Shown piece by piece: positions 1 to 32,000 of a stretch of 32,000 nt of DNA; within the stretch, counting starts at the first letter, position 1, and the number at the start of each line of letters is the position of its first letter. Where the stretch lies: IMG/VR virus record IMGVR_UViG_3300031576_000027, positions 46,962 to 78,961 of that record. One strand, given 5' to 3'. The notes beneath the pieces were generated by a model. It was given only the letters and a program-made list of their open reading frames with translations. It was not told the origin of the DNA and ran no database searches. The translations under genes were made by a program, and so were the position numbers. This stretch comes from a virus.

Positions 1-1
1 G

Positions 2-457
2 CGGTCGCGCCAGCAGCAGCGCGACGCGGCGCCGGCACAGCCCGCGCCTGCCCCGACCGAGGAGGCTGGTGCCGCAGAGGCCGAGTGGCAGGACCCCGGA
101 CCGGACGGCCAGGAGCCCCCGCCTGGCGCCCTGGCCGCGGACGACCCGGACGAGGACTTCATCGCCCCGCCTGTCGCCGGGGTCAACGTTCTTGACGGGC
201 CCGAGGAGATCCGCGACAAGCTGCTGGCGTCGATCGCGGCGCTCAAGGACGAGCGGGCTGCGCGCGGGTGGGCGCACGCCAACAAGGCGCTGTACGACAG
301 CCTGTCCGCCCACAAGGGCATGCAGCAGGGGATCGCCCAGGCGCTGGTCGTCAAACAGCGGGAGATCGCCGGCTTCACCGGACAGACCGCGGCGGCCAAG
401 GGACGCAAAAAAGGGACCCAGGGCACGCTGGGCGGGGACGACAAGGGCGGGACGTGA
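2..457 (+). CDS. Partial CDS (3' end; start lies upstream of the window), hypothetical protein
   Basis: The frame is open from the window edge to TGA 455-457 with high GC3. It translates to ...DEDFIAPPVAGVNVLDGPEEIRDKLLASIAALKDERAARGWAHANKALYDSL.... The stop overlaps the next start (GTGA at 454-457). It is absent from the ORF track only because no start codon lies in the window. Confidence 0.5.
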   Translation, partial: RSRQQQRDAAPAQPAPAPTEEAGAAEAEWQDPGPDGQEPPPGALAADDPDEDFIAPPVAGVNVLDGPEEIRDKLLASIAALKDERAARGWAHANKALYDSLSAHKGMQQGIAQALVVKQREIAGFTGQTAAAKGRKKGTQGTLGGDDKGGT

Positions 458-882
458 AACTGGATGGGGTGGACTACCACGGCCTGGTAGGCGGCCAGGT
501 CGTGGTGGTCTACGGCGCGCGGCAGGACGACCTGAACCCGCGCTGGGATCTGGCGTGTCACTCGCCGGCCGGGTTCGGGTGGGGCTACGGCGGCAGCGGC
601 CCGGCACAGCTGGCGCTTGGCCTGGCATCCGATGTCCTGCATCGGACGTCCGCGCCGCATCCCAGGTGCCGGGCGGCCGTGCGTCGCAGGGCCGAACAAC
701 GATGGGACGCCATCTACTGTCCGGCCTGCCGGGAGGCGTCGCGGTTGCACCAGTACATCAAGGCCAGGATGGTCGCGCCGCTGCCGCAAGGAGTAGGCTG
801 GACGATGGCGGCCACCGATATCCTGGCCGCAATCACCGAAGCCGTCTTGGCCCATCCTGCCCCACCGCACGCAGACGAATGA
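454..882 (+). CDS. Conserved phage hypothetical protein with a GFGWGYGGSGPAQLALGLA motif (DUF6166-like by recollection)
   Basis: GTG 454 overlaps the upstream stop. The motif PAGFGWGYGGSGPAQLALGLASDVL is followed by CPAC. The stop overlaps the next ATG (ATGA 879-882). Confidence 0.6.
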   Translation: MKLDGVDYHGLVGGQVVVVYGARQDDLNPRWDLACHSPAGFGWGYGGSGPAQLALGLASDVLHRTSAPHPRCRAAVRRRAEQRWDAIYCPACREASRLHQYIKARMVAPLPQGVGWTMAATDILAAITEAVLAHPAPPHADE

Positions 883-1136
883 CCGAGCGCCGCGCCATGC
901 TGCTCCAGGCCGTCCGGCGGTCCCGAATCCGCCGGGACATGGCGGCGTGTCAGCAGGCGCTGGAGCGCGTCCATGAGCGGGGTGAATGGGCTGCGGGCCG
1001 GGTGGTAGACCTGTCCAACTGGGCCAGTCGCGGGCGGTGGCGGAATGGCGACGGCTGGGTCAACCTGCCCGCCCACGTCCCCGGCGAGCCCGATACCAGC
1101 ATGATCGACCTTGACGCCGTTTTTTTCGGCGCGTAG
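879..1136 (+). CDS. Hypothetical protein
   Basis: ATG 879 sits in an ATGA overlap with the upstream stop. GC3 is high. It ends at TAG 1134-1136, before a 165-nt non-coding gap. Confidence 0.5.
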   Translation: MTERRAMLLQAVRRSRIRRDMAACQQALERVHERGEWAAGRVVDLSNWASRGRWRNGDGWVNLPAHVPGEPDTSMIDLDAVFFGA

Positions 1137-1172
1137 AAGACGCAGCGTGCGCGCAACCATGTGGAGCAAGTT

Positions 1173-1294
1173 GATCCAACCCTAACGACCCATCTACTTC
1201 CCAACCCGGCCCGGCGTCACACCCGGTCGGTCAGCTCCGTGGGCGCGCACGCCTCTAGGGTTAGGATCCCGGGCGCGCCGGGTCCGGGTTGGGG
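1173..1294. promoter_or_regulatory. Interleaved imperfect inverted repeats with AACCC/GGGTT cores, upstream of the replisome-organizer gene (operator or origin-like)
   Basis: A1 gatccaaccctaac (1173-1186) pairs with A2 ctagggttaggatc (1255-1268). B1 cccaacccggcccgg (1200-1214) pairs with B2 ccgggtccgggttgggg (1278-1294). Each pair matches apart from a 1-nt indel. The order is A1-B1-A2-B2. Confidence 0.4.
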
Positions 1295-1303
1295 TTTCTC
1301 CCA

Positions 1304-2200
1304 ATGCCCGCTCCTCTCCGTTGGTGCAAGTTGTGGTTCGACATCCTGGAGGACTCCAGGACATGCGACCTGCCACCTGATCACTTCAAAGCGTGGATCG
1401 CCTGCCTGATACTGGCCGGCGAGAACCGGATGTGCGGTTGGTTTGAGCCGCGCCTGTTTGCTTGGCGCCTGCGCCTGGCGGACCCTGGCCCCACGCTGGC
1501 CGCCCTGGTGGACCGTGGACTGGTCACCATGACAGCCGACCCACCACGGATCACGGTGGTGCAGTGGAAAAGCCGGCAAGGCGGCGTGGCGCGCAGTGCC
1601 GCGTTCCGTAACGGGTTCTCGGTCGGTGTGACGGACGTAAAACGTCGGCGCGACGGCAGTGCAACGCCTGTGTCACGTAAGAGGGAGAGGGAGAGGGAGA
1701 GGAAGATAGTACAGCAAGAGGTACTACCTTCGTCGCAGCCTGCGGCTGCGACCCGACGCGAACCCAGCCAGGAGGCCCGGGATGTCGCCTGCTATCTGGA
1801 ACAGGCGATCCTGTCCCACAGCCCGACCGTCAAGACCCGGCCAGACCTGTGGGCGCGCGAGATCGACCTGGCCATCCGTGTGGACGGCCGGACACCCGAA
1901 CAGCTGCGGCGGGTGGTGGACTGCGCGCACCGCAGCACCACGGACACCTTCTGGCGCTCCAACCTGCTGTCGGGCATGAAGTTGCGCGAAAAATTCGACG
2001 TGTTGTGGGTCCGCGCGAATGCGGGCGCCAAGCCGGCGGCCAGCGGTTACCGCGGGGTGGGGCCACGGGAGATCATGGAAATGGCGCGCCAGTCGCGCGC
2101 CCAGGAGGAGGCGGCAGGTGACCAAGACGGACGGACTGGAGATCGCGGCAATGCTGAGGGCGCTGTATCCCAACGGAAACTTCCCATCGGAGACGGCTGA
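1304..2200 (+). CDS. Replisome organizer / replication initiation protein (Phage_rep_org_N-like N-terminus, DnaD-like C-terminus)
   Basis: The N-terminus LRWCKLWFDILEDSRTCDLPPDHFKAWIACLILAGENRMCGW...ITVVQWKSRQ fits the W-x-K-x-D-x-F-x-D...W...LAG...W-x-K-x-Q pattern of replisome organizers. The C-terminus contains TPEQLRRVVDCAHRSTTDTFWRSNLLSGMKLREKFDVLW. ATG 1304 is preferred over TTG 1289. Confidence 0.7.
   Translation: MPAPLRWCKLWFDILEDSRTCDLPPDHFKAWIACLILAGENRMCGWFEPRLFAWRLRLADPGPTLAALVDRGLVTMTADPPRITVVQWKSRQGGVARSAAFRNGFSVGVTDVKRRRDGSATPVSRKRERERERKIVQQEVLPSSQPAAATRREPSQEARDVACYLEQAILSHSPTVKTRPDLWAREIDLAIRVDGRTPEQLRRVVDCAHRSTTDTFWRSNLLSGMKLREKFDVLWVRANAGAKPAASGYRGVGPREIMEMARQSRAQEEAAGDQDGRTGDRGNAEGAVSQRKLPIGDG
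1679..1705. repeat. Hexanucleotide (GAGGGA)n microsatellite inside the replisome-organizer gene
   Basis: The sequence is aagagggagagggagagggagaggaag, encoding the RERERERK linker. It lies in a locally lower-GC stretch (about 1620-1735) with short hairpins (gacgtaaaacgtc; tagtacagcaagaggtacta). Confidence 0.8.
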
Positions 2201-3233
2201 CCTGTACGCGAGCCTGATCGGTGATCTGGACCGCCAGGCGGTGATCCGGGCGATCCGGCGGCGCGTGCTGTCCGACCCGTCCGGCTTCATGCCGACGATC
2301 GGGGAGATCCGGCAGGCCGTGGCCGCTGACCGGGTGCAGCTGCCGGACCCGGAGATGGCCTGGGGGATCGTCCTGGCCGAGATCCGGCGGACCGGCTACT
2401 CGGGCACACCGGCCTTCGCGGACACCGCGATCGCGGACGCGGTCAAGATCATGGGCTGGGCCGACCTGTGCTCCAGCGACAACCAGGTGGCGGACCGCGC
2501 GCACTTCCTGCGGATCTACGGCGCGGTGAGGGACCGCGCCATCCAGGCGGCCAATCTCGCCGGGCGTCCGGACCTCGCGCTGCCGGCCCTGCAACAAAGG
2601 AGAACGCCAAATGCTAGAGACGGACACGTGCAGGCACTGCGCACGCCTGTTGCCAGTCCTGCAACGAAGGAACCCGAACCGATTGTACTGCAGCCAGGCA
2701 TGCAGCCGGGCAGTCCAGAAAGCGCGCTGGCACGAGAGGAACCCGAAGTCAATCAGACCCCGCACGACGGTGGGGACGATTCACGAACTGGTTGTGGCGA
2801 CCGCGTTGCTTCGTCAAGGGTGGGACGTGTTCTTGGCCCTCGGGCAGACGGCATCAGCGGACCTGGTTGCGGTGGGCGGGCGGATACGGCTAACGATCGA
2901 AGTTCGTACCGCCCAGCGGAAAGCGAGCGGCGGCTTGTCGTGGACGAAGAACGGACCAGACAGGGCGAAGCCGGACCACTACGCGGCCGTGGCGAAAGAT
3001 GGCACGATTCTATACGAGCCACCGTTGCCAACGTTAGCCGGGCGCTAAATGCGACGAGAGGAAATGAGGCCGCCACCAAGCCCGAGCCCGATCCGCCGCG
3101 CGCAGCCACGGGGCAGCAGTCAACGAATTCGGGTAAGTCCTGGGCGGATCCCGGAGGGCCGTTGCCGGCAGACGTCGTGGACCAGGCGAACGCGCGGGCC
3201 AAGGCCGTATCTGGCACGGATGGTGCGCCGTGA
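2118..3233 (+). CDS. G39P-like helicase loader ORF; the recognisable domain covers only about 2118-2590 and the rest of the ORF reads through an embedded foreign segment
   Basis: GTG 2118 follows aggaggaggcggcag. LEIAAMLRALYPNGNFPSETADLYASLIGDLDRQAVIRAIRRRVLSDPSGFMPTIGEIRQA fits the 'loader and inhibitor of G40P' pattern. GC3 is about 92% up to about 2590 and about 50% over 2611-3048. The stop TGA 3231-3233 overlaps GTG 3230 of the next gene. Confidence 0.45.
   Translation: MTKTDGLEIAAMLRALYPNGNFPSETADLYASLIGDLDRQAVIRAIRRRVLSDPSGFMPTIGEIRQAVAADRVQLPDPEMAWGIVLAEIRRTGYSGTPAFADTAIADAVKIMGWADLCSSDNQVADRAHFLRIYGAVRDRAIQAANLAGRPDLALPALQQRRTPNARDGHVQALRTPVASPATKEPEPIVLQPGMQPGSPESALAREEPEVNQTPHDGGDDSRTGCGDRVASSRVGRVLGPRADGISGPGCGGRADTANDRSSYRPAESERRLVVDEERTRQGEAGPLRGRGERWHDSIRATVANVSRALNATRGNEAATKPEPDPPRAATGQQSTNSGKSWADPGGPLPADVVDQANARAKAVSGTDGAP
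2590..3060 (+). mobile_element. Possible inserted mobile segment (free-standing or intron-like homing endonuclease cassette) within the loader ORF
   Basis: Codon bias and GC content change abruptly at about 2590 and about 3050. The segment carries its own RBS and a nuclease ORF in a different frame from the surrounding ORF. Confidence 0.3.
2611..3048 (+). CDS. Zinc-finger + PD-(D/E)XK endonuclease (Hjc / I-Ssp6803I-like, homing-endonuclease-like)
   Basis: A strong RBS (caaaggagaacgccaaATG) precedes the start. The N-terminus has CRHC...YCSQAC. The nuclease core is GTIHELVVATALLRQGWDVF...ADLVAVGGRIRLTIEVRT (E...D...E-x-R/K). GC3 is about 76% in this frame against about 50% in the overlapping host frame. 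Confidence 0.7.
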   Translation: MLETDTCRHCARLLPVLQRRNPNRLYCSQACSRAVQKARWHERNPKSIRPRTTVGTIHELVVATALLRQGWDVFLALGQTASADLVAVGGRIRLTIEVRTAQRKASGGLSWTKNGPDRAKPDHYAAVAKDGTILYEPPLPTLAGR

Positions 3234-3436
3234 TCATGAGCGGCCTGGTGATCCTGTCGGTCGGGGCCAATCTGGTCCTGTTGGGGCAGTGGATCCGGTC
3301 GCTGGACCGGGCGGCGCGGATCAGGGCGCTGGAGGACGAACTGGAGCGCCACGAGGTGTTGGCGGCCCTGGGGGCGGACGCTGGCGTCAGGCCGTTTCAA
3401 GTCCTGCGGGTGAGGTCAACGGTGATCGAACGATGA
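3230..3436 (+). CDS. Small membrane protein (one N-terminal TM helix plus a coiled-coil-like tail)
   Basis: GTG 3230 sits in a GTGA overlap (ATG 3236 is an alternative start). The hydrophobic stretch is SGLVILSVGANLVLLGQW. The stop overlaps the next ATG (ATGA 3433-3436). Confidence 0.55.
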   Translation: MIMSGLVILSVGANLVLLGQWIRSLDRAARIRALEDELERHEVLAALGADAGVRPFQVLRVRSTVIER

Positions 3437-3900
3437 ACCAGACGCGGATCAAGGTTGCGACCGGGTTCGCACTGCGAATCGGCAGCGGGTTTGCCGTAGT
3501 TGCTGTCCTGGCGACGCGCGGCGCCGAGATGGGTGCGGCGGCGGGCATGCTGGTGTCGTTGTGGGTGGCCGGCGTGATGGTCGAGGCCCACGACTACCTG
3601 ATGGCGCTGGTCCGCAAGGATCACCTGCGGGTGCCGCGACCGCCGCGCTACGGCGATCCGATCATGCTGGACCCGGACGCCTCGGCGCAACTGCGCGCCC
3701 TGGACGCCGAGCATGCCGCGATCAACGCCTCGATCCAGGGACTGGCAGACCGCATGACCACCGTGATCCAGCGGCGGCAGCAGTGGTGGGATGTGGTGTG
3801 CCTGCGGCACAAGTTGGATCCGCAGATGGACTGGACCGCGCTGCCGACCGCGGACGGCCAGTACGTGGTCCGACAGGAGATCCCGGGGGACAAGCCGTGA
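3433..3900 (+). CDS. Hypothetical membrane protein (two predicted TM helices)
   Basis: ATG 3433 sits in an ATGA overlap. The hydrophobic segments are FALRIGSGFAVVAVLA and AAAGMLVSLWVAGVMV. The stop overlaps the next GTG (3897). Confidence 0.55.
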   Translation: MNQTRIKVATGFALRIGSGFAVVAVLATRGAEMGAAAGMLVSLWVAGVMVEAHDYLMALVRKDHLRVPRPPRYGDPIMLDPDASAQLRALDAEHAAINASIQGLADRMTTVIQRRQQWWDVVCLRHKLDPQMDWTALPTADGQYVVRQEIPGDKP

Positions 3901-4271
3901 GCAAGCGCGACAGCACCAAACGGCCCCAAAGCTACGCCGTCTGCCAGGCGCGGAAGTGCCGGGCCCGGGCCACATGCTTCACTGGAGATGGCCCACTGTG
4001 CGAGCCACACGCACTGGCCATGGGCTACAGCTTCACCGACCAACCGGTGGACCTGCAGGCGGCGCGGCACCAGCGCGACAAGGCAACGACCCTGCGGACG
4101 CTGTCCAACGCCCTGACGGCGGCCGAGTATGCCGTCGTGGACCTGAGCGCCGCGGTCCGGGTCGTCGCGCTGGGCGAGGATGCCAGCCTAGGCGGCCACG
4201 TGATCCGCGCCCGCGAGCGCCTGCAGGGCGCGCTGGACATGCTGGAGGGCCGCCGGCATGGCGCGGGCTGA
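3897..4271 (+). CDS. Hypothetical protein (N-terminal Cys/His cluster)
   Basis: GTG 3897 sits in a GTGA overlap. The cluster is CQARKCRARATCFTGDGPLCEPH. GC3 is high. Confidence 0.5.
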   Translation: MSKRDSTKRPQSYAVCQARKCRARATCFTGDGPLCEPHALAMGYSFTDQPVDLQAARHQRDKATTLRTLSNALTAAEYAVVDLSAAVRVVALGEDASLGGHVIRARERLQGALDMLEGRRHGAG

Positions 4272-4449
4272 CGATCCCAAGGAAGCGGCAGAGCAGGCGG
4301 CGCATCGCGTGCGCCTGGCCAAGCAGGCCGTCCACCAGCAGGACTGGCACGAGGCCATCCGCTGGCTGGAGGACGCGGCGACGGCCTGCCGGGACGTGCT
4401 GTACCTGCAGGACCAGCGGCGAATCAAGAACGCGGAGACCAAGCCATGA
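4258..4449 (+). CDS. Hypothetical small helical protein
   Basis: ATG 4258 overlaps the upstream 3' end by 14 nt. The stop overlaps the next ATG (ATGA 4446-4449). Confidence 0.45.
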   Translation: MARADDPKEAAEQAAHRVRLAKQAVHQQDWHEAIRWLEDAATACRDVLYLQDQRRIKNAETKP

Positions 4450-4811
4450 CCGACCTGATCTTGCCGGCACCCGCCGGCTATCGCGAAGTCCGGGCGCCAG
4501 GTGGATGGCCGCAACGCGCCTACCGGCGCATGGACGGGCTGGTGGTGATCGTGTCGGCCAATGTCGAGCGCGACGGCCGGACCTGGCTGCACGTCAGCCT
4601 GTCGCGGGCAAGCAAGCTGCCGAGTTGGTCCGACCTGCGTGCGGTCAAGAACGCCTTCATCGGTCCCGAGAAGATGGCGGTGCAGGTGCTGCCGCGCGAG
4701 GCCGAGTACGTGAACCTGCACCCGTTCACGTTGCACCTGTGGCACTGCCAGGACACGGACCCCGTCCCCGACTTCCGGGTGGACGCGCCGGGACTGGGGA
4801 AGACGCTGTGA
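4446..4811 (+). CDS. Conserved phage hypothetical protein
   Basis: ATGA overlap at the start. WLHVSLSRASKLPSWSDLRAVKNAFIGPEKMAVQVLPREAEYVNLHPFTLHLW resembles a recurrent phage family of unknown function. Confidence 0.55.
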   Translation: MTDLILPAPAGYREVRAPGGWPQRAYRRMDGLVVIVSANVERDGRTWLHVSLSRASKLPSWSDLRAVKNAFIGPEKMAVQVLPREAEYVNLHPFTLHLWHCQDTDPVPDFRVDAPGLGKTL

Positions 4812-5161
4812 GCACCAAGCCAGGCAGCGCGATGCCGAACGAGATGGCCCTGTGGGATCGGCTGCTGTCCGTCGTCTGGAACTGCCACCCCGAGCATGTC
4901 CACGCCGTGCGCAAGTTCTTCTTCACGCGCGGCTACGGGACCAACCTGCACCGTGGGCGGCGCAGCTACAGCGCCACGGATGACATCCGACAGCCCAAGT
5001 GCGAGCCGACGTGCCTGTGCTTGCTGATCCAGATGTCGTCGGCGCGCGGTCACGTCGTGCAGCAGATCCAGGGACATCAGAAGATCCACCCCACGCTGCA
5101 GGAACGCTGCACCGTCTGCCAGGCCATCGGGCAGCTGACCATCGAGGCGCTGGCGAAATGA
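4808..5161 (+). CDS. Hypothetical protein
   Basis: GTG 4808 sits in a GTGA overlap (ATG at MPNEMALW is an alternative start). The stop overlaps the next ATG (5158). Confidence 0.45.
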   Translation: MSTKPGSAMPNEMALWDRLLSVVWNCHPEHVHAVRKFFFTRGYGTNLHRGRRSYSATDDIRQPKCEPTCLCLLIQMSSARGHVVQQIQGHQKIHPTLQERCTVCQAIGQLTIEALAK

Positions 5162-5658
5162 GCGCGCTGTTCGATGACGTCGGCAAAGGCGCCGTGTTGG
5201 ACCCGACCGGCCGGTACCGGTTCCAGTTGTGGCGCCTGTGGGGCGCGGGGCAGCGCATCGGCTGGATCGGTTTGAACCCGAGCGTTGCGGATGCCAGCAA
5301 GGACGACCCAACCATCCGCCGCATGGTGCGTTTCGCGCGCGACTGGGGATACGACGGCATCACCGTCGTCAACCTGTTCCCGCTGCGGGCAACCGATCCG
5401 CGGCAGCTACAAGAGCACGCCCTGCCCGAGGACGTCCGCCGGGCCAACCTGGAGCACATCCTGGCAGCGGCGGCCCAGTGCCCCATGCTGATCGCAGCCT
5501 GGGGGGTGCGCGGCGGCCTGGACCAGACCGACACGGTCACGAGGATGCGACTGCGCGAAGCCGGGCGCGGGCTGTGGTGTCTGCGCAAGACCAAGGCCGG
5601 GCATCCAGAGCACCCGTTGTACGTGCCGGCCAACACCAAACCGCAGGTGTTCGCGTGA
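5158..5658 (+). CDS. DUF1643 family protein (UDG-superfamily-like fold by pattern)
   Basis: RYRFQLWRLWGAGQRIGWIGLNPSVADASKDDPTIRRMVRFARDWGYDGITVVNLFPLRATDP...AAWG...HPLY matches the DUF1643 signature. There are ATGA overlaps at both ends. Confidence 0.7.
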   Translation: MSALFDDVGKGAVLDPTGRYRFQLWRLWGAGQRIGWIGLNPSVADASKDDPTIRRMVRFARDWGYDGITVVNLFPLRATDPRQLQEHALPEDVRRANLEHILAAAAQCPMLIAAWGVRGGLDQTDTVTRMRLREAGRGLWCLRKTKAGHPEHPLYVPANTKPQVFA

Positions 5659-5660
5659 CC

Positions 5661-6455
5661 ATGCCGCAGAAGGTGCCAGGCCGGGTGCCCTTCGGTCGCC
5701 CACGCGATCGCGTGCCCCGCATGCCGGACATGCGGACGAGGCAGGACCGGCAGGCAGCTAAGGCGGTAGTGGCGCTGGGAGCCAAACCGGCCTGCGATGT
5801 CTGCGGGCGGACCTTCCCGTCGCTGGGCGCCGTCAACAACCACCGCGGGCGCTGGGTCTGCCAGGTCACGATCGCGGACCAGCAGTTGCGCCAGGACGGC
5901 TGGGTGCCGTGCCCTGAGCACGGCGCGCTGCCCGGGATCCGGTGGACGATCTACTGGCGCGGCTGGCTGCAGGCGGACTTCCCAGCTGGGCCCCGCGTCC
6001 GCCGCAACAAAGGCGGCACCCAGTTGTGGGTCACGGGCGTGGGCGAGGATCCTGCCGATGTCGCCTGGGGGATCCGGGTGCTGATGCTGCGACAGACCGC
6101 AGACCGGCTGTCGCGCCAGATCAGGAACAACTGGGCCACGCCAAACAGGCTGCCGACCCGCTGGGAGATGAACGCCCTGTACCACGATGCGGAGCCGATC
6201 AACGCGACACCGGACCCCATCACACCCTGCCGTTCGGCGTTGTCCCGCATGGCCCCGAATGGGCGTGGTGGCGAGGCTGTGAACGAGATCGTGGAGGCAG
6301 TCTACCCGCTGCGTTTGGGGCAGGCCGGCCTTGGTGGCCTGGTCCCACCGCCCGAGGCGTGGCACCAATGCCTGGACCTGCTGGACGGCTTCCGTAAGGT
6401 GCTGCGCCGTGCGGCGCCGCGCGGGAGCGAGGATCTGGAGGACGACGAGACATGA
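5661..6455 (+). CDS. Hypothetical protein with a C2H2/C2HC-like zinc-finger motif
   Basis: Start is ATG 5661 (GTG 5655 in a GTGA overlap is an alternative). The motif is CDVCGRTFPSLGAVNNHRGRWVC. The stop overlaps the next ATG (6452). Confidence 0.5.
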   Translation: MPQKVPGRVPFGRPRDRVPRMPDMRTRQDRQAAKAVVALGAKPACDVCGRTFPSLGAVNNHRGRWVCQVTIADQQLRQDGWVPCPEHGALPGIRWTIYWRGWLQADFPAGPRVRRNKGGTQLWVTGVGEDPADVAWGIRVLMLRQTADRLSRQIRNNWATPNRLPTRWEMNALYHDAEPINATPDPITPCRSALSRMAPNGRGGEAVNEIVEAVYPLRLGQAGLGGLVPPPEAWHQCLDLLDGFRKVLRRAAPRGSEDLEDDET

Positions 6456-6685
6456 GCATGCCGATGGACCGACAGCGCCGCTACTACCTGCGGCACGACC
6501 TGGGCTGGGACATCCCGCACGAACGCGCGGTGTCGGGCGCGCGAGAACGCGCAGAACAGGACGAGGCGCGCAGGGTGGCCGGATCGTGCCTGTGCGGTTG
6601 CCCAAGGCTTGCGCATCCGCACGCGCGCGCATGCGGCATCTGCGGTGTCGGTCGCTGCCCAGCCTACATGGAGGCCGGCACGTGA
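6452..6685 (+). CDS. Small Cys/His-rich protein
   Basis: ATGA overlap at the start. The Cys/His stretch is CLCGCPRLAHPHARACGICGVGRCPAY. The stop shares a base with ATG 6685. Confidence 0.45.
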   Translation: MSMPMDRQRRYYLRHDLGWDIPHERAVSGARERAEQDEARRVAGSCLCGCPRLAHPHARACGICGVGRCPAYMEAGT

Positions 6686-7197
6686 TGTTCCGCGTCCTGA
6701 TCCCCGGCGATCCCGTCCCGCAGGGCCGCGGCCGGATCGTGCGCATCAAGGGCTTCGCGCGGATCGCGGACCCGTCCCGCAGTCGCAACTGGAAGGCGAT
6801 GGCGCAGTGGCACATGGCCAAGGCGATGTCGGACGCGCAGATCCGGGCGCCGCTGCAGGGCCCGCTGGAAGTCACGATCGAAGCCGTGCTGCGCTGCCCC
6901 AAGACCGACCACCGCAAGCGCGCACCACAGCCGCGGCGGTGGCACCAGGGGCGGCTCGACAGCGACAACCTGGCCAAGTCGGCTCTGGATGCCGGCAACG
7001 CCGTGCTGTGGATGGACGACGGCCAGGTGGCCGTGCTGCGTGTTCGCAAGATCATCGGACGCCAGGGCGAGGCGCCGCACCTGCTGATGCTGGTGCGCGA
7101 ACTGCCGGCCGTGCCGCACGACGAAGGTACGCCCAAGGAATGCAGCTGCAAGGAACGCCCGGGCGGATACTGCCCGGCACACGGGAGCCCACCCTGA
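6685..7197 (+). CDS. rusA: RusA-family Holliday junction resolvase (endodeoxyribonuclease RusA)
   Basis: IPGDPVPQGRGRIV...LEVTIEAVL...GRLDSDNLAKSALDAGNAVLWMDDGQVAVLRVRK shows the typical RusA motifs (PxxKxRPR-like, DxDN, DDxQ). The stop shares a base with ATG 7197. Confidence 0.8.
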   Translation: MFRVLIPGDPVPQGRGRIVRIKGFARIADPSRSRNWKAMAQWHMAKAMSDAQIRAPLQGPLEVTIEAVLRCPKTDHRKRAPQPRRWHQGRLDSDNLAKSALDAGNAVLWMDDGQVAVLRVRKIIGRQGEAPHLLMLVRELPAVPHDEGTPKECSCKERPGGYCPAHGSPP

Positions 7198-9518
7198 TGG
7201 CACAGACCGCACGCAAACGACAGCCCAAGGCAGCGCCACCACCGCCACCGGCATCGGTACCCACCGAGGTCATCGCGACGCAAGGCACGGAGGACCAGCC
7301 GCGCTGGACCGACTACATCCCGCTGTCGGGCCTGCGCCCGCACCCCAAGAACGAGGGCGTGCGCGATCACGACCTGGGCGTGATCCACGGGTCCATCGGG
7401 GAGCACGGCTACGGCAGTCCGATCGAGGTGGACGAACGGACGGGCCTGATGGTCGCCGGCCACGGCCGCCGCAAGGCGCTGCTGCAGATGCGCGACGCCA
7501 AACAGGACCCGCCGGACGGGGTGATCCGCGCGCCGGACGGCGACTGGATGGTGCCGGTTCAGCGCGGATGGCGCAGCCGGTCCGACGCCCAGGCCATGGC
7601 CTACCTCATTGTCAACAACCGCTCGCAGGAACTGGGCGGCTGGAAGGACGACGGGCTCGCGGAGGTGCTCCAGCAGTTGGCCCAGCAGGACGCCCTGATC
7701 GGAACGGGCTACAGCGCGGACGACGTCGCGGCGCTGCTGTCCCGCGTCGGCGGGCCGCCCAAGCTGGGCGCGCACGCCGGCAAGTTGCGCGAGAAGTTCC
7801 TGGTCCCCCCGTTCAGCGTCCTGGACGCCCGGCAGGGCTACTGGCGCGAGCGGCGGGAGGCCTGGATCAGCCTGGGCATCCAGTCCGAACTGGGCCGCGA
7901 CGCCAAGGCGTTCACGACGCAGGCGCAGATGGCCGACGGCAGCACCTTCTACGACTACACGGGCGTGTCCATCTTCGACCCGGTCCTGTGCGAACTGGTC
8001 TACCGGTGGTTCGCCCCGCCCGGCGCCGTCGTCCTGGATCCCTTCGCAGGCGGGTCGGTGCGCGGCGTCATCGCCGCGGCCTGCGGGCACCAGTACTGGG
8101 GCATCGACCTGCGGGCCGAGCAGGTCGCGGCCAACAAGGCCCAGTGGGGCAAAATCAAGCCCCTGGCCGCCGAGATCGCCCAGGCGCCGGTCGCCCAGGA
8201 TGCCACGGACAATGCCGTCCCGACTACGCCGATCGAGCGCCGCGGGCAAGTCTGGATCAAGCGCGACGACCTGTTCGCGATCGCCGGGGTCCGCGGCGGC
8301 AAGGTCCGCACGTGCTGGACGCTGGCCCAGGGCGCCAAGGGCCTGGTGACCGCCGGCAGTCGGCAGTCCCCCCAGGTCAACATCGTCGCCCACGTCGCCA
8401 AGCGCCTGGGCATCCCCTGCCGGGTCCATGTCCCAACCGGCAAGCCGACCCCGGAACTGCAGGCGGCGGCACAGGCCGGCGCCGACGTCGTGCCGCAGAC
8501 GCCAGGGCACAACAGCGTGATCATCAAGCGGGCCCGCGACGACGCCAAGGCGCGGGGCTGGCGCGAGATCCCGTTCGGGATGGAGTGCATCGAGGCCGTG
8601 GCGGCAACGTCCACCCAGGTGGCGGCGCTGCCAGACGGCTGCAAGCGGATCGTGGTGCCGGTCGGGTCCGGCATGACGCTGGCCGGGATCCTGACCGGCA
8701 TGCAGAAGGCCGGCGTCAGCCTGCCTGTGCTGGGGGTCGTCGTCGTGGCAGACCCGGCCGACCGCCTGGACAAGTGGGCCCCCAAGGGGTGGCGGCAGCG
8801 GGTCAAGTTGGTGCCGGCGGGCCAGGACTACCACGACCCGGCGCCGGTCACGGTCCTGGACGGGCTGCAGCTGGATCCCATCTACGAGTCCAAGTGCATC
8901 CCGCATCTCAAGCCGGACGATCTGCTGTGGTGCGTCGGCATCCGGCAGACGGCGGACGCGCGCGCAGCCGGGCAGGCACCGGTCCACGACCCCACCTGGA
9001 TCGTCGGGGCGTCCCCCGGCGCGGTTGGCGCCAAGGGGATCCCGGACGCCGACCTGGTCTTCACCTGCCCGCCCTACCACGACCTGGAACGGTACAGCGA
9101 CGACCCGGCGGACCTGTCCGCCATGTCCTGGGACGACTTCCGGGACTTCTACCGGGAGACGATCGTGGTGGCGGCCGCGCGCCTCAAGCCCAACCGCTTC
9201 ATGGCGATCGTCGTGGGCGAGATCCGCGACGGGCGCGGGCTGTACCGCAACCTGGTCGGCCTGACGATCGACGCGGCGATCGCGGCCGGGCTGGCCTACT
9301 ACAACGAGGCCATCCTGGTAACGCCGATCGGATCCCTGCCGCGGCGCATGGGACCGTTCAGCGCCTACCGGAAACTAGGGAAGACCCATCAGCAACTGCT
9401 GGTCTTCTACAAGGGCACCGACCCCAAGAAGCTGCAGCCGATCTTCGGGGACGTCGTGGTCCCGGAGGAGGCGTTGGTGCTGGCCGCGGTCGCCCAGGGG
9501 GACAAGGCAGATGGCTGA
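7197..9518 (+). CDS. ParB-like N-terminal domain + N6/N4 DNA methyltransferase, interrupted by an inserted PLP-dependent (ACC deaminase / D-cysteine desulfhydrase-like, fold type II) domain
   Basis: The ParB domain is LRPHPKNEG...GHGRRKA (about 7300-7560). MTase motif I is DPFAGGS (8037-8057). The PLP domain spans about 8218-8950: IERRGQVWIKRDDLF..RGGKVRT (Lys codon 8301-8303), VTAGSRQSPQ and VPVGSGMTLAG (8664-8678). MTase motif IV is TCPPY (9063-9077). The C-terminus is ...NEAILVT...RKLGKTHQQLLVFYKG. Confidence 0.8.
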   Translation: MAQTARKRQPKAAPPPPPASVPTEVIATQGTEDQPRWTDYIPLSGLRPHPKNEGVRDHDLGVIHGSIGEHGYGSPIEVDERTGLMVAGHGRRKALLQMRDAKQDPPDGVIRAPDGDWMVPVQRGWRSRSDAQAMAYLIVNNRSQELGGWKDDGLAEVLQQLAQQDALIGTGYSADDVAALLSRVGGPPKLGAHAGKLREKFLVPPFSVLDARQGYWRERREAWISLGIQSELGRDAKAFTTQAQMADGSTFYDYTGVSIFDPVLCELVYRWFAPPGAVVLDPFAGGSVRGVIAAACGHQYWGIDLRAEQVAANKAQWGKIKPLAAEIAQAPVAQDATDNAVPTTPIERRGQVWIKRDDLFAIAGVRGGKVRTCWTLAQGAKGLVTAGSRQSPQVNIVAHVAKRLGIPCRVHVPTGKPTPELQAAAQAGADVVPQTPGHNSVIIKRARDDAKARGWREIPFGMECIEAVAATSTQVAALPDGCKRIVVPVGSGMTLAGILTGMQKAGVSLPVLGVVVVADPADRLDKWAPKGWRQRVKLVPAGQDYHDPAPVTVLDGLQLDPIYESKCIPHLKPDDLLWCVGIRQTADARAAGQAPVHDPTWIVGASPGAVGAKGIPDADLVFTCPPYHDLERYSDDPADLSAMSWDDFRDFYRETIVVAAARLKPNRFMAIVVGEIRDGRGLYRNLVGLTIDAAIAAGLAYYNEAILVTPIGSLPRRMGPFSAYRKLGKTHQQLLVFYKGTDPKKLQPIFGDVVVPEEALVLAAVAQGDKADG

Positions 9519-9858
9519 CATCGTCGCGATCGTGGGCAGCCGGGACTTCCCGGACGCCGAGGCCAAGGTGACGGCCTACGTGCAGCACCTGCCGGACGGC
9601 ACCACCGTGGTGAGCGGCGGCGCATCCGGGCCTGACACCTACGCCGAGCGGGCCGCTAGGGCACGCGGCCTCCAGGTGATGATCTTCGCCGCGCAGTGGG
9701 ACAAGCACGGCCGGTCCGCCGGCTACATCCGCAACAAGCTGATCGTCGGTGCGGCGGATCGCGTCGTCGCCTTCTACAACGGGACCAGCAAGGGGACTGC
9801 GCTGACCATCGACCTGGCGCGCAAGGCCCGCAAGCCGGTGGAGGTCATCAGTCCATGA
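9511..9858 (+). CDS. DUF2493 / SLOG-superfamily (YspA/DprA-LOG-like) protein
   Basis: IVAIVGSRDFPD...VVSGGASGPDTYAERAARARGLQVMIFAAQWDKHGRSAGYIRNKLIVGAADRVVAFYNGTSKGT matches the DUF2493 pattern. The start overlaps the methyltransferase 3' end by 8 nt. Confidence 0.7.
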   Translation: MADIVAIVGSRDFPDAEAKVTAYVQHLPDGTTVVSGGASGPDTYAERAARARGLQVMIFAAQWDKHGRSAGYIRNKLIVGAADRVVAFYNGTSKGTALTIDLARKARKPVEVISP

Positions 9859-10166
9859 GCACGCATCCTGCCACGATGGCTAGCTCCACGAACACGACCA
9901 GCACGAGCGGCCTCACCGTATCCGGCGATCGCGCCATCGCCCAGCAGGTCATCCGGTCCTTCGGAGGCGATGTGGTCCCGTCGCTGCGGATCGAACTGGC
10001 CCAGGTAGGGCACGGCTGCAAGGTCTTCGTGGACGACCTGGACATCAGCGCGCTGGTCAGCGAGATCAGCGTGCGGGCGACGGCGGATCAGATCACGGTG
10101 GTGCAGCTGACGCTGCTGCCGCGCCAGGTCACCATCACCAACGGCGGCAAGGAGCCCACGCCATGA
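9855..10166 (+). CDS. Hypothetical protein (Ser/Thr-rich N-terminus)
   Basis: ATGA overlaps at both ends; high GC3. Confidence 0.5.
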   Translation: MSTHPATMASSTNTTSTSGLTVSGDRAIAQQVIRSFGGDVVPSLRIELAQVGHGCKVFVDDLDISALVSEISVRATADQITVVQLTLLPRQVTITNGGKEPTP

Positions 10167-10405
10167 CCGACACGCCTGCCGTCATCCAAGGCAAGCTCAC
10201 ACTGACGATCACCGTGGTGGCCCTGCTCTGTGTGGCCCAAGCTGCCTGCACCGTCATGCTGTCCATGCGGTGCGCGGACCTGCGCCGGGACCTGGCGGCA
10301 ACCAGAGCCGAAATGCGCCAGCAACAGCACGCGGCGGCCGAGGTGGACCGCAAGCTCCAGGAGGACGTCAGCGCCCTCCGGTACCTGCAGCGCGGGAGGC
10401 TCTGA
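10163..10405 (+). CDS. Small membrane protein with a coiled-coil tail
   Basis: The TM-like segment is LTLTITVVALLCVAQAACTVML. ATGA overlap at the start. The stop TGA 10403-10405 shares a base with the next ATG. Confidence 0.5.
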   Translation: MTDTPAVIQGKLTLTITVVALLCVAQAACTVMLSMRCADLRRDLAATRAEMRQQQHAAAEVDRKLQEDVSALRYLQRGRL

Positions 10406-10779
10406 TGTACCAGCCAGCGAACCGGAAGGTGCTCAACCTGCACGTGTCGGCCGACGAGCACGACCACGTCAAGCGGATGGCCCAGCGGCGCGCCGTGACC
10501 ATGACCGGCGTGATCCGTCGGATGATCCAGCGGGACATGCTGCGGGCGGCAAAGGACGAAGGCACCGGCACCGCGCACCGTGCCGTCCAAGCGCTGGCCG
10601 GCAAGCAGCCCGTTGCCCGCGAGTGGCACCCGGGGTTTCCGCTAGTCGTCACCCCCCACCCGGCCGTGATCGACCAGATTGACCGCCTGTTGGACACCGG
10701 GTTGTGGGGCAGGACGCGCGACGACGTCGCAGAAAACTTGATCACGTGGGCGCTGAGGCAGCATACTGGTAACCAGTAG
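10405..10779 (+). CDS. Ribbon-helix-helix (CopG-like) DNA-binding protein
   Basis: KVLNLHVSADEHDHVKRMAQRRAVTMTGVIRRMIQRDM is a typical RHH beta-strand/helix/helix. The stop codon lies inside the inverted repeat ggtaaccagtagttacc (10768-10784). Confidence 0.6.
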   Translation: MYQPANRKVLNLHVSADEHDHVKRMAQRRAVTMTGVIRRMIQRDMLRAAKDEGTGTAHRAVQALAGKQPVAREWHPGFPLVVTPHPAVIDQIDRLLDTGLWGRTRDDVAENLITWALRQHTGNQ

Positions 10780-10800
10780 TTACCGACAGGAGACGACGAC

Positions 10801-11004
10801 GTGATGCACCGACGTGTTCACTGGTGGCGCTTCATGCGCAGCGAGGCTGTCCTGCTGCGCTACCACTCGGGCTACGGATCCACCGACAGCCTGGACGCGC
10901 CAGGCCCGGTGCGGCTGTGGTGCGGACGCGACCACTGCTCCGATGCGTCCTGCAACTGCCAGATCATCTACGGGGCCTCGGTGGGCTTCGTGTGGAGGAA
11001 CTGA
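10801..11004 (+). CDS. Hypothetical small protein
   Basis: The RBS acaggagacgacgac precedes GTG 10801 / ATG 10804. The stop shares a base with the next ATG (11004). Confidence 0.4.
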   Translation: MMHRRVHWWRFMRSEAVLLRYHSGYGSTDSLDAPGPVRLWCGRDHCSDASCNCQIIYGASVGFVWRN

Positions 11005-11237
11005 TGCGTAAGTACGACCCGACAAGGGACGAGCCGGAAACGATCGCGGACGTGATCTGTATGCGCGAGACCGACAAGGCGCTGCTGTGCACGATCGACG
11101 GCGCCGAGGTCTGGATCCCGAAGTCCCAACTGCTGGCCGGGAACGAGGTGGATGCGCGCGGATGCCAAGGCGACCTGGTGATCCCGCGGTGGCTGGCGAT
11201 CGAAAAGCAGCTGGTGGACGAGGACGACGAGGCATGA
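11004..11237 (+). CDS. Hypothetical small acidic protein
   Basis: A ggagga RBS lies upstream. The sequence contains CMRETDKALLCTIDGAEVWIPKSQL. There is an ATGA overlap with the next gene. Confidence 0.5.
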   Translation: MRKYDPTRDEPETIADVICMRETDKALLCTIDGAEVWIPKSQLLAGNEVDARGCQGDLVIPRWLAIEKQLVDEDDEA

Positions 11238-11485
11238 AGGATTTCGAGGGGACCCTTCTGGCCGAGGTGGAGCTATGGAGGAACATGGTGACCGGCTCCA
11301 GTGCGCCCGCGCACGGCGACGTCAAGCGCCTGGTGCCAGACGACCCGCATCCAGGCACCTGCGACTGGGGCTTCTGTGATGGCACCGCTACGTGCTGGCG
11401 CTGGGACGGCGAGTGGCTGGCCTGCTGCGACGTCTGTAGCGCCAAGGGCCCAAGCGACCACGGGGCGGCCGATGACGACGGGTGA
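11234..11485 (+). CDS. Hypothetical Cys-rich protein
   Basis: ATGA overlap at the start. The Cys-rich stretch is CDWGFCDGTATCWRWDGEWLACCDVC. Confidence 0.45.
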   Translation: MKDFEGTLLAEVELWRNMVTGSSAPAHGDVKRLVPDDPHPGTCDWGFCDGTATCWRWDGEWLACCDVCSAKGPSDHGAADDDG

Positions 11486-11705
11486 TGACGTGGTGCTGAT
11501 GTCCAAAGCCGAGTTCGATGCTCTGCCCGAGTACAGTTGCAGCCTGCCGACGGGCACGACCATCGGCAAGACATGGCGCTGCAACCTGGTGGCCTACAGC
11601 ATGGACGGCTACCAGTCGCCCGTCTGGAAGATGGGCGAGTACGTGCCGCACGCGGACACGGACAAAGTCGGGATCCGCTGGCGGACGATCGTGGTGTTCG
11701 CATGA
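11472..11705 (+). CDS. Hypothetical protein
   Basis: ATG 11472 overlaps the upstream 3' end. The stop overlaps the next ATG (ATGA 11702-11705). Confidence 0.45.
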   Translation: MTTGDDVVLMSKAEFDALPEYSCSLPTGTTIGKTWRCNLVAYSMDGYQSPVWKMGEYVPHADTDKVGIRWRTIVVFA

Positions 11706-11929
11706 ACGCCAAGCAACGACGCAAGTGGCGCCGGGCCCCGTACGGCCGCAACGCCACAGCCAAGATGGCCGCGGCGGCGATCGCACACCTGCCGTGCGAA
11801 ATCCGGGACTGCGGCCGCGTGGCGGTCGTCGTGACCCAGCCTGGTGGTCCGGTGGGACCACGCTGCCGGCAGCACTGGCTTGGCAACTGGCCGACCAGGC
11901 GGCCGCGCGGATCATGGAGCACGCGGTAG
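11702..11929 (+). CDS. Hypothetical basic protein; the 3' end is uncertain (possible frame switch near 11870-11890)
   Basis: ATGA overlap at the start. Downstream of about 11885 another frame has the better codon bias (see findings). Confidence 0.35.
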   Translation: MNAKQRRKWRRAPYGRNATAKMAAAAIAHLPCEIRDCGRVAVVVTQPGGPVGPRCRQHWLGNWPTRRPRGSWSTR

Positions 11930-11984
11930 CCATGCGGGGCCGCTGGCATGAGCGACGACGCAAGACGATGACAGGAGGACGACG

Positions 11985-12215
11985 ATGTCCAAACGACGCA
12001 AAACCAAGACCCAGGGACGCAAACCGACACTGACGCTGCTGCAGCGTGAACTGCAGAAATTCGTCCTGCGCAAGATGCAGGAGGCGCAGGTCTACCTGCG
12101 GGCGAATGCCAACCCGCACGCCATGCTGGTCAACGACGCGCTATCGGCCAGCATCAGCGCCTTGCGCGTCTGGCGCGAGGCGCAGCGTGATACCGATCGC
12201 TGGAGGGAATCGTGA
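11985..12215 (+). CDS. Hypothetical basic helical protein
   Basis: Strong RBS acaggaggacgacgATG. The stop overlaps the next GTG (GTGA 12212-12215). Confidence 0.55.
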   Translation: MSKRRKTKTQGRKPTLTLLQRELQKFVLRKMQEAQVYLRANANPHAMLVNDALSASISALRVWREAQRDTDRWRES

Positions 12216-12394
12216 TCCCCGCCGCTGCACAGAAACCGCACGACTGGCCCCGGCGCTGGCCGGGCGGCGAACAGATGCGCTTGCGCATGCGCGGACGGGA
12301 CCGCCGGCAACCCGGATCGACCAGCAAGATCGCCGCGACCTTCCAGTGGCTGGAGCGCCGCACGGGCAAGGACCGGCGCGGGTGGAGGGGGTAA
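12212..12394 (+). CDS. Hypothetical small Arg-rich protein
   Basis: Supported only by the GTGA overlap at the start; the composition is weakly protein-like. Confidence 0.3.
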   Translation: MIPAAAQKPHDWPRRWPGGEQMRLRMRGRDRRQPGSTSKIAATFQWLERRTGKDRRGWRG

Positions 12395-12395
12395 A

Positions 12396-12758
12396 GTGAG
12401 TCCCGACTACGCCCAGGCCCGCTGTGCAGCCATCACCACGGCAGGCCGGCGCTGTACCGGTGGCTGGAGCACGTCCCTGCCGATCATGTTCCAGGCCATG
12501 CAGCCGCATGGGCACGCCAACGGGTACGTGATCGACGGGCCCAACCTGGTGCTGTGCCACCGGCACAGGCACTGGGTGGACGGGCTGCACCTGCTGCGGC
12601 GCTACCGTGTGGTGCACGGCTGGCTTGGTGCCGCAAACCAGCACGGCTACGGACACACCGTCTATCAGAGCCGCGCGGGCGGCAAGGCCGCCAGCTGGTG
12701 GTGGCAGCGCAGCCAGAAGCGCAAGTGGGGCGAACCCAGCAGGAGAGACGCGGCGTGA
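12396..12758 (+). CDS. Hypothetical His/Cys-containing protein
   Basis: GTG 12396 follows ggtggaggggg. The stop overlaps the next GTG (12755). Confidence 0.45.
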   Translation: MSPDYAQARCAAITTAGRRCTGGWSTSLPIMFQAMQPHGHANGYVIDGPNLVLCHRHRHWVDGLHLLRRYRVVHGWLGAANQHGYGHTVYQSRAGGKAASWWWQRSQKRKWGEPSRRDAA

Positions 12759-12994
12759 CCAAGCATGATGACCGACAGGCGCTGCTGGCCGAGAACAGTA
12801 TGCTGCGGGGCCTGCTGGAGGAGGCGCTGTCAGCGTCGATCCACAACCCGGCGTGCGCCTATCTGCACCATGACGTGGACCCGCAGGACGTCGGCAAGTG
12901 CAGCTGTTGGCGCGGCAAGGCGGCCAAGTTGTTCGGCAAGCCGACCCCGCCGGCCACCGGGGTGCGGCCGCCGATGATCAAGGCTGGCAAGTGA
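12755..12994 (+). CDS. Hypothetical protein
   Basis: RBS aggagagacgcggcGTG, with GTGA overlaps at both ends. Confidence 0.5.
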   Translation: MTKHDDRQALLAENSMLRGLLEEALSASIHNPACAYLHHDVDPQDVGKCSCWRGKAAKLFGKPTPPATGVRPPMIKAGK

Positions 12995-13416
12995 CACGGG
13001 ACCAGGCCATGGCCATGACAGCGCGTGCCGTGGGGGGGGCGTTCATGCCGGACCAGGCCGCCGACATCATGGACGCGATCGCGCAGCAGTCAGGGACGCC
13101 AACGGCTGTACCAAGCCTTGGTGGTCAGATCAGCTGGCTGGCGCTGGGCAACTATCGACAGCGGTACAACGTCAATCGGCCGCCACACGGAACAATCTGG
13201 TTGCTGTTCGACAGCCCTGGCGGCGTGGCCTACATCCACACCCAGGACACCGACGGCGATAGCCGGTGGCCACTTCCGCGACACCAGGCCATGGCGATCC
13301 ACCTACCCTACGGGTGCACGTCCATCGAATGCACGGGTCAGGGAGTGGGGCACGGCGATTACCTGGTGATCTGGCACGGCAAGCCGGCGAGGAGGGCCGA
13401 CGATGGCGAGGCGTGA
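12991..13416 (+). CDS. Hypothetical protein
   Basis: GTGA overlap at the start; high GC3. The next ATG (13403) has the RBS gaggagg inside this gene's 3' end. Confidence 0.5.
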   Translation: MTRDQAMAMTARAVGGAFMPDQAADIMDAIAQQSGTPTAVPSLGGQISWLALGNYRQRYNVNRPPHGTIWLLFDSPGGVAYIHTQDTDGDSRWPLPRHQAMAIHLPYGCTSIECTGQGVGHGDYLVIWHGKPARRADDGEA

Positions 13417-13633
13417 CCACCTGCGACTGGTCCAGGACAGCGACGCGGCGATCGCGGCCGGACTGCGCGCGCTGGGCCGCGCCATCGAGATGGAGACGCA
13501 CTACCAGACGGACGCGCGGGCGGCATGGCTGCGCAAGCCACGGCCCTGGTGGCTGCAGATGATCGAGCGCGCCTGCTGGTGGCGCCGGCACCCGCGGGCC
13601 AACTTCTACTGCTGGGATGATCAACCGTGGTGA
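13403..13633 (+). CDS. Hypothetical Trp-rich protein
   Basis: RBS gaggagggccgacgATG. The stop overlaps the next GTG start region. Confidence 0.5.
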   Translation: MARRDHLRLVQDSDAAIAAGLRALGRAIEMETHYQTDARAAWLRKPRPWWLQMIERACWWRRHPRANFYCWDDQPW

Positions 13634-13959
13634 CCCAGCAACTGCCCATGCGAACGCGGGTAGACAGCGTCCTGGCCGTCCTGGCCATGGGCGGCCGCCA
13701 GGTGCCGACCGTGTACGTGCATCGGGTCCTGTGCCCGGTCTGCAGGGTGCGGAGAAAAGGCGTGACGGAAGCGCGGCCCCTCATGATGGTCACGATGGCC
13801 GCCGTGCGCGTGACCAAGGTGCGGCGCGGCCGGCATGTGCGTGTCCACTACTACGGCCCCGTGCCCAAGCATCTGCGGAAGGGTGGCAAGGGCCCGTGTC
13901 CGACGTCGGGCCTTGCGCACCGCTGGCACGCCGACTACCCGTGGGGACGGACGTGGTGA
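13627..13959 (+). CDS. Zinc-ribbon paralog family member 1
   Basis: The three family elements are SVLAVLAMGGRQVP, LCPVC and VRVHYYGPVPKH (see findings). Confidence 0.5.
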   Translation: MVTQQLPMRTRVDSVLAVLAMGGRQVPTVYVHRVLCPVCRVRRKGVTEARPLMMVTMAAVRVTKVRRGRHVRVHYYGPVPKHLRKGGKGPCPTSGLAHRWHADYPWGRTW

Positions 13960-14204
13960 GGCCGATCTTCACGGCATGGCTCTGCGGCCGGCACACGGCC
14001 TACAAGCTGCGCCTGGGCGACAGGCGCCGCACTTGGTCCGTGCTGTCGGCGCTGCAACCCAAGGATTGGGGAGCCTACGCGCCGGATCAGGACCAGGTCG
14101 CCTGGGCGGCCATGTCCGCGTTGGGCGCCACCGATCTGCCGGCGCACACCGGCACGGCAGACTGCCCCTGCGGCTACGCCTGCAGGGAGGACGGGACCGC
14201 ATGA
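13953..14204 (+). CDS. Hypothetical protein (possible divergent relative of the paralog family)
   Basis: GTG 13953/13956 overlaps the upstream stop. The C-terminus is AAMSALGATDLPAHTGTADCPCGYAC. Confidence 0.4.
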   Translation: MVRPIFTAWLCGRHTAYKLRLGDRRRTWSVLSALQPKDWGAYAPDQDQVAWAAMSALGATDLPAHTGTADCPCGYACREDGTA

Positions 14205-14491
14205 ACCGCGAGGCCCTGGCCGTGTTCCTGTCGATGACCGGCATGCCCATGACGCTGGGACACCGGATGTTCACGTGCAAGCACTGTGGGAGCAGCCAGT
14301 TTGCTTTCCCGCAGGCCATGGACATGGACGGCACCGACGTCATCTACGTGGCCCGGATCGGGCCGCACACGAAGATCCAGCATGACCGGACGTCTACGAA
14401 TTATCCAGACATCACGTCGTGGAACCACTGCGGCGGCTGCGAGATCGACGTGCGCTGGCCAATCACTGACAAGTGGCCGGGCGAGACATGA
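14201..14491 (+). CDS. Zinc-ribbon paralog family member 2
   Basis: ATGA overlap at the start. The family elements are EALAVFLSMTGMPM, TCKHC, VIYVARIGPH and HCGGC. Confidence 0.55.
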   Translation: MNREALAVFLSMTGMPMTLGHRMFTCKHCGSSQFAFPQAMDMDGTDVIYVARIGPHTKIQHDRTSTNYPDITSWNHCGGCEIDVRWPITDKWPGET

Positions 14492-14796
14492 CCGACGACG
14501 TGGCCGCCGCGCTGGTTCATCTTGCGATGCTGGGCGTGGACATCCCCCGCACGACGATGACGCCCTGGAAGAAGTGCCAGGTCTGCAACGAGGGCTTCCC
14601 GGGGCCGCCGTGGGTCCGGTCGCGCATGGAAATCGTGGGGGTCTATCTGCGGGTCCGGTACGTCAGCATCGTGCCGCAACACCCACGCGCGCCCGGGCCC
14701 GTCTGCCCAGGCGGGCTGGCGATGACATGGTCGATCGTGGACTACAACTGGCAGCAGGGAGGACAGGTCACGTGGGAAGACAACGCCAAGCCGTAG
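14488..14796 (+). CDS. Zinc-ribbon paralog family member 3
   Basis: ATGA overlap at the start. The family elements are AAALVHLAMLGVDIP, KCQVC and LRVRYVSIVPQH. Confidence 0.55.
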   Translation: MTDDVAAALVHLAMLGVDIPRTTMTPWKKCQVCNEGFPGPPWVRSRMEIVGVYLRVRYVSIVPQHPRAPGPVCPGGLAMTWSIVDYNWQQGGQVTWEDNAKP

Positions 14797-15596
14797 CTGC
14801 AGCCCCGGTGGCCGATCTGGCTGCCCGCGCGGCGTTGTTCGCGCTGGCCCATCCGGCCTACGCATCGCGCGGCGCCGGGCTGTCCCACATCCAGACCACC
14901 CAGGGCGGGTGCCTGTACGGCATGTGGGTCATGGGCAACGACTACCGCAACCGATCCCGGCTGTACGGAGCCTATCCACCCGGCTACCTGCGGCGCGTCT
15001 TCGCCTTGTTCCCTGACAAGCAGCGCATCCTGCACGTGTTCAGCGGCAGCCTGACCCGGACGCAGCTGGACGAGGACTGGCTGGCGGTCAACGGTGGACC
15101 CGGGCGCCTGGAGGACGACGTGGCGGGGCAGCGATCGCGCGTGTGGGATCTGCCGGCCCAGGTGCGCTTCGACAGTGGCGCCTGCAAGGACGCCATGGCT
15201 GCCGGCCCGGATGTCATCGGCAACGCCCAGCAGCTGGCCGCCGTCCTGGCCGGCCAGAACAAGAACAAGCGCACCTGGAGGGGTGAGACGTGGCAGGGGC
15301 CGTGGATCGAAGAACCGCCGAGCCCTCCGGTGGCCTCCGGTTACGACCTGGTGCTGGCCGATCCGCCCTACACCAAGGACGACGCCAAACGGTACGGGCA
15401 ACCGCTGCCCAACAAGCGACTGGTCATCGACCAGATCCACCAGGTGACGGCGACGGGCGCGCATCTGGTGTGGCTCGACACGGCTTGGCCGATGCACAGC
15501 AAGTCGCAGTGGCGGACCTGCGGGCTGATCGGGATGGTCCGATCCACCCAGCACCGGGTCCGATTGGTGACGATCATGGAGAGGGTGGGCGCATGA
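14772..15596 (+). CDS. DNA methyltransferase (amino-MTase, motif I then DPPY)
   Basis: GTG 14772 follows gggagga. The sequence reads GMWVMGNDYRNRSRLYGAYPPGYLRRVFALFPDKQRILHVFSGS...YDLVLADPPYTKDDAKRY...HLVWLD. Confidence 0.75.
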   Translation: MGRQRQAVAAAPVADLAARAALFALAHPAYASRGAGLSHIQTTQGGCLYGMWVMGNDYRNRSRLYGAYPPGYLRRVFALFPDKQRILHVFSGSLTRTQLDEDWLAVNGGPGRLEDDVAGQRSRVWDLPAQVRFDSGACKDAMAAGPDVIGNAQQLAAVLAGQNKNKRTWRGETWQGPWIEEPPSPPVASGYDLVLADPPYTKDDAKRYGQPLPNKRLVIDQIHQVTATGAHLVWLDTAWPMHSKSQWRTCGLIGMVRSTQHRVRLVTIMERVGA

Positions 15597-15841
15597 AGAT
15601 CCACGACCTGAAATGCTGGCCGGCGCCGTGGCAGGCAACCGAGCGCGACTGGAAGACCCACGAGGTCCGCCAGGACGACCGTGGTTTCGAGGAGGGCCAC
15701 GTGCTGCTGCTGCGCGAATGGGATCCGGGGTCCAAAGCCTACACGGGCCGGCAGCTGATGCGGCGCGTCCAGTACGTCAGCCGGGGGCCCGACTGGGGGC
15801 TGCCGCACGACATGGTGGTCATGTCGCTGGGGGCCGTATGA
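15593..15841 (+). CDS. DUF3850 (ASCH/PUA-like fold) protein
   Basis: MKIHDLKCWPAPWQATERDWKTHEVRQDDRGFEEGHVLLLREWDPGSKAYTGRQL matches the DUF3850 signature. There are ATGA overlaps at both ends. Confidence 0.75.
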   Translation: MKIHDLKCWPAPWQATERDWKTHEVRQDDRGFEEGHVLLLREWDPGSKAYTGRQLMRRVQYVSRGPDWGLPHDMVVMSLGAV

Positions 15842-16026
15842 CCAAAAAACGGGCCAAGCAGATCAAGCGGCGCCCGGCCCGCCCGCAGCGCACGCAATGG
15901 GACATGGACCACGCCGACGCGATCGCGGCCTTCGATCATTGCCCATGCTGGTACGATGGGAAGGTCTGCTGCGGATGCGGCGAGGAGAAGCCCTTGTGCC
16001 AGTGGACGGTAGGTCGCCATGGCTGA
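15838..16026 (+). CDS. Small Cys-rich protein
   Basis: ATGA overlap at the start. The Cys-rich stretch is CPCWYDGKVCCGCGEEKPLC. Confidence 0.45.
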   Translation: MTKKRAKQIKRRPARPQRTQWDMDHADAIAAFDHCPCWYDGKVCCGCGEEKPLCQWTVGRHG

Positions 16027-16360
16027 CAGGCCGACCATGGATCGCGTGCGCGCGCGCGACGTCGTGCCGCACTGCTGGGGGTTGTGGTCCAGCGTCATGG
16101 ACGACAAGCCCTTCGTGAACCCGATCTGCCACGTCAAGTGGTCCGAGGACGGGTCCCGCCTCTGGTTCATGCTGGAGAGCTTCAACTTCTACAGCGCCAC
16201 GCCGGATCAGATGCTGGACCTGGTCCCGATCCAACCTGGCAAGTACATCGACATGGCCGCGGTCCGCGCCGAGCATGCCGACGTGATCAAGGCCCGCCCG
16301 CAGCCCAGCCAGCCCCCGGGCGTCTGCCCGCACTGCAACGGGACGGGCAAGACGGCATGA
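16019..16360 (+). CDS. Hypothetical protein ending in a DnaJ-type CxxCxGxG motif
   Basis: ATG 16019 overlaps the upstream 3' end. The C-terminus is CPHCNGTG. There is an ATGA overlap with the next gene. Confidence 0.5.
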   Translation: MADRPTMDRVRARDVVPHCWGLWSSVMDDKPFVNPICHVKWSEDGSRLWFMLESFNFYSATPDQMLDLVPIQPGKYIDMAAVRAEHADVIKARPQPSQPPGVCPHCNGTGKTA

Positions 16361-16731
16361 CGTCCGAGTCCCTGCTGTCGATGCTGGCGCTGTCGGGCTA
16401 CCCGGCACCGCGCGAGGTCCCGTGCGCGCGGCGTTGTCCGCGCTGCCGGTGCCACCAGCCCCACATCGTCCAGCTGCAGACCCACCGGATCGAGCGTGGG
16501 TTGCTGATCTTGCACTACACCGGGCAGACGATCTGCTGCGTCTGCAGCAATCCCGCCCCGGACGTCACGCGCCACGTCAGGCGGCGCTACGAAGTGGACG
16601 CGCTGTTGGAGGTATGGGGCAAGGCGCTGACCCGGCGCAAGGCCGGCGCCGAATCCTTTGATGCGATCGCCGGCCTCTCGCTGGATCCGTGGCGGGCGGC
16701 CCAGGTGGACCGTAGCCGGGCCCGCCCATGA
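16357..16731 (+). CDS. Zinc-ribbon paralog family member 4
   Basis: The family elements are SLLSMLALSGYPAP, RCPRC and LILHYTGQTICCVC. There are ATGA overlaps at both ends. Confidence 0.55.
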   Translation: MTSESLLSMLALSGYPAPREVPCARRCPRCRCHQPHIVQLQTHRIERGLLILHYTGQTICCVCSNPAPDVTRHVRRRYEVDALLEVWGKALTRRKAGAESFDAIAGLSLDPWRAAQVDRSRARP

Positions 16732-17162
16732 TCGAGTCCTACACGATGGGCATGGTGTCGCATCAGACGGCGGATCCGCGTGGCGTCCGCCTCCTTAGGA
16801 CCACCCACAAGGACCGCAAGGCGACACGCGCCTGGTTGACCTTGGCTGGCCTGCCGCTCAAGGTGCTGAACAACGCCAACTGCGGGGCCTGTCTGGTGTG
16901 GGGTCCGGCACCCCAACCGCGCGCGACAGCACCAAGGGCCCATGCCGCGACCGCGACCATGGAAGACGGGACCGTCCGGGTCAAGTACGTGGGTCGCGTG
17001 CCGCGCCACTACCGCCCGCTGATGCGGCAGGGCCTGCCGGTTGGGGACGCCCGCCTGGAGGCCGAGGGGCATGTCGCATGGGTGACGCGCCAGGAGCCAT
17101 GCCCGGGGGTCGGGGCCCAGGTCGTCCTGACGGTGGAGTACGTGCCGGTGGGCAAGCCGTGA
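16728..17162 (+). CDS. Zinc-ribbon paralog family member 5
   Basis: The family elements are RAWLTLAGLPL, NCGAC and VRVKYVGRVPRH. Confidence 0.55.
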   Translation: MIESYTMGMVSHQTADPRGVRLLRTTHKDRKATRAWLTLAGLPLKVLNNANCGACLVWGPAPQPRATAPRAHAATATMEDGTVRVKYVGRVPRHYRPLMRQGLPVGDARLEAEGHVAWVTRQEPCPGVGAQVVLTVEYVPVGKP

Positions 17163-17184
17163 CCACGATCGACTGGATCGGACC

Positions 17185-17535
17185 ATGACACGGCCAGACC
17201 GGCGGCGCGCCCAGCGGATCGACCAGGCGTACGCCCGCATCCCGGACATCCGGTGCCAGGGCCTGTGCGCCGAAAGCTGCGGGCCCATTGCCATGTCCAG
17301 GGTCGAGTGGGAGCGGATCTGCGAGCGACTGGGCTACGCCCCCAAGGGCCAGTCCTTGTCCTGCCCGATGCTGGCCGACGCCCGCTGCACGGTCTACGAC
17401 ATCCGGCCGGCGATCTGCCGCCTGTGGGGGGTCGCGGATGAGATGCCATGCCCTTGGGGCTGCGTCCCTGACAGGCAGCTGACCCGGCAGCTGGCGTACA
17501 GCGTCCTGGACGCCATCAGGAGGGCCGGGGAATGA
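17185..17535 (+). CDS. YkgJ-family (UPF0153, CxxCxxCC-type) cysteine-cluster protein
   Basis: The sequence reads CQGLCAESCGP...CPMLADARCTVYDIRPAICRLWG...CPWGC. Confidence 0.6.
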   Translation: MTRPDRRRAQRIDQAYARIPDIRCQGLCAESCGPIAMSRVEWERICERLGYAPKGQSLSCPMLADARCTVYDIRPAICRLWGVADEMPCPWGCVPDRQLTRQLAYSVLDAIRRAGE

Positions 17536-17951
17536 CCACCAGGTTGCAGGATGCGGAGCGCGGGGTCGTCCAGGCGGCGATCGCGGCCGAGGGGATCTGG
17601 CTGGCCTCCGGGGGTGTCAACTGGCTCAAGACCCCGTCCATCCGGGCCATTCGCGACGCCCTGGCGCGCTTGCGGGCCGTCAAGGACCAGTACGGGCCGG
17701 ACAACGATTACGCCACCAGCCTAGAGGCCGAGGTAGCCAGCCTCCGGGCAGCCGGGGAACTGGCGCTGTGGTCCCTGATGCGCCATGCCGACCAGGGGCG
17801 AGGGGATGCCGTGGTCGCCTTGCGCGAGGCCCTGGGGCCCTGCCCAGGCTGCGGCGGGCGCGGGACCTACAGCACCGGGACCTTCGGGGCCGGAGGGTCC
17901 AGCACCTGTGACCAATGCCACGGCCTAGGCACGCGGAAGGCTAAACCATGA
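17532..17951 (+). CDS. Hypothetical protein with two DnaJ-type CxxCxGxG zinc-finger motifs
   Basis: ATGA overlap at the start. The motifs are CPGCGGRG and CDQCHGLG near the C-terminus. Confidence 0.55.
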   Translation: MTTRLQDAERGVVQAAIAAEGIWLASGGVNWLKTPSIRAIRDALARLRAVKDQYGPDNDYATSLEAEVASLRAAGELALWSLMRHADQGRGDAVVALREALGPCPGCGGRGTYSTGTFGAGGSSTCDQCHGLGTRKAKP

Positions 17952-18355
17952 GCCGCATCATCAGGTTGGCCCCGTTGACCGAGGACACGCTGGCCCTGCT
18001 GGCGCTCAGGGGGATTCCCAGGCCGCCCCCATCGTCGGTCCAGACTACCTGCGAAGTCTGTGGTTCGCAGGGCCGGGTCATCCGTCTGCACCGGGTCATT
18101 CTGACGTCGTCAGCCAACGGCAAGCCCAGCTGCACCGCGGTCTACACGAACCTCGTCTACTGCGGCCAGTGCCAGGGCAGGGCACGGCAGCGCCAAGTGC
18201 TGGTAGCGCACGGCAACACATGGGCCGTAGCGGCGTACGACCTGCGGCGGGCCGTCGCCATGGCTGGGCGCCGAGGCGGCAAGGCGTGGATCCAGCAGCA
18301 GGTCACCGAGGCGCTGGGCGGCATCGTCGTCCGCGTCCGAAAGGGCCGCAAGTGA
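17948..18355 (+). CDS. Zinc-ribbon paralog family member 6
   Basis: The family elements are DTLALLALRGIPRP, TCEVC and TAVYTNLVYCGQC. ATGA overlap at the start. Confidence 0.55.
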   Translation: MSRIIRLAPLTEDTLALLALRGIPRPPPSSVQTTCEVCGSQGRVIRLHRVILTSSANGKPSCTAVYTNLVYCGQCQGRARQRQVLVAHGNTWAVAAYDLRRAVAMAGRRGGKAWIQQQVTEALGGIVVRVRKGRK

Positions 18356-18786
18356 GCCACCACGTCGCCACCAGCTACGGGCCGCGGTTGTCCGACCGCG
18401 TCGCCAGTCTCATGGCCCTGGCCGGCCTACCACACCCACCGGCCACCAAGGGCTTGCAGGTCTGGTGCGGCAGGTGTCCTGCGTCCATGCAGCAACGGGG
18501 GCCGGTCAAGCGCCGTCGCGGGCTGATCCAGCGGACCATTCGCCTGACCAAGGTGCGCATCTGGTCGTCCACAGCGGACGGGACATACGCCTTGGCCTAC
18601 TACCGCGGCCCTGTCGTAGTCTGCTCCGAGTGCGGGGTTGCTAGTGGCGTCCGGCGCCCGATCTACACCACCAAGAACACTGCGCACACCGACCAGTACC
18701 TAGCCGCGGCCGGGCCAGATGGTTGGCACATCCTGGACCACGGCGACCGCAGGACCAGGCGACAGCGCAAGGGACAGAGCCAGTGA
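18352..18786 (+). CDS. Zinc-ribbon paralog family member 7
   Basis: The family elements are RVASLMALAGLPHP, WCGRC and ALAYYRGPVVVCSEC. GTGA overlap at the start. Confidence 0.55.
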   Translation: MSHHVATSYGPRLSDRVASLMALAGLPHPPATKGLQVWCGRCPASMQQRGPVKRRRGLIQRTIRLTKVRIWSSTADGTYALAYYRGPVVVCSECGVASGVRRPIYTTKNTAHTDQYLAAAGPDGWHILDHGDRRTRRQRKGQSQ

Positions 18787-18843
18787 TCCGACAACAGACC
18801 CGACCCAGGCAGTACGTGATCGCCCGCCGGCCAAGCGTGTCAA

Positions 18844-19362
18844 GTGAGCAGATTCACCGCAGGCTTGCGCGCGCACGTGACAGACAGGCATGATGGAGGC
18901 GCTGTGGCAAAACCGACAGGCAACACCAAGGTCCCAGGCGTGCTACCGCACGGGCGACCGACCAAGTTGACCCAGGAAGTCCAGGACCGTTTCTTGGAAG
19001 CCCTGCGCGTCGGCAATTTCTACGAAGCCTGCTGCGGTTACGCCGGGATCGACTACGGGACCCTGCGGCAGTGGATGATCAAGGGAGGTCAGGGCAAGCA
19101 GCCCTATGCCAATTTTCGGCAGGCGGTACTCAAGGCCGAGGCTGACGCCGAGGCCAGGATCGTCGCCAACTGGCAGCAGCACATCCCGTCGGACTGGCGC
19201 GCGGCCCGCGACTTCCTCGGACGCCGGCACGCCGATCGGTGGGGCCCACGGGACAAGGTGGAACACAGCGGGCCTGGTGGCGCCCCGCTGCAGATCGTCT
19301 ACACCCAGGACTGGAGATCCCAGCAGGCGGCAGATGCTGAAGCTGGCGAGGAGCAGGACTGA
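18844..19362 (+). CDS. terS: Terminase small subunit (start codon uncertain: GTG 18844 or GTG 18877)
   Basis: GRPTKLTQEVQDRFLEALRVGNFYEACCGYAGIDYGTLRQWMIKG...FRQAVLKAEADAEARIV is the typical TerS HTH N-terminal pattern. It sits upstream of the packaging/head module. Confidence 0.7.
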   Translation: MSRFTAGLRAHVTDRHDGGAVAKPTGNTKVPGVLPHGRPTKLTQEVQDRFLEALRVGNFYEACCGYAGIDYGTLRQWMIKGGQGKQPYANFRQAVLKAEADAEARIVANWQQHIPSDWRAARDFLGRRHADRWGPRDKVEHSGPGGAPLQIVYTQDWRSQQAADAEAGEEQD

Positions 19363-19652
19363 TGGCGACCGAGACTACGACCGGCGGGTTGCGGTGCGGC
19401 AATTGCGGCCGTGCCGTCAACGTGCTGACGCAGGTGCCGGGGTTGCCAGGGTGGTGCGACGACTGCCTGATCGCAACGTCAGTTCCGCTCTACCCGCCGT
19501 CCTTGTTGCCGATGCCTCAACTGCCGACGAATGACCTGGCGTGGCCCAGGCTGCAACCGGACGACCGCCTGCGCCGGATTGAGGACCGCCTGGACATGCT
19601 GGCGGCGCAGCTGCAGCGGATCCTGGACGCGCTGGTCGGGGGCAAGGCGTGA
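19362..19652 (+). CDS. Hypothetical zinc-ribbon + coiled-coil protein
   Basis: The start shares a base with the terS stop. The sequence contains CGNC...CDDC, then RLRRIEDRLDMLAAQLQRILDAL. Confidence 0.5.
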   Translation: MATETTTGGLRCGNCGRAVNVLTQVPGLPGWCDDCLIATSVPLYPPSLLPMPQLPTNDLAWPRLQPDDRLRRIEDRLDMLAAQLQRILDALVGGKA

Positions 19653-20026
19653 CGGTCTGCACACACTGCGGCGGATCCGGCTGGGCGCCAGGGCGCGAGA
19701 TGGACGACGCATGCCCGCACTGCAGCGCGGGGCCAGGGCTGATCGCGCGCGAGGCCGCCTGGAACAAGACGCATCAACCGCGACGGGTGGGCGGCGATCC
19801 GCAGATGCCAGACTCGATGGAGGCGCCGGACGATCCCGCGGCGATCACGCAGCCCGGCGTCGTGGTCGGGCCGCAGCCGGCCATGCACGTCGCGCTGGGC
19901 GCGGACAGCCTGCGCCTGTCCTTCGATCAACCGGCGCAGTACGTCGAGATCAACCAGCAGGCCGCCATGGGCCTGGCCATGCGGATCCTGGATCACTTCC
20001 GGCCGCGGATCGTGCCTCCGTCGTGA
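19649..20026 (+). CDS. Hypothetical protein with an N-terminal CxxCxGxG / CxxC zinc motif
   Basis: GTGA overlap at the start. The motifs are CTHCGGSG...CPHC. Confidence 0.5.
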   Translation: MTVCTHCGGSGWAPGREMDDACPHCSAGPGLIAREAAWNKTHQPRRVGGDPQMPDSMEAPDDPAAITQPGVVVGPQPAMHVALGADSLRLSFDQPAQYVEINQQAAMGLAMRILDHFRPRIVPPS

Positions 20027-20214
20027 TCGTCTGGATCCAGGCCCAGACGTCGGGCAAGTGGCATGTCCCCGGCAAGCACGTCCGGCGCCGCGCGACGTCA
20101 GACGGATTGCAACTGCTGTGCGGCTGGGTCATCCAGGATTTCTCGCCGCAAGCCAAGACCGACCCGCCGAAGGAGGCCCGATGCACCGCCTGCGCGCGAC
20201 TGTCGAGCGTCTGA
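20023..20214 (+). CDS. Hypothetical small protein
   Basis: GTGA overlap at the start; modest protein-likeness. Confidence 0.35.
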   Translation: MIVWIQAQTSGKWHVPGKHVRRRATSDGLQLLCGWVIQDFSPQAKTDPPKEARCTACARLSSV

Positions 20215-20447
20215 TCGAGACGTGGACCGTGTGGCCGCGGATCATGTGGCTGACAGCCCCCATCATGTTCATGCCATGGGTCATCCGCGTCGTTCCATGG
20301 TTGTGGCCGCTGCAGGTCGCAATACCGATCCTCGTGCTCGCGTTGGCAGCGGCGACCAGTTGGCGGATCCGCCGCGAGCTACGCGCGATCCAGGCCATGC
20401 ACGCGCTACGAGGATCGGGACGCAGCGGGAACCGAATCCCGCCGTGA
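20181..20447 (+). CDS. Small membrane protein (two TM helices)
   Basis: RBS aggaggcccgATG. The hydrophobic segments are IMWLTAPIMFMPWVIRVVPWLW and VAIPILVLALAAATSW. Confidence 0.55.
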   Translation: MHRLRATVERLIETWTVWPRIMWLTAPIMFMPWVIRVVPWLWPLQVAIPILVLALAAATSWRIRRELRAIQAMHALRGSGRSGNRIPP

Positions 20448-20629
20448 CCGACGACGACAAGATCGAGGACGCAGCCAAGGTGCTGCACGACATGCAGGCC
20501 GACGGGCGGCGTTGCTGCTTCTGCGGCAAGCCAAAGCGCGAGGTCAAGCGCCTGGTGACCAACGGGGCCCACACGATCTGCAACGAATGCATCGGGCTGT
20601 GCGTGCTGCTACTACAGCAGGCCGAGTAG
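20444..20629 (+). CDS. Stand-alone ClpX-type C4 zinc-finger (ZBD-like) protein
   Basis: CCFCGKPKREVKRLVTNGAHTICNECIGLCVLLL aligns with the ClpX N-terminus C-x-FCGK-x3-EV-x-KL-x7-IC-x-EC-x2-LC. GTGA overlap at the start. Confidence 0.7.
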   Translation: MTDDDKIEDAAKVLHDMQADGRRCCFCGKPKREVKRLVTNGAHTICNECIGLCVLLLQQAE

Positions 20630-20638
20630 ACTGGCGGC

Positions 20639-22120
20639 ATGCCAGGACCCGTGGAGCCCAACGACCAGCGCGGCGCAATCGTCGCGGAGACATCGGACGG
20701 CGACGTCCAGGTCTACGGGCCCGATGGTGAGCAGATCGAAGCCGAGACGCCGGAAGCAGCCAGGGTCATCGGCGGGCTGTCCGGCCGGCGCATCATCCTG
20801 CCGGCACCACTGCCGCACCAGGTCCCGGTGCTGCTGCATCCTGCCCGCAACAAGGTGCTGACAGCTGGACGCCGCTGGGGAAAGACCCTGACCGGCCTCA
20901 TCTGCGTGATCGAGGGACACGGCGCGCACCGCGGGCAGCACATCGGCGCGCTGCAGGGTGGCAACATCTGGTGGGTCACCACCACCCACGGCGTGGCCAA
21001 GGCCATCTGGCGCGACCTCAAGGCGGCCCTGCGCGAGGGATGGGTCAGCAAGTCAGAAGTGGACAAGCGGATCGTCCTGCCCGGCGGCGGCGCGATCACG
21101 GTCAAATCGGCCGACAACCCGGACAGTCTGCGCGGCGAGGGTCTGGACGGCGTGGTCATAGACGAGGCCGCGCACTGCAGCCGGGACGCCTGGGAACAGG
21201 GTGTGCGCCCTGCGCTGGTGGACCGCCAGGGCTGGGCGTTCTTCATCAGCAGCCCCAAGGGTCGCAACTGGTTCTGGCAGCTGTACGAGCAGGCTGGGCG
21301 CCTGCCCAACTGGGCGCGCTGGCAGCGGCCGTCCGCGGACAACCCGACCTTTCCGCAGTCCGAGGTGGACAAGGCGCAGCAGGAATCCCCGCCCAAAATC
21401 TTCCGCCAGGAGTACCTGGCCCAGTTCGAAGCGCCCGGCGGCGCCTTGTGCCAGCAGTCCTGGTTCCAGTACTTCACCATCGAGAACCCGGCCGGCGCGG
21501 CCAAGACCACCCAGCAGGCGCGGGACGTCGTCAAGGCGTTGGGCGCCAACCAGGGTGAGCCCGAGGCGTTGGGCGTAACCTTCGTCTGCGTCAAGACGGA
21601 CGGCAGCATCAAGCGAATCCCGCGCAACACCTGCCGCGTCTTCCAGACCGTTGACCTGGCAGCCAGCGTCAAGGCATCCGCGGACTACACCGTGGTAAGC
21701 ACCTGGGCTGCGACCCCCGACCTGGACCTGCTGCTGCTGGACCGCGTGCGTGGGCGTTTCGAGGGGCCAGACCAACCGGCGCTGATCACGGGCGCCTGGG
21801 CCAAGTGGTCGCCTGCCATGATCGCGATCGAACAAGTCGGGTACCAGTTGGCGCTGATCCAGGCCATGGTCCGACAGGGGCTGCCAATCATGGCGGTGCG
21901 CCCCGACGCCGACAAGGTCAGCCGGTTCATCCCGTTCTGCACCCGCATGAAGGCCGGCGCCGTCTACTGGCCCGCCGGCATGCCATGGCTGCACGACTGG
22001 GAGGACGAACTGGTGTCGTTCCCGGACGGCGAGCACGACGACCAGGTGGACACCGCCAGCCTGTCCGTCTGCCGCGAAGTGCTGGGCGCTGCGCGCAAGT
22101 TCACAGTCCGCCGCAGTTGA
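20639..22120 (+). CDS. terL: Terminase large subunit
   Basis: Walker A-like LTAGRRWGKT and Walker B-like LDGVVIDEAAH are present. The C-terminal nuclease-like region is VDLAAS...DYTV...VGYQLALIQ...DGEHDDQVDT. The gene sits immediately upstream of the portal. Confidence 0.9.
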   Translation: MPGPVEPNDQRGAIVAETSDGDVQVYGPDGEQIEAETPEAARVIGGLSGRRIILPAPLPHQVPVLLHPARNKVLTAGRRWGKTLTGLICVIEGHGAHRGQHIGALQGGNIWWVTTTHGVAKAIWRDLKAALREGWVSKSEVDKRIVLPGGGAITVKSADNPDSLRGEGLDGVVIDEAAHCSRDAWEQGVRPALVDRQGWAFFISSPKGRNWFWQLYEQAGRLPNWARWQRPSADNPTFPQSEVDKAQQESPPKIFRQEYLAQFEAPGGALCQQSWFQYFTIENPAGAAKTTQQARDVVKALGANQGEPEALGVTFVCVKTDGSIKRIPRNTCRVFQTVDLAASVKASADYTVVSTWAATPDLDLLLLDRVRGRFEGPDQPALITGAWAKWSPAMIAIEQVGYQLALIQAMVRQGLPIMAVRPDADKVSRFIPFCTRMKAGAVYWPAGMPWLHDWEDELVSFPDGEHDDQVDTASLSVCREVLGAARKFTVRRS

Positions 22121-22135
22121 GATACCGTCACAGTC

Positions 22136-24334
22136 ATGGGCGTGCTGGACAACCTGCGGTCGCTGTTCGGTGGTGGGGCATCAAACGGCGCAGGTGCGCG
22201 GCCCGTGGGCGCGACGGAGCGGACGTACGAAGGGCTGCGCAGTCGGATCAGCAAGTCGGCCGGCGACGCACAGCCGGCGTCGCGTCAGCTGCCGGACGAG
22301 TTCGCGACCCTCTACGCGGCGGGCATGGCCATCGAGCCGCCGTACGACCCGGAGCGGCTGCTGGTAGCTGCGGAGACAAACGAGGTCCACAGCGCCTGCC
22401 TGTTGGCCAAGGCGACGGACAGCGTTGGGCGCGGCTGGGAGTTCACGTCCGACGACGAGCAGGCAGCAGCCGAACCAAAGGACGCCGTGGTCGCGGCGCT
22501 GGAGGACATCTGCCCGGACTACACCTTCCAGGAACTGCTGCTGCAGGCGGCCTGGGAACTGGTGACGATCGGGTACTCCGGGTGGGAGGTAGTGCGCAAC
22601 CAGGACAAGACGATCGGCGCGGCCTACCCGATCCCGGCCCACACCCTGCGCGCCACGCGGTCCCCGGACATCTTCGTCCAGGTGCGCAACGCACAGGTCC
22701 GGTACTTCAAGCGGTTTGGAGTCGAGCGCACGCTGGACGCGATCACTGGCGAGTGGTTGTCGGATCAGGCCGCCGCGGCACTGACGCAGGACGCCCTGGA
22801 CCAGCCGCAGGGCAGCGTGTTCGGGATGCCGTCCGGTCTGGCCAGGCAGCCCGATCATGCCCCCGCCAGCGAGTTGATCACCTTCCGCCGCTACAGCCCG
22901 CGGTCCACGTTCTACGGGATGCTGGACTACATCGCCGGCATGCCGACCCTGGCCGAGTACGCGGCCAATCGGGACTACAACATCAGCTTCTACGAAACGG
23001 CCGGCGTCATGTCCAAGTTGGTCTTCCTGTCGTCGGACGTGCCCATCCCTGAGGTGGTCAACGAGATCGACAAGACCCTCAAGGACGCGCGCGGACGGCA
23101 GCACACCAACATGGTCGCGGAGCTTCCGGGCACGGCAAAGGTCCAGGTGGAGGATCTGGCGGTCGCCCCGCGCGAGCAGGGCTTCAAGGAGCGCCGGTTG
23201 GCGCTGGTCAAGTCCATCATGGTGGCCCACAGCGTCCCGCCCTACCGGATCGGCTACGCCGAACTGGGATCGCTGGGCGGATCCGCGGCGTCCGAGATGA
23301 TGAAGGCGTACCGGCACGGCGTGGTGGAGCCGATCCAGACGACGATCGAGCACCGCCTGGGCAAGACGCTGTTCGGTCCCGCCGGCTACAACCTGCAGGG
23401 CTGGGCCTTCACGCTGGCCGACCTGGACTGGGAGGAGACGGAACTGTCCCTCAAGATCGCGACCGAGTCCGTCAAGCTGGCGATCCTGTCCCCCAACGAG
23501 GCGCGGGCGGAACTGGGCCGCGACCCGGACGACGACCCCAACATGGACCGGAAGTACATGAACGGCCAGCCCATCGACACGGGCCTGGGCGCGCGGTCCG
23601 CGGAGGAGGTCGTGCGCACGCTGCGCGGGGAGGTCGCGCGCGCCATCCAGTCCGGCAAGCCCAAGCCACAGCAGCCGCAGCCGCTGCCGGTGGACACGGA
23701 GGTCCAGGTGCCGGCGGCCGCCAAGGCGCAGGCCAAGACCAACGGCAAGGCGCCGCTCAAGCTGCCGGCCAAGGTCGCCAAGGACGATCGGCCGCTAAAC
23801 CCGCAGGTCCCGACGTTCGGGCAGCCCGGCGCGAAGGTCGTCCTGGTCGGCCTGTGCCCGGGGAGTCAGGACGTCGATGCCGGCAGTCCGATGTCGGGCT
23901 ACGAACTGGACACCCTGGTGCACCGCTATCTGGACCCGCTGGGCCTGGGGCTGAACGAGGAGGACGTGGCGATCGTCATGGCCGTGCCTGAGATCACCCG
24001 GGACATCGTGGGCGAGCCGTGCAACCCGACCGACGCCGACCTGAACCGCTGGCAGCCGTGGCTGCACGGCGAGATCCGGCGCCTGGGCCCCGGCCTGGTC
24101 GTGGCGCTGGGTGACCTGCCGCGGCGGGCGCTGGGTGAACTGGGGCACGCCACCGTGATCCCGCCCGCACAGGCCCACGCCAAGCCGGAACTGGCCGATA
24201 CCCTCACGCGCCAGCTGGACGAAGTCCGCGGGATGCTGACTGAGCGCAAGGCGCGCGAGATGCTGGGGCACGGCCCACTCGGGAAGCGGGTCCGCGTGCT
24301 GGCCAACGGCAATGACGTGGACTCGCAGCACTAA
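22136..24334 (+). CDS. Portal protein fused to a C-terminal uracil-DNA-glycosylase-superfamily-like domain
   Basis: The portal core spans about 22136-23560 (YFKRFG..., FYGMLDYIAGMPTLAEYAANRDYNISFYETAG, VPPYRIGY...). A Pro/Gln/Lys/Ala-rich linker spans about 23560-23800. The UDG-like part spans about 23801-24334: VVLVGLCPGSQDVDAGSPMSGYELDTL...CNPTDADLNRWQPWLHGEIRRLGPGLVVALGDL. Confidence 0.8.
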   Translation: MGVLDNLRSLFGGGASNGAGARPVGATERTYEGLRSRISKSAGDAQPASRQLPDEFATLYAAGMAIEPPYDPERLLVAAETNEVHSACLLAKATDSVGRGWEFTSDDEQAAAEPKDAVVAALEDICPDYTFQELLLQAAWELVTIGYSGWEVVRNQDKTIGAAYPIPAHTLRATRSPDIFVQVRNAQVRYFKRFGVERTLDAITGEWLSDQAAAALTQDALDQPQGSVFGMPSGLARQPDHAPASELITFRRYSPRSTFYGMLDYIAGMPTLAEYAANRDYNISFYETAGVMSKLVFLSSDVPIPEVVNEIDKTLKDARGRQHTNMVAELPGTAKVQVEDLAVAPREQGFKERRLALVKSIMVAHSVPPYRIGYAELGSLGGSAASEMMKAYRHGVVEPIQTTIEHRLGKTLFGPAGYNLQGWAFTLADLDWEETELSLKIATESVKLAILSPNEARAELGRDPDDDPNMDRKYMNGQPIDTGLGARSAEEVVRTLRGEVARAIQSGKPKPQQPQPLPVDTEVQVPAAAKAQAKTNGKAPLKLPAKVAKDDRPLNPQVPTFGQPGAKVVLVGLCPGSQDVDAGSPMSGYELDTLVHRYLDPLGLGLNEEDVAIVMAVPEITRDIVGEPCNPTDADLNRWQPWLHGEIRRLGPGLVVALGDLPRRALGELGHATVIPPAQAHAKPELADTLTRQLDEVRGMLTERKAREMLGHGPLGKRVRVLANGNDVDSQH

Positions 24335-24341
24335 GGGGACC

Positions 24342-25211
24342 ATGCCGCGTCGGGAACCAGCGGGCTACTGGGCGCAGTCGGGGGAGCACAGGGCCCTGTG
24401 GGCTCTGCACGCCAGCGTGGCCAAGTCGGCCGTGGCGCGCCAGCTGCGACCCACCCGGACCTGGCAGCAACGGCTGCTGTCCGCCTACCGCGACCCCTTC
24501 AAGCGGGTGGACTGGGCGGCCTGGGCCCGGCGCAATCTGCACCAGGTCGAGAAGCGCGCGCCGCTGCCTGCGGCCTGGGACCGGTCCAGTGGGGGGCGCG
24601 TGGTTGGCGCCCTTGGTGGTGACAGCTACGTCATCCGCAAGGCCCTGGACTCGGACGACATCGAACTGGATCTGCCGGACGCCCTGTCCTGGCGGGCCAT
24701 CCAGGAGCTTGTCCGGCAGCTGCAGCGCCAGGCTGGCAAGGCGGGCTTCGACGCAGCCGCGGGTGACATCGACGTGCGCCTGCGCTTCGACCCCGACGTC
24801 TTCGACGCGGCCATCCGGTCCACGTTCGGGGACATCGCCGGCATCAACAGCAACGCGCGCGACGCCCTGCAGGGTCTGATGCGGGACGTCATGCAGCGCG
24901 CGGACACCTTCGAAGAGTTCGCGCGGGTCCTGCGGGACGAGTGGGAGGGGATGTCATCCTTTCGGTCCAACATGATTGCGGTGACCGAGTGGAACCGCGC
25001 GGCGTCCACGGCAACGCAGTTGGCGTACGAGCAGGCGGGGATCACCGGCAAAATCTGGATCACGGTGGGGGACGACGACGTGGACGACATCTGCGCGGCC
25101 AATGAAGCGGAGGGCCCCATCCCGATCGGTGAGACGTTTACGTCGGGTGACATGCACCCCCCAGCCCATCCGCTGTGTCGGTGCAACGTGTCCGCGTCGG
25201 TGGCGCCTTGA
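24342..25211 (+). CDS. Head morphogenesis protein (SPP1 gp7 / Mu F family)
   Basis: The RBS aagggga precedes ATG 24342. The sequence reads RSNMIAVTEWNRAASTATQLAYEQAGITGKIWITVGDDDVDDICAANEAEGPIPIGETF...PPAHPLCRC. Confidence 0.85.
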   Translation: MPRREPAGYWAQSGEHRALWALHASVAKSAVARQLRPTRTWQQRLLSAYRDPFKRVDWAAWARRNLHQVEKRAPLPAAWDRSSGGRVVGALGGDSYVIRKALDSDDIELDLPDALSWRAIQELVRQLQRQAGKAGFDAAAGDIDVRLRFDPDVFDAAIRSTFGDIAGINSNARDALQGLMRDVMQRADTFEEFARVLRDEWEGMSSFRSNMIAVTEWNRAASTATQLAYEQAGITGKIWITVGDDDVDDICAANEAEGPIPIGETFTSGDMHPPAHPLCRCNVSASVAP

Positions 25212-25579
25212 TGCCCAGGCTGGTCGTCCTGCCGGACCTGGTGCCCTGTGAGCCCTACAGCGCCCGGCTGACCGAGCGCGCCTGCGTGCTGCGCTACAGG
25301 ATCGCCAACATGCGGATCCGTGGCGCCGGGGTCGCGGCTATCGCGTCGGCTGATCTGCGGTCCACGCGCTGCGCCGGGTGCACCGTCGGCAAGGGGCGCC
25401 TGGCCGGTCAGTCCAGATTGGCGCCGGATCCCGGGCGGTCCACGATCGGGGCCGAGGCAGAGCCGTCGTCGTCGGATGACGATGGCGCTGCGTACGGCGT
25501 GACGATCACGGCCGCGTCCACGTTGGCGCCGGTCGCCTTGGCCAGCGCAACGCGGTCCGGGTGGTTGCCAGCCTCGTGA
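25211..25579 (+). CDS. Hypothetical protein (Cys-containing N-terminal half, low-complexity C-terminal half)
   Basis: ATG 25211 shares a base with the upstream stop (TGATG). It competes with an antisense ORF that shares the same wobble positions. Confidence 0.45.
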   Translation: MPRLVVLPDLVPCEPYSARLTERACVLRYRIANMRIRGAGVAAIASADLRSTRCAGCTVGKGRLAGQSRLAPDPGRSTIGAEAEPSSSDDDGAAYGVTITAASTLAPVALASATRSGWLPAS

Positions 25580-25638
25580 CACGGGACACGGGGCTTGGCG
25601 TGGCAGGTCGGGCACCGCTGGGCGAGGACTGGGTCCAT
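25408..25638 (-). CDS. Possible small zinc-ribbon protein (CPTCHAKPRVPC...HPDR motif)
   Basis: The N-terminal 20 aa lie outside the + ORF and carry a CxxC-x6-PC motif recalled from small actinobacterial/phage zinc-finger proteins. The rest overlaps the + ORF antisense. Confidence 0.35.
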   Translation of the reverse strand: MDPVLAQRCPTCHAKPRVPCHEAGNHPDRVALAKATGANVDAAVIVTPYAAPSSSDDDGSASAPIVDRPGSGANLD

Positions 25639-25743
25639 GTGCTGGAGCGTACCCTTGCGCCCGAGTGCCGGCTAGGACATCCTACGGGCCATATCCGACG
25701 CGCGCGCCGCGGTTGGCGGCCTGAACGCCTCTAGAGGGCGGAA

Positions 25744-25800
25744 CCCCGGTAGCAGCTGCCGGGGACCAGCAACTGACGGGCGCCTTGATCGGGCGCCCGT
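25744..25800 (+). terminator. Two adjacent GC-rich stem-loops (candidate terminator / structured RNA)
   Basis: The first is ccccgg-tagcagctg-ccgggg (25744-25764). The second is acgggcgcc-ttgatcg-ggcgcccgt (25776-25800), followed by tgcgtt. They lie in the 176-nt gap before the gene at 25815. Confidence 0.4.
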
Positions 25801-25814
25801 TGCGTTAGAGGATC

Positions 25815-26039
25815 ATGGGCATGGACATCCACCCCGAAGTCAAAATCAGCAAGATCGAGCGTATCAAGGGCGGCACGCGCATCGTCGTCAGCATCGACGT
25901 GGACGGCGCGGGCAATCCGATCCCCGCCTACCCGGTGACGCTGACGATCAAGGACAGCACCCTCAAGCGGCTGTGGGACAACATCCAGGCCGAGGCCGGA
26001 CGTGTGATCAAGCGGATCAAGAAGGCCGTCAAGAAGTAG
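25815..26039 (+). CDS. Small Lys/Ile-rich hypothetical protein
   Basis: ATG 25815 follows agagga. The composition (KISKIERIKGG...VIKRIKKAVKK) is visibly lower in GC than neighbouring genes. The gene is isolated, with non-coding DNA on both sides. Confidence 0.5.
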   Translation: MGMDIHPEVKISKIERIKGGTRIVVSIDVDGAGNPIPAYPVTLTIKDSTLKRLWDNIQAEAGRVIKRIKKAVKK

Positions 26040-26199
26040 TTGGCGGGGTCACCTGGAGTCGCGCCAGGTCTTCGCAGGTCATTAGTCTGCGCGTGCTGCT
26101 CCTACACCATGACCCCATGGTGGGCGCCCAGGGGCTTGCACCCCAGCGGACGTTGACGACCGGCGGGATCGTAGCCCCGCGCGCCCGGATGCGTGTGCG

Positions 26200-26577
26200 T
26201 TAGGACGTGGTCGCCTCCTTGACCAGCGGCAGCGCGCCGATGATCGACCGTAGCCGGCCGCCGTGCATGTCCCTGGTAGGGGCGATGCCGACGGCCATGA
26301 TCTGCCCGCACCAGGGCGGGTCGGGCTCGCAGATGGCGCGGTACGGGATGTCGGCCGCGCGCAACTGCTGCGCGATCGCGCGCAGGTTGGCGTCGTCTTG
26401 CGCGTGCAGACAGACGGCGTACGTCCCGCGCGGCAGATCACCGGGGGAAGATTCGCCCGCGGCGTGCACGATGTTGGCGGCCTGCAGTCCCCAGGGGAGG
26501 TCGCGGCGGACGATCACGTAGTGCCGCAGGGGCTGCGCTTCGACGGTTGCGTCAGGCGTCGCAATGCATGCCTGCAT
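26200..26577 (-). CDS. PTH2-superfamily (peptidyl-tRNA hydrolase 2-like) protein
   Basis: YVIVRRDLPWGLQAANIVHAA...AVCLHAQDDANLRAIAQQLRAADIPYRAICEPD...IMAVGIAP parallels PTH2 (VVR-x-DL...AAQ-x2-HAA...V-x-V...L-x3-A...G....DAG-x-T...T-x-L-x-IGP). Confidence 0.55.
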   Translation of the reverse strand: MQACIATPDATVEAQPLRHYVIVRRDLPWGLQAANIVHAAGESSPGDLPRGTYAVCLHAQDDANLRAIAQQLRAADIPYRAICEPDPPWCGQIMAVGIAPTRDMHGGRLRSIIGALPLVKEATTS

Positions 26578-26588
26578 GTTATGCAGGT

Positions 26589-26604
26589 CGGGCTAGCCCG
26601 TCAA
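26589..26604 (-). promoter_or_regulatory. 12-bp perfect palindrome overlapping a TTGACG -35-like hexamer, upstream of the PTH2-like gene
   Basis: cgggctagcccg lies at 26589-26600. The minus-strand TTGACG lies at 26604-26599. A second palindrome, cctgcatgttatgcagg (26571-26587), spans the ATG. Confidence 0.3.
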
Positions 26605-26740
26605 GGCGCGGCGTCTTGCACCGGCATCCCGTGTGAGGCATCCTGTCGCCTGGACGGGGGCGGCACTAGCGGCGCACTCGGGCTACCTCCCAACCTGCAA
26701 CCGCTGTACAGCATCGAGATCGAACTGGCCGCGCCCTAGG

Positions 26741-27142
26741 TCATCCGGTGTGCCCGGCACGGCAAGGCTCCCCGCCGCACAGGTCGCACGACGGCTTGGG
26801 CGGCGGGAACCGCTGGGCAGCGAAGGCGGCCAGCCCGTCGTCCAGGCGGCAATCGTAGCTGCGGCAGATTTTGGGCCGCCGGTCGTAGATCGTGCACGCG
26901 CCCCCGGGGCCCAGGAAGACGCACGCCTGGGTCACGGGGTGGCGCGCCAGGATCAGCACGGCCTCCTGCCGACCATCGGGCAGCGTCATGGTCCAGGTGT
27001 TCACCGGCAGCGGCGGATCGCCCGGTTGGATCAGCACCAGGCGGTCGGCGCTGGTGCAGCACGGTGCGCTGCAGCCCTGGCAGTTGACCTGGGCATCGCG
27101 GCCAATGTCTGGCAGCACCAGCAGGTGCGGGCGCTTGGGCAT
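26741..27142 (-). CDS. YkgJ-family (CxxCxxCC) cysteine-cluster protein (alternative GTG start at 27268)
   Basis: The sequence reads NCQGCSAPCC...ACVFLGPGGACTIYDRRPKICRSYDC. The ATG at 27142 is preferred because the upstream 42 codons look non-protein-like. Confidence 0.6.
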   Translation of the reverse strand: MPKRPHLLVLPDIGRDAQVNCQGCSAPCCTSADRLVLIQPGDPPLPVNTWTMTLPDGRQEAVLILARHPVTQACVFLGPGGACTIYDRRPKICRSYDCRLDDGLAAFAAQRFPPPKPSCDLCGGEPCRAGHTG

Positions 27143-27269
27143 GGACGCGGGGATCAGACGCGGGGTTCCGTCCGTCACGGTCGTGGCGCCCCGCAGGACA
27201 GGCAGACGAAAACGAAGTGGCCACCGCGCGCCACGCGCAAGACCCAGGCATGCCGGTCCAGCAGGCACT

Positions 27270-27455
27270 TCACTTGTGCTGCCCCAGGATCGCCTCGATG
27301 GCCTCGCGCACCACGCTGACCATCGACACGCCGCGCGCAGCTGCCAGCGCCTTGAGCCGCTCGTACTGGTCCGGCCGCAGGTGCAACGTCACGGGTGCCA
27401 TGCGCGGGCGACCGCTGCCGACCGGCAGGCCATCAACACGGAGGGGGCGCGGCAC
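27270..27455 (-). CDS. Ribbon-helix-helix (CopG/antitoxin-like) protein (alternative ATG start at 27401)
   Basis: APVTLHLRPDQYERLKALAAARGVSMVSVVREAIEAIL is a typical RHH. GTG 27455 directly abuts the upstream TAG. Confidence 0.6.
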   Translation of the reverse strand: MPRPLRVDGLPVGSGRPRMAPVTLHLRPDQYERLKALAAARGVSMVSVVREAIEAILGQHK

Positions 27456-27731
27456 CTACGCCACCGGCTCGTATGTGGCGGCAAAGATCGGACCGGCGCA
27501 CGGGTACAACTCGCCCGCGATCCCGCGGATGATCCAGTCCCCTGGCCGTCCCATCATCGTCCCCTCGGCCGTGCGGATGGACACGTGGTCCCGCGCGAAG
27601 ACGATCAGCCCGGCGTCGTAGGCCGCGCGCAGCCACTGCGGCAGGCCGGTCCAGTTGTTGGCTGCGGCCTGCAGTGCAGCAACGACCTCGACGGCTTCCA
27701 CCACGACCGGCTTCTTGCGGAACTGTCCCAT
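27456..27731 (-). CDS. Conserved phage hypothetical protein (FRKKPVVVEA...PGDWII...YPC family)
   Basis: The start is the ATG at 27731. MGQFRKKPVVVEAVEV...GRPGDWIIRGIAGELYPCAGPIFAATYEPV resembles a widespread small phage protein family. Confidence 0.55.
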   Translation of the reverse strand: MGQFRKKPVVVEAVEVVAALQAAANNWTGLPQWLRAAYDAGLIVFARDHVSIRTAEGTMMGRPGDWIIRGIAGELYPCAGPIFAATYEPVA

Positions 27732-27745
27732 GCGGTGATCGTAGG

Positions 27746-27967
27746 TCAGAACAGGTTGCCCTGGGAATCGACCAGGCCGCGGTAGCCGCACAGCCGGCAT
27801 TCGCCGCGCGGGATGTCCGGGTAGTGGATGGAGTCCACGGGCGTGGGCTCGTCCAAGTCCACGCTGTGCCACCCAGGCCAGCGGCAAAGCCACAGACGGA
27901 TGCGCAGCCAGATCGAGGGTCCTTGCATGACGCGCACGGTAGCCGATTGTCGGGCGAGAGTCGCCAT
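27746..27967 (-). CDS. Hypothetical small protein with a C-terminal CxxC
   Basis: The ATG at 27967 lies only 14 bp from the divergent ATG at 27982. The sequence contains HYPDIPRGECRLCGYRGLVDSQGNLF. Confidence 0.45.
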   Translation of the reverse strand: MATLARQSATVRVMQGPSIWLRIRLWLCRWPGWHSVDLDEPTPVDSIHYPDIPRGECRLCGYRGLVDSQGNLF

Positions 27968-27981
27968 GATCTAGTGGTGGC

Positions 27982-29592
27982 ATGAGCGTTCGCGCCGCGC
28001 CACCGGACAGTGGGCTTGCCGTCATCCTGCCGATCCCCAAGGCGCTCGCAGACCAGCTGGCGCTGGCCGACGTGGACGGCGCGACGCCGGCCGACGAGAT
28101 GCACGTGACGCTGGCCTACTTGGGCAAGGTCCAGGATCTGCCGACCGGGGCAGCTGCGCTGATGGAGGCCGTGGTGGCGGACTGCGCCAAGGCCCATCCG
28201 CCGGTTGCCGGTCTGGTGTCCGGCTGGGGCCGCTTCAACGCCAGCGCCAGCAGCGAGGGTCGCGACGTCATCCACCTGTCGTTCGACAGCCCGGGCCTGG
28301 CCGACCTGCGCGCGGACCTCGTGCGGCGCTTGGACGACGTGGGGTTGCCGATCAAGCGCGACCACGGCTTCGACCCGCACATCACCCTGGCCTACGTGCA
28401 GGCCGGTCGGCCCGTGCAGTTGGAGGTGGACACGTTCCCCGTGACGTGCGGCGAGATCCACGCCACCGCCTGGTCGGCCATGTTCCGACTGGCCAGCGCG
28501 TACGCGCTGGCGGGCGCCGTCGCAAAGCGCGCGGACGACCCCGTGCCCGTCGGGAAGCCGTTCGCCGGCTTCACCGACTTCGCGGACTGCGTGGCCGGCA
28601 ACCAGGACAAGGACGATCCCGAGGCGTTCTGCGCGTGGCTGCAGACGCAGGCCGGCGAGAAGACCAAGGCAACCTTCACCACCACCGACCTGGCGTCGGG
28701 TGGACGCATCGCACCGCAGCAAGGGCTCAAGCCCGCAGGGCACGCGCGCGGCGGCAAGCCGTACTGGCTGCCCAGCGAGGTGCCCGACGAGGACAAGGAG
28801 CGGCTGGCCAAGATGCTGGACACCAACCGCGACCAGGCGATGACGCACCTGGACCAGATGGCCAAGGCAATGGCCGGCGACACCAGCGACCGCTGCGCGT
28901 TCTGCAACGGCGTGGGGCACTACACCTACACGTGGGGCGATCGTGGCGCGCGCATGCTGACCTGCGCCCCGCATCGCGACATGGCGCACCGGATCACGCA
29001 CTGGTTCCAGACGGCAGCCACCGAGTACCGTTGGCCCGAGAAGGACGCGCTGCCTTCGACCGTCCCCGATCCCGCGGAAGAGGATCAGCGGATCCAGCCG
29101 GGTCCTGGCGCGGGCCACGCGATCCCGGAGGGCGACGAGGAGGAGGGCGTGTCGATGGCCAAGGCCGCGCCGGCAGCTGCGGCGGCCGCGGGGCCCAAGC
29201 AGGCCACCGCGATGCGCGTGATCAAGGCGCTGCAGGAGCAGCGGTACACGCTGTCGGTCGCCTACCCGGCCAACCAGATCGACGCGCACAAGGACTTCGC
29301 GACGGCGGCCCAGGTCGAGGAGACGGCCTGGGAGTACGCCAAGGGCGGGCGCAAGATCGGCCTCATGCACCGCAAGGGGACGGACGGCGCGGGCACCGTC
29401 GTGGAGTCCTACATCTACCGCGGACCGGACTGGCACATCGGCGGCGAAACGGTCAAGGCGGGTGACTGGCTGCTGGGCGTGATCTGGTCGGAGAACGCCT
29501 GGAACATGATCAAGGGCGGCGCCTACACGGGCCTGTCCATCCAGGGCTACGCGCGCAAGAAGGCGGCGGCGGCACGGCAATCGGCGGCCTGA
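27982..29592 (+). CDS. 2H phosphoesterase (LigT / 2'-5' RNA ligase-like) + Cys/His cluster + XkdF-type putative prohead protease fusion
   Basis: There are two H-x-T-x motifs: HVTL (28102-28113) and HITL (28378-28389). The central cluster is CAFCNGVGH...CAPHRDMAH. The C-terminal XkdF-like region (about 29241-29560) reads RYTLSVAYPANQIDAHKDFATAAQVEETAWEYAKGGRKIGLMH...VVESYIY...GDWLLGVIWSENAWNMIKGGAYTGLSIQG. Confidence 0.75.
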   Translation: MSVRAAPPDSGLAVILPIPKALADQLALADVDGATPADEMHVTLAYLGKVQDLPTGAAALMEAVVADCAKAHPPVAGLVSGWGRFNASASSEGRDVIHLSFDSPGLADLRADLVRRLDDVGLPIKRDHGFDPHITLAYVQAGRPVQLEVDTFPVTCGEIHATAWSAMFRLASAYALAGAVAKRADDPVPVGKPFAGFTDFADCVAGNQDKDDPEAFCAWLQTQAGEKTKATFTTTDLASGGRIAPQQGLKPAGHARGGKPYWLPSEVPDEDKERLAKMLDTNRDQAMTHLDQMAKAMAGDTSDRCAFCNGVGHYTYTWGDRGARMLTCAPHRDMAHRITHWFQTAATEYRWPEKDALPSTVPDPAEEDQRIQPGPGAGHAIPEGDEEEGVSMAKAAPAAAAAAGPKQATAMRVIKALQEQRYTLSVAYPANQIDAHKDFATAAQVEETAWEYAKGGRKIGLMHRKGTDGAGTVVESYIYRGPDWHIGGETVKAGDWLLGVIWSENAWNMIKGGAYTGLSIQGYARKKAAAARQSAA

Positions 29593-29645
29593 TCATCAAA
29601 GGGGCTTGACAGCGAGACTCGGGCGCGATCCTCTTGACATCAGAG

Positions 29646-30461
29646 ATGGCCGACCGCGCTGCGGAAGAACTGATCGACCAAGGGGCCAGCGAACTGGTGG
29701 ACCTGGACGTGGATCGCGTGGACGGCGTGGACAGCCCGGCGACGCGGCGCAAGTGGCTCATCATGAAGTCCCAGGAGGCAGGCATGTCGGTCAACGCGGC
29801 AGAACTGGAGAAGGCGACGGTGGGGCTGCTGGACGCGCTGGTGAAGGCCGGCGGCGAGGCGGGCCTGGATCTGCCGCCCGCGGCGATCGACGCCGTCAAC
29901 ACGGTGGGCAAGATGGTCGGCCTGCGCGTAACCCTCAAGGCCAAGCCCTTCCCCGGCGCGGCGCCCCCGTTCAAGCCCGAGGACGAGGAAGAGAAGAAGA
30001 AAGCCGCGGCGGCCGAGATGGCCAAGCAGGCCACGGGCACCTACGGCGGCGATCCGGCCGGCGGCGCCCAGCCTGAGCAGCCCGACGTTTTCAAGGGCCA
30101 GCCCGGTGCGGCCCCCAGCGCGGCCGTCGCCGCGCCCGCGACGCCGGCCCCGGCGGCCGACGTGGCCAAGATGGGCCCCGGCATGCACCCCGAGGAGGAG
30201 GACGAGATGTACGCACGCGGGACCGGCCGGATGAAGGCCATGGAGGAGCAGATCAAGGCCCTGACCGAGGCGCACGCGAAGCTGGCGTCGGCCTACGACG
30301 GCCTGCGGACGTCCTTCGAAAAGTCGGCGCGCCCCGCCAGTGCCCAGGCGACCGGCGTGCCGGTCACCAAGTCGGCGCCCAAGCCGATCAGCCGCGACAC
30401 GGCGCGGGACGCCTTCGCCGGCATCATGAGCAACGGCCCCAAGATGCCGGCGCGGCGCTGA
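29646..30461 (+). CDS. Scaffolding protein
   Basis: It lies between the protease-like gene and the major capsid gene. It is acidic, Ala/Pro-rich and low-complexity, with a coiled-coil segment (MKAMEEQIKALTEAHAKLASAYDGL). ATG 29646 is preferred over TTG 29634. Confidence 0.7.
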   Translation: MADRAAEELIDQGASELVDLDVDRVDGVDSPATRRKWLIMKSQEAGMSVNAAELEKATVGLLDALVKAGGEAGLDLPPAAIDAVNTVGKMVGLRVTLKAKPFPGAAPPFKPEDEEEKKKAAAAEMAKQATGTYGGDPAGGAQPEQPDVFKGQPGAAPSAAVAAPATPAPAADVAKMGPGMHPEEEDEMYARGTGRMKAMEEQIKALTEAHAKLASAYDGLRTSFEKSARPASAQATGVPVTKSAPKPISRDTARDAFAGIMSNGPKMPARR

Positions 30462-30519
30462 TCAACCACCACGGAACCCATGAACGGCGGGCCATGACGG
30501 CCCGGTGAGGAGCGGCAAG

Positions 30520-31527
30520 ATGAGCACGCAGCCCAATCAGGAGTGGCTCGAAAAGGCCACGCTGGTAACGTCGGACCTGACCGGCGGCACCGACGGCGGG
30601 TTGCTGTCGCCGCAGCAGTCGGAGTCCTTCCTGCGGGTCGCCATCGACTACACCACGATGGTCAAGGAGGCCCGGAACGAGTTCAGCAACAGCCCGTCGT
30701 TCGAAGTCCCGCGGCTGTCGTTCGGGTCCCGCATCCTGAAGCCCGGTACGGAAGGCACGCGCCTGGTGGACGGCGACCGCGTGAAGCCGACCACCGGACT
30801 GGCCAGCCTGAGCACCGTGCTGGTCAAGGGCGAGGTGCCCGTGTCCGACGAGGTGTTCGAAGACAACATCGAGAAGGACCGCATGGCCGACACGATCATG
30901 GCCATGGTCGCGGAGGGCGTGGGCCGCGACATCGAAGAGCTGTTCTGGAAGGGCGACACCGACCGGACCGGCGCCGAAGACACCTACCTGGATCTGATCA
31001 ACGGCTGGATCGCCCAGGCCCAGGACAACTTCCCCGCGGCACAGAAGATCGACACGGACGCCTCGGGCGGCCCGACGACCTACGACGGCCTCTTCGCGAA
31101 GATGGTCGAGTCGCTGCCGGCCCGCTACCGCCGGGACTACACCCGCCTGCGGTTCTACGTCCCGGTGTTCCACCGCGACAAGTACCAGGCGTCGCTGGCG
31201 GCACGCGGCACCGGCCTGGGCGACCAGGCCGTGATGGAGAACATGAACGCGCGTCTGGCGTTCCGGGGCATCCCGGTGCGCGAGGTGCCGGTCGCCACCG
31301 GGTCCGACAACGTCAACACGGTGTCGGTCAACTGGGAGCGGTTCGCGCTCCTGGTCGATCCGATGAACCTGATCGTCGGCTGGCACCGCCGGGTCCGCAT
31401 CGAGAAGTGGCGGGATCCGCGCGAGGGCGCCACGTCCTTCGTGGTGTCCGCCCGCTGCGACACCAAGTACGGGGATCCCAGCGCGGGCGTGCTCGCGTTC
31501 GACATCCCGACCGCCGGCCTCGGCTGA
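30520..31527 (+). CDS. Major capsid protein (HK97 fold)
   Basis: The RBS gaggag lies 7 nt upstream of ATG 30520. The sequence reads LLSPQQSESFLRVAIDYTTMVKEARNEF...LVKGEVPVSDEVFEDNIEKDRMADTIMAMVAEGVGRDIEELFWKGDT... and the gene follows the scaffold. Confidence 0.85.
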   Translation: MSTQPNQEWLEKATLVTSDLTGGTDGGLLSPQQSESFLRVAIDYTTMVKEARNEFSNSPSFEVPRLSFGSRILKPGTEGTRLVDGDRVKPTTGLASLSTVLVKGEVPVSDEVFEDNIEKDRMADTIMAMVAEGVGRDIEELFWKGDTDRTGAEDTYLDLINGWIAQAQDNFPAAQKIDTDASGGPTTYDGLFAKMVESLPARYRRDYTRLRFYVPVFHRDKYQASLAARGTGLGDQAVMENMNARLAFRGIPVREVPVATGSDNVNTVSVNWERFALLVDPMNLIVGWHRRVRIEKWRDPREGATSFVVSARCDTKYGDPSAGVLAFDIPTAGLG

Positions 31528-31540
31528 TCCTGACTGGTAG

Positions 31541-31569
31541 CCTGGGCAGCACCGCAGCAGCTGCCCAGG
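31541..31569 (+). terminator. 10-bp perfect stem-loop immediately after the major capsid gene
   Basis: The structure is cctgggcagc-accgcagca-gctgcccagg, 14 nt after the capsid stop. There is no T-tract. Confidence 0.45.
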
Positions 31570-31633
31570 CACATACCAGACACCACCAGAAGCAGCAGCA
31601 CCCGCAGATCGCACCACCTGGAGGACGCACGCA

Positions 31634-31945
31634 ATGGCGACGGAGAACCTGGGAGAAGCCAAGACGGTCGGCCAGCGCATGGCCACGGGCCAGGCGCAGT
31701 TGAAGTTCGCGCGCGTGGCCGGTGCGGCCGCGGACACGAACATCACGGTCACGGGCATCAGCCCGTACGACGTCGTGGTGGCGGCCTTCTCGCTGGCGAC
31801 CGGCGCCGCGTCGGGGTCGGGCGTGGACGACCTGGTGGACGAACTCAAGATCACCGCCGAGGACACCATCCAGTTCGACACCACCGCGACCACCGGCCTG
31901 GAGGTGCTGTTGATCTTCTGGCACTTCGCTGGCGGCCCGCGCTGA
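31634..31945 (+). CDS. Hypothetical structural-module protein (possible head decoration/accessory protein)
   Basis: RBS ctggaggacgcacgcaATG. It lies directly downstream of the capsid gene and is Ala/Thr/Gly-rich. Confidence 0.55.
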   Translation: MATENLGEAKTVGQRMATGQAQLKFARVAGAAADTNITVTGISPYDVVVAAFSLATGAASGSGVDDLVDELKITAEDTIQFDTTATTGLEVLLIFWHFAGGPR

Positions 31946-32000
31946 TCCAACTACCTGATCTGATGTACGCCTGACGCATCCTGCGGAGGGAACGCATGCG

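Follow-up and report, generated by a model that had tools for sequence, protein, structure and literature searches.

A predicted nuclease gene lies wholly inside the open reading frame of a putative helicase-loader gene in a phage genome, and the loader frame runs through it without a stop. The window analysed here is the whole stretch of 32,000 nt (positions 46,962 to 78,961 of IMG/VR virus record IMGVR_UViG_3300031576_000027), which belongs to a cave-metagenome contig of a tailed phage with 69% GC. The arrangement is likely to represent a free-standing nuclease cassette in the tail-coding region of the loader gene that is read through in phase, with a probably native tail beyond it and no splicing. 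This read-through layout is unusual and probably accidental. The features of the locus are listed below in window coordinates.

1289 to 2200, + strand: replisome-organiser or DnaD-like gene, with an 83-nt overlap with the loader start.
2118 to 2591, + strand: conserved domain (residues 1-158) of the putative G39P-like helicase loader, seen in a GC3 of 0.92, in homologues, and in the AF2 model.
2592 to 2610, + strand: left junction with the nuclease Shine-Dalgarno sequence AAAGGAG (2596-2602), placed from the sequence and from a change point in GC3 and codon usage at 2592.
2611 to 3048, + strand: 145-aa predicted nuclease gene, shifted by +1 from the loader frame, with homologues; its product has a zinc finger and a PD-(D/E)XK-like core.
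2592 to 3047, + strand: loader-frame read-through of the cassette, 152 codons with no stop, predicted to be an unstructured junk peptide.
3048 to 3233, + strand: last 61 loader codons and TGA, probably the native tail and stop, from a GC of 0.69 and the frame score.
3230 to 3436, + strand: small downstream gene that starts at GTG 3230 (GTGA overlap with the loader stop) or at ATG 3236.

The window is included in a 78,981-bp ENA contig, and the same sequence is also found on a 26,952-bp Logan contig. Nearly every phage gene is on the + strand, and coupling is tight, with overlaps of 4 nt and 1 nt being frequent in the source gene table. Downstream are terminase, portal, Mu-F-like, and XkdF-protease genes. 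The replisome-organiser gene (GC3 0.76) matches the DnaD-like helicase loader phrog_2514 at 1.4e-13 and the replication initiation O-like phrog_391 at 5e-13. The small downstream gene has a GC3 of 0.88 and a positive codon score. No terminator was found between the genes of the loader and nuclease locus. The source annotation holds a single 360-aa "hypothetical protein" at the loader locus, and the nuclease gene is absent from its calls.

The loader frame is open from GTG 2118, which is preceded by AGGAGGAGG, or from ATG 2151, to TGA 3231-3233, and the product is 371 aa. An exhaustive HMMER search recovered 2,386 loader homologues, and the best 150 range from 128 to 272 aa, with a median of 181 aa. 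The homologues align only to residues 1 to ~160 of the 371, with a few reaching ~200. None of the ~2,400 covers residues 190-371, and none carries the nuclease insert. The closest, P0004, is a protein of 182 aa with 55% identity and no insert. Loader ORFs from 25 IMG/VR loci span 154-301 aa, have tails of 3-90 residues, and lack the insert; their stop codon usually overlaps or directly adjoins the next start (GTGA or ATGA in 9 of the 25). The highest local identity, 61% over part of the domain only, is that of L007, an insert-free and frameshifted loader copy; the L008 locus is likewise insert-free. The earlier note had tied its reading to the existence of homologous loader genes that lack the insert, and these are abundant.

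On sequence grounds, "G39P-like loader" is a reasonable label for gene 2118 at the family level, because the family profile matches the N-terminal domain of G39P and the gene follows a DnaD-like organiser. The profile A2, built from 40 members, matches SPP1 G39P (PDB 1NO1, PF11417) with an E of 1.1e-5 over profile positions 1-78. The single loader sequence gives weak matches, to PF11417 at a sub-threshold E of 0.069 and to phrog_2289 at E 0.002. It is placed after a DnaD-like organiser, just as gene 39 comes after gene 38 in SPP1. Unlike SPP1 G39P, the window's loader family shows conservation of a second helical subdomain, at residues 80-150. A phage gene for a DnaB-type helicase was not seen adjoining the window's loader. 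The AF2 model of the loader has a confident helical domain with pLDDT of 94-98 over residues 1-150, followed by pLDDT of 40-60 over residues 160-290. A predicted helix at residues 289-318 (pLDDT 74-82) straddles the right junction of the cassette, and a short C-terminal helix occupies residues 351-365 (pLDDT about 84).

Judged by its relatives, the 145-aa ORF is a genuine conserved gene, and its predicted product is a nuclease of the PD-(D/E)XK type, akin to I-Ssp6803I and Hjc. Among 5.8 billion proteins searched, two homologues were found, P0002 (142 aa, E 3e-19) and P0003 (136 aa, E 7e-13), that share 36-40% identity over 92% of the nuclease length. Two further relatives, L009 and L010, came from a metagenome scan. 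No variation is seen at C7, C10, C27, S28, C31, E59, D84, E97, and R99 when the window nuclease, P0002, and P0003 are aligned, which bears out the CxxC...CSxxC zinc finger and the E...D...ExR/K core described in the earlier note. Arg occupies position 99 in the window nuclease and in P0002, P0003, and L010; L009 has the canonical E-V-K. In L010, a different N-terminal region takes the place of the zinc finger. With Arg in place of the canonical catalytic Lys in this subgroup, nuclease activity is a prediction for this protein.

Family searches with the nuclease gave a match to PF11645 (PDDEXK_5) of 14.6 bits against a gathering cut-off of 26.1 (E 0.034), a match to phrog_5018 at 9e-7, and no matches in NCBIfam. 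P0002 has a weak precomputed match to PF11645. The top match in a profile-to-sequence search of the PDB is I-Ssp6803I (2OST, E 0.07), where the core aligns to D...Q-V-K of 2OST. The AF2 model has a mean pLDDT of 61.6, with 64-80 in the core. Foldseek ranks 2OST first to fourth (four chains, probability 0.93-0.99) and Hjc fifth to tenth; for a model with this pLDDT of 61.6, the 2OST and Hjc matches have probabilities of 0.77-0.99 but E values of only 0.01-0.7. The likeness of the core to Hjc and I-Ssp6803I, also proposed earlier, is supported, with 2OST best in both sequence and fold and Hjc next.

I-Ssp6803I, described as intron-encoded in the earlier note, is of similar size, about 145 aa. 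The window nuclease differs from it by an extra N-terminal CxxC...CSxxC zinc finger, by the Arg that stands for the motif Lys, and by being free-standing inside a phage protein-coding gene. Hjc is the next-best fold reported for I-Ssp6803I itself, and the same pair was found for the window nuclease (PMC3384342). Close homologues of I-Ssp6803I are generally cyanobacterial (PMC3384342). The surroundings of the window nuclease's relatives are unrelated, and the contigs that carry them have 46-62% GC. One relative is part of a lysis-like module and adjoins an HNH_3 endonuclease gene, and another adjoins a RelE-like toxin gene. A free-standing selfish nuclease fits because the relatives are scattered, the gene has its own ribosome-binding site, and its codon usage is off-type. 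The nested gene is most likely a homing-endonuclease-type selfish gene that was horizontally acquired.

The foreign segment is composed of the ribosome-binding site and the ORF, because the codon-usage change points fall at 2592 and 3066. It measures about 456 nt, or 152 codons, and is in phase with the loader. AAGGAG is located at 2597-2602, 8 nt ahead of ATG 2611. Codon positions 1/2/3 of the loader frame have GC fractions of 0.69/0.50/0.92 over 2118-2589, which become 0.74/0.60/0.53 over 2590-3048; read in the nuclease frame, 2611-3048 gives 0.60/0.53/0.75. These values agree with the earlier figure of ~92% GC3 in the loader frame up to ~2590 and with hand counts of ~76% and ~50% for the nuclease and loader frames. 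The coordinates claimed for a lower-GC segment with its own aaggag and a 145-aa ORF at 2611-3048 in another frame were also correct. Overall GC is 0.71 before the switch, 0.62 in the segment, and 0.69 in 3049-3233.

Codon usage places the same boundaries. The LLR per codon in the loader frame (native coding vs. -1 off-frame) is +0.56 for 2550-2591, -0.44 to -0.56 for 2592-3047, i.e., off-frame-like, and +0.42 to +0.56 for 3048-3230. The best change points of the LLR are 2592 and 3066, and a sharp shift is seen at about 3048-3066. Over 2611-3048, the nuclease frame has the best codon usage among the three forward frames, and the score of the nuclease ORF is the lowest among the real genes scored. 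The composition of the nuclease alone is no proof of recent acquisition because some presumably native genes match its GC3 of 0.75.

Other candidate marks of the insertion were rejected. A 21-nt direct repeat (2581-2601 and 2651-2671, 18/21) was considered as a junction mark, and 3 of 35 real phage windows score equally. TGCCGGC at 2581-2587 and 3163-3169 was considered as a target duplication bounding a 582-nt insert. It was set aside because chance alone would give a 7-mer match and because the loader frame is already coding-like over 3048-3161. Sequestration of the nuclease ribosome-binding site in a hairpin was rejected, with significant structure being absent. A 283-aa ORF from ATG 3049, directly after the nuclease stop, is a high-GC artefact with a codon score of -0.46 that merges with a real gene at 3433.

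No stop codon is present in the loader frame from 2118 to TGA 3231-3233, and the earlier observation that it stays open for ~210 codons beyond the switch is correct. The accompanying estimate, that an open overlap is ~1% likely, is too low, with P being about 0.2. Synonymous permutation of the nuclease codons, in which the protein and its own codon usage were held fixed, gave an open loader frame in 21% of 20,000 trials. Of the 146-codon windows in native genes of the phage, 62% are open in the same shifted frame. The + frames of the 69% GC window are stop-free in 27% of 146-codon and 18% of 210-codon windows. The need for correct phase and for no stops together gives such an insertion a prior of about 1/3 x 0.21 = 0.07. 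Chance could account for this value, as could a filter by which insertions survive only where they leave the tail or the translational coupling intact.

We suggest that a nuclease cassette (~2592-3048) landed in the non-conserved tail-coding part of the loader gene, directly after the 158-residue domain. Because the insert keeps the loader's phase and brings no stop into its frame, the loader would be read through the cassette. Ribosomes from 2118 would then make the loader domain, ~150 unstructured and unselected residues, and the terminal ~60 residues before stopping at TGA 3231-3233. Ribosomes from 2611 would translate the nuclease separately, in the +1 frame of the same mRNA. Loader ribosomes that cross the nuclease ribosome-binding site may damp nuclease expression. 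We infer that the nuclease has homing activity, that both products are made, and that the tail is native. The proposal of a mobile HEG that is read through had already been made in the earlier note. Its conserved nuclease, the addition of this gene to the loader, and the open frame all stand; its argument from an improbable open frame (P ~0.2) does not.

We lean towards the last ~60 residues being the native loader tail, retained beyond the cassette. The alternative is that the cassette landed at or past the loader end and that the native stop was lost. Everything past 2592 would then be an accidental extension, and 3049-3233 would be a spacer or the 3' flank of the cassette. This alternative is unlikely. 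Long open frames are common here (P 0.21 for the overlap), and the 61 codons of 3048-3230 are open in 39% of first-order Markov (dinucleotide-frequency) randomisations. However, when scored with the loader excluded from the training set, 3048-3230 is clearly best in the loader frame (31.7 bits vs. 1.5 and -27.9) and beats shuffles with P of 0.005-0.036. The score itself falls short of the 5th percentile for true coding windows and is near the best frame of putative non-coding gaps, as a spacer would be; against this, an LLR change point falls directly after the nuclease stop, and GC is back at the genome level in 3049-3233.

The length and position of the tail can be read in a similar way. Many family members end 3-30 residues past the conserved domain, which is consistent with a lost stop, but a native loader of about 215 aa would suit the family range and match the 214 positions of the phrog_9804 profile. 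The stop lies exactly beside the next start, as it does in most relatives, which argues for a native end. The GTGA overlap pointed out earlier is present, with TGA 3231-3233 overlapping GTG 3230; the source gene caller places the start of the downstream gene at ATG 3236 instead. The earlier view that 3049-3233 has no plausible independent start is upheld because TTG 3162 and GTG 3177 are the only start-type codons in the loader frame past 3048.

Homology between the tail and other family tails was not detectable, which also favors a lost stop. BLASTP against 149 homologues gave no significant match. Smith-Waterman comparison with 141 tails gave a mean P of 0.035 and a top-10 mean P of 0.2, and junk segments scored the same. 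A tail HMM run against the six-frame translation of the window gave no significant signal. These tests are without signal because the family tails are too variable.

A second alternative is that the open loader frame is under selection, for a C-terminal tail or for downstream coupling, and that the 438-nt overlap is truly dual-coding. We regard this as doubtful. The prior of about 0.07 for an in-phase, stop-free insertion could be taken in its favor, but 0.07 is not rare, and the case was chosen because the frame is open. Coupling of genes is pervasive in the phage, a stop adjoining the next start is a family-wide habit, and the RNA at 3040-3235 is unusually unstructured (z +2.5), all of which suit selection on the frame. 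Over the overlap itself, however, the loader-frame codons are purely off-frame-like.

It is improbable that the nuclease is a long-resident, Hjc-like resolvase that belongs to replication or recombination, with the overlap being the result of old overprinting. Hjc resolvases are among the fold matches and the gene lies within the replication module, but the phage already has a RusA gene. The GC3 of the nuclease is within the range of some native genes; its codon-usage score, however, is the lowest among the real genes scored. A resident gene is further opposed by its absence beside all other loader homologues and by the scattered, unrelated contexts of its relatives. A free-standing cassette that is read through remains our preferred account.

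A further alternative, which is very improbable, is splicing: the segment, with the nuclease ORF inside it, would be a group I-like intron that excises itself from the loader mRNA. I-Ssp6803I is itself a homing endonuclease, and HEGs that interrupt phage genes are often intron-borne (PMC10448857), but the intron-like element raised in the earlier note finds no counterpart here: no Rfam family, the intron covariance models included, matches at E<=10 in 2000-3700 or in 2540-3260, only 19 nt of the segment lie upstream of the nuclease ORF, and the downstream flank is coding-like in the loader frame. The RNA is also less structured than dinucleotide shuffles, with folding z-scores of +1.2 for 2570-3240, +2.3 for the non-ORF composite, and +2.5 for 3040-3235 (+0.76 to +2.5 overall).

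Two other known arrangements were rejected. An intein is not present, as the nuclease is in the +1 frame and not the host frame, and no Hint-type domain was found in the Pfam search. The only Pfam match of the loader-frame translation is the weak one to G39P. A genes-in-pieces split was rejected as well, the loader frame having no stop until 3231 and the downstream start-type codons being limited to TTG 3162 and GTG 3177.

Searches for close relatives covered several collections. INPHARED phages, searched with DNA and protein, hold no close relative, and the sole match is a distantly related loader from a Moorella phage. Queries of IMG/VR with the loader, the nuclease, and each of the two neighbour genes yielded no close relative. 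GTDB genomes hold no close relative or insert-free allele. The SRA/Logan index has the sequence only in one or two DNA runs of a single cave metagenome, and the contigs of that metagenome contain no variant or joint at the insert. No insert-free allele with matching flanks and precise junctions was found in the collections searched.

Known HEG sites in phage genes are intergenic, in introns, in inteins, or gene-splitting (PMC2988022, PMC10448857). The window arrangement is strictly none of these, and no description of a fully nested, read-through HEG was found in the literature searched. The T4-like free-standing seg/mob genes are similar in that a small nuclease gene with its own start lies in or beside an essential replication gene and is co-transcribed. 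Overlaps of seg/mob genes with the upstream ORF have been proposed to damp endonuclease translation, and the known overlaps, in mobE, segC, segF, mobA, and mobC, are 1-24 bp (PMC2988022). In the window, by contrast, the entire 438-nt gene is within the host ORF, and the predicted nuclease is of the PD-(D/E)XK type, whereas theirs are GIY-YIG or HNH.

In Aeromonas phage Aeh1, mobE splits nrdA, and mobA is located in the T4 topoisomerase genes 39/60 (PMC2988022, PMC10448857). As in the window, these are HEGs inside the coding sequence of an essential phage gene, with no intron or intein. Their host genes, however, give two separately translated polypeptides, whereas the window would give one read-through polypeptide with no stop and restart.

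If the layout is more than an accident, selfish nuclease genes could colonise essential genes without splicing machinery, by way of tolerant disordered segments. It is a tentative and rather unlikely idea that an HEG persists in an essential gene by such a fourth route, besides introns, inteins, and gene-splitting, in phase and stop-free in a disordered tail with the frame kept by selection. The I-Ssp6803I-like family is sparsely populated, and the nuclease would give it a variant branch with a zinc finger and an E-x-R motif. The nested nuclease gene was missed in the source annotation, which points to a blind spot of gene callers in high-GC phages.

The cassette in the G39P-like helicase-loader gene, comprising a ribosome-binding site and the 145-aa nuclease ORF (window 2611-3048), has a direct repeat at its left junction. 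The repeat is 21 nt long, and its copies are identical at 18 of 21 positions.

Window 2581-2601: first repeat copy, spanning the loader/cassette junction and the ribosome-binding site of the nuclease
Window 2651-2671: second repeat copy, inside the nuclease ORF

Each copy, in its own frame, codes for LP(A/V)LQ..RR.PN. The score of this repeat has P = 0.007 by Markov shuffle and is equalled in 3 of 35 real windows of the same phage.

A repeated heptamer, TGCCGGC, was considered as a mark of both junctions.

Window 2581-2587: first TGCCGGC site
Window 3163-3169: second TGCCGGC site, 582 nt (194 codons) on from the first

Both sites read Leu-Pro-Ala in the loader frame. The pair was rejected as a junction mark because, judged by codon usage, the right-hand boundary falls at about 3048-3066.

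Directly after the nuclease stop codon TAA, and in the same frame (window 3046-3900), is ATG 3049. The ORF that it opens is 283 aa long and runs into a real gene at 3433-3900; it was discarded as a gene on its codon score, which marks it as a high-GC artefact. RNA from 3040-3235 is markedly less structured than its dinucleotide shuffles (z +2.5); the z-scores of control coding windows lie between -2.2 and +1.5.

The loader begins at GTG 2118, versus ATG 2151 in the source annotation. Residue 1 of the GTG 2118 product is where the alignment starts for most loader homologues, and AGGAGGAGG lies ahead of this codon. From GTG 2118, the loader overlaps the DnaD-like replisome-organiser gene (stop 2198-2200) by 83 nt.

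The insert-free loader homologue on the 46.7-kb contig L007 (5780-6310) is split by a frameshift into calls of 79 and 100 aa. Short gene calls are numerous in its neighbourhood, which suggests long-read assembly errors there.

The closest nuclease relative, P0002, is located in a lysis-like module on the 3-kb contig L001. An HNH_3 endonuclease gene is 1.2 kb away on the opposite strand (the two genes are at L001 626-1126 and 2381-2809), giving this contig two selfish-type nucleases.

At its C-terminus, the 737-aa portal protein (window 22121-24334) bears a domain of the uracil-DNA-glycosylase superfamily (PF03167, E 1.9e-8). A 540-aa fusion (27970-29592) joins an N-terminal 2'-5' RNA ligase/LigT-like domain to a C-terminal XkdF-type phage protease domain. 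Directly after RusA, the gene at 7197-9518 encodes a 773-aa protein with DNA methylase (N6_N4_Mtase) and PLP-dependent enzyme (PALP) domains.

What the first reader, a model, noticed from the sequence alone, without database searches (positions are those of the whole stretch)
7197..9518. ParB-DNA methyltransferase with a complete PLP-enzyme (ACC deaminase / D-Cys desulfhydrase-like) domain inserted between SAM motif I and catalytic motif IV
**Seen in sequence.**
- A single 773-aa ORF contains four parts in order.
- The first is a ParB/Srx-like N-domain (GHGRRKA).
- The second is an amino-MTase N-lobe ending in DPFAGGSVRGVIAAACGHQYWGIDLRAEQVAANKAQ.
- The third is about 245 aa resembling fold-type-II PLP enzymes of the ACC-deaminase family.
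- In that part, WIKRDDL and GGK (Lys codon 8301-8303) stand where the family has GGNK with the Schiff-base lysine.
- The part also has a GSGMTLAG phosphate-binding loop at 8664-8678.
- The fourth is the remaining MTase, with PTWIVGAS...DLVFTCPPY...NEAILVT...HQQLLVFYKG.

**Recollection (needs checking).**
- In related phage ParB-methylases the motif I to (D/S/C)PPY segment is short.
- If so, this is a domain insertion next to the SAM/target pocket, not an end-to-end fusion.

**Inference.**
- An enzyme that holds SAM, PLP and DNA together is a plausible catalyst for an amino-acid-type DNA base hypermodification.
- Examples are transfer or processing of the SAM aminocarboxypropyl moiety, or a beta-replacement onto a base.
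- PLP enzymes are already known in phage thymidine hypermodification pathways, but not in this architecture as far as I know.
- The gene is translationally coupled to RusA upstream and to a SLOG/DUF2493 gene downstream.
Basis: partly seen in the sequence, partly recalled or inferred. Interest (0 to 1): 0.85.

Follow-up and report, generated by a model that had tools for sequence, protein, structure and literature searches.

The report
Phage DNA methylase carrying PLP enzyme
A phage gene encodes a DNA-binding (ParB) methyltransferase with a complete vitamin-B6 (PLP) enzyme inserted in it; this pairing is widespread but unstudied, the PLP part resembles enzymes known to trim amino acids attached to phage DNA, and so it probably makes an undescribed chemical mark on DNA.

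Summary
ORF 7197-9518 (773 aa) reads ParB/Srx, then the methyltransferase (MTase) N-half with motif I, then a complete fold-type-II PLP domain, then the MTase C-half with CPPY. Relatives without the insert join motif I to the WIxGDS/TCPPY segment within about 10 residues.

The architecture is not unique. About 386 clusters (at 50% identity) carry this PLP clade. In 80 viral loci it sits:
- inside the MTase (61)
- fused at the C-terminus (4) or N-terminus (1)
- in a separate gene with the MTase in the locus (13)
- alone (1)

The partnership is therefore conserved, but the exact insertion point is not essential.

The PLP domain keeps the Schiff-base lysine K369, the Gly loop and the ACC-deaminase Tyr-Glu pair. 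Its only PHROG matches are the families of ViI gp226 and M6 gp52, the PLP decarboxylases shown to act on amino-acid:thymine conjugates in DNA. No thymidine-hypermodification genes are nearby; the MTase is the constant partner.

Best reading (inferred, about 0.4): a self-contained SAM-based hypermodification module. The MTase-fold enzyme installs an amino-acid-bearing group and the PLP domain decarboxylates it, with aminopropyl as the predicted product. No paper describing it was found. Cultured phages that carry the module make it directly testable.

The parts
7197..9518 (+). Whole gene: ParB - MTase N-half - PLP domain - MTase C-half, 773 aa
   Evidence: Translation. An identical 773-aa protein, P0001, is called on a 78,981-nt metagenomic phage contig.
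7197..7301 (+). Pro/Ala-rich N-terminal tail (aa 1-35), mostly predicted disordered
   Evidence: pLDDT <50 over aa 1-10 and 17-30 and low across the first 30 residues. Not conserved.
7302..7766 (+). ParB/Srx-like N-terminal domain (aa ~36-190) with the AGHGRRKA motif
   Evidence: phrog_620 ParB-like, E 2e-22. PF02195 is present on homologues. Foldseek BFVD matches ParB/sulfiredoxin models. Pfam ParB_N is not significant on this sequence.
7782..8186 (+). MTase N-half (aa ~196-330): conserved PPFSVLD...W..R..W leader, strand beta1 with motif I DPFAGGSVRG (8037-8066), strand beta2 (GIDL), long helix alphaB
   Evidence: Pfam N6_N4_Mtase positions 177-218. Invariant residues in A1/A2. Secondary structure from the model.
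8199..8972 (+). Inserted fold-type-II PLP domain (aa 335-592)
   Evidence: PALP E 2e-15. Fold match to 4d8t/7ysl/1j0a/1rqx. hhalign to ViI gp226 (96.9%) and M6 gp52 (94.6%). PHROG hits phrog_3650 and phrog_7093.
8301..8303 (+). K369, predicted Schiff-base lysine (GGK)
   Evidence: Aligns to the lysine of the GGNK motif in D-cysteine desulfhydrase and ACC deaminase (K51 by recalled numbering) and to the FK lysine of IlvA. Aligns to K92 of ViI gp226 and K36 of M6 gp52. Invariant in A2.
8367..8375 (+). S391-P392-Q393 (in TAGSRQSPQ), at the position of the ACC-deaminase Q-S-N substrate/PLP loop
   Evidence: Aligned to 'GGIQSNQ' of 1rqx and 'GAIQSNH' of 4d8t. The S-P-Q triplet is shared with ViI gp226.
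8664..8687 (+). G490-SGMTLA-G497, glycine-rich loop predicted to bind the PLP phosphate
   Evidence: Aligns to PVGGGGLAAG of IlvA and ASGSAGTHAG of D-cysteine desulfhydrase. Nearly invariant.
8883..8888 (+). Y563-E564 (LDPIYESK), the ACC-deaminase-type Tyr-Glu pair; the acidic residue is predicted to face the pyridine nitrogen
   Evidence: Aligns to the YE of DPVYEGK in 1rqx and to the YT in 4d8t. M6 gp52 has YD. R6L and Mae-JY30 have YD. Invariant in A2.
8988..9446 (+). MTase C-half (aa ~598-750): strand beta3 (W601...GAS), strand beta4 with motif IV T-C624-P-P-Y627 (9066-9077), and the NRF, RD..G.Y, YNE and RKLGKTHQ motifs
   Evidence: Alignment to 2zie and CcrM. phrog_12517/498. Invariant residues. 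CPPY is universal in the family.
6685..7197 (+). RusA-like resolvase gene; its stop shares one base with the target's ATG (neighbour, not part of the module)
   Evidence: Pfam RusA E 1e-23. Sequence. Found in only a few related loci.
9511..9858 (+). SLOG/YAcAr (DprA-like) gene overlapping the target's end by 8 nt (possible accessory, weak evidence)
   Evidence: Pfam YAcAr/DNA_processg_A. Sequence. A homologue lies directly after a stand-alone PLP gene in L075/L097 and near one in L013, L027 and L006.

Best explanation
The gene encodes a self-contained, post-replicative DNA-modification module made of three cooperating parts.

1. **ParB/Srx domain.** It brings or activates the enzyme on double-stranded DNA.
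2. **Amino-methyltransferase-fold domain.** It has a permuted motif order (I then IV) and the motif IV variant CPPY. It binds SAM and flips out a target base.
3. **PLP domain.** It is of the same kind as the phage enzymes ViI gp226 and M6 gp52, which decarboxylate amino acids already attached to bases in DNA.

**Proposed pathway (inferred).** The MTase-fold domain transfers an amino-acid-bearing group from SAM to an exocyclic nitrogen of a base; the 3-amino-3-carboxypropyl group is the obvious candidate. The PLP domain then forms a Schiff base with the free alpha-amine and removes CO2, leaving a positively charged 3-aminopropyl base. The order could be reversed, with SAM decarboxylated first and the aminopropyl group transferred second.

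The gene sits at the end of the early/replication genes. In many relatives it lies directly before the terminase genes, so DNA would be modified before packaging. The mark would protect the DNA from host nucleases.

**Shown:** the anatomy, the intact catalytic residues, the tight evolutionary coupling of the two enzymes, and homology to DNA-acting PLP decarboxylases.

**Inferred:** the substrate, the group transferred and the product.
For: **Coupling of the PLP clade to this MTase clade**
- Of 80 IMG/VR loci, 61 have the PLP module inserted in the MTase, 4 have it fused C-terminally, 1 N-terminally, and 13 carry it as a separate gene with the MTase in the locus (9 of these within 700 nt). Only 1 has it alone.
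- Unfused examples: L012 has ParB | MTase | PLP as three consecutive genes before the terminase. Mycobacterium phage Vincenzo gp1 is a complete ParB-MTase and gp2 is the PLP enzyme. Microcystis phage Mae-JY30 is similar.

**The PLP domain is intact and under selection**
- K369, S391, the Gly loop and Y563/E564 are invariant.

**Homology to DNA-acting PLP decarboxylases**
- hhalign gives 96.9% probability (E 1.8e-10) to ViI gp226, with K369 aligned to K92 and shared SPQ, GYN and QVANxP motifs.
- hhalign gives 94.6% (E 6.7e-8, 228 columns) to M6 gp52, with K369 aligned to K36.
- The only PHROG families the domain hits are those of gp226 (phrog_3650, 122 bits) and gp52 (phrog_7093, 64 bits). Vincenzo gp2 bridges them: 357 bits to phrog_3650 and 79 bits to gp226 directly.
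- Those two enzymes were shown in vitro to decarboxylate O-SerT and Calpha-GlyT in DNA (PMC8989533).
- An acidic residue at the position that contacts the pyridine nitrogen in ACC deaminase (my recollection) suits carbanion or decarboxylase chemistry (established PLP enzymology, inference). It is Glu here, Asp in gp52, R6L and Mae-JY30.

**No other installer is present**
- No 5-hmU DNA kinase, amino-acid:DNA transferase, radical-SAM isomerase or M6 gp58-type thymidylate-synthase (dUMP hydroxymethylase-like) gene was found in the window or in about 115 related loci. The 16 kb upstream on the same contig has none either.
- Conserved neighbours are only terminase and portal genes.

**Tailoring-type additions in relatives**
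- A GNAT acetyltransferase is fused to the PLP module, next to a second MTase and a Mom-family gene.
- Other relatives add a 2OG-oxygenase-like domain or an extra class-I MTase, or a Cys-rich module.

**Precedents**
- A phage MTase-fold enzyme transfers a non-methyl group (carboxymethyl from Cx-SAM) as a handle for hypermodification, with ParB-domain proteins co-occurring (PMC12783734).
- A ParB homologue activates a DNA-modifying dioxygenase on dsDNA (PMC13229309).
Against: - The MTase motifs are identical in relatives with and without the PLP module (A1). This argues that the MTase chemistry is the same in both, possibly plain methylation.
- The one characterised ParB-MTase, BCE_0392, gave m6dA by LC-MS, though only weakly, and showed no in-vitro methyl transfer (PMC3459991). 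Its membership of this clade was not verified.
- With the family's own HMM, ViI gp226 and M6 gp52 score no better (44 and 39 bits) than cellular D-cysteine desulfhydrase and ACC deaminase (44 and 38 bits). The link therefore rests on PHROG and hhalign profiles and shared motifs, not on a clear nearest-neighbour relation.
- No transfer of an aminocarboxypropyl or aminopropyl group to DNA turned up in the literature searches.
- A few PLP genes of this clade have no MTase within the DNA available (L014, L065, and the Bradyrhizobium-type loci).
Confidence: 0.4

Rival explanations
1. An ordinary m6A (or m4C) DNA methyltransferase whose PLP partner handles the cofactor rather than the DNA. The PLP enzyme would destroy the inhibitory by-product S-adenosylhomocysteine or homocysteine by gamma-elimination to 2-oxobutanoate. 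Alternatively it would convert SAM into a form that only the phage enzyme can use. Either way methylation runs fast before packaging.
For: - The MTase motifs are unchanged between PLP-linked and PLP-free relatives.
- A ParB-MTase was reported to make m6dA.
- SAM/SAH is the one ligand an amino-acid-processing PLP enzyme and an MTase obviously share (inference).
- The ACC-deaminase-type residues K, S, Y and E suit C4 amino acids and 2-oxobutanoate formation (established ACC deaminase chemistry).
- PLP-linked forms were seen in phages of Actinobacteria, Alphaproteobacteria and Cyanobacteria. PLP-free forms were seen mostly in Firmicutes phages. From memory, these host groups differ in how they clear SAH.
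- A SpeD-like decarboxylase directly follows PLP-free ParB-MTases in phage ZRG1 and in L107.
Against: - A freely diffusing by-product does not explain repeated physical fusion in three topologies.
- It does not explain the GNAT, oxygenase, MTase and Cys-rich additions.
- The nearest characterised phage relatives act on DNA-bound substrates.
- I know of no PLP-dependent SAH or SAM gamma-lyase of this fold.
- Phage SpeD homologues can be ornithine or arginine decarboxylases rather than SAM decarboxylases (PMC10407285 abstract).
Confidence: 0.25
2. Two independent functions joined in one 'polyvalent' phage protein. The ParB-MTase methylates DNA. The PLP enzyme does something unrelated, such as metabolic reprogramming or anti-defence action on a free amino acid or a signalling molecule. 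They travel together only because they are expressed together.
For: - Phage and plasmid polyvalent proteins commonly fuse N6A methylases and ParB domains to unrelated effector domains (PMC5512222).
- The PLP module works as a separate protein in some phages, and a few loci have no MTase nearby.
- The linkers around the insert are variable.
Against: - The association is specific to one MTase clade in 79 of 80 viral loci and survives fission, C- and N-terminal fusion and insertion.
- Insertion inside a catalytic domain is unusual for casual fusions.
- The polyvalent-protein survey contains none of the terms 'pyridoxal', 'desulfhydrase' or 'aminotransferase'.
Confidence: 0.2
3. The PLP module belongs to a thymidine-type hypermodification pathway, as in ViI and M6. 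Its other genes lie elsewhere in the genome, and the MTase is a bystander.
For: - Homology to gp226 and gp52.
- Only part of each genome was visible.
Against: - No 5-hmU DNA kinase, amino-acid:DNA transferase, radical-SAM isomerase or M6 gp58-type thymidylate-synthase gene occurs in the 32-kb window, in the 16 kb upstream, or in about 115 loci.
- In ViI- and M6-type phages those genes cluster with the PLP gene.
Confidence: 0.08
4. The PLP domain is a degenerate, non-catalytic insert serving as a scaffold, a ligand sensor or a target-recognition domain.
For: - It is shortened (about 258 aa against about 330-340 in ACC deaminase or D-cysteine desulfhydrase).
- The Asn of the family's Q-S-N loop is replaced by Pro.
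Against: - The lysine, the Gly loop, the Ser and the Tyr-Glu pair are invariant across hundreds of sequences.
- The active decarboxylase M6 gp52 is equally short at 278 aa.
- The S-P-Q variant is shared with the active ViI gp226.
Confidence: 0.04

Closest known systems
ViI gp226 and M6 gp52: PLP-dependent decarboxylases of amino-acid:thymine conjugates in DNA (5-NeOmdU and 5-NedU pathways; Lee et al. 2021, PMC8989533)
   Same: - Phage-encoded, short fold-type-II PLP enzymes.
- The Schiff-base lysines align (K369 with K92 and K36).
- The S-P-Q, GYN and QVANxP motifs are shared with gp226.
- An acidic residue follows the conserved Tyr (gp52 has YD).
- The PLP domain's only PHROG matches are their two families.
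   Different: - The partners differ. Here there is no 5-hmU DNA kinase, amino-acid:DNA transferase or radical-SAM enzyme; the constant partner is a ParB-amino-MTase, usually in the same polypeptide.
- Identity is only about 25-29%.
- The substrate base and the appended group are unknown.
Insert-less phage ParB-MTases (Listeria phage B054 gp77, Enterococcus phage phiFL3A gp36; possibly B. cereus prophage BCE_0392)
   Same: - Same ParB domain.
- Same permuted MTase with DPFAGGSVRG and (S/T)CPPY.DLE.YSD.
- About 40% identity.
- Same genome position just ahead of the terminase genes.
   Different: - They lack the PLP domain.
- BCE_0392 was reported to nick DNA and to give weak m6dA. Whether it belongs to this clade was not tested.
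ACC deaminase / D-cysteine desulfhydrase family (1rqx, 1j0a, 4d8t)
   Same: - Best solved-structure fold match.
- The four ACC-deaminase key residues (the GGNK lysine, the QSN serine and the DPVYEGK Tyr-Glu pair) are conserved.
   Different: - Scores lie far below the curated family cut-offs: 21-38 bits against 289-392.
- The domain is about 80 residues shorter.
- The Asn of the Q-S-N loop is Pro here.
- The context is phage DNA enzymes, not metabolism.
CmoX/CmoY cytosine carboxymethylation pathway of cyanophage S-B43 (PMC12783734)
   Same: - An MTase-fold enzyme installs a non-methyl, SAM-derived group on phage DNA, and a second enzyme elaborates it.
- ParB-domain proteins co-occur.
   Different: - CmoX is a C5-cytosine MTase homologue that uses carboxy-SAM made by CmoA.
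- Here the MTase is of the N6/N4 amino type, with no CmoA and no ligase.
ParB-dependent thymine dioxygenases (5mYOX176/ParB176; PMC13229309)
   Same: A ParB homologue acts as a required helper of a post-replicative DNA-modifying enzyme on dsDNA.
   Different: - The catalytic partner differs: an Fe/2OG dioxygenase.
- The ParB there is a separate protein.

Membership tests
Fold-type-II PLP enzymes (Pfam PALP, PF00291) | Whole-protein score above Pfam's gathering threshold | tested here: met
   57.2 bits against a cut-off of 35, E 2e-15.
Fold-type-II PLP enzymes (Pfam PALP, PF00291) | Schiff-base lysine at the conserved position | tested here: met
   K369 aligns to the lysine of D-cysteine desulfhydrase, ACC deaminase and IlvA. 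Invariant in the family.
Fold-type-II PLP enzymes (Pfam PALP, PF00291) | Glycine-rich phosphate-binding loop and the overall fold | tested here: met
   The GSGMTLAG loop aligns to the GGGG loop of IlvA. Foldseek gives E 4e-12 to 4d8t with target TM-score about 0.62.
Fold-type-II PLP enzymes (Pfam PALP, PF00291) | Actually binds PLP | not testable with these tools
   Needs the purified protein and its absorbance spectrum.
ACC deaminase (TIGR01274) / D-cysteine desulfhydrase family (TIGR01275) | Score above the curated NCBIfam cut-off | tested here: not met
   21.1 bits against 392, and 37.9 bits against 289.4.
ACC deaminase (TIGR01274) / D-cysteine desulfhydrase family (TIGR01275) | ACC-deaminase key residues K51, S78, Y294 and E295 (numbering recalled from the literature) | tested here: met
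   K369, S391, Y563 and E564 align to those positions of 1rqx. The neighbouring Asn79 is Pro392.
Phage DNA-acting PLP decarboxylases (ViI gp226 = phrog_3650; M6 gp52 = phrog_7093) | Significant sequence or profile similarity to the characterised members | tested here: met
   phrog_3650 E 4.5e-35 and phrog_7093 E 3.5e-17. hhalign 96.9% and 94.6%.
Phage DNA-acting PLP decarboxylases (ViI gp226 = phrog_3650; M6 gp52 = phrog_7093) | Closer to these than to cellular PLP enzymes | tested here: inconclusive
   With the family HMM, gp226 scores 44.1 bits and gp52 39.1. D-cysteine desulfhydrase scores 44.1 and ACC deaminase 37.7.
Phage DNA-acting PLP decarboxylases (ViI gp226 = phrog_3650; M6 gp52 = phrog_7093) | Gene context: 5-hmU DNA kinase plus amino-acid:DNA transferase | tested here: not met
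   No homologue in the window or in about 115 loci, nor in the upstream 16 kb.
Phage DNA-acting PLP decarboxylases (ViI gp226 = phrog_3650; M6 gp52 = phrog_7093) | Decarboxylates an amino acid attached to a base in DNA | not testable with these tools
   Needs an enzyme assay and nucleoside LC-MS.
N6/N4 amino-DNA methyltransferases (Pfam N6_N4_Mtase, PF01555) | Score above the gathering threshold | tested here: met
   33.9 bits against 26.7.
N6/N4 amino-DNA methyltransferases (Pfam N6_N4_Mtase, PF01555) | SAM-binding motif I (FxGxG) | tested here: met
   DPFAGGSVRG aligns to DPFAGTG of 2zie and DPFFGVG of CcrM. Invariant.
N6/N4 amino-DNA methyltransferases (Pfam N6_N4_Mtase, PF01555) | Catalytic motif IV (D/N/S)PP(Y/F) | tested here: inconclusive
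   The motif is (S/T/G)-C-P-P-Y in all 87 family copies counted. The Cys aligns to the S of SPPY (2zie) and the D of DPPY (CcrM). The effect of the Cys is unknown.
N6/N4 amino-DNA methyltransferases (Pfam N6_N4_Mtase, PF01555) | Motif order IV...I, as in the Pfam model (beta class) | tested here: not met
   Here motif I (aa 281) precedes motif IV (aa 624), and it does so in insert-less relatives too. The domain is circularly permuted relative to the model.
ParB/Srx N-terminal domain (PF02195) | Sequence and fold match | tested here: met
   Four PHROG ParB families from E 2e-22 to 4e-13, plus a weaker fifth (phrog_930, E 0.0013). Fold matches to ParB/sulfiredoxin models. PF02195 is present on homologues. 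Pfam on this sequence alone is not significant.
ParB/Srx N-terminal domain (PF02195) | NTP binding/hydrolysis or nicking activity | not testable with these tools
   The GHGRR motif is present. Activity needs biochemistry.

The most novel reading that the evidence does not exclude
This family makes the first known SAM-derived aminoalkyl base in DNA. An amino-MTase-fold enzyme transfers the 3-amino-3-carboxypropyl arm of SAM (or the aminopropyl arm of decarboxylated SAM) to an adenine or cytosine nitrogen in phage DNA. A DNA-acting PLP decarboxylase built into the same protein matures it to a cationic 3-aminopropyl base. That would be a one-gene hypermodification system found in phages of actinobacteria, proteobacteria and cyanobacteria.
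Probability: 0.25. Interest if true: 0.9.

Novelty: new variant of a known kind. Interest (0 to 1): 0.7.

Why it matters
- **A new installer.** PLP decarboxylases that work on DNA are so far known only in thymidine hypermodification clusters, where a kinase and an amino-acid:DNA transferase put the amino acid on the base. Here the same kind of PLP enzyme is locked to a SAM-dependent amino-methyltransferase instead. If the two act in sequence, the MTase fold is being used to install something other than methyl on DNA.
- **A large untapped family.** About 386 clusters at 50% identity would then encode an undescribed DNA base.
- **Practical consequences.** Such marks affect restriction and other anti-phage defences, DNA packaging, and base-calling in nanopore and SMRT data. 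They also supply new enzymes for DNA labelling.
- **Directly testable.** Cultured phages carry the module: Vincenzo and AlanGrant on M. smegmatis, Pam4, Mae-JY30, R6L and ZS04. A single gene should suffice in E. coli.
- **Annotation needs fixing.** Current names are misleading: 'carboxylate deaminase', 'nucleoside deaminase', 'DNA modification methylase', 'CcrM-like'.

Tried and rejected
1. **Frameshift in Vincenzo: rejected.** I first read Vincenzo gp1/gp2 as a frameshift-split copy of the fused gene. HMM mapping shows gp1 is a complete insert-less ParB-MTase and gp2 a stand-alone PLP enzyme.
2. **An obligatory extra partner gene: none found.** All-against-all clustering of ORFs from about 90 loci gave only terminase, small-terminase-like, portal and a few RusA clusters.
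3. **SLOG gene as a partner: weak.** It recurs in only about 5 independent loci.
4. **Sulfur-mobilisation idea** (desulfhydrase plus conserved cysteines plus the Cys of CPPY)**: dropped.** The cysteines near the PLP motifs are not conserved in Pam4, Vincenzo, R6L or Mae-JY30. CPPY is equally present in PLP-free relatives.
5. **SpeD-like gene next to PLP-free ParB-MTases** (ZRG1, L107)**: kept only as a weak hint** of convergent decarboxylation. Phage SpeD homologues can be ornithine or arginine decarboxylases.
6. **Cys-rich module beside the PLP domain in 8 loci.** It gives only a weak DUF3109 match and no PDB match. Its link to the window's CxxCxxCC protein (26741-27199) is motif-level only, at 5% hhalign probability.
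7. **Literature.** Nine searches found no description of a ParB-MTase-PLP protein. The R6L and Pam4 genome papers do not mention the PLP part.
8. **Inter-domain geometry: not measurable.** Model coordinates are not exposed.
9. **Prophage distribution.** The genome scan found only 12 loci, too few to test the host-metabolism correlation.
10. **Megablast against phage genomes:** nothing found.

Full report
**Setting.** The window is 69% G+C phage DNA with nearly all genes on the + strand. Genes identified:
- DUF1643 at 5158-5658 and RusA at 6685-7197
- the target gene at 7197-9518
- a SLOG/YAcAr gene at 9511-9858
- large terminase at 20648-22120, and a portal at 22196-24334
- a MuF-like gene and a capsid gene

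An identical 773-aa protein is called on a 78,981-nt metagenomic contig.

**Checking the observation.**
- The ORF translates to 773 aa. It overlaps the RusA stop by one base and the SLOG start by eight.
- Pfam finds PALP (57 bits, cut-off 35) at aa 350-539 and N6_N4_Mtase (33.9 bits, cut-off 26.7).
- Motif I (DPFAGGS, aa 281-287) matches the C-terminal end of the Pfam model. The CPPY segment (aa 618-683) aligns to the N-terminal SPPY region of 2zie and the DPPY of CcrM.
- The methyltransferase (MTase) is therefore circularly permuted relative to the beta-class model: motif I comes before motif IV.
- The ParB part is supported by PHROG families, by PF02195 on homologues and by fold matches. Pfam alone does not detect it on this sequence.

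**It is a real insertion.** Three insert-less ParB-MTases were aligned with the query: Listeria phage B054 gp77, Enterococcus phage phiFL3A gp36 and Pseudomonas phage ZRG1. They share 39-42% identity with it, including DPFAGGSVRG and (S/T)CPPY.DLE.YSD. They pass from '...EQV.AN' to 'NWI.DDS' in about 10 residues, where the query has about 280 (alignment A1).

In the AF2 model (mean pLDDT 87, pTM 0.68) the insert lies between a long helix (307-328, alphaB) and strand 600-603 (beta3). By the canonical class-I MTase topology (established knowledge), that connection is on the edge of the sheet opposite the SAM pocket. The two linkers (about 319-343 and 586-599) are unconserved and have lower pLDDT. 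I could not measure distances, because model coordinates are not exposed.

**The PLP domain is intact.** A profile of the domain (A3) was searched against PDB sequences:

| Residue here | Aligns to |
|---|---|
| K369 | the Schiff-base lysine of D-cysteine desulfhydrase, ACC deaminase (GGNK) and IlvA |
| S391 | the Ser of the ACC-deaminase Q-S-N loop |
| VPVGSGMTLAG | the glycine-rich phosphate loop |
| Y563-E564 (DPIYESK) | the Tyr-Glu of DPVYEGK in ACC deaminase 1rqx (Y294-E295 by recalled numbering); D-cysteine desulfhydrase has Tyr-Thr there |

All of these are invariant in an 88-sequence alignment, and the lysine is kept even in the most divergent members. Foldseek's best solved structures are D-cysteine desulfhydrase and ACC deaminase. 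By curated cut-offs, however, the domain belongs to neither family: 21-38 bits against 289-392.

**The architecture is common but unstudied.**
- The top 120 database relatives of the whole protein all carry PF00291, nearly all together with PF01555.
- An exhaustive search with the PLP domain alone finds 386 representatives (50% identity clusters) at E<=1e-30. Most sit inside 600-1300-aa proteins.
- Cultured phages have it too. Pam4 gp70 is named 'PLP dependent enzyme'. Erythrobacter phages R6L gp1 and ZS04 are named 'DNA modification methylase'.
- The R6L paper calls gp1 a CcrM-like methylase and never mentions PLP. The Pam4 paper is silent.
- Nine literature searches found no description of the combination.

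**The key comparative result.** The PLP module also exists as a free protein of about 240-280 aa, 60-69% identical to the insert. I mapped HMMs of the four parts onto 80 IMG/VR loci retrieved with the PLP profile:

| Arrangement of the PLP module | Loci |
|---|---|
| Inside the MTase (44 with ParB in the same ORF, 12 without it, 5 cut by a contig end or frameshift) | 61 |
| Fused to the C-terminus of an intact MTase | 4 |
| Fused to the N-terminus | 1 |
| Separate gene, MTase in the locus (9 of them within 700 nt) | 13 |
| Alone | 1 |

Examples of the separate-gene form:
- L012 has ParB | MTase | PLP as three consecutive genes before the terminase.
- Mycobacterium phage Vincenzo gp1 is a complete ParB-MTase and gp2 is the PLP enzyme, at the genome's left end before the small terminase.
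- Microcystis phage Mae-JY30 is similar.

Fusion in three topologies plus conserved adjacency is strong evidence that the two enzymes work together. It also shows that the exact insertion site is incidental. Motif IV is (S/T/G)CPPY in all 87 copies counted.

**What the PLP module resembles most informatively.** The only PHROG families it hits are phrog_3650 (122 bits) and phrog_7093 (64 bits). These are the families of Salmonella phage ViI gp226 (801 bits) and Pseudomonas phage M6 gp52 (530 bits).

Lee et al. (PMC8989533) showed with purified proteins that these two enzymes are PLP-dependent decarboxylases acting on DNA. They convert O-seryl-thymine and Calpha-glycinyl-thymine into 5-NeOmdU and 5-NedU. 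The paper names K92 and K36 as the aldimine lysines.

- Profile comparison gives 96.9% (E 1.8e-10) to gp226, with K369 on K92 and shared S-P-Q, GYN and QVANxP motifs.
- It gives 94.6% (E 6.7e-8, 228 columns) to gp52, with K369 on K36 and YE on YD.
- Vincenzo gp2 bridges the groups: 357 bits to phrog_3650 and 79 bits directly to gp226.
- One caution applies. With the family's own HMM, gp226 and gp52 score 44 and 39 bits. That is the same range as D-cysteine desulfhydrase (44) and ACC deaminase (38). A specific sister relationship is therefore not proven.

**What is absent.**
- No homologue of the 5-hmU DNA kinase, the amino-acid:DNA transferase, the radical-SAM isomerase or the M6 gp58 thymidylate-synthase-type (dUMP hydroxymethylase-like) enzyme occurs in the window or in about 115 loci.
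- The 16 kb upstream on the same contig has a PAPS-reductase-like gene, a C5 methylase and a ScoMcrA_N protein, but none of those genes.
- The only recurrent neighbours are packaging genes. The MTase is thus the only candidate for installing a substrate for the PLP enzyme.

**Proposed mechanism (inferred).**
1. The ParB domain loads or activates the enzyme on dsDNA. A precedent is a ParB homologue required by a phage thymine dioxygenase on dsDNA (PMC13229309).
2. The MTase-fold domain binds SAM, flips out a base and alkylates an exocyclic nitrogen.
3. The PLP domain needs a free alpha-amino acid. The only amino-acid moiety available from SAM is the 3-amino-3-carboxypropyl arm.
4. Transfer of that arm followed by PLP-dependent decarboxylation would leave a 3-aminopropyl base. 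Decarboxylating SAM first and then transferring aminopropyl gives the same product.

Several observations fit this model:
- An acidic residue where ACC deaminase contacts the PLP pyridine nitrogen (my recollection) suits carbanion chemistry. It is Glu here, Asp in gp52, R6L and Mae-JY30.
- Relatives add tailoring-type domains. One has a GNAT fused to the PLP module beside a second MTase and a Mom-family gene. Others have an Asp/Arg-hydroxylase-like oxygenase or an extra class-I MTase. Eight loci have a Cys-rich DUF3109/CxxCxxCC-like module.
- A phage MTase-fold enzyme that transfers carboxymethyl from carboxy-SAM is a direct precedent, and ParB proteins co-occur with it (PMC12783734).

**Evidence against, and rivals.**
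- The MTase motifs do not differ between PLP-linked and PLP-free relatives.
- The B. cereus ParB-MTase BCE_0392 gave m6dA, though weakly and with no in-vitro methyl transfer, plus nicking. Its clade membership is unverified.
- A plain methylase whose PLP partner removes SAH or homocysteine, or reshapes SAM, therefore remains a serious rival (0.25). A SpeD-like gene after PLP-free ParB-MTases in ZRG1 and L107 fits either model. It is weakened because phage SpeD homologues can be ornithine or arginine decarboxylases.
- Independent 'polyvalent' fusion (0.2) is disfavoured by the clade-specific, topology-independent association.
- A hidden thymidine pathway (0.08) and a dead domain (0.04) are unlikely.

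**Verdict.** The thing is a widespread, uncharacterised variant of known parts, and it predicts a new DNA hypermodification that can be tested in cultured phages with one gene.

Noticed in passing
window 22196-24334 (+): The portal protein carries a C-terminal uracil-DNA-glycosylase-superfamily domain (Pfam Phage_portal aa 89-441 plus UDG aa 539-650). A portal-UDG fusion is unusual.
   Followed up: no
window 28018-29592 (+): A 524-aa protein joins an N-terminal 2'-5' RNA ligase/LigT-like (2H phosphoesterase) domain to a C-terminal XkdF-type serine protease (Peptidase_S78_2). It lies within the head-gene region.
   Followed up: no
window 26741-27199 (-): A minus-strand gene in the structural region encodes a CxxCxxCC (PF03692) zinc/iron-chelating protein. 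A different Cys-rich module (weak DUF3109 match) is fused beside the PLP domain in 8 related loci, e.g. L017, L048, L051, L052, L061, L084 and L090. The two share only the C..LGP.G.C...D.P..C..Y pattern; hhalign probability is 5%.
   Followed up: partly
window 9511-9858 (+); L075:6815-7261; L097:3815-4261; L013:7779-8471: A SLOG/YAcAr (DprA/LOG-like) gene overlaps the end of the target gene. A homologue also directly follows a stand-alone PLP gene in L075/L097, and one lies about 1 kb downstream in L013. It is a possible occasional accessory.
   Followed up: partly
L119:1-2706 (same contig, about 16 kb upstream of the target): The same phage encodes a PAPS-reductase-like protein, a C5 DNA methylase and a ScoMcrA_N-domain protein in a row. 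Erythrobacter phage R6L also has a PAPS reductase (gp7) close to its ParB-MTase-PLP gene.
   Followed up: no
L037:3893-8716 (IMGVR_UViG_3300029288_000063, 253 kb): Three ParB-MTase paralogues lie in tandem. Only the middle one carries the PLP insert.
   Followed up: no
L007:2908-4753 (Pseudomonas phage ZRG1); L107:967-2779: A SpeD-type 'adenosylmethionine decarboxylase' gene directly follows a PLP-free ParB-MTase of the same clade in two phages. It scores 86 bits on TIGR03330 against a cut-off of 75.7. Its real substrate is uncertain.
   Followed up: partly
L110/L111:4940-10551: A large phage (contigs of 90-178 kb) has a run of genes: MTase of this clade, then a PLP-GNAT fusion, then (after a minus-strand gene) a second N6_N4 MTase, then a Mom-family gene. 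A thymidylate-synthase-like gene lies 2 kb further on. This looks like a DNA-modification island.
   Followed up: partly
L003:1406-2275 (Vincenzo gp2); L006:4573-5283 (Mae-JY30): Public annotations of the stand-alone PLP genes are misleading. They read 'carboxylate deaminase', 'nucleoside deaminase' and 'DNA modification methylase'.
   Followed up: yes
window 454-882 and 5158-5658 compared with L008: The coordinate offset between the window and contig locus L008 is 2798 at gene 454-882 but 2804 from 5158 onward. The window's copy therefore has a 6-nt length difference somewhere between about 882 and 5158. The protein at 454-882 is identical in both.
   Followed up: no
L113-L116 (Bradyrhizobium-type soil contigs): The most frequently sampled stand-alone PLP protein (P0191; indexed in 116 blocks of the collection, 24 contigs read) sits between a GcrA-like gene and a DsbA-like gene. 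No MTase is visible in the short contigs.
   Followed up: no

Follow-up and report, generated by a model that had tools for sequence, protein, structure and literature searches.

Seven small genes in the middle region of a phage genome encode proteins in which a hydrophobic helix is followed by a CxxC motif, raising the question of whether they constitute one family of paralogues and, if so, what role such proteins might have. The genes lie in a window of 32,000 nucleotides, the whole stretch of DNA that was analysed, which spans positions 46,962 to 78,961 of IMG/VR record IMGVR_UViG_3300031576_000027. The assumption that the carrier is a phage was borne out: the genome is new, ~78.8 kb long, 69% GC and that of a tailed, siphovirus-like phage, its circular assembly being apparent from the coordinates. 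Its nearest relatives share at most 50% identity in the large terminase, and no relative of its portal protein is found in IMG/VR.

The seven genes and their common core

The products of the seven co-directional genes (A to G, starting at 13627, 14201, 14488, 16357, 16728, 17948 and 18352) share a core of ~90 residues, in which an N-terminal hydrophobic, amphipathic helix closes with G-x(0-3)-P and is followed in every member by a CxxC knuckle, 8-11 residues after the Pro. Beyond the knuckle are a variable linker, often Arg/Lys-rich, a beta-hairpin that terminates at an invariant Tyr, a second putative metal-ligand site and a third strand that bears a Trp. At the second site D, F and G carry CxxC (C4 subtype), A, C and E carry V-P-x-H (C2H subtype), and B has both forms, which bears out the two subtypes of a real paralogous family that had been proposed from the letters alone. 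The proteins are 96-144 aa long with pairwise identities of ~15-37%, and the peptide strings, protein sizes and Pro-to-CxxC distances given in the sequence-only reading were all found in place.

Member A, 13627..13959, + strand: 110 aa, pI 11.7, C2H subtype; helix SVLAVLAMGGRQVP (14-27), CPVC (36-39), VRVHYYGPVPKH (71-82), HRWHADY (98-104)
Gene X, 13941/13953..14204, + strand: 83-87 aa, GC3 0.89, between A and B; considered below
Member B, 14201..14491, + strand: 96 aa, pI 6.2, hybrid subtype, weakest member; EALAVFLSMTGMP (4-16), CKHC (26-29), VIYVARIGPH (47-56), CGGC (77-80), VRWPITD (84-90)
Member C, 14488..14796, + strand: 102 aa (ATG 14488) or 107 aa (GTG 14473), pI 7.7, C2H subtype; in 107-aa numbering, CQVC (35-38), LRVRYVSIVPQH (59-70), MTWSIVDY (84-91)
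Member D, 16357..16731, + strand: 124 aa, pI 9.6, 7 Cys, C4 subtype; SLLSMLALSGYP (5-16), CPRC (27-30), LILHYTGQTICCVC (50-63)
Member E, 16728..17162, + strand: 144 aa, pI 10.1, C2H subtype; RAWLTLAGLP (34-43), CGAC (52-55), VRVKYVGRVPRH (83-94)
Member F, 17948..18355, + strand: 135 aa, pI 11.4, C4 subtype; DTLALLALRGIP (13-24), CEVC (35-38), TAVYTNLVYCGQC (63-75), NTWAVAAY (90-97)
Member G, 18352..18786, + strand: 144 aa, pI 10.9, C4 subtype, followed by the small terminase gene; RVASLMALAGLP (16-27), CGRC (39-42), ALAYYRGPVVVCSEC (80-94)
Small terminase gene, 18844-19362: phrog_4102, E = 2.9e-26

The seven frames are coding: GC3 (0.83-0.89) exceeds GC2 (0.48-0.58), their starts overlap the preceding stops as ATGA or GTGA, and public gene calls agree with six of them. 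The exception is G, which is publicly called from 18487. Since GC3 is 0.87 over the segment upstream of that start (18352-18486), and since the longer protein resembles F, the GTG at 18352 favoured in the sequence-only reading is supported, and the public call, truncated at its 5' end, is corrected here. For C, the start at 14488 is favoured over that at 14473 because it overlaps the stop codon of B as ATGA.

Evidence for a single family

Pairwise Smith-Waterman scores were compared with those of shuffled sequences, and in a control set of 601 pairs of unrelated sequences drawn from this genome z reached a maximum of 4.9. The pairs A-C (z = 12.3, 37% identity), the closest paralogues, and F-G (z = 8.3) exceed this background, and the scores identify both as unambiguous paralogues. 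All other links have z values of 4.6 or less, including those of D to F (4.3) and A (3.9) and of E to C (4.5), and are singly inside the range of the control pairs. As a set, 8 of the 21 family pairs (38%) reach z ≥ 2.5, compared with ~4% in the control set (Mann-Whitney p = 1e-6); the remaining links are weak one by one yet significant together.

Leave-one-out profile searches were conducted with 964 six-frame ORFs from 51.5 kb of the genome. In seven of seven cases the omitted member was the top match among ~958 non-training sequences, with E-values from 1.3e-5 to 0.13 (D, 3.7e-4; E, 2.8e-3; B the weakest at 0.13), and the top matches of cross-subtype profiles were family members only. A profile of A, C and E recovers B at E = 0.075, and a post hoc motif regular expression matches six members, including B, and no other ORF, with 0.17 matches on average in shuffled sequences. 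At the DNA level, an echo of the helix is common to D and F (repeat D6).

On these data the seven genes are one real family, as the sequence-only reading had claimed. The contrary reading, in which only A-C and F-G are true paralogues and the others share helix-GxP-CxxC by chance, composition or convergence, draws on cross-links that fall below the control maximum, on hhalign of the two subtype profiles, which aligned only the 16-residue helix (probability 27%), and on single-sequence jackhmmer, which links only A-C and G-F; set against the leave-one-out results, the excess of high-scoring family pairs, the identical order and spacing of the four motifs in all seven members and the physical clustering of the genes, it is highly improbable. 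The result is a clean, statistically supported expansion of a protein family within one phage genome.

Two further candidates were rejected. Gene X, which had been suggested from ORF 13953 as a degenerate eighth member, appears from its GC3 to be a real coding gene, but gives no pairwise signal and has an E-value of 51 with the family HMM; its likeness to the family is confined to a 25-residue C-terminal look-alike (AAMSALGATDLP...CPC). A duplicated three-gene cassette, comprising a CxxCxGxG gene plus two members, was also considered, and comparison of the genes at 16019 and 17532 gave z = 3.35, which is within background.

Relatives, predicted structure and genomic setting

Scans of all members against Pfam, PHROG, NCBIfam and PADLOC returned nothing above noise. 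A word-indexed profile search of 5.8 billion clustered proteins gave self matches only, and HMMER, run in full with the family profile over 1.84 billion representative proteins, returned the seven members plus a single foreign match, a 4,048-aa repeat adhesin (P0006). The latter is an artefact of repeat summing, since none of its 17-22 repeats exceeds 13 bits by itself and per-domain E-values are 1e4 or higher. No match at E ≤ 1 was obtained by tblastn of the family against 50,697 phage genomes, no match was found by near-identity DNA search of a phage collection, and viral, metagenome and genome contigs, scanned with degenerate patterns from the A+C and F+G alignments, revealed no relatives; the alignment of all seven members proved too variable for such a scan. 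Similarly, a six-frame HMM search of three contigs of the nearest large-terminase relatives (L006-L008) found no family member. Judged by these searches, the family is new, with relatives in no collection searched here, in keeping with the failure of the sequence-only reading to recognise it.

Known metal-binding domains were considered individually. The retroviral integrase N-terminal HHCC domain, characterised by H-x3-7-H ... C-x2-C, was not significant in a PDB sequence-profile search (E = 0.29, the best E-value of that search being 0.16), and both of its His residues are absent. The ZAS-type anti-sigma zinc site, H-x3-C-x2-C, occurs only in A (H32-x3-C36-x2-C39); D has the nearby form C-x3-C-x2-C, and the other five members have neither. 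An HNH endonuclease was rejected since the conserved H-N-H is absent from the family alignment; the Ogr/Delta, Lar and HNH Pfam families give no match at E ≤ 1 in any member, and no PHROG or NCBIfam equivalent was found. The DnaJ central domain (PF00684) was rejected also, with no member carrying CxxCxGxG and a best Pfam score of 13.7 bits (E 0.08) against a cut-off of 32.7. Three neighbouring genes, at 16019, 17532 and 19649, do encode CxxCxGxG proteins, as correctly noted previously. These DnaJ-type proteins resemble the family in being small, Cys-rich phage proteins of the same operon, whereas the family CxxC motifs are without the GxG signature and show no significant similarity to them.

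AlphaFold2 models were of low confidence, with pLDDT values of 58.7 for full-length A (helix 12-21; strands 59-65, 70-78 and 96-105) and 53.6 for the core of G. Both predict an N-terminal helix followed by 3-4 strands, and Foldseek searches with these models of the PDB and BFVD gave no match at E < 0.3; the models from the structural check suggested earlier, at pLDDT 54-59, were too weak for use. The family core is probably a helix-packed zinc ribbon with a putative metal site. The zinc-ribbon label applied in the sequence-only reading would hold strictly only for D, F and G, in which the hairpin is flanked by two CxxC motifs, the predicted strands lying between the knuckles in models of pLDDT 54-59, and loosely for B, in which the second CxxC is displaced. 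In A, C and E a lone CxxC is accompanied by one conserved His, with no clear fourth ligand at a conserved position. The predicted hairpin between two CxxC motifs in D, F and G, together with their small size, recalls classical C4 zinc ribbons of the TFIIS/Rpb9/TFIIB type and the phage Ogr/Delta and Lar-type small zinc-binding proteins, some of which have roles in phage regulation or anti-restriction. The present family has no Pfam match to any of these families, and it differs from classical C4 ribbons in its long and variable inter-knuckle spacing (~30-50 residues), in its conserved N-terminal helix, and in having V-P-x-H in place of the second knuckle in A, C and E.

The genes had been described as scattered through the middle region; the region is correct, but they form three adjacent groups (A-x-B-C, D-E and F-G) inside one tightly packed middle operon, which ends its family block directly upstream of the small terminase gene. 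Co-transcription of the members is suggested by the start/stop overlaps and by a scan of the window that found no promoter-like or terminator-like sites in 12-21 kb. A search of 12-20 kb revealed no recurrent DNA motif resembling an operator, and scans for DNA repeats, promoters and terminators gave no moron-like or mobile-element signature. CxxC motifs occur in 23 of the 63 window proteins versus 5.5 expected, and among the CxxC proteins of the genome is a stand-alone ClpX-type zinc finger. Several DNA-modification genes are also present.

Possible functions

The function of the family can only be guessed from its sequences. The explanation adopted here, tentatively, is that the proteins are helix-packed zinc ribbons that serve as small nucleic-acid-binding factors with diverged specificities, acting either as gene-specific regulators or as DNA/RNA-structuring proteins. 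Old tandem duplications within the phage lineage may have given rise to the seven diverged copies, as suggested by their ~15-37% identity and their arrangement in three adjacent groups, and their expression would coincide with that of the other middle genes, shortly before the onset of packaging and late functions. Late regulators sit upstream of the small terminase gene in many phages. Nucleic-acid binding is suggested because five of the seven members are strongly basic (pI 9.6-11.7, net charge +8 to +18, compared with a median pI of 8.2 for the other window proteins), because the C-terminal tails of D, F and G are rich in Arg/Lys, and because A, C and E retain an R-V-[RHK]-Y strand, the basic residues of which would alternate onto one face. 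Precedent is provided by Bacillus phage G, in which a ~35-copy zinc-ribbon expansion was proposed to comprise specific transcription factors or structural DNA-binding proteins (Iyer et al. 2021, PMC7824862). The likeness is that, in both, one phage genome encodes a small zinc-ribbon protein in numerous divergent copies; the present case differs in having seven copies in a ~79 kb genome, which is not that of a jumbo phage, and in the N-terminal helix-GxP module and C2H subtype that are features of this family. No phage G protein was retrieved in the profile search of 1.84 billion representatives.

Several observations weigh against nucleic-acid binding. No DNA- or RNA-binding family is homologous to the members, two of which, B (pI 6.2) and C (pI 7.7), are not basic; the Arg richness is partly a by-product of the 69% GC content, and there is no repeated operator-like motif in 12-20 kb. 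The structural side of the explanation has against it the low model confidence and the lack of a Foldseek match, the lack of a clear fourth ligand at a conserved position for the putative metal site of A, C and E, and links joining the two firm pairs that are individually within background.

The main rival, possible if doubtful, is that the proteins are instead diversified protein-binding effectors of host takeover or anti-defence, in which helix and ribbon would form a stable scaffold while variable linkers and C-terminal extensions bind different host targets (RNA polymerase, proteases or defence proteins, for example). Strong divergence of the paralogues, with variable linker lengths and tails and pI values from 6.2 to 11.7, is consistent with such a role, as is limitation of the family to this lineage, with no conserved homologues; lineage restriction is common among phage counter-defence genes. 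The genome, moreover, is unusually rich in small putative zinc-binding proteins, as reflected in the CxxC excess and the ClpX-type finger, and its DNA-modification genes suggest heavy investment in host conflict. However, PADLOC models gave no match to the members at E ≤ 1, leaving no anti-defence signal, and there was no other defence-related match. The genes are in a middle operon beside packaging genes as opposed to at the early end, all copies are old with no evident recent diversification, and nothing found points to a target.

A broader version of this idea, which is unlikely, is that a helix-capped ribbon, new as a fold, was born in this lineage, duplicated seven times with a C4 to C2H(+x) switch of its metal site, and serves as a set of tools for many targets, each copy acting on a different host factor. 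Such factors, for example RNA polymerase, the ClpXP pathway or a defence system, might be neutralised or redirected, and the family, if this were true, would be part of an unusually zinc-protein-rich infection programme.

Less probable still is that the proteins activate late-gene transcription in the manner of the small zinc-finger proteins P2 Ogr and P4 Delta, with at least one member, most plausibly F and G, contacting host RNA polymerase to turn on the operon of packaging and structural genes. Activators of the Ogr/Delta type are likewise small and bind zinc, and the small terminase gene follows directly on the family block, which encodes small, basic proteins with CxxC ... CxxC around a hairpin. 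Against this, neither Ogr_Delta nor any other Pfam family was reported at E ≤ 1, a single switch does not need seven copies, a sigma-70 scan found no promoter-like sites before the small terminase gene, and the knuckle spacing of ~30-50 residues is longer than that of Ogr.

Families of this kind are candidate sources of new mechanisms of host manipulation or regulation, and could be used to study the birth of small metal-binding domains and ligand change between C4 and C2H sites. The present one does not so far pose a specific question of mechanism. The analysis also flags a complete ~79 kb genome that is only distantly related to known phages and in which CxxC motifs occur in more than one third of the window proteins.

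Coding evidence and arrangement of the seven genes

The seven ORFs that a sequence-only reading had described as encoding small helix-plus-CxxC proteins (A, B, C, D, E, F and G, starting at 13627, 14201, 14488, 16357, 16728, 17948 and 18352, respectively) were found as described, with each peptide that it quoted located where it had been placed. All seven have GC3 values of 0.83–0.89 and GC2 values of 0.48–0.58, which is the coding signature of this genome, and their start codons overlap the stop codon of the preceding gene. Six of the seven agree with public gene calls, the exception being G, which is publicly called from an ATG at 18487 (99 aa), without the helix and first CxxC. The GTG at 18352 chosen in the sequence-only reading is better supported: it forms an overlap with the F stop codon, the additional 135 nt (18352–18486, +) have a GC3 of 0.87, and the extra residues comprise a helix and first CxxC that can be aligned with those of F. 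A start at 18487 would also leave 131 nt uncovered in an operon that is otherwise free of gaps. The genes form three adjacent groups (A-x-B-C, D-E and F-G), all within a single operon. Scans revealed no site resembling a promoter or a terminator inside it, and the block stops 58 nt short of the small terminase gene. Genes are closely packed between 1 and 25.6 kb, nearly all on the + strand, with many small genes without a family match following the ParB/methyltransferase fusion:

1331–2200, O-like/DnaD-like replication initiator, first of those listed
6592–7197, RusA, after the replication initiator
7140–9518 (+), ParB/DNA-methyltransferase fusion, 792 aa, ParB-like domain N-terminal
14808–15596, second DNA methyltransferase, amid the small genes without a family match
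15593–15841, DUF3850/ASCH-like gene, amid the same small genes
18844–19362, small terminase, downstream of the small-gene region
20651–22120, large terminase, followed by portal, protease and capsid genes

Kinship and anatomy of the A–G proteins

The shuffle-controlled alignment that had been proposed was conducted with Smith-Waterman scores against 500 shuffles, and returned z values of 12.3 for A-C and 8.3 for F-G, followed by A-G (4.6), C-E (4.5), D-F (4.3) and A-D (3.9), then D-G (2.8), A-E (2.75) and B-E (2.7). Calibration with 601 pairs of unrelated proteins encoded by this genome placed ∼4% of controls at z ≥ 2.5, and because their maximum was 4.9, only A-C and F-G are decisive singly. 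Kinship limited to these two firm pairs is very improbable, however: 8 of the 21 family pairs reached z ≥ 2.5, with a mean z of 2.59 vs 0.19 for the controls (Mann-Whitney p = 1e-6). Leave-one-out profiles were run against 964 six-frame ORFs covering 51.5 kb of the genome, a set that doubled as composition-matched control, and each time the member left out was the best non-training match (E-values: C, 1.3e-5; D, 3.7e-4; A, 5.2e-4; G, 2.2e-3; E, 2.8e-3; F, 0.01; B, 0.13). Profiles also crossed between subtypes, the top non-training matches of an A/C/E profile being F, D and B, while a D/F/G profile retrieved A. A motif expression composed post hoc, with the family already seen, matched six members and no other ORF (shuffled sequences average 0.17). 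Short DNA repeats D6 and D16 merely reflect protein similarity. These data show that A–G are a real family of seven old paralogues. The earlier observation is thereby confirmed, except for its possible eighth member (13953–14204, between A and B), which looks like a genuine gene yet failed every membership test. No further members were found in the 51.5 kb examined or among the called proteins of public collections.

The proteins begin with a helix of pattern phi-x-x-phi-phi-x-(L/M)-x-G-x(0-3)-P (phi, hydrophobic), followed 8–11 residues later, in all seven, by a CxxC knuckle, and then by a linker of 15–40 residues that is often Arg/Lys-rich. The second strand of the ensuing hairpin terminates in Tyr, the sole invariant Tyr of the family. 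In D, F and G a CxxC lies 4–5 residues beyond it; A, C and E have [IV]-P-x-H in place of this second CxxC, and B has G-P-H with a CGGC motif 21 residues on. A Trp-containing strand (RWHADY, TWSIVDY, TWAVAAY) follows ∼15–25 residues later, and the C-terminal extensions are variable, with Arg/Lys-rich tails in D, F and G. Predicted pI values are 11.7 (A), 11.4 (F), 10.9 (G), 10.1 (E), 9.6 (D), 7.7 (C) and 6.2 (B), the median for other window proteins being 8.2. Two AlphaFold2 models, with the seven paralogues as alignment, gave a helix then 3–4 strands at low confidence (pLDDT 53.6 and 58.7). The fold we infer is a helix-packed zinc ribbon, whose ligands would be canonical C4 in D, F and G and whose site would be altered in A, C and E.

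Relatives and possible function

A–G matched no family in Pfam, PHROG, NCBIfam or PADLOC. When 5.8 billion clustered proteins were searched with a word-indexed profile method, nothing beyond proteins of this contig was returned. Scanning 1.84 billion representatives with the core profile (HMMER, filter-only) gave the seven proteins plus a repeat adhesin of 4,048 aa, rejected as an artefact because its score sums ∼20 insignificant repeats. Nor were relatives found by tblastn against the phage collection (E ≤ 1), by scanning IMG/VR, JGI metagenome contigs and GTDB genomes with degenerate patterns, or on the three contigs with the closest large-terminase relatives; PDB sequence-profile and Foldseek searches gave no significant match. 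As a protein family A–G are new, but their kind is familiar: small zinc-ribbon-like phage proteins expanded in one lineage. The closest precedent, in kind and not in sequence, is the ∼35-copy zinc-ribbon expansion of Bacillus phage G, for which roles as specific transcription factors or as structural DNA-binding proteins have been proposed (PMC7824862).

The functional interpretation offered in the sequence-only reading is reasonable as a proposal. Tentatively, A–G would act as small nucleic-acid-binding regulators or DNA/RNA-structuring proteins, a reading preferred on the grounds of basic charge, gene position, a ribbon scaffold and the precedent from phage G. Only slightly less likely, and doubtful in its own right, is that they form a set of effectors that bind host proteins. 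A narrower role, in which F and G would be Ogr-like late activators, seems distinctly unlikely.

Other features of the phage

CxxC motifs are strongly over-represented in the window (1–32000), with 32 motifs in 23 of 63 predicted proteins, compared with 6.2 ± 2.4 motifs in 5.5 ± 2.0 proteins in residue shuffles; small proteins with putative metal-binding sites are unusually numerous in this phage. Those outside the family include:

16019–16360 (+), DnaJ-type CxxCxGxG small protein (CPHCNGTG)
17532–17951 (+), the same type (CPGCGGRG and CDQCHGLG)
19649–20026 (+), the same type (CTHCGGSG)
17185–17535 (+), CxxCxxCC protein (PF03692, YkgJ-like), between E and F
26741–27178 (-), its paralogue
20444–20629 (+), stand-alone ClpX-type C4 zinc finger, 61 aa (PF06689, E = 2e-12), just upstream of the large terminase gene

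Two of the three DnaJ-type genes lie directly upstream of D-E and F-G, and similarity among the three proteins is within background. The YkgJ-like pair (z = 4.3; Pfam E = 1e-3, the second having a weak match on record) are putative Fe/Zn chelators. The ClpX-type finger might act on host ClpX substrate/adaptor recognition, as a decoy or as a modulator.

The window (69% GC) corresponds to positions 10,645–42,644 of ENA metagenome contig ERZ27247320:k141_3047319 (78,981 bp), both ends of which are overlapped by the permuted Logan contig SRR8536157_49209 (from SRR8536157). By coordinates the redundancy is exactly 141 bp, the assembler k-mer size, which makes the genome circularly assembled, ∼78.8 kb (about 78,840 bp) in length and probably complete. 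A search of 50,697 phage records gave no near DNA match, and the best large-terminase identities were ≤40% in that collection and ≤50% among 5.8 billion proteins; on these comparisons its kinship with known phages is only distant.

Upstream of the window, at contig positions 1092–3797, a cluster comprises a PAPS-reductase-like gene, a gene for a C5 DNA methylase and one with an ScoMcrA N-terminal (phosphorothioate-sensing) domain. With the two further methyltransferases in the window, this cluster suggests extensive DNA modification or anti-restriction capacity. An internal region of the 7140–9518 fusion matches PLP-dependent enzyme profiles (PALP, threonine-dehydratase-like), an unusual combination, and the portal protein (22136–24334, +; 732 aa) has a precomputed Pfam match to UDG (uracil-DNA glycosylase superfamily) besides Phage_portal. 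A single tRNA-Ile gene (26041–26116, -) has an unusual anticodon, AAT, and is flanked by the + strand gene 25815–26039 and a block of small minus-strand genes (26200–27937). Finally, the proteins encoded at 10405–10779 (+) and 27270–27455 (-) are locally similar (BLASTP E = 1.6e-4 within the window set) and, the latter having a weak RHH_1 Pfam match, may represent another small paralogue pair, this one of ribbon-helix-helix regulators.

Follow-up and report, generated by a model that had tools for sequence, protein, structure and literature searches.

A phage portal protein with a predicted UDG-superfamily domain at its C-terminus, a candidate cargo module otherwise linked to prohead proteases

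In the viral DNA analyzed here (the window: 32,000 nucleotides, positions 46,962 to 78,961 of IMG/VR record IMGVR_UViG_3300031576_000027), a single open reading frame encodes a genuine fusion of a phage portal protein and a UDG-superfamily protein. Nearly all relatives of the C-terminal domain are carried as cargo by prohead proteases, a point that the preliminary description, made from the sequence alone, had missed. With these relatives, the question turns from why a glycosylase should sit at the DNA channel to why a cargo module should have moved to the portal. The explanation we favor, with moderate confidence, is that the domain represents UDG-fold cargo of the capsid interior, carried on the portal C-terminus as a non-catalytic passenger, as a structural or binding module, or as a relic.

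A portal gene that continues into a second domain

The N-terminal part of the protein is a canonical phage portal of the PF04860 PBSX/HK97 type. Residues 109-461 match Pfam PF04860 (Phage_portal) with an E value of 3.2e-17 (63.2 bits; cut-off 39.1), the core matches the portal family phrog_12 (E 1e-25), and a portal of 463 aa (P0002) is 51% identical to the fusion protein up to residue 497. A profile of the portal core matches the solved portals 8q7d and T5 pb7; the profile was required, as phmmer with the core gave no match among PDB sequences. The gene also occupies the portal's place, between the large terminase and the MuF/protease genes [Table 1], and some relatives of the portal carry MuF or S78 fusions. 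No homology was found between the linker that follows and either portals or the UDG clade discussed below. This linker had been put at about 80 residues; portal homology, however, extends to approximately residues 497-505, which leaves about 50.

The reading frame is continuous across all parts of the fusion. GC3 is 0.86-0.98 in a single frame across the core, the linker, and the C-terminal domain, and the coding frame is free of stop codons, which are present in both other frames. Codon usage in the linker and UDG domain correlates with that of the other head genes (r 0.74-0.85, vs 0.17-0.27 for the off-frames). No repeats of 14 bases or more were found at the portal/linker/UDG junction, and the stop codon of the fusion gene is followed by GGGGA and then by the MuF ATG. 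The same open reading frame is present without differences in ENA ERZ27247320 and Logan SRR8536157, which derive from two assemblers; the two assemblies agree base for base across 16.5 kb of DNA and so probably share reads. It would be extremely unlikely for the fusion to be an artefact in which chimeric assembly or an overlooked frameshift merged a portal gene with a piece of another gene. The fusion is known from a metagenomic contig only, the reads behind the two assemblies are probably shared, and 4 of 16 related IMG/VR protease genes carry frameshifts, but the GC3 of about 0.9 from end to end, the head-gene codon usage, the junction without a repeat, the neat spacing to the downstream MuF gene, and the agreement between different assemblers all argue against this origin. 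As first described, one open reading frame thus runs from the portal into the UDG-like region, on which frame, GC3, Pfam, AF2, and Foldseek agree. The strings on which that description was built (VVLVGLCPGSQDVDAGSPMSGYELDTL, CNPTDADL, and WLHGEIRRLGPGLVVALGDL) are all present in it, and GLCPG lies exactly at 23849-23863, corresponding to G572-G576.

Table 1. Features of the portal-UDG fusion gene and of other genes in the window.
Feature	Position	Strand	Basis or remark
DUF1643 gene	5158-5658		
Methylase-like gene	7197-9518		DNA-methylase-like domain fused to PLP enzyme
Large terminase	20639..22120	+	Pfam Terminase_6N/6C; head module
Portal-UDG fusion gene	22136..24334	+	732 aa plus stop, one continuous ORF
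Portal core, aa 1-505	22136..23650	+	Pfam, PHROG, portal homology, profile
Linker, aa 506-555	23651..23800	+	Lys/Pro/Ala/Gln-rich, pI 10
UDG-superfamily domain (predicted), aa 556-712 (157 aa)	23801..24271	+	Probably family-4/UdgX-derived, without Fe-S cluster, acidic
Motif A, G572-L-C-P-G576	23849..23863	+	Alignment to 1ui0 and 4zbx
Met586, site of the base-stacking Phe of PF.G	23891..23893	+	Alignment to 1ui0 PFVG
Met615 in VMAVP, site of the uracil-recognizing Asn (TN.VP)	23978..23980	+	Alignment to 1ui0 ITNIVK
Pro676, site of the motif-B His (LPHP.A)	24161..24163	+	Clade alignment
C-terminal tail, aa 713-732, plus TAA stop	24272..24334	+	Outside clade alignment
MuF-like minor head protein	24342..25211	+	Pfam Phage_Mu_F
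Prohead protease, 536 aa	27982..29592	+	2H/LigT phosphoesterase aa 24-145, middle part unassigned, Peptidase_S78_2 aa 413-526 (Pfam)

Fold of the domain and its protease-linked relatives

Judged by Pfam score and predicted fold, the C-terminal domain is a member of the UDG superfamily, as had been proposed. Pfam PF03167 (UDG; gathering cut-off 24.3 bits) is matched by the whole protein (E 1.9e-8, 35.0 bits) and by the isolated domain (E 9e-10, 39.2 bits). An alignment-based AF2 model of the domain has a pLDDT of 96.1 and a pTM of 0.90, high values that come from the clade alignment and are no proof that this sequence folds; single-sequence AF2 gives a pLDDT of 44. The alignment-based model shows the four-stranded parallel sheet of the alpha/beta UDG fold, and in Foldseek it matches UdgX/family 4 with a TM of about 0.75 (E 1e-9, probability 1.00), with TMq values of 0.72-0.78 to UdgX, family 4, SMUG, MUG, and TDG.

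The domain had been called family-5-like, whereas profile and Foldseek comparisons favor family 4/UdgX. The 35 best Foldseek matches are UdgX or family 4, and family-5 entries are absent from the top 50. A profile of the clade reaches the family 4 structure 4zbx with an E value of 2.5e-20 and UdgX with about 1e-15, vs 3.3e-5 for family 5 (2d3y), and the domain sequence alone gives 0.0049 for 1ui0 (family 4) vs 0.017 for 2d3y. On sequence profiles and the modeled fold, the domain is accordingly placed nearer to family 4/UdgX than to family 5, while it fails the NCBIfam cut-offs for family 4 (TIGR00758, 25.9 bits vs 125.3; NF040953, 28.8 vs 250) and for UdgX (TIGR03914, 28.1 vs 189.95). The suspected absence of the Fe-S cysteines is borne out: the domain contains only Cys574 and Cys629, the family-4 4Fe-4S cluster needs four ligands, and no conserved Cys column was found across the clade. 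The net charge of the domain is -8, and 7% of the clade is equally acidic. Annotation of the protein as "uracil-DNA glycosylase" or "family 5 UDG" should be avoided.

An exhaustive search of 1.84 billion proteins yielded 141 relatives of the domain, with identities of at most 42% (best relative P0040, E 9e-20). A clade HMM, which includes the query, scores the portal copy at 154 bits. Sequence comparison identifies the portal copy as a divergent member of a UDG clade that is linked to S78 proteases. Peptidase_S78_2 lies downstream of the UDG domain in 97 of the 141 relatives (68 of the 75 closest), and DNA ligase (17 of 141) and 2H phosphoesterase (12 of 141) are further modules, while methyltransferase and MBL also occur. 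The string VLQK upstream of the domain was considered as a cleavage motif and rejected; it is the end of the ligase module and occurs only in ligase-bearing proteins. Portal and MuF domains are absent from the proteins of all 141 relatives, and among the 19 IMG/VR loci of the clade, 16 lie within protease genes, three are truncated, and none is on a portal. In their genomes, the UDG-bearing proteases are found between MuF and scaffold/MCP, the canonical place.

The portal-UDG fusion is represented by one sequence only. No close relative of it turned up in the IMG/VR and JGI metagenomes. The domain matched nothing either in tblastn against 50,697 phage records or, on its own, in a word-indexed search, and megablast with the 6-kb region gave no match. 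The word-indexed search with the clade profile returned standalone family-4/UdgX proteins only, and when cultured phages were searched by tblastn with a clade domain close to the consensus, only polymerase-linked or standalone UDGs came back (27-38% identity). Records of cultured phages thus seem to lack the protease-linked clade. The UDG-fold modules carried by prohead proteases amount to at least 97 clusters at 50% identity, and searches of the accessible literature found no description of portal-UDG or protease-UDG fusions.

The window's own prohead protease bears on where the module came from. Both of its ends are homologous to LigT-UDG-S78 proteases (P0042, P0041, P0051, P0060, and P0076), and neither a UDG domain nor a remnant of one was found in it, nor a second clade domain in the whole window. 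Proteases of the LigT type are overrepresented among the relatives nearest to the domain (ranks 2-42 of 141, Mann-Whitney p = 1.5e-4). This lends only indirect support to the suggestion that the UDG module moved from the phage's own protease to its portal. Against such a move, the phages whose UDG domains are nearest use another portal family (Portal_Mu), the proteases of those whose portals are nearest carry no UDG, and the window's protease is without a UDG remnant.

The active site and the possible roles of the domain

The residues expected to handle the base are replaced in the portal copy [Table 1]. Motif A reads GLCPG, compared with GE[AG]PG in family 4 and GASP[GS] in the clade, where column 573 is Ala in 79 relatives and Glu in 26, with Leu outside the six commonest residues. 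Motif A of family 5 UDGs is GLAPG, a string not found in our literature searches. GLCPG resembles it, but with GASP as the clade consensus and Leu apparently unique to this copy, the resemblance is most simply regarded as a convergent, lineage-specific substitution. At the base-stacking position 586, the clade has Phe in 76, Leu in 46, and Met in 10 relatives; at the uracil-recognizing position 615, Asn in 89, His in 17, and Tyr in 11, with Met outside the seven commonest residues. CNPTDADL, which had been taken for the NP segment, aligns instead with R-x-P-T-x-x-E of family 4 and not with the catalytic Asn. Pro676 takes the place of the motif-B His, which 129 of the 141 relatives retain; among the 99 closest, the share is 98%. 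Family 2 (MUG) enzymes work without this His. The basic residues that follow motif B are also lost (R/K to H681 and A682; K693 to Q).

No relative among the 141 carries the combination Leu573/Met586/Met615/Pro676. The portal copy forms a long branch within the clade and departs from 8 of 29 conserved columns, keeping 21 (the clade mean is 3.1 departures). At the same time, the structural core residues and the G-x-x-P-G backbone of motif A are unharmed, with no sign of decay. In DR0022, a family-4-like UDG, the substitutions E44A, N90A, and H159A each abolish activity (PMC9796141); the counterparts of these residues are Leu573, Met615, and Pro676. Because the uracil-binding and leaving-base residues are all replaced and the domain is acidic, the portal copy is most likely unable to excise uracil. 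These substitutions speak against the proofreading for uracil that had been put forward, and the evidence favors the option listed last among the earlier suggestions, that of an inactive module.

In a reading that takes up the principal idea of the preliminary description, the remodelled, hydrophobic Leu/Met/Met/Pro pocket might accept another base, perhaps one modified by the phage itself, and an active glycosylase or base-flipping reader of new specificity would inspect or process DNA at the crown during packaging. The unharmed fold core and motif-A backbone are consistent with this, the substitutions are coherent and unlike random decay, and family 5 enzymes function without a polar residue in motif A (PMC4787834). 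The gene encoding the methylase-like/PLP fusion and the DUF1643 gene hint at unusual DNA chemistry. Of the earlier remark that DUF1643 is UDG-like and accompanied by two methylases, the presence of DUF1643 and of a methylase-like gene stands; a kinship to UDG could not be demonstrated (hhalign probability 1.8%, and no NCBIfam match). Against a new specificity, Asn and His, each individually essential in the family-4-like enzyme, are both lost; the loss of the basic residues after motif B and the net charge argue against DNA binding; and no relative shares the residue combination. We regard a glycosylase or reader role of this kind as quite unlikely. Distinctly unlikely, in our view, is a repurposed base-flipping "reader", of which 12 crown copies would recognize a phage-specific modified base or the DNA end at packaging or release. 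If this were true, the modification status of the DNA would be coupled to headful packaging or genome retention, a new accessory function of portals.

It had also been suggested that the domain anchors the genome end. UdgX is defined by a KRRIH loop with a cross-linking His and by GEQPG as motif A (PMC4787834). In the portal copy, the corresponding loop is EITRDIVGEPCNPT, without the KRRIH-type His that UdgX cross-linking requires. This absence speaks against a covalent, UdgX-like version of the anchor. Foldseek ranks UdgX structures first, and a place beside the channel would suit end-holding, but motif A is not GEQPG, the TIGR03914 score is far below its cut-off, and the domain is acidic. 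A UdgX-like covalent or tight attachment that holds the genome end at the portal is therefore very unlikely.

The usual setting of the clade, in polyproteins that end in a maturation protease, raises another possibility. In this scenario, the protease would cut the linker at maturation, and the free domain would stay in the head, be ejected with the DNA, and act early in the next host, where it may, e.g., bind DNA of the host or the phage, or else a host factor. An S78 protease is encoded by the phage, a protease could reach the long low-complexity linker, and the clade partners (2H/Acb1-like, MBL, methyltransferase, and ligase) are typical of injected counter-defence proteins; injection has been inferred for portal- and MuF-fused domains (Iyer et al., PMC5512222). 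However, a cleavage motif could not be defined, VLQK belonging to the ligase module; the active-site residues are gone; and a folded 17-kDa domain must unfold to pass the channel. We consider a released effector unlikely.

Portal-borne cargo and comparison with known systems

Solved structures have established that the C-termini of portals (the crown) face the capsid interior. The cargo explanation that we prefer starts from a genuine portal whose C-terminus continues through some 50 residues of flexible, basic linker into a 157-aa domain with the predicted UDG fold. The clade of this domain, which lacks the Fe-S cluster, would descend from family 4/UdgX, and it usually resides as cargo ahead of an XkdF/S78 prohead protease, a protein built into the procapsid interior. 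In the window phage, the module would have become attached to another anchor point in the capsid interior, the portal C-terminus, and 12 copies would then surround the crown on the lumen side, at the passage of DNA into and out of the capsid. Both this interior location and the non-cleavage of the domain are inferred. There, the portal copy would persist in one of the non-catalytic capacities named at the outset. As a counterpoint, the intact core without decay and the confident AF2 model fit a retained function, perhaps an enzymatic one on another substrate.

Accessory domains on the portal, MuF, or protease offer tailed phages a route for capsid loading and early action in the next host, and the present findings would add a DNA-glycosylase fold to the repertoire of fused domains loaded in this way. 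The modules of the clade often adjoin an ATP-dependent DNA ligase and an Acb1-like 2H phosphoesterase. If these modules are active, a base-excision and ligation kit may be injected with the genome, which would matter for counter-defence and for what becomes of the incoming DNA, and protease cargo with UDG-fold and DNA-ligase modules would then constitute an undescribed class of capsid-delivered repair or counter-defence enzymes. The portal copy may be seen as a natural experiment, in which cargo moved between two anchor points of the capsid interior and the fate of its active site afterwards can be followed.

T4 internal proteins, which carry a cleavable targeting peptide, reach the head via the prohead core and protease and are later ejected, and the C-terminal barrel of the P22 portal is a coiled coil involved in organizing DNA. 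Both lie inside the capsid next to the packaged DNA, as would the domain described here; unlike it, neither has a UDG fold, and the T4 cargo is not fused to the portal.

Among the UDG families, family 4 (T. thermophilus 1UI0 and S. tokodaii 4ZBX) provides the best sequence-profile and fold match and shares the motif order A, PF.G, TN.V, LG, HP. The portal copy differs in lacking the 4Fe-4S cysteines, the Asn, and the His, in its GLCPG motif, and in being about 45 residues shorter. UdgX (M. smegmatis; 6AIL) is similar in its top Foldseek matches and in the approximate length of the loop connecting the Asn strand with the following helix, whereas the KRRIH loop with the equivalent of His109, GEQPG, and the Fe-S ligands are missing from the portal copy. 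It resembles family 5 (T. thermophilus 2D3Y/2DP6) in that a non-polar residue, Leu, follows the first Gly in motif A, but it lacks the Fe-S cluster and the motif-B His, and the profile match is weaker than to family 4. The UDG modules of S78 proteases are direct sequence relatives (identities up to 42%) and agree with the portal copy in domain boundaries, the missing Fe-S cysteines, and the long C-terminal helix; theirs, however, are on the protease, and the copy described here, on the portal, is unusually acidic and without the His and Asn.

Effector domains fused to portal and MuF proteins are a described theme and have been interpreted as virion-packaged (Iyer et al. 2017, PMC5512222), with portal fusions to PBECR RNase, 2H phosphoesterase, and InPase among those reported. 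No UDG fold is included in the cargo described in that paper, in which neither "UDG" nor "glycosylase" occurs. As in the polyvalent proteins of this theme, a terminase-portal phage carries a non-structural domain on one of its head-morphogenesis proteins, so that the domain is expected in the virion interior; in contrast to them, the portal copy looks catalytically degenerate. With an accessory domain and a portal in one polypeptide and in the context of head genes, the portal-UDG fusion is best read as a variant, not described in PMC5512222, of the known theme of portal/MuF effector fusions.

The portal-UDG reading frame

The portal-UDG fusion of the preliminary description is confirmed as one uninterrupted ORF. 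Pfam matches Phage_portal at aa 109-461 (E 3e-17) and the UDG family PF03167 at aa 559-670, the latter scoring 35 bits in a search of the whole ORF (gathering score 24.3) and 39 bits (E 9e-10) when the C-terminal 182 aa are searched alone. A PHROGs search of the fusion protein returns portal families only. The portal core is canonical, with profile matches to 8q7d and T5 pb7, and BLASTP homology to the closest portals reaches aa 497-505; the portal homolog P0002 (463 aa, 51% identity) ends soon after this point. As the core extends this far, the linker, initially put at ~80 aa, shortens to ~50 aa. The GLCPG motif lies at 23849-23863, exactly as first reported.

Features of the window and domain layout of the fusion protein
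Feature	Position	Strand	Remarks
DUF1643 protein, 166 aa	5158-5658	+	GLNPS motif, recalls UDG motif A
RusA	6685-7197		adjoins methylase-PLP gene
Methylase-PLP fusion, 773 aa	7197-9518	+	N6/N4 DNA-methylase-like domain and fold-type-II PLP enzyme
YAcAr/DprA-like gene	9511-9858		adjoins methylase-PLP gene
61-aa protein	20444-20629	+	ClpX-type C4 zinc finger; directly upstream of large terminase
Portal-UDG fusion ORF, 732 aa	22136-24334	+	
Portal core	aa 1-505	+	BLASTP homology limit
Linker	aa 506-555	+	SGKPKPQQPQPLPVDTEVQVPAAAKAQAKTNGKAPLKLPAKVAKDDRPLN, pI 10
UDG-fold domain	aa 556-712	+	pI 5.0, net charge -8
C-terminal tail	aa 713-732	+	
~5 small genes	26200-27967	-	include RHH_1 and a CxxCxxCC protein; inserted between MuF and protease
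Prohead protease, 536 aa	27982-29592	+	2H/LigT aa 24-145, Peptidase_S78_2 aa 413-526

That a frameshift or chimera produced the fusion is very unlikely. Third-position GC stays at 0.86-0.98 in one frame through core, linker and C-terminal domain; this frame has no in-frame stop, and both alternative frames are interrupted. The linker and UDG region resembles TerL, MuF, protease and MCP in codon usage (r = 0.74-0.85, compared with only r = 0.17-0.27 for its off-frames). No repeats of at least 14 bases were found at the junction between the core and the linker-UDG part, and behind the TAA stop of the ORF come GGGGA and the MuF start codon ATG. Two contigs, one from Logan and one a 78,981-bp MEGAHIT contig from ENA, encode the identical protein, and their DNA is identical across 16.5 kb, although this agreement probably reflects two assemblers and one read set.

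Relatives of the domain and the window's protease

An exhaustive HMMER scan of the 182-aa C-terminus against 1.84 billion representatives identified 141 relatives (P0040-P0180; 27-42% identity, best E 9e-20), here referred to as the clade. Peptidase_S78_2, the XkdF-type prohead protease, is present in 97 of them, 68 from the top 75 and 29 from the remaining 66; 17 contain an ATP-dependent DNA ligase domain and 12 a 2H/LigT phosphoesterase, one of which matches Acb1. SAM methyltransferase, GNAT, MBL, NUDIX and D12 methylase are further partners, and the bottom-ranked matches are standalone and polymerase-linked UDGs. The clade domain was also located at 19 IMG/VR loci: at 16 of these the gene terminates in S78, and the other three are truncated by contig ends. 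The UDG-S78 polyproteins reach 1,769 aa (P0040-P0180; loci L007, L027, L028 and L008-L026), and the gene order around P0042, P0041 and P0040 is TerL, portal, MuF, [cargo...UDG-S78], scaffold-like gene, decoration and MCP. The S78 matches, IMG/VR loci and genome contexts together identify the clade as cargo carried by the head-maturation protease. An apparent frameshift splits four of the 16 complete UDG-S78 genes (L010, L016, L017 and L023): it falls within the UDG domain in two of them, and in the region between this domain and S78 in the other two. Sequencing error, pseudogene formation or programmed frameshifting could account for these cases. Intein or LAGLIDADG signatures occur in terminase, portal and MuF of the UDG-protease phage L007 (JGI 3300010391, 957-7912).

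No further portal-UDG fusion was found among the 141 relatives (no portal or MuF domain, including the seven protease-less members of the top 75 scanned singly), the 19 IMG/VR loci, or the 38 portal-part homologs from a 5.8-billion-protein index; the window's case is a singleton among the 1.84 billion representatives. IMG/VR and JGI metagenomes yielded no close relatives of the fusion, which is one sequence from one sample. Other C-terminal additions on portal homologs are MuF (P0024) and an S78 protease (P0018); a LAGLIDADG domain is present in the homolog P0007.

Cargo is also fused to the window's prohead protease, which joins 2H/LigT to S78. Between these lie ~250 residues in which no domain was matched, and both ends resemble the LigT-UDG-S78 proteases P0042, P0041, P0051, P0060 and P0076. 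LigT-bearing proteases hold ranks 2-42 of 141 among the domain relatives (Mann-Whitney p = 1.5e-4). This pattern fits a module that relatives carry in their protease and this phage on its portal. Two observations leave a move from protease to portal within one genome uncertain: where the UDG domain is closest, the phages have portals of the Portal_Mu type, and where the portal is closest, their proteases lack UDG. In the phage with the closest portal of all (51% identity; L004 12718-15861, JGI 3300033145), a 1,047-aa protease carries a methyltransferase and a DNA ligase but no UDG, so cargo sets on these proteases are shuffled among related phages. A six-frame search of the window revealed no second UDG module or remnant. 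A proposed function of head-protein 2H domains is the degradation of nucleotide immune signals (PMC5512222).

Around the minus-strand block preceding the protease the head module is otherwise plus-strand, and the block resembles a moron or a cassette of regulatory/toxin-antitoxin type. The zinc-finger gene occupies the position expected for the small terminase. The methylase-PLP fusion, with D-cysteine desulfhydrase, ACC deaminase and threonine dehydratase as best NCBIfam matches of its PLP part, might serve to hypermodify DNA bases. DUF1643, suggested to be UDG-like by pattern, has the GLNPS motif; comparison with the clade profile was not significant (hhalign probability 1.8%).

Fold, family and active site

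AlphaFold gave pLDDT 44 on the single domain sequence and pLDDT 96.1 with pTM 0.90 when an alignment of relatives (A2, 33 sequences) was supplied, such that the confidence rests on the clade alignment. The model built on this alignment recovers the UDG fold in Foldseek searches of the PDB, where UdgX and family-4 UDGs fill the top 35 places (E 1e-9 to 1e-6, TMq 0.72-0.78, probability 1.0), followed by SMUG1, MUG and TDG. BFVD matches comprise UDGs from phages as well as the UDG domains found in phage family-A polymerases. Moreover, the clade profile matches PDB sequences of family 4 (4zbx, 2.5e-20), UdgX (~1e-15) and 1ui0 (4.8e-14), compared with only 3.3e-5 for family 5 (2d3y). The family-5-like reading first proposed is rejected on this comparison and on the absence of family-5 entries from the Foldseek top 50. 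NCBIfam family-4 and UdgX models score 26-29 bits on the domain against cut-offs of 125-250. An Fe-S cluster is a hallmark of families 4, 5 and UdgX (PMC4787834); Cys574 and Cys629 are the domain's only cysteines and no Cys column is conserved in the clade, and hence the cluster is lacking, as originally surmised. The domain is a UDG-superfamily fold from the family-4/UdgX branch, belonging to neither family.

The clade consensus (FVGASP[GS] ... PF.G ... TN.VP ... VVALG ... LPHP.A ... GEV.RKLK) aligns residue by residue with the family-4 motifs FVGEAPG, PFVG and ITNVV, and a typical module has a GASP motif A, retains Asn and His, and is without an Fe-S cluster. The window's copy departs from the clade at every functional position: Leu573 (A in 79, E in 26), Met586 (F in 76, L in 46, M in 10), Met615 (N in 89, H in 17, Y in 11) and Pro676 (His in 129 of 141, the 12 exceptions being weak, bottom-of-list matches). 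At 29 columns, each at least 80% conserved among the 99 closest relatives, it departs eight times (clade mean 3.1, s.d. 2.6). His676 (98% conserved), Gly591, Pro675, Glu689 and Lys693 are lost, and His and Ala replace the R/K found after motif B at 681 and 682. Mean identity to the clade is 30.5%, compared with 40.2% for other members, and the net charge places the copy among the most acidic 7%.

Any one of the substitutions E44A, N90A and H159A inactivates the family-4-like DR0022, in which uracil is bound through a contact of the His with O2 and hydrogen bonds of the Asn with N3 and O4 (PMC9796141). Because these essential residues are replaced, canonical uracil excision by the window's copy is not expected from its sequence, which argues against the uracil proofreading initially envisaged. 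Structural Gly, Pro, Trp and ALG residues are retained alongside these substitutions. A re-specified glycosylase or reader appears unlikely. UdgX is among the top structural matches, and its mechanism requires the His of the KRRIH loop (PMC4787834); the equivalent loop here, EITRDIVGEPCNPT, lacks this His, making a UdgX-like anchor very improbable.

Possible role and relation to known systems

The window's portal carries a tethered UDG fold from the protease-cargo clade, with a degenerate catalytic constellation. The C-terminal crown of solved portals points into the capsid. Twelve copies of the domain would be carried into the capsid lumen on ~50-aa linkers, and both uracil excision and canonical DNA binding are improbable for the window's copy. 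We modestly favor a non-catalytic module inside the capsid, either a passenger or a structural element. Accessory domains on portal and MuF proteins have been interpreted as packaged and injected (PMC5512222), and the domain might similarly be an effector released by the protease and ejected; the tethered copies would be unable to leave the capsid unless the linker were cut, and we regard this scenario as rather doubtful.

The literature searched offers no description of a UDG fold as head-protein cargo, or of an S78-linked clade with ligase and 2H partners. Both appear absent from cultured-phage records, and the clade is arguably more interesting than the window's degenerate portal copy. PBECR, 2H and InPase fusions to the portal have been described, with UDG unmentioned (PMC5512222), and effector domains on portal, MuF or protease are, as a general kind, already known.
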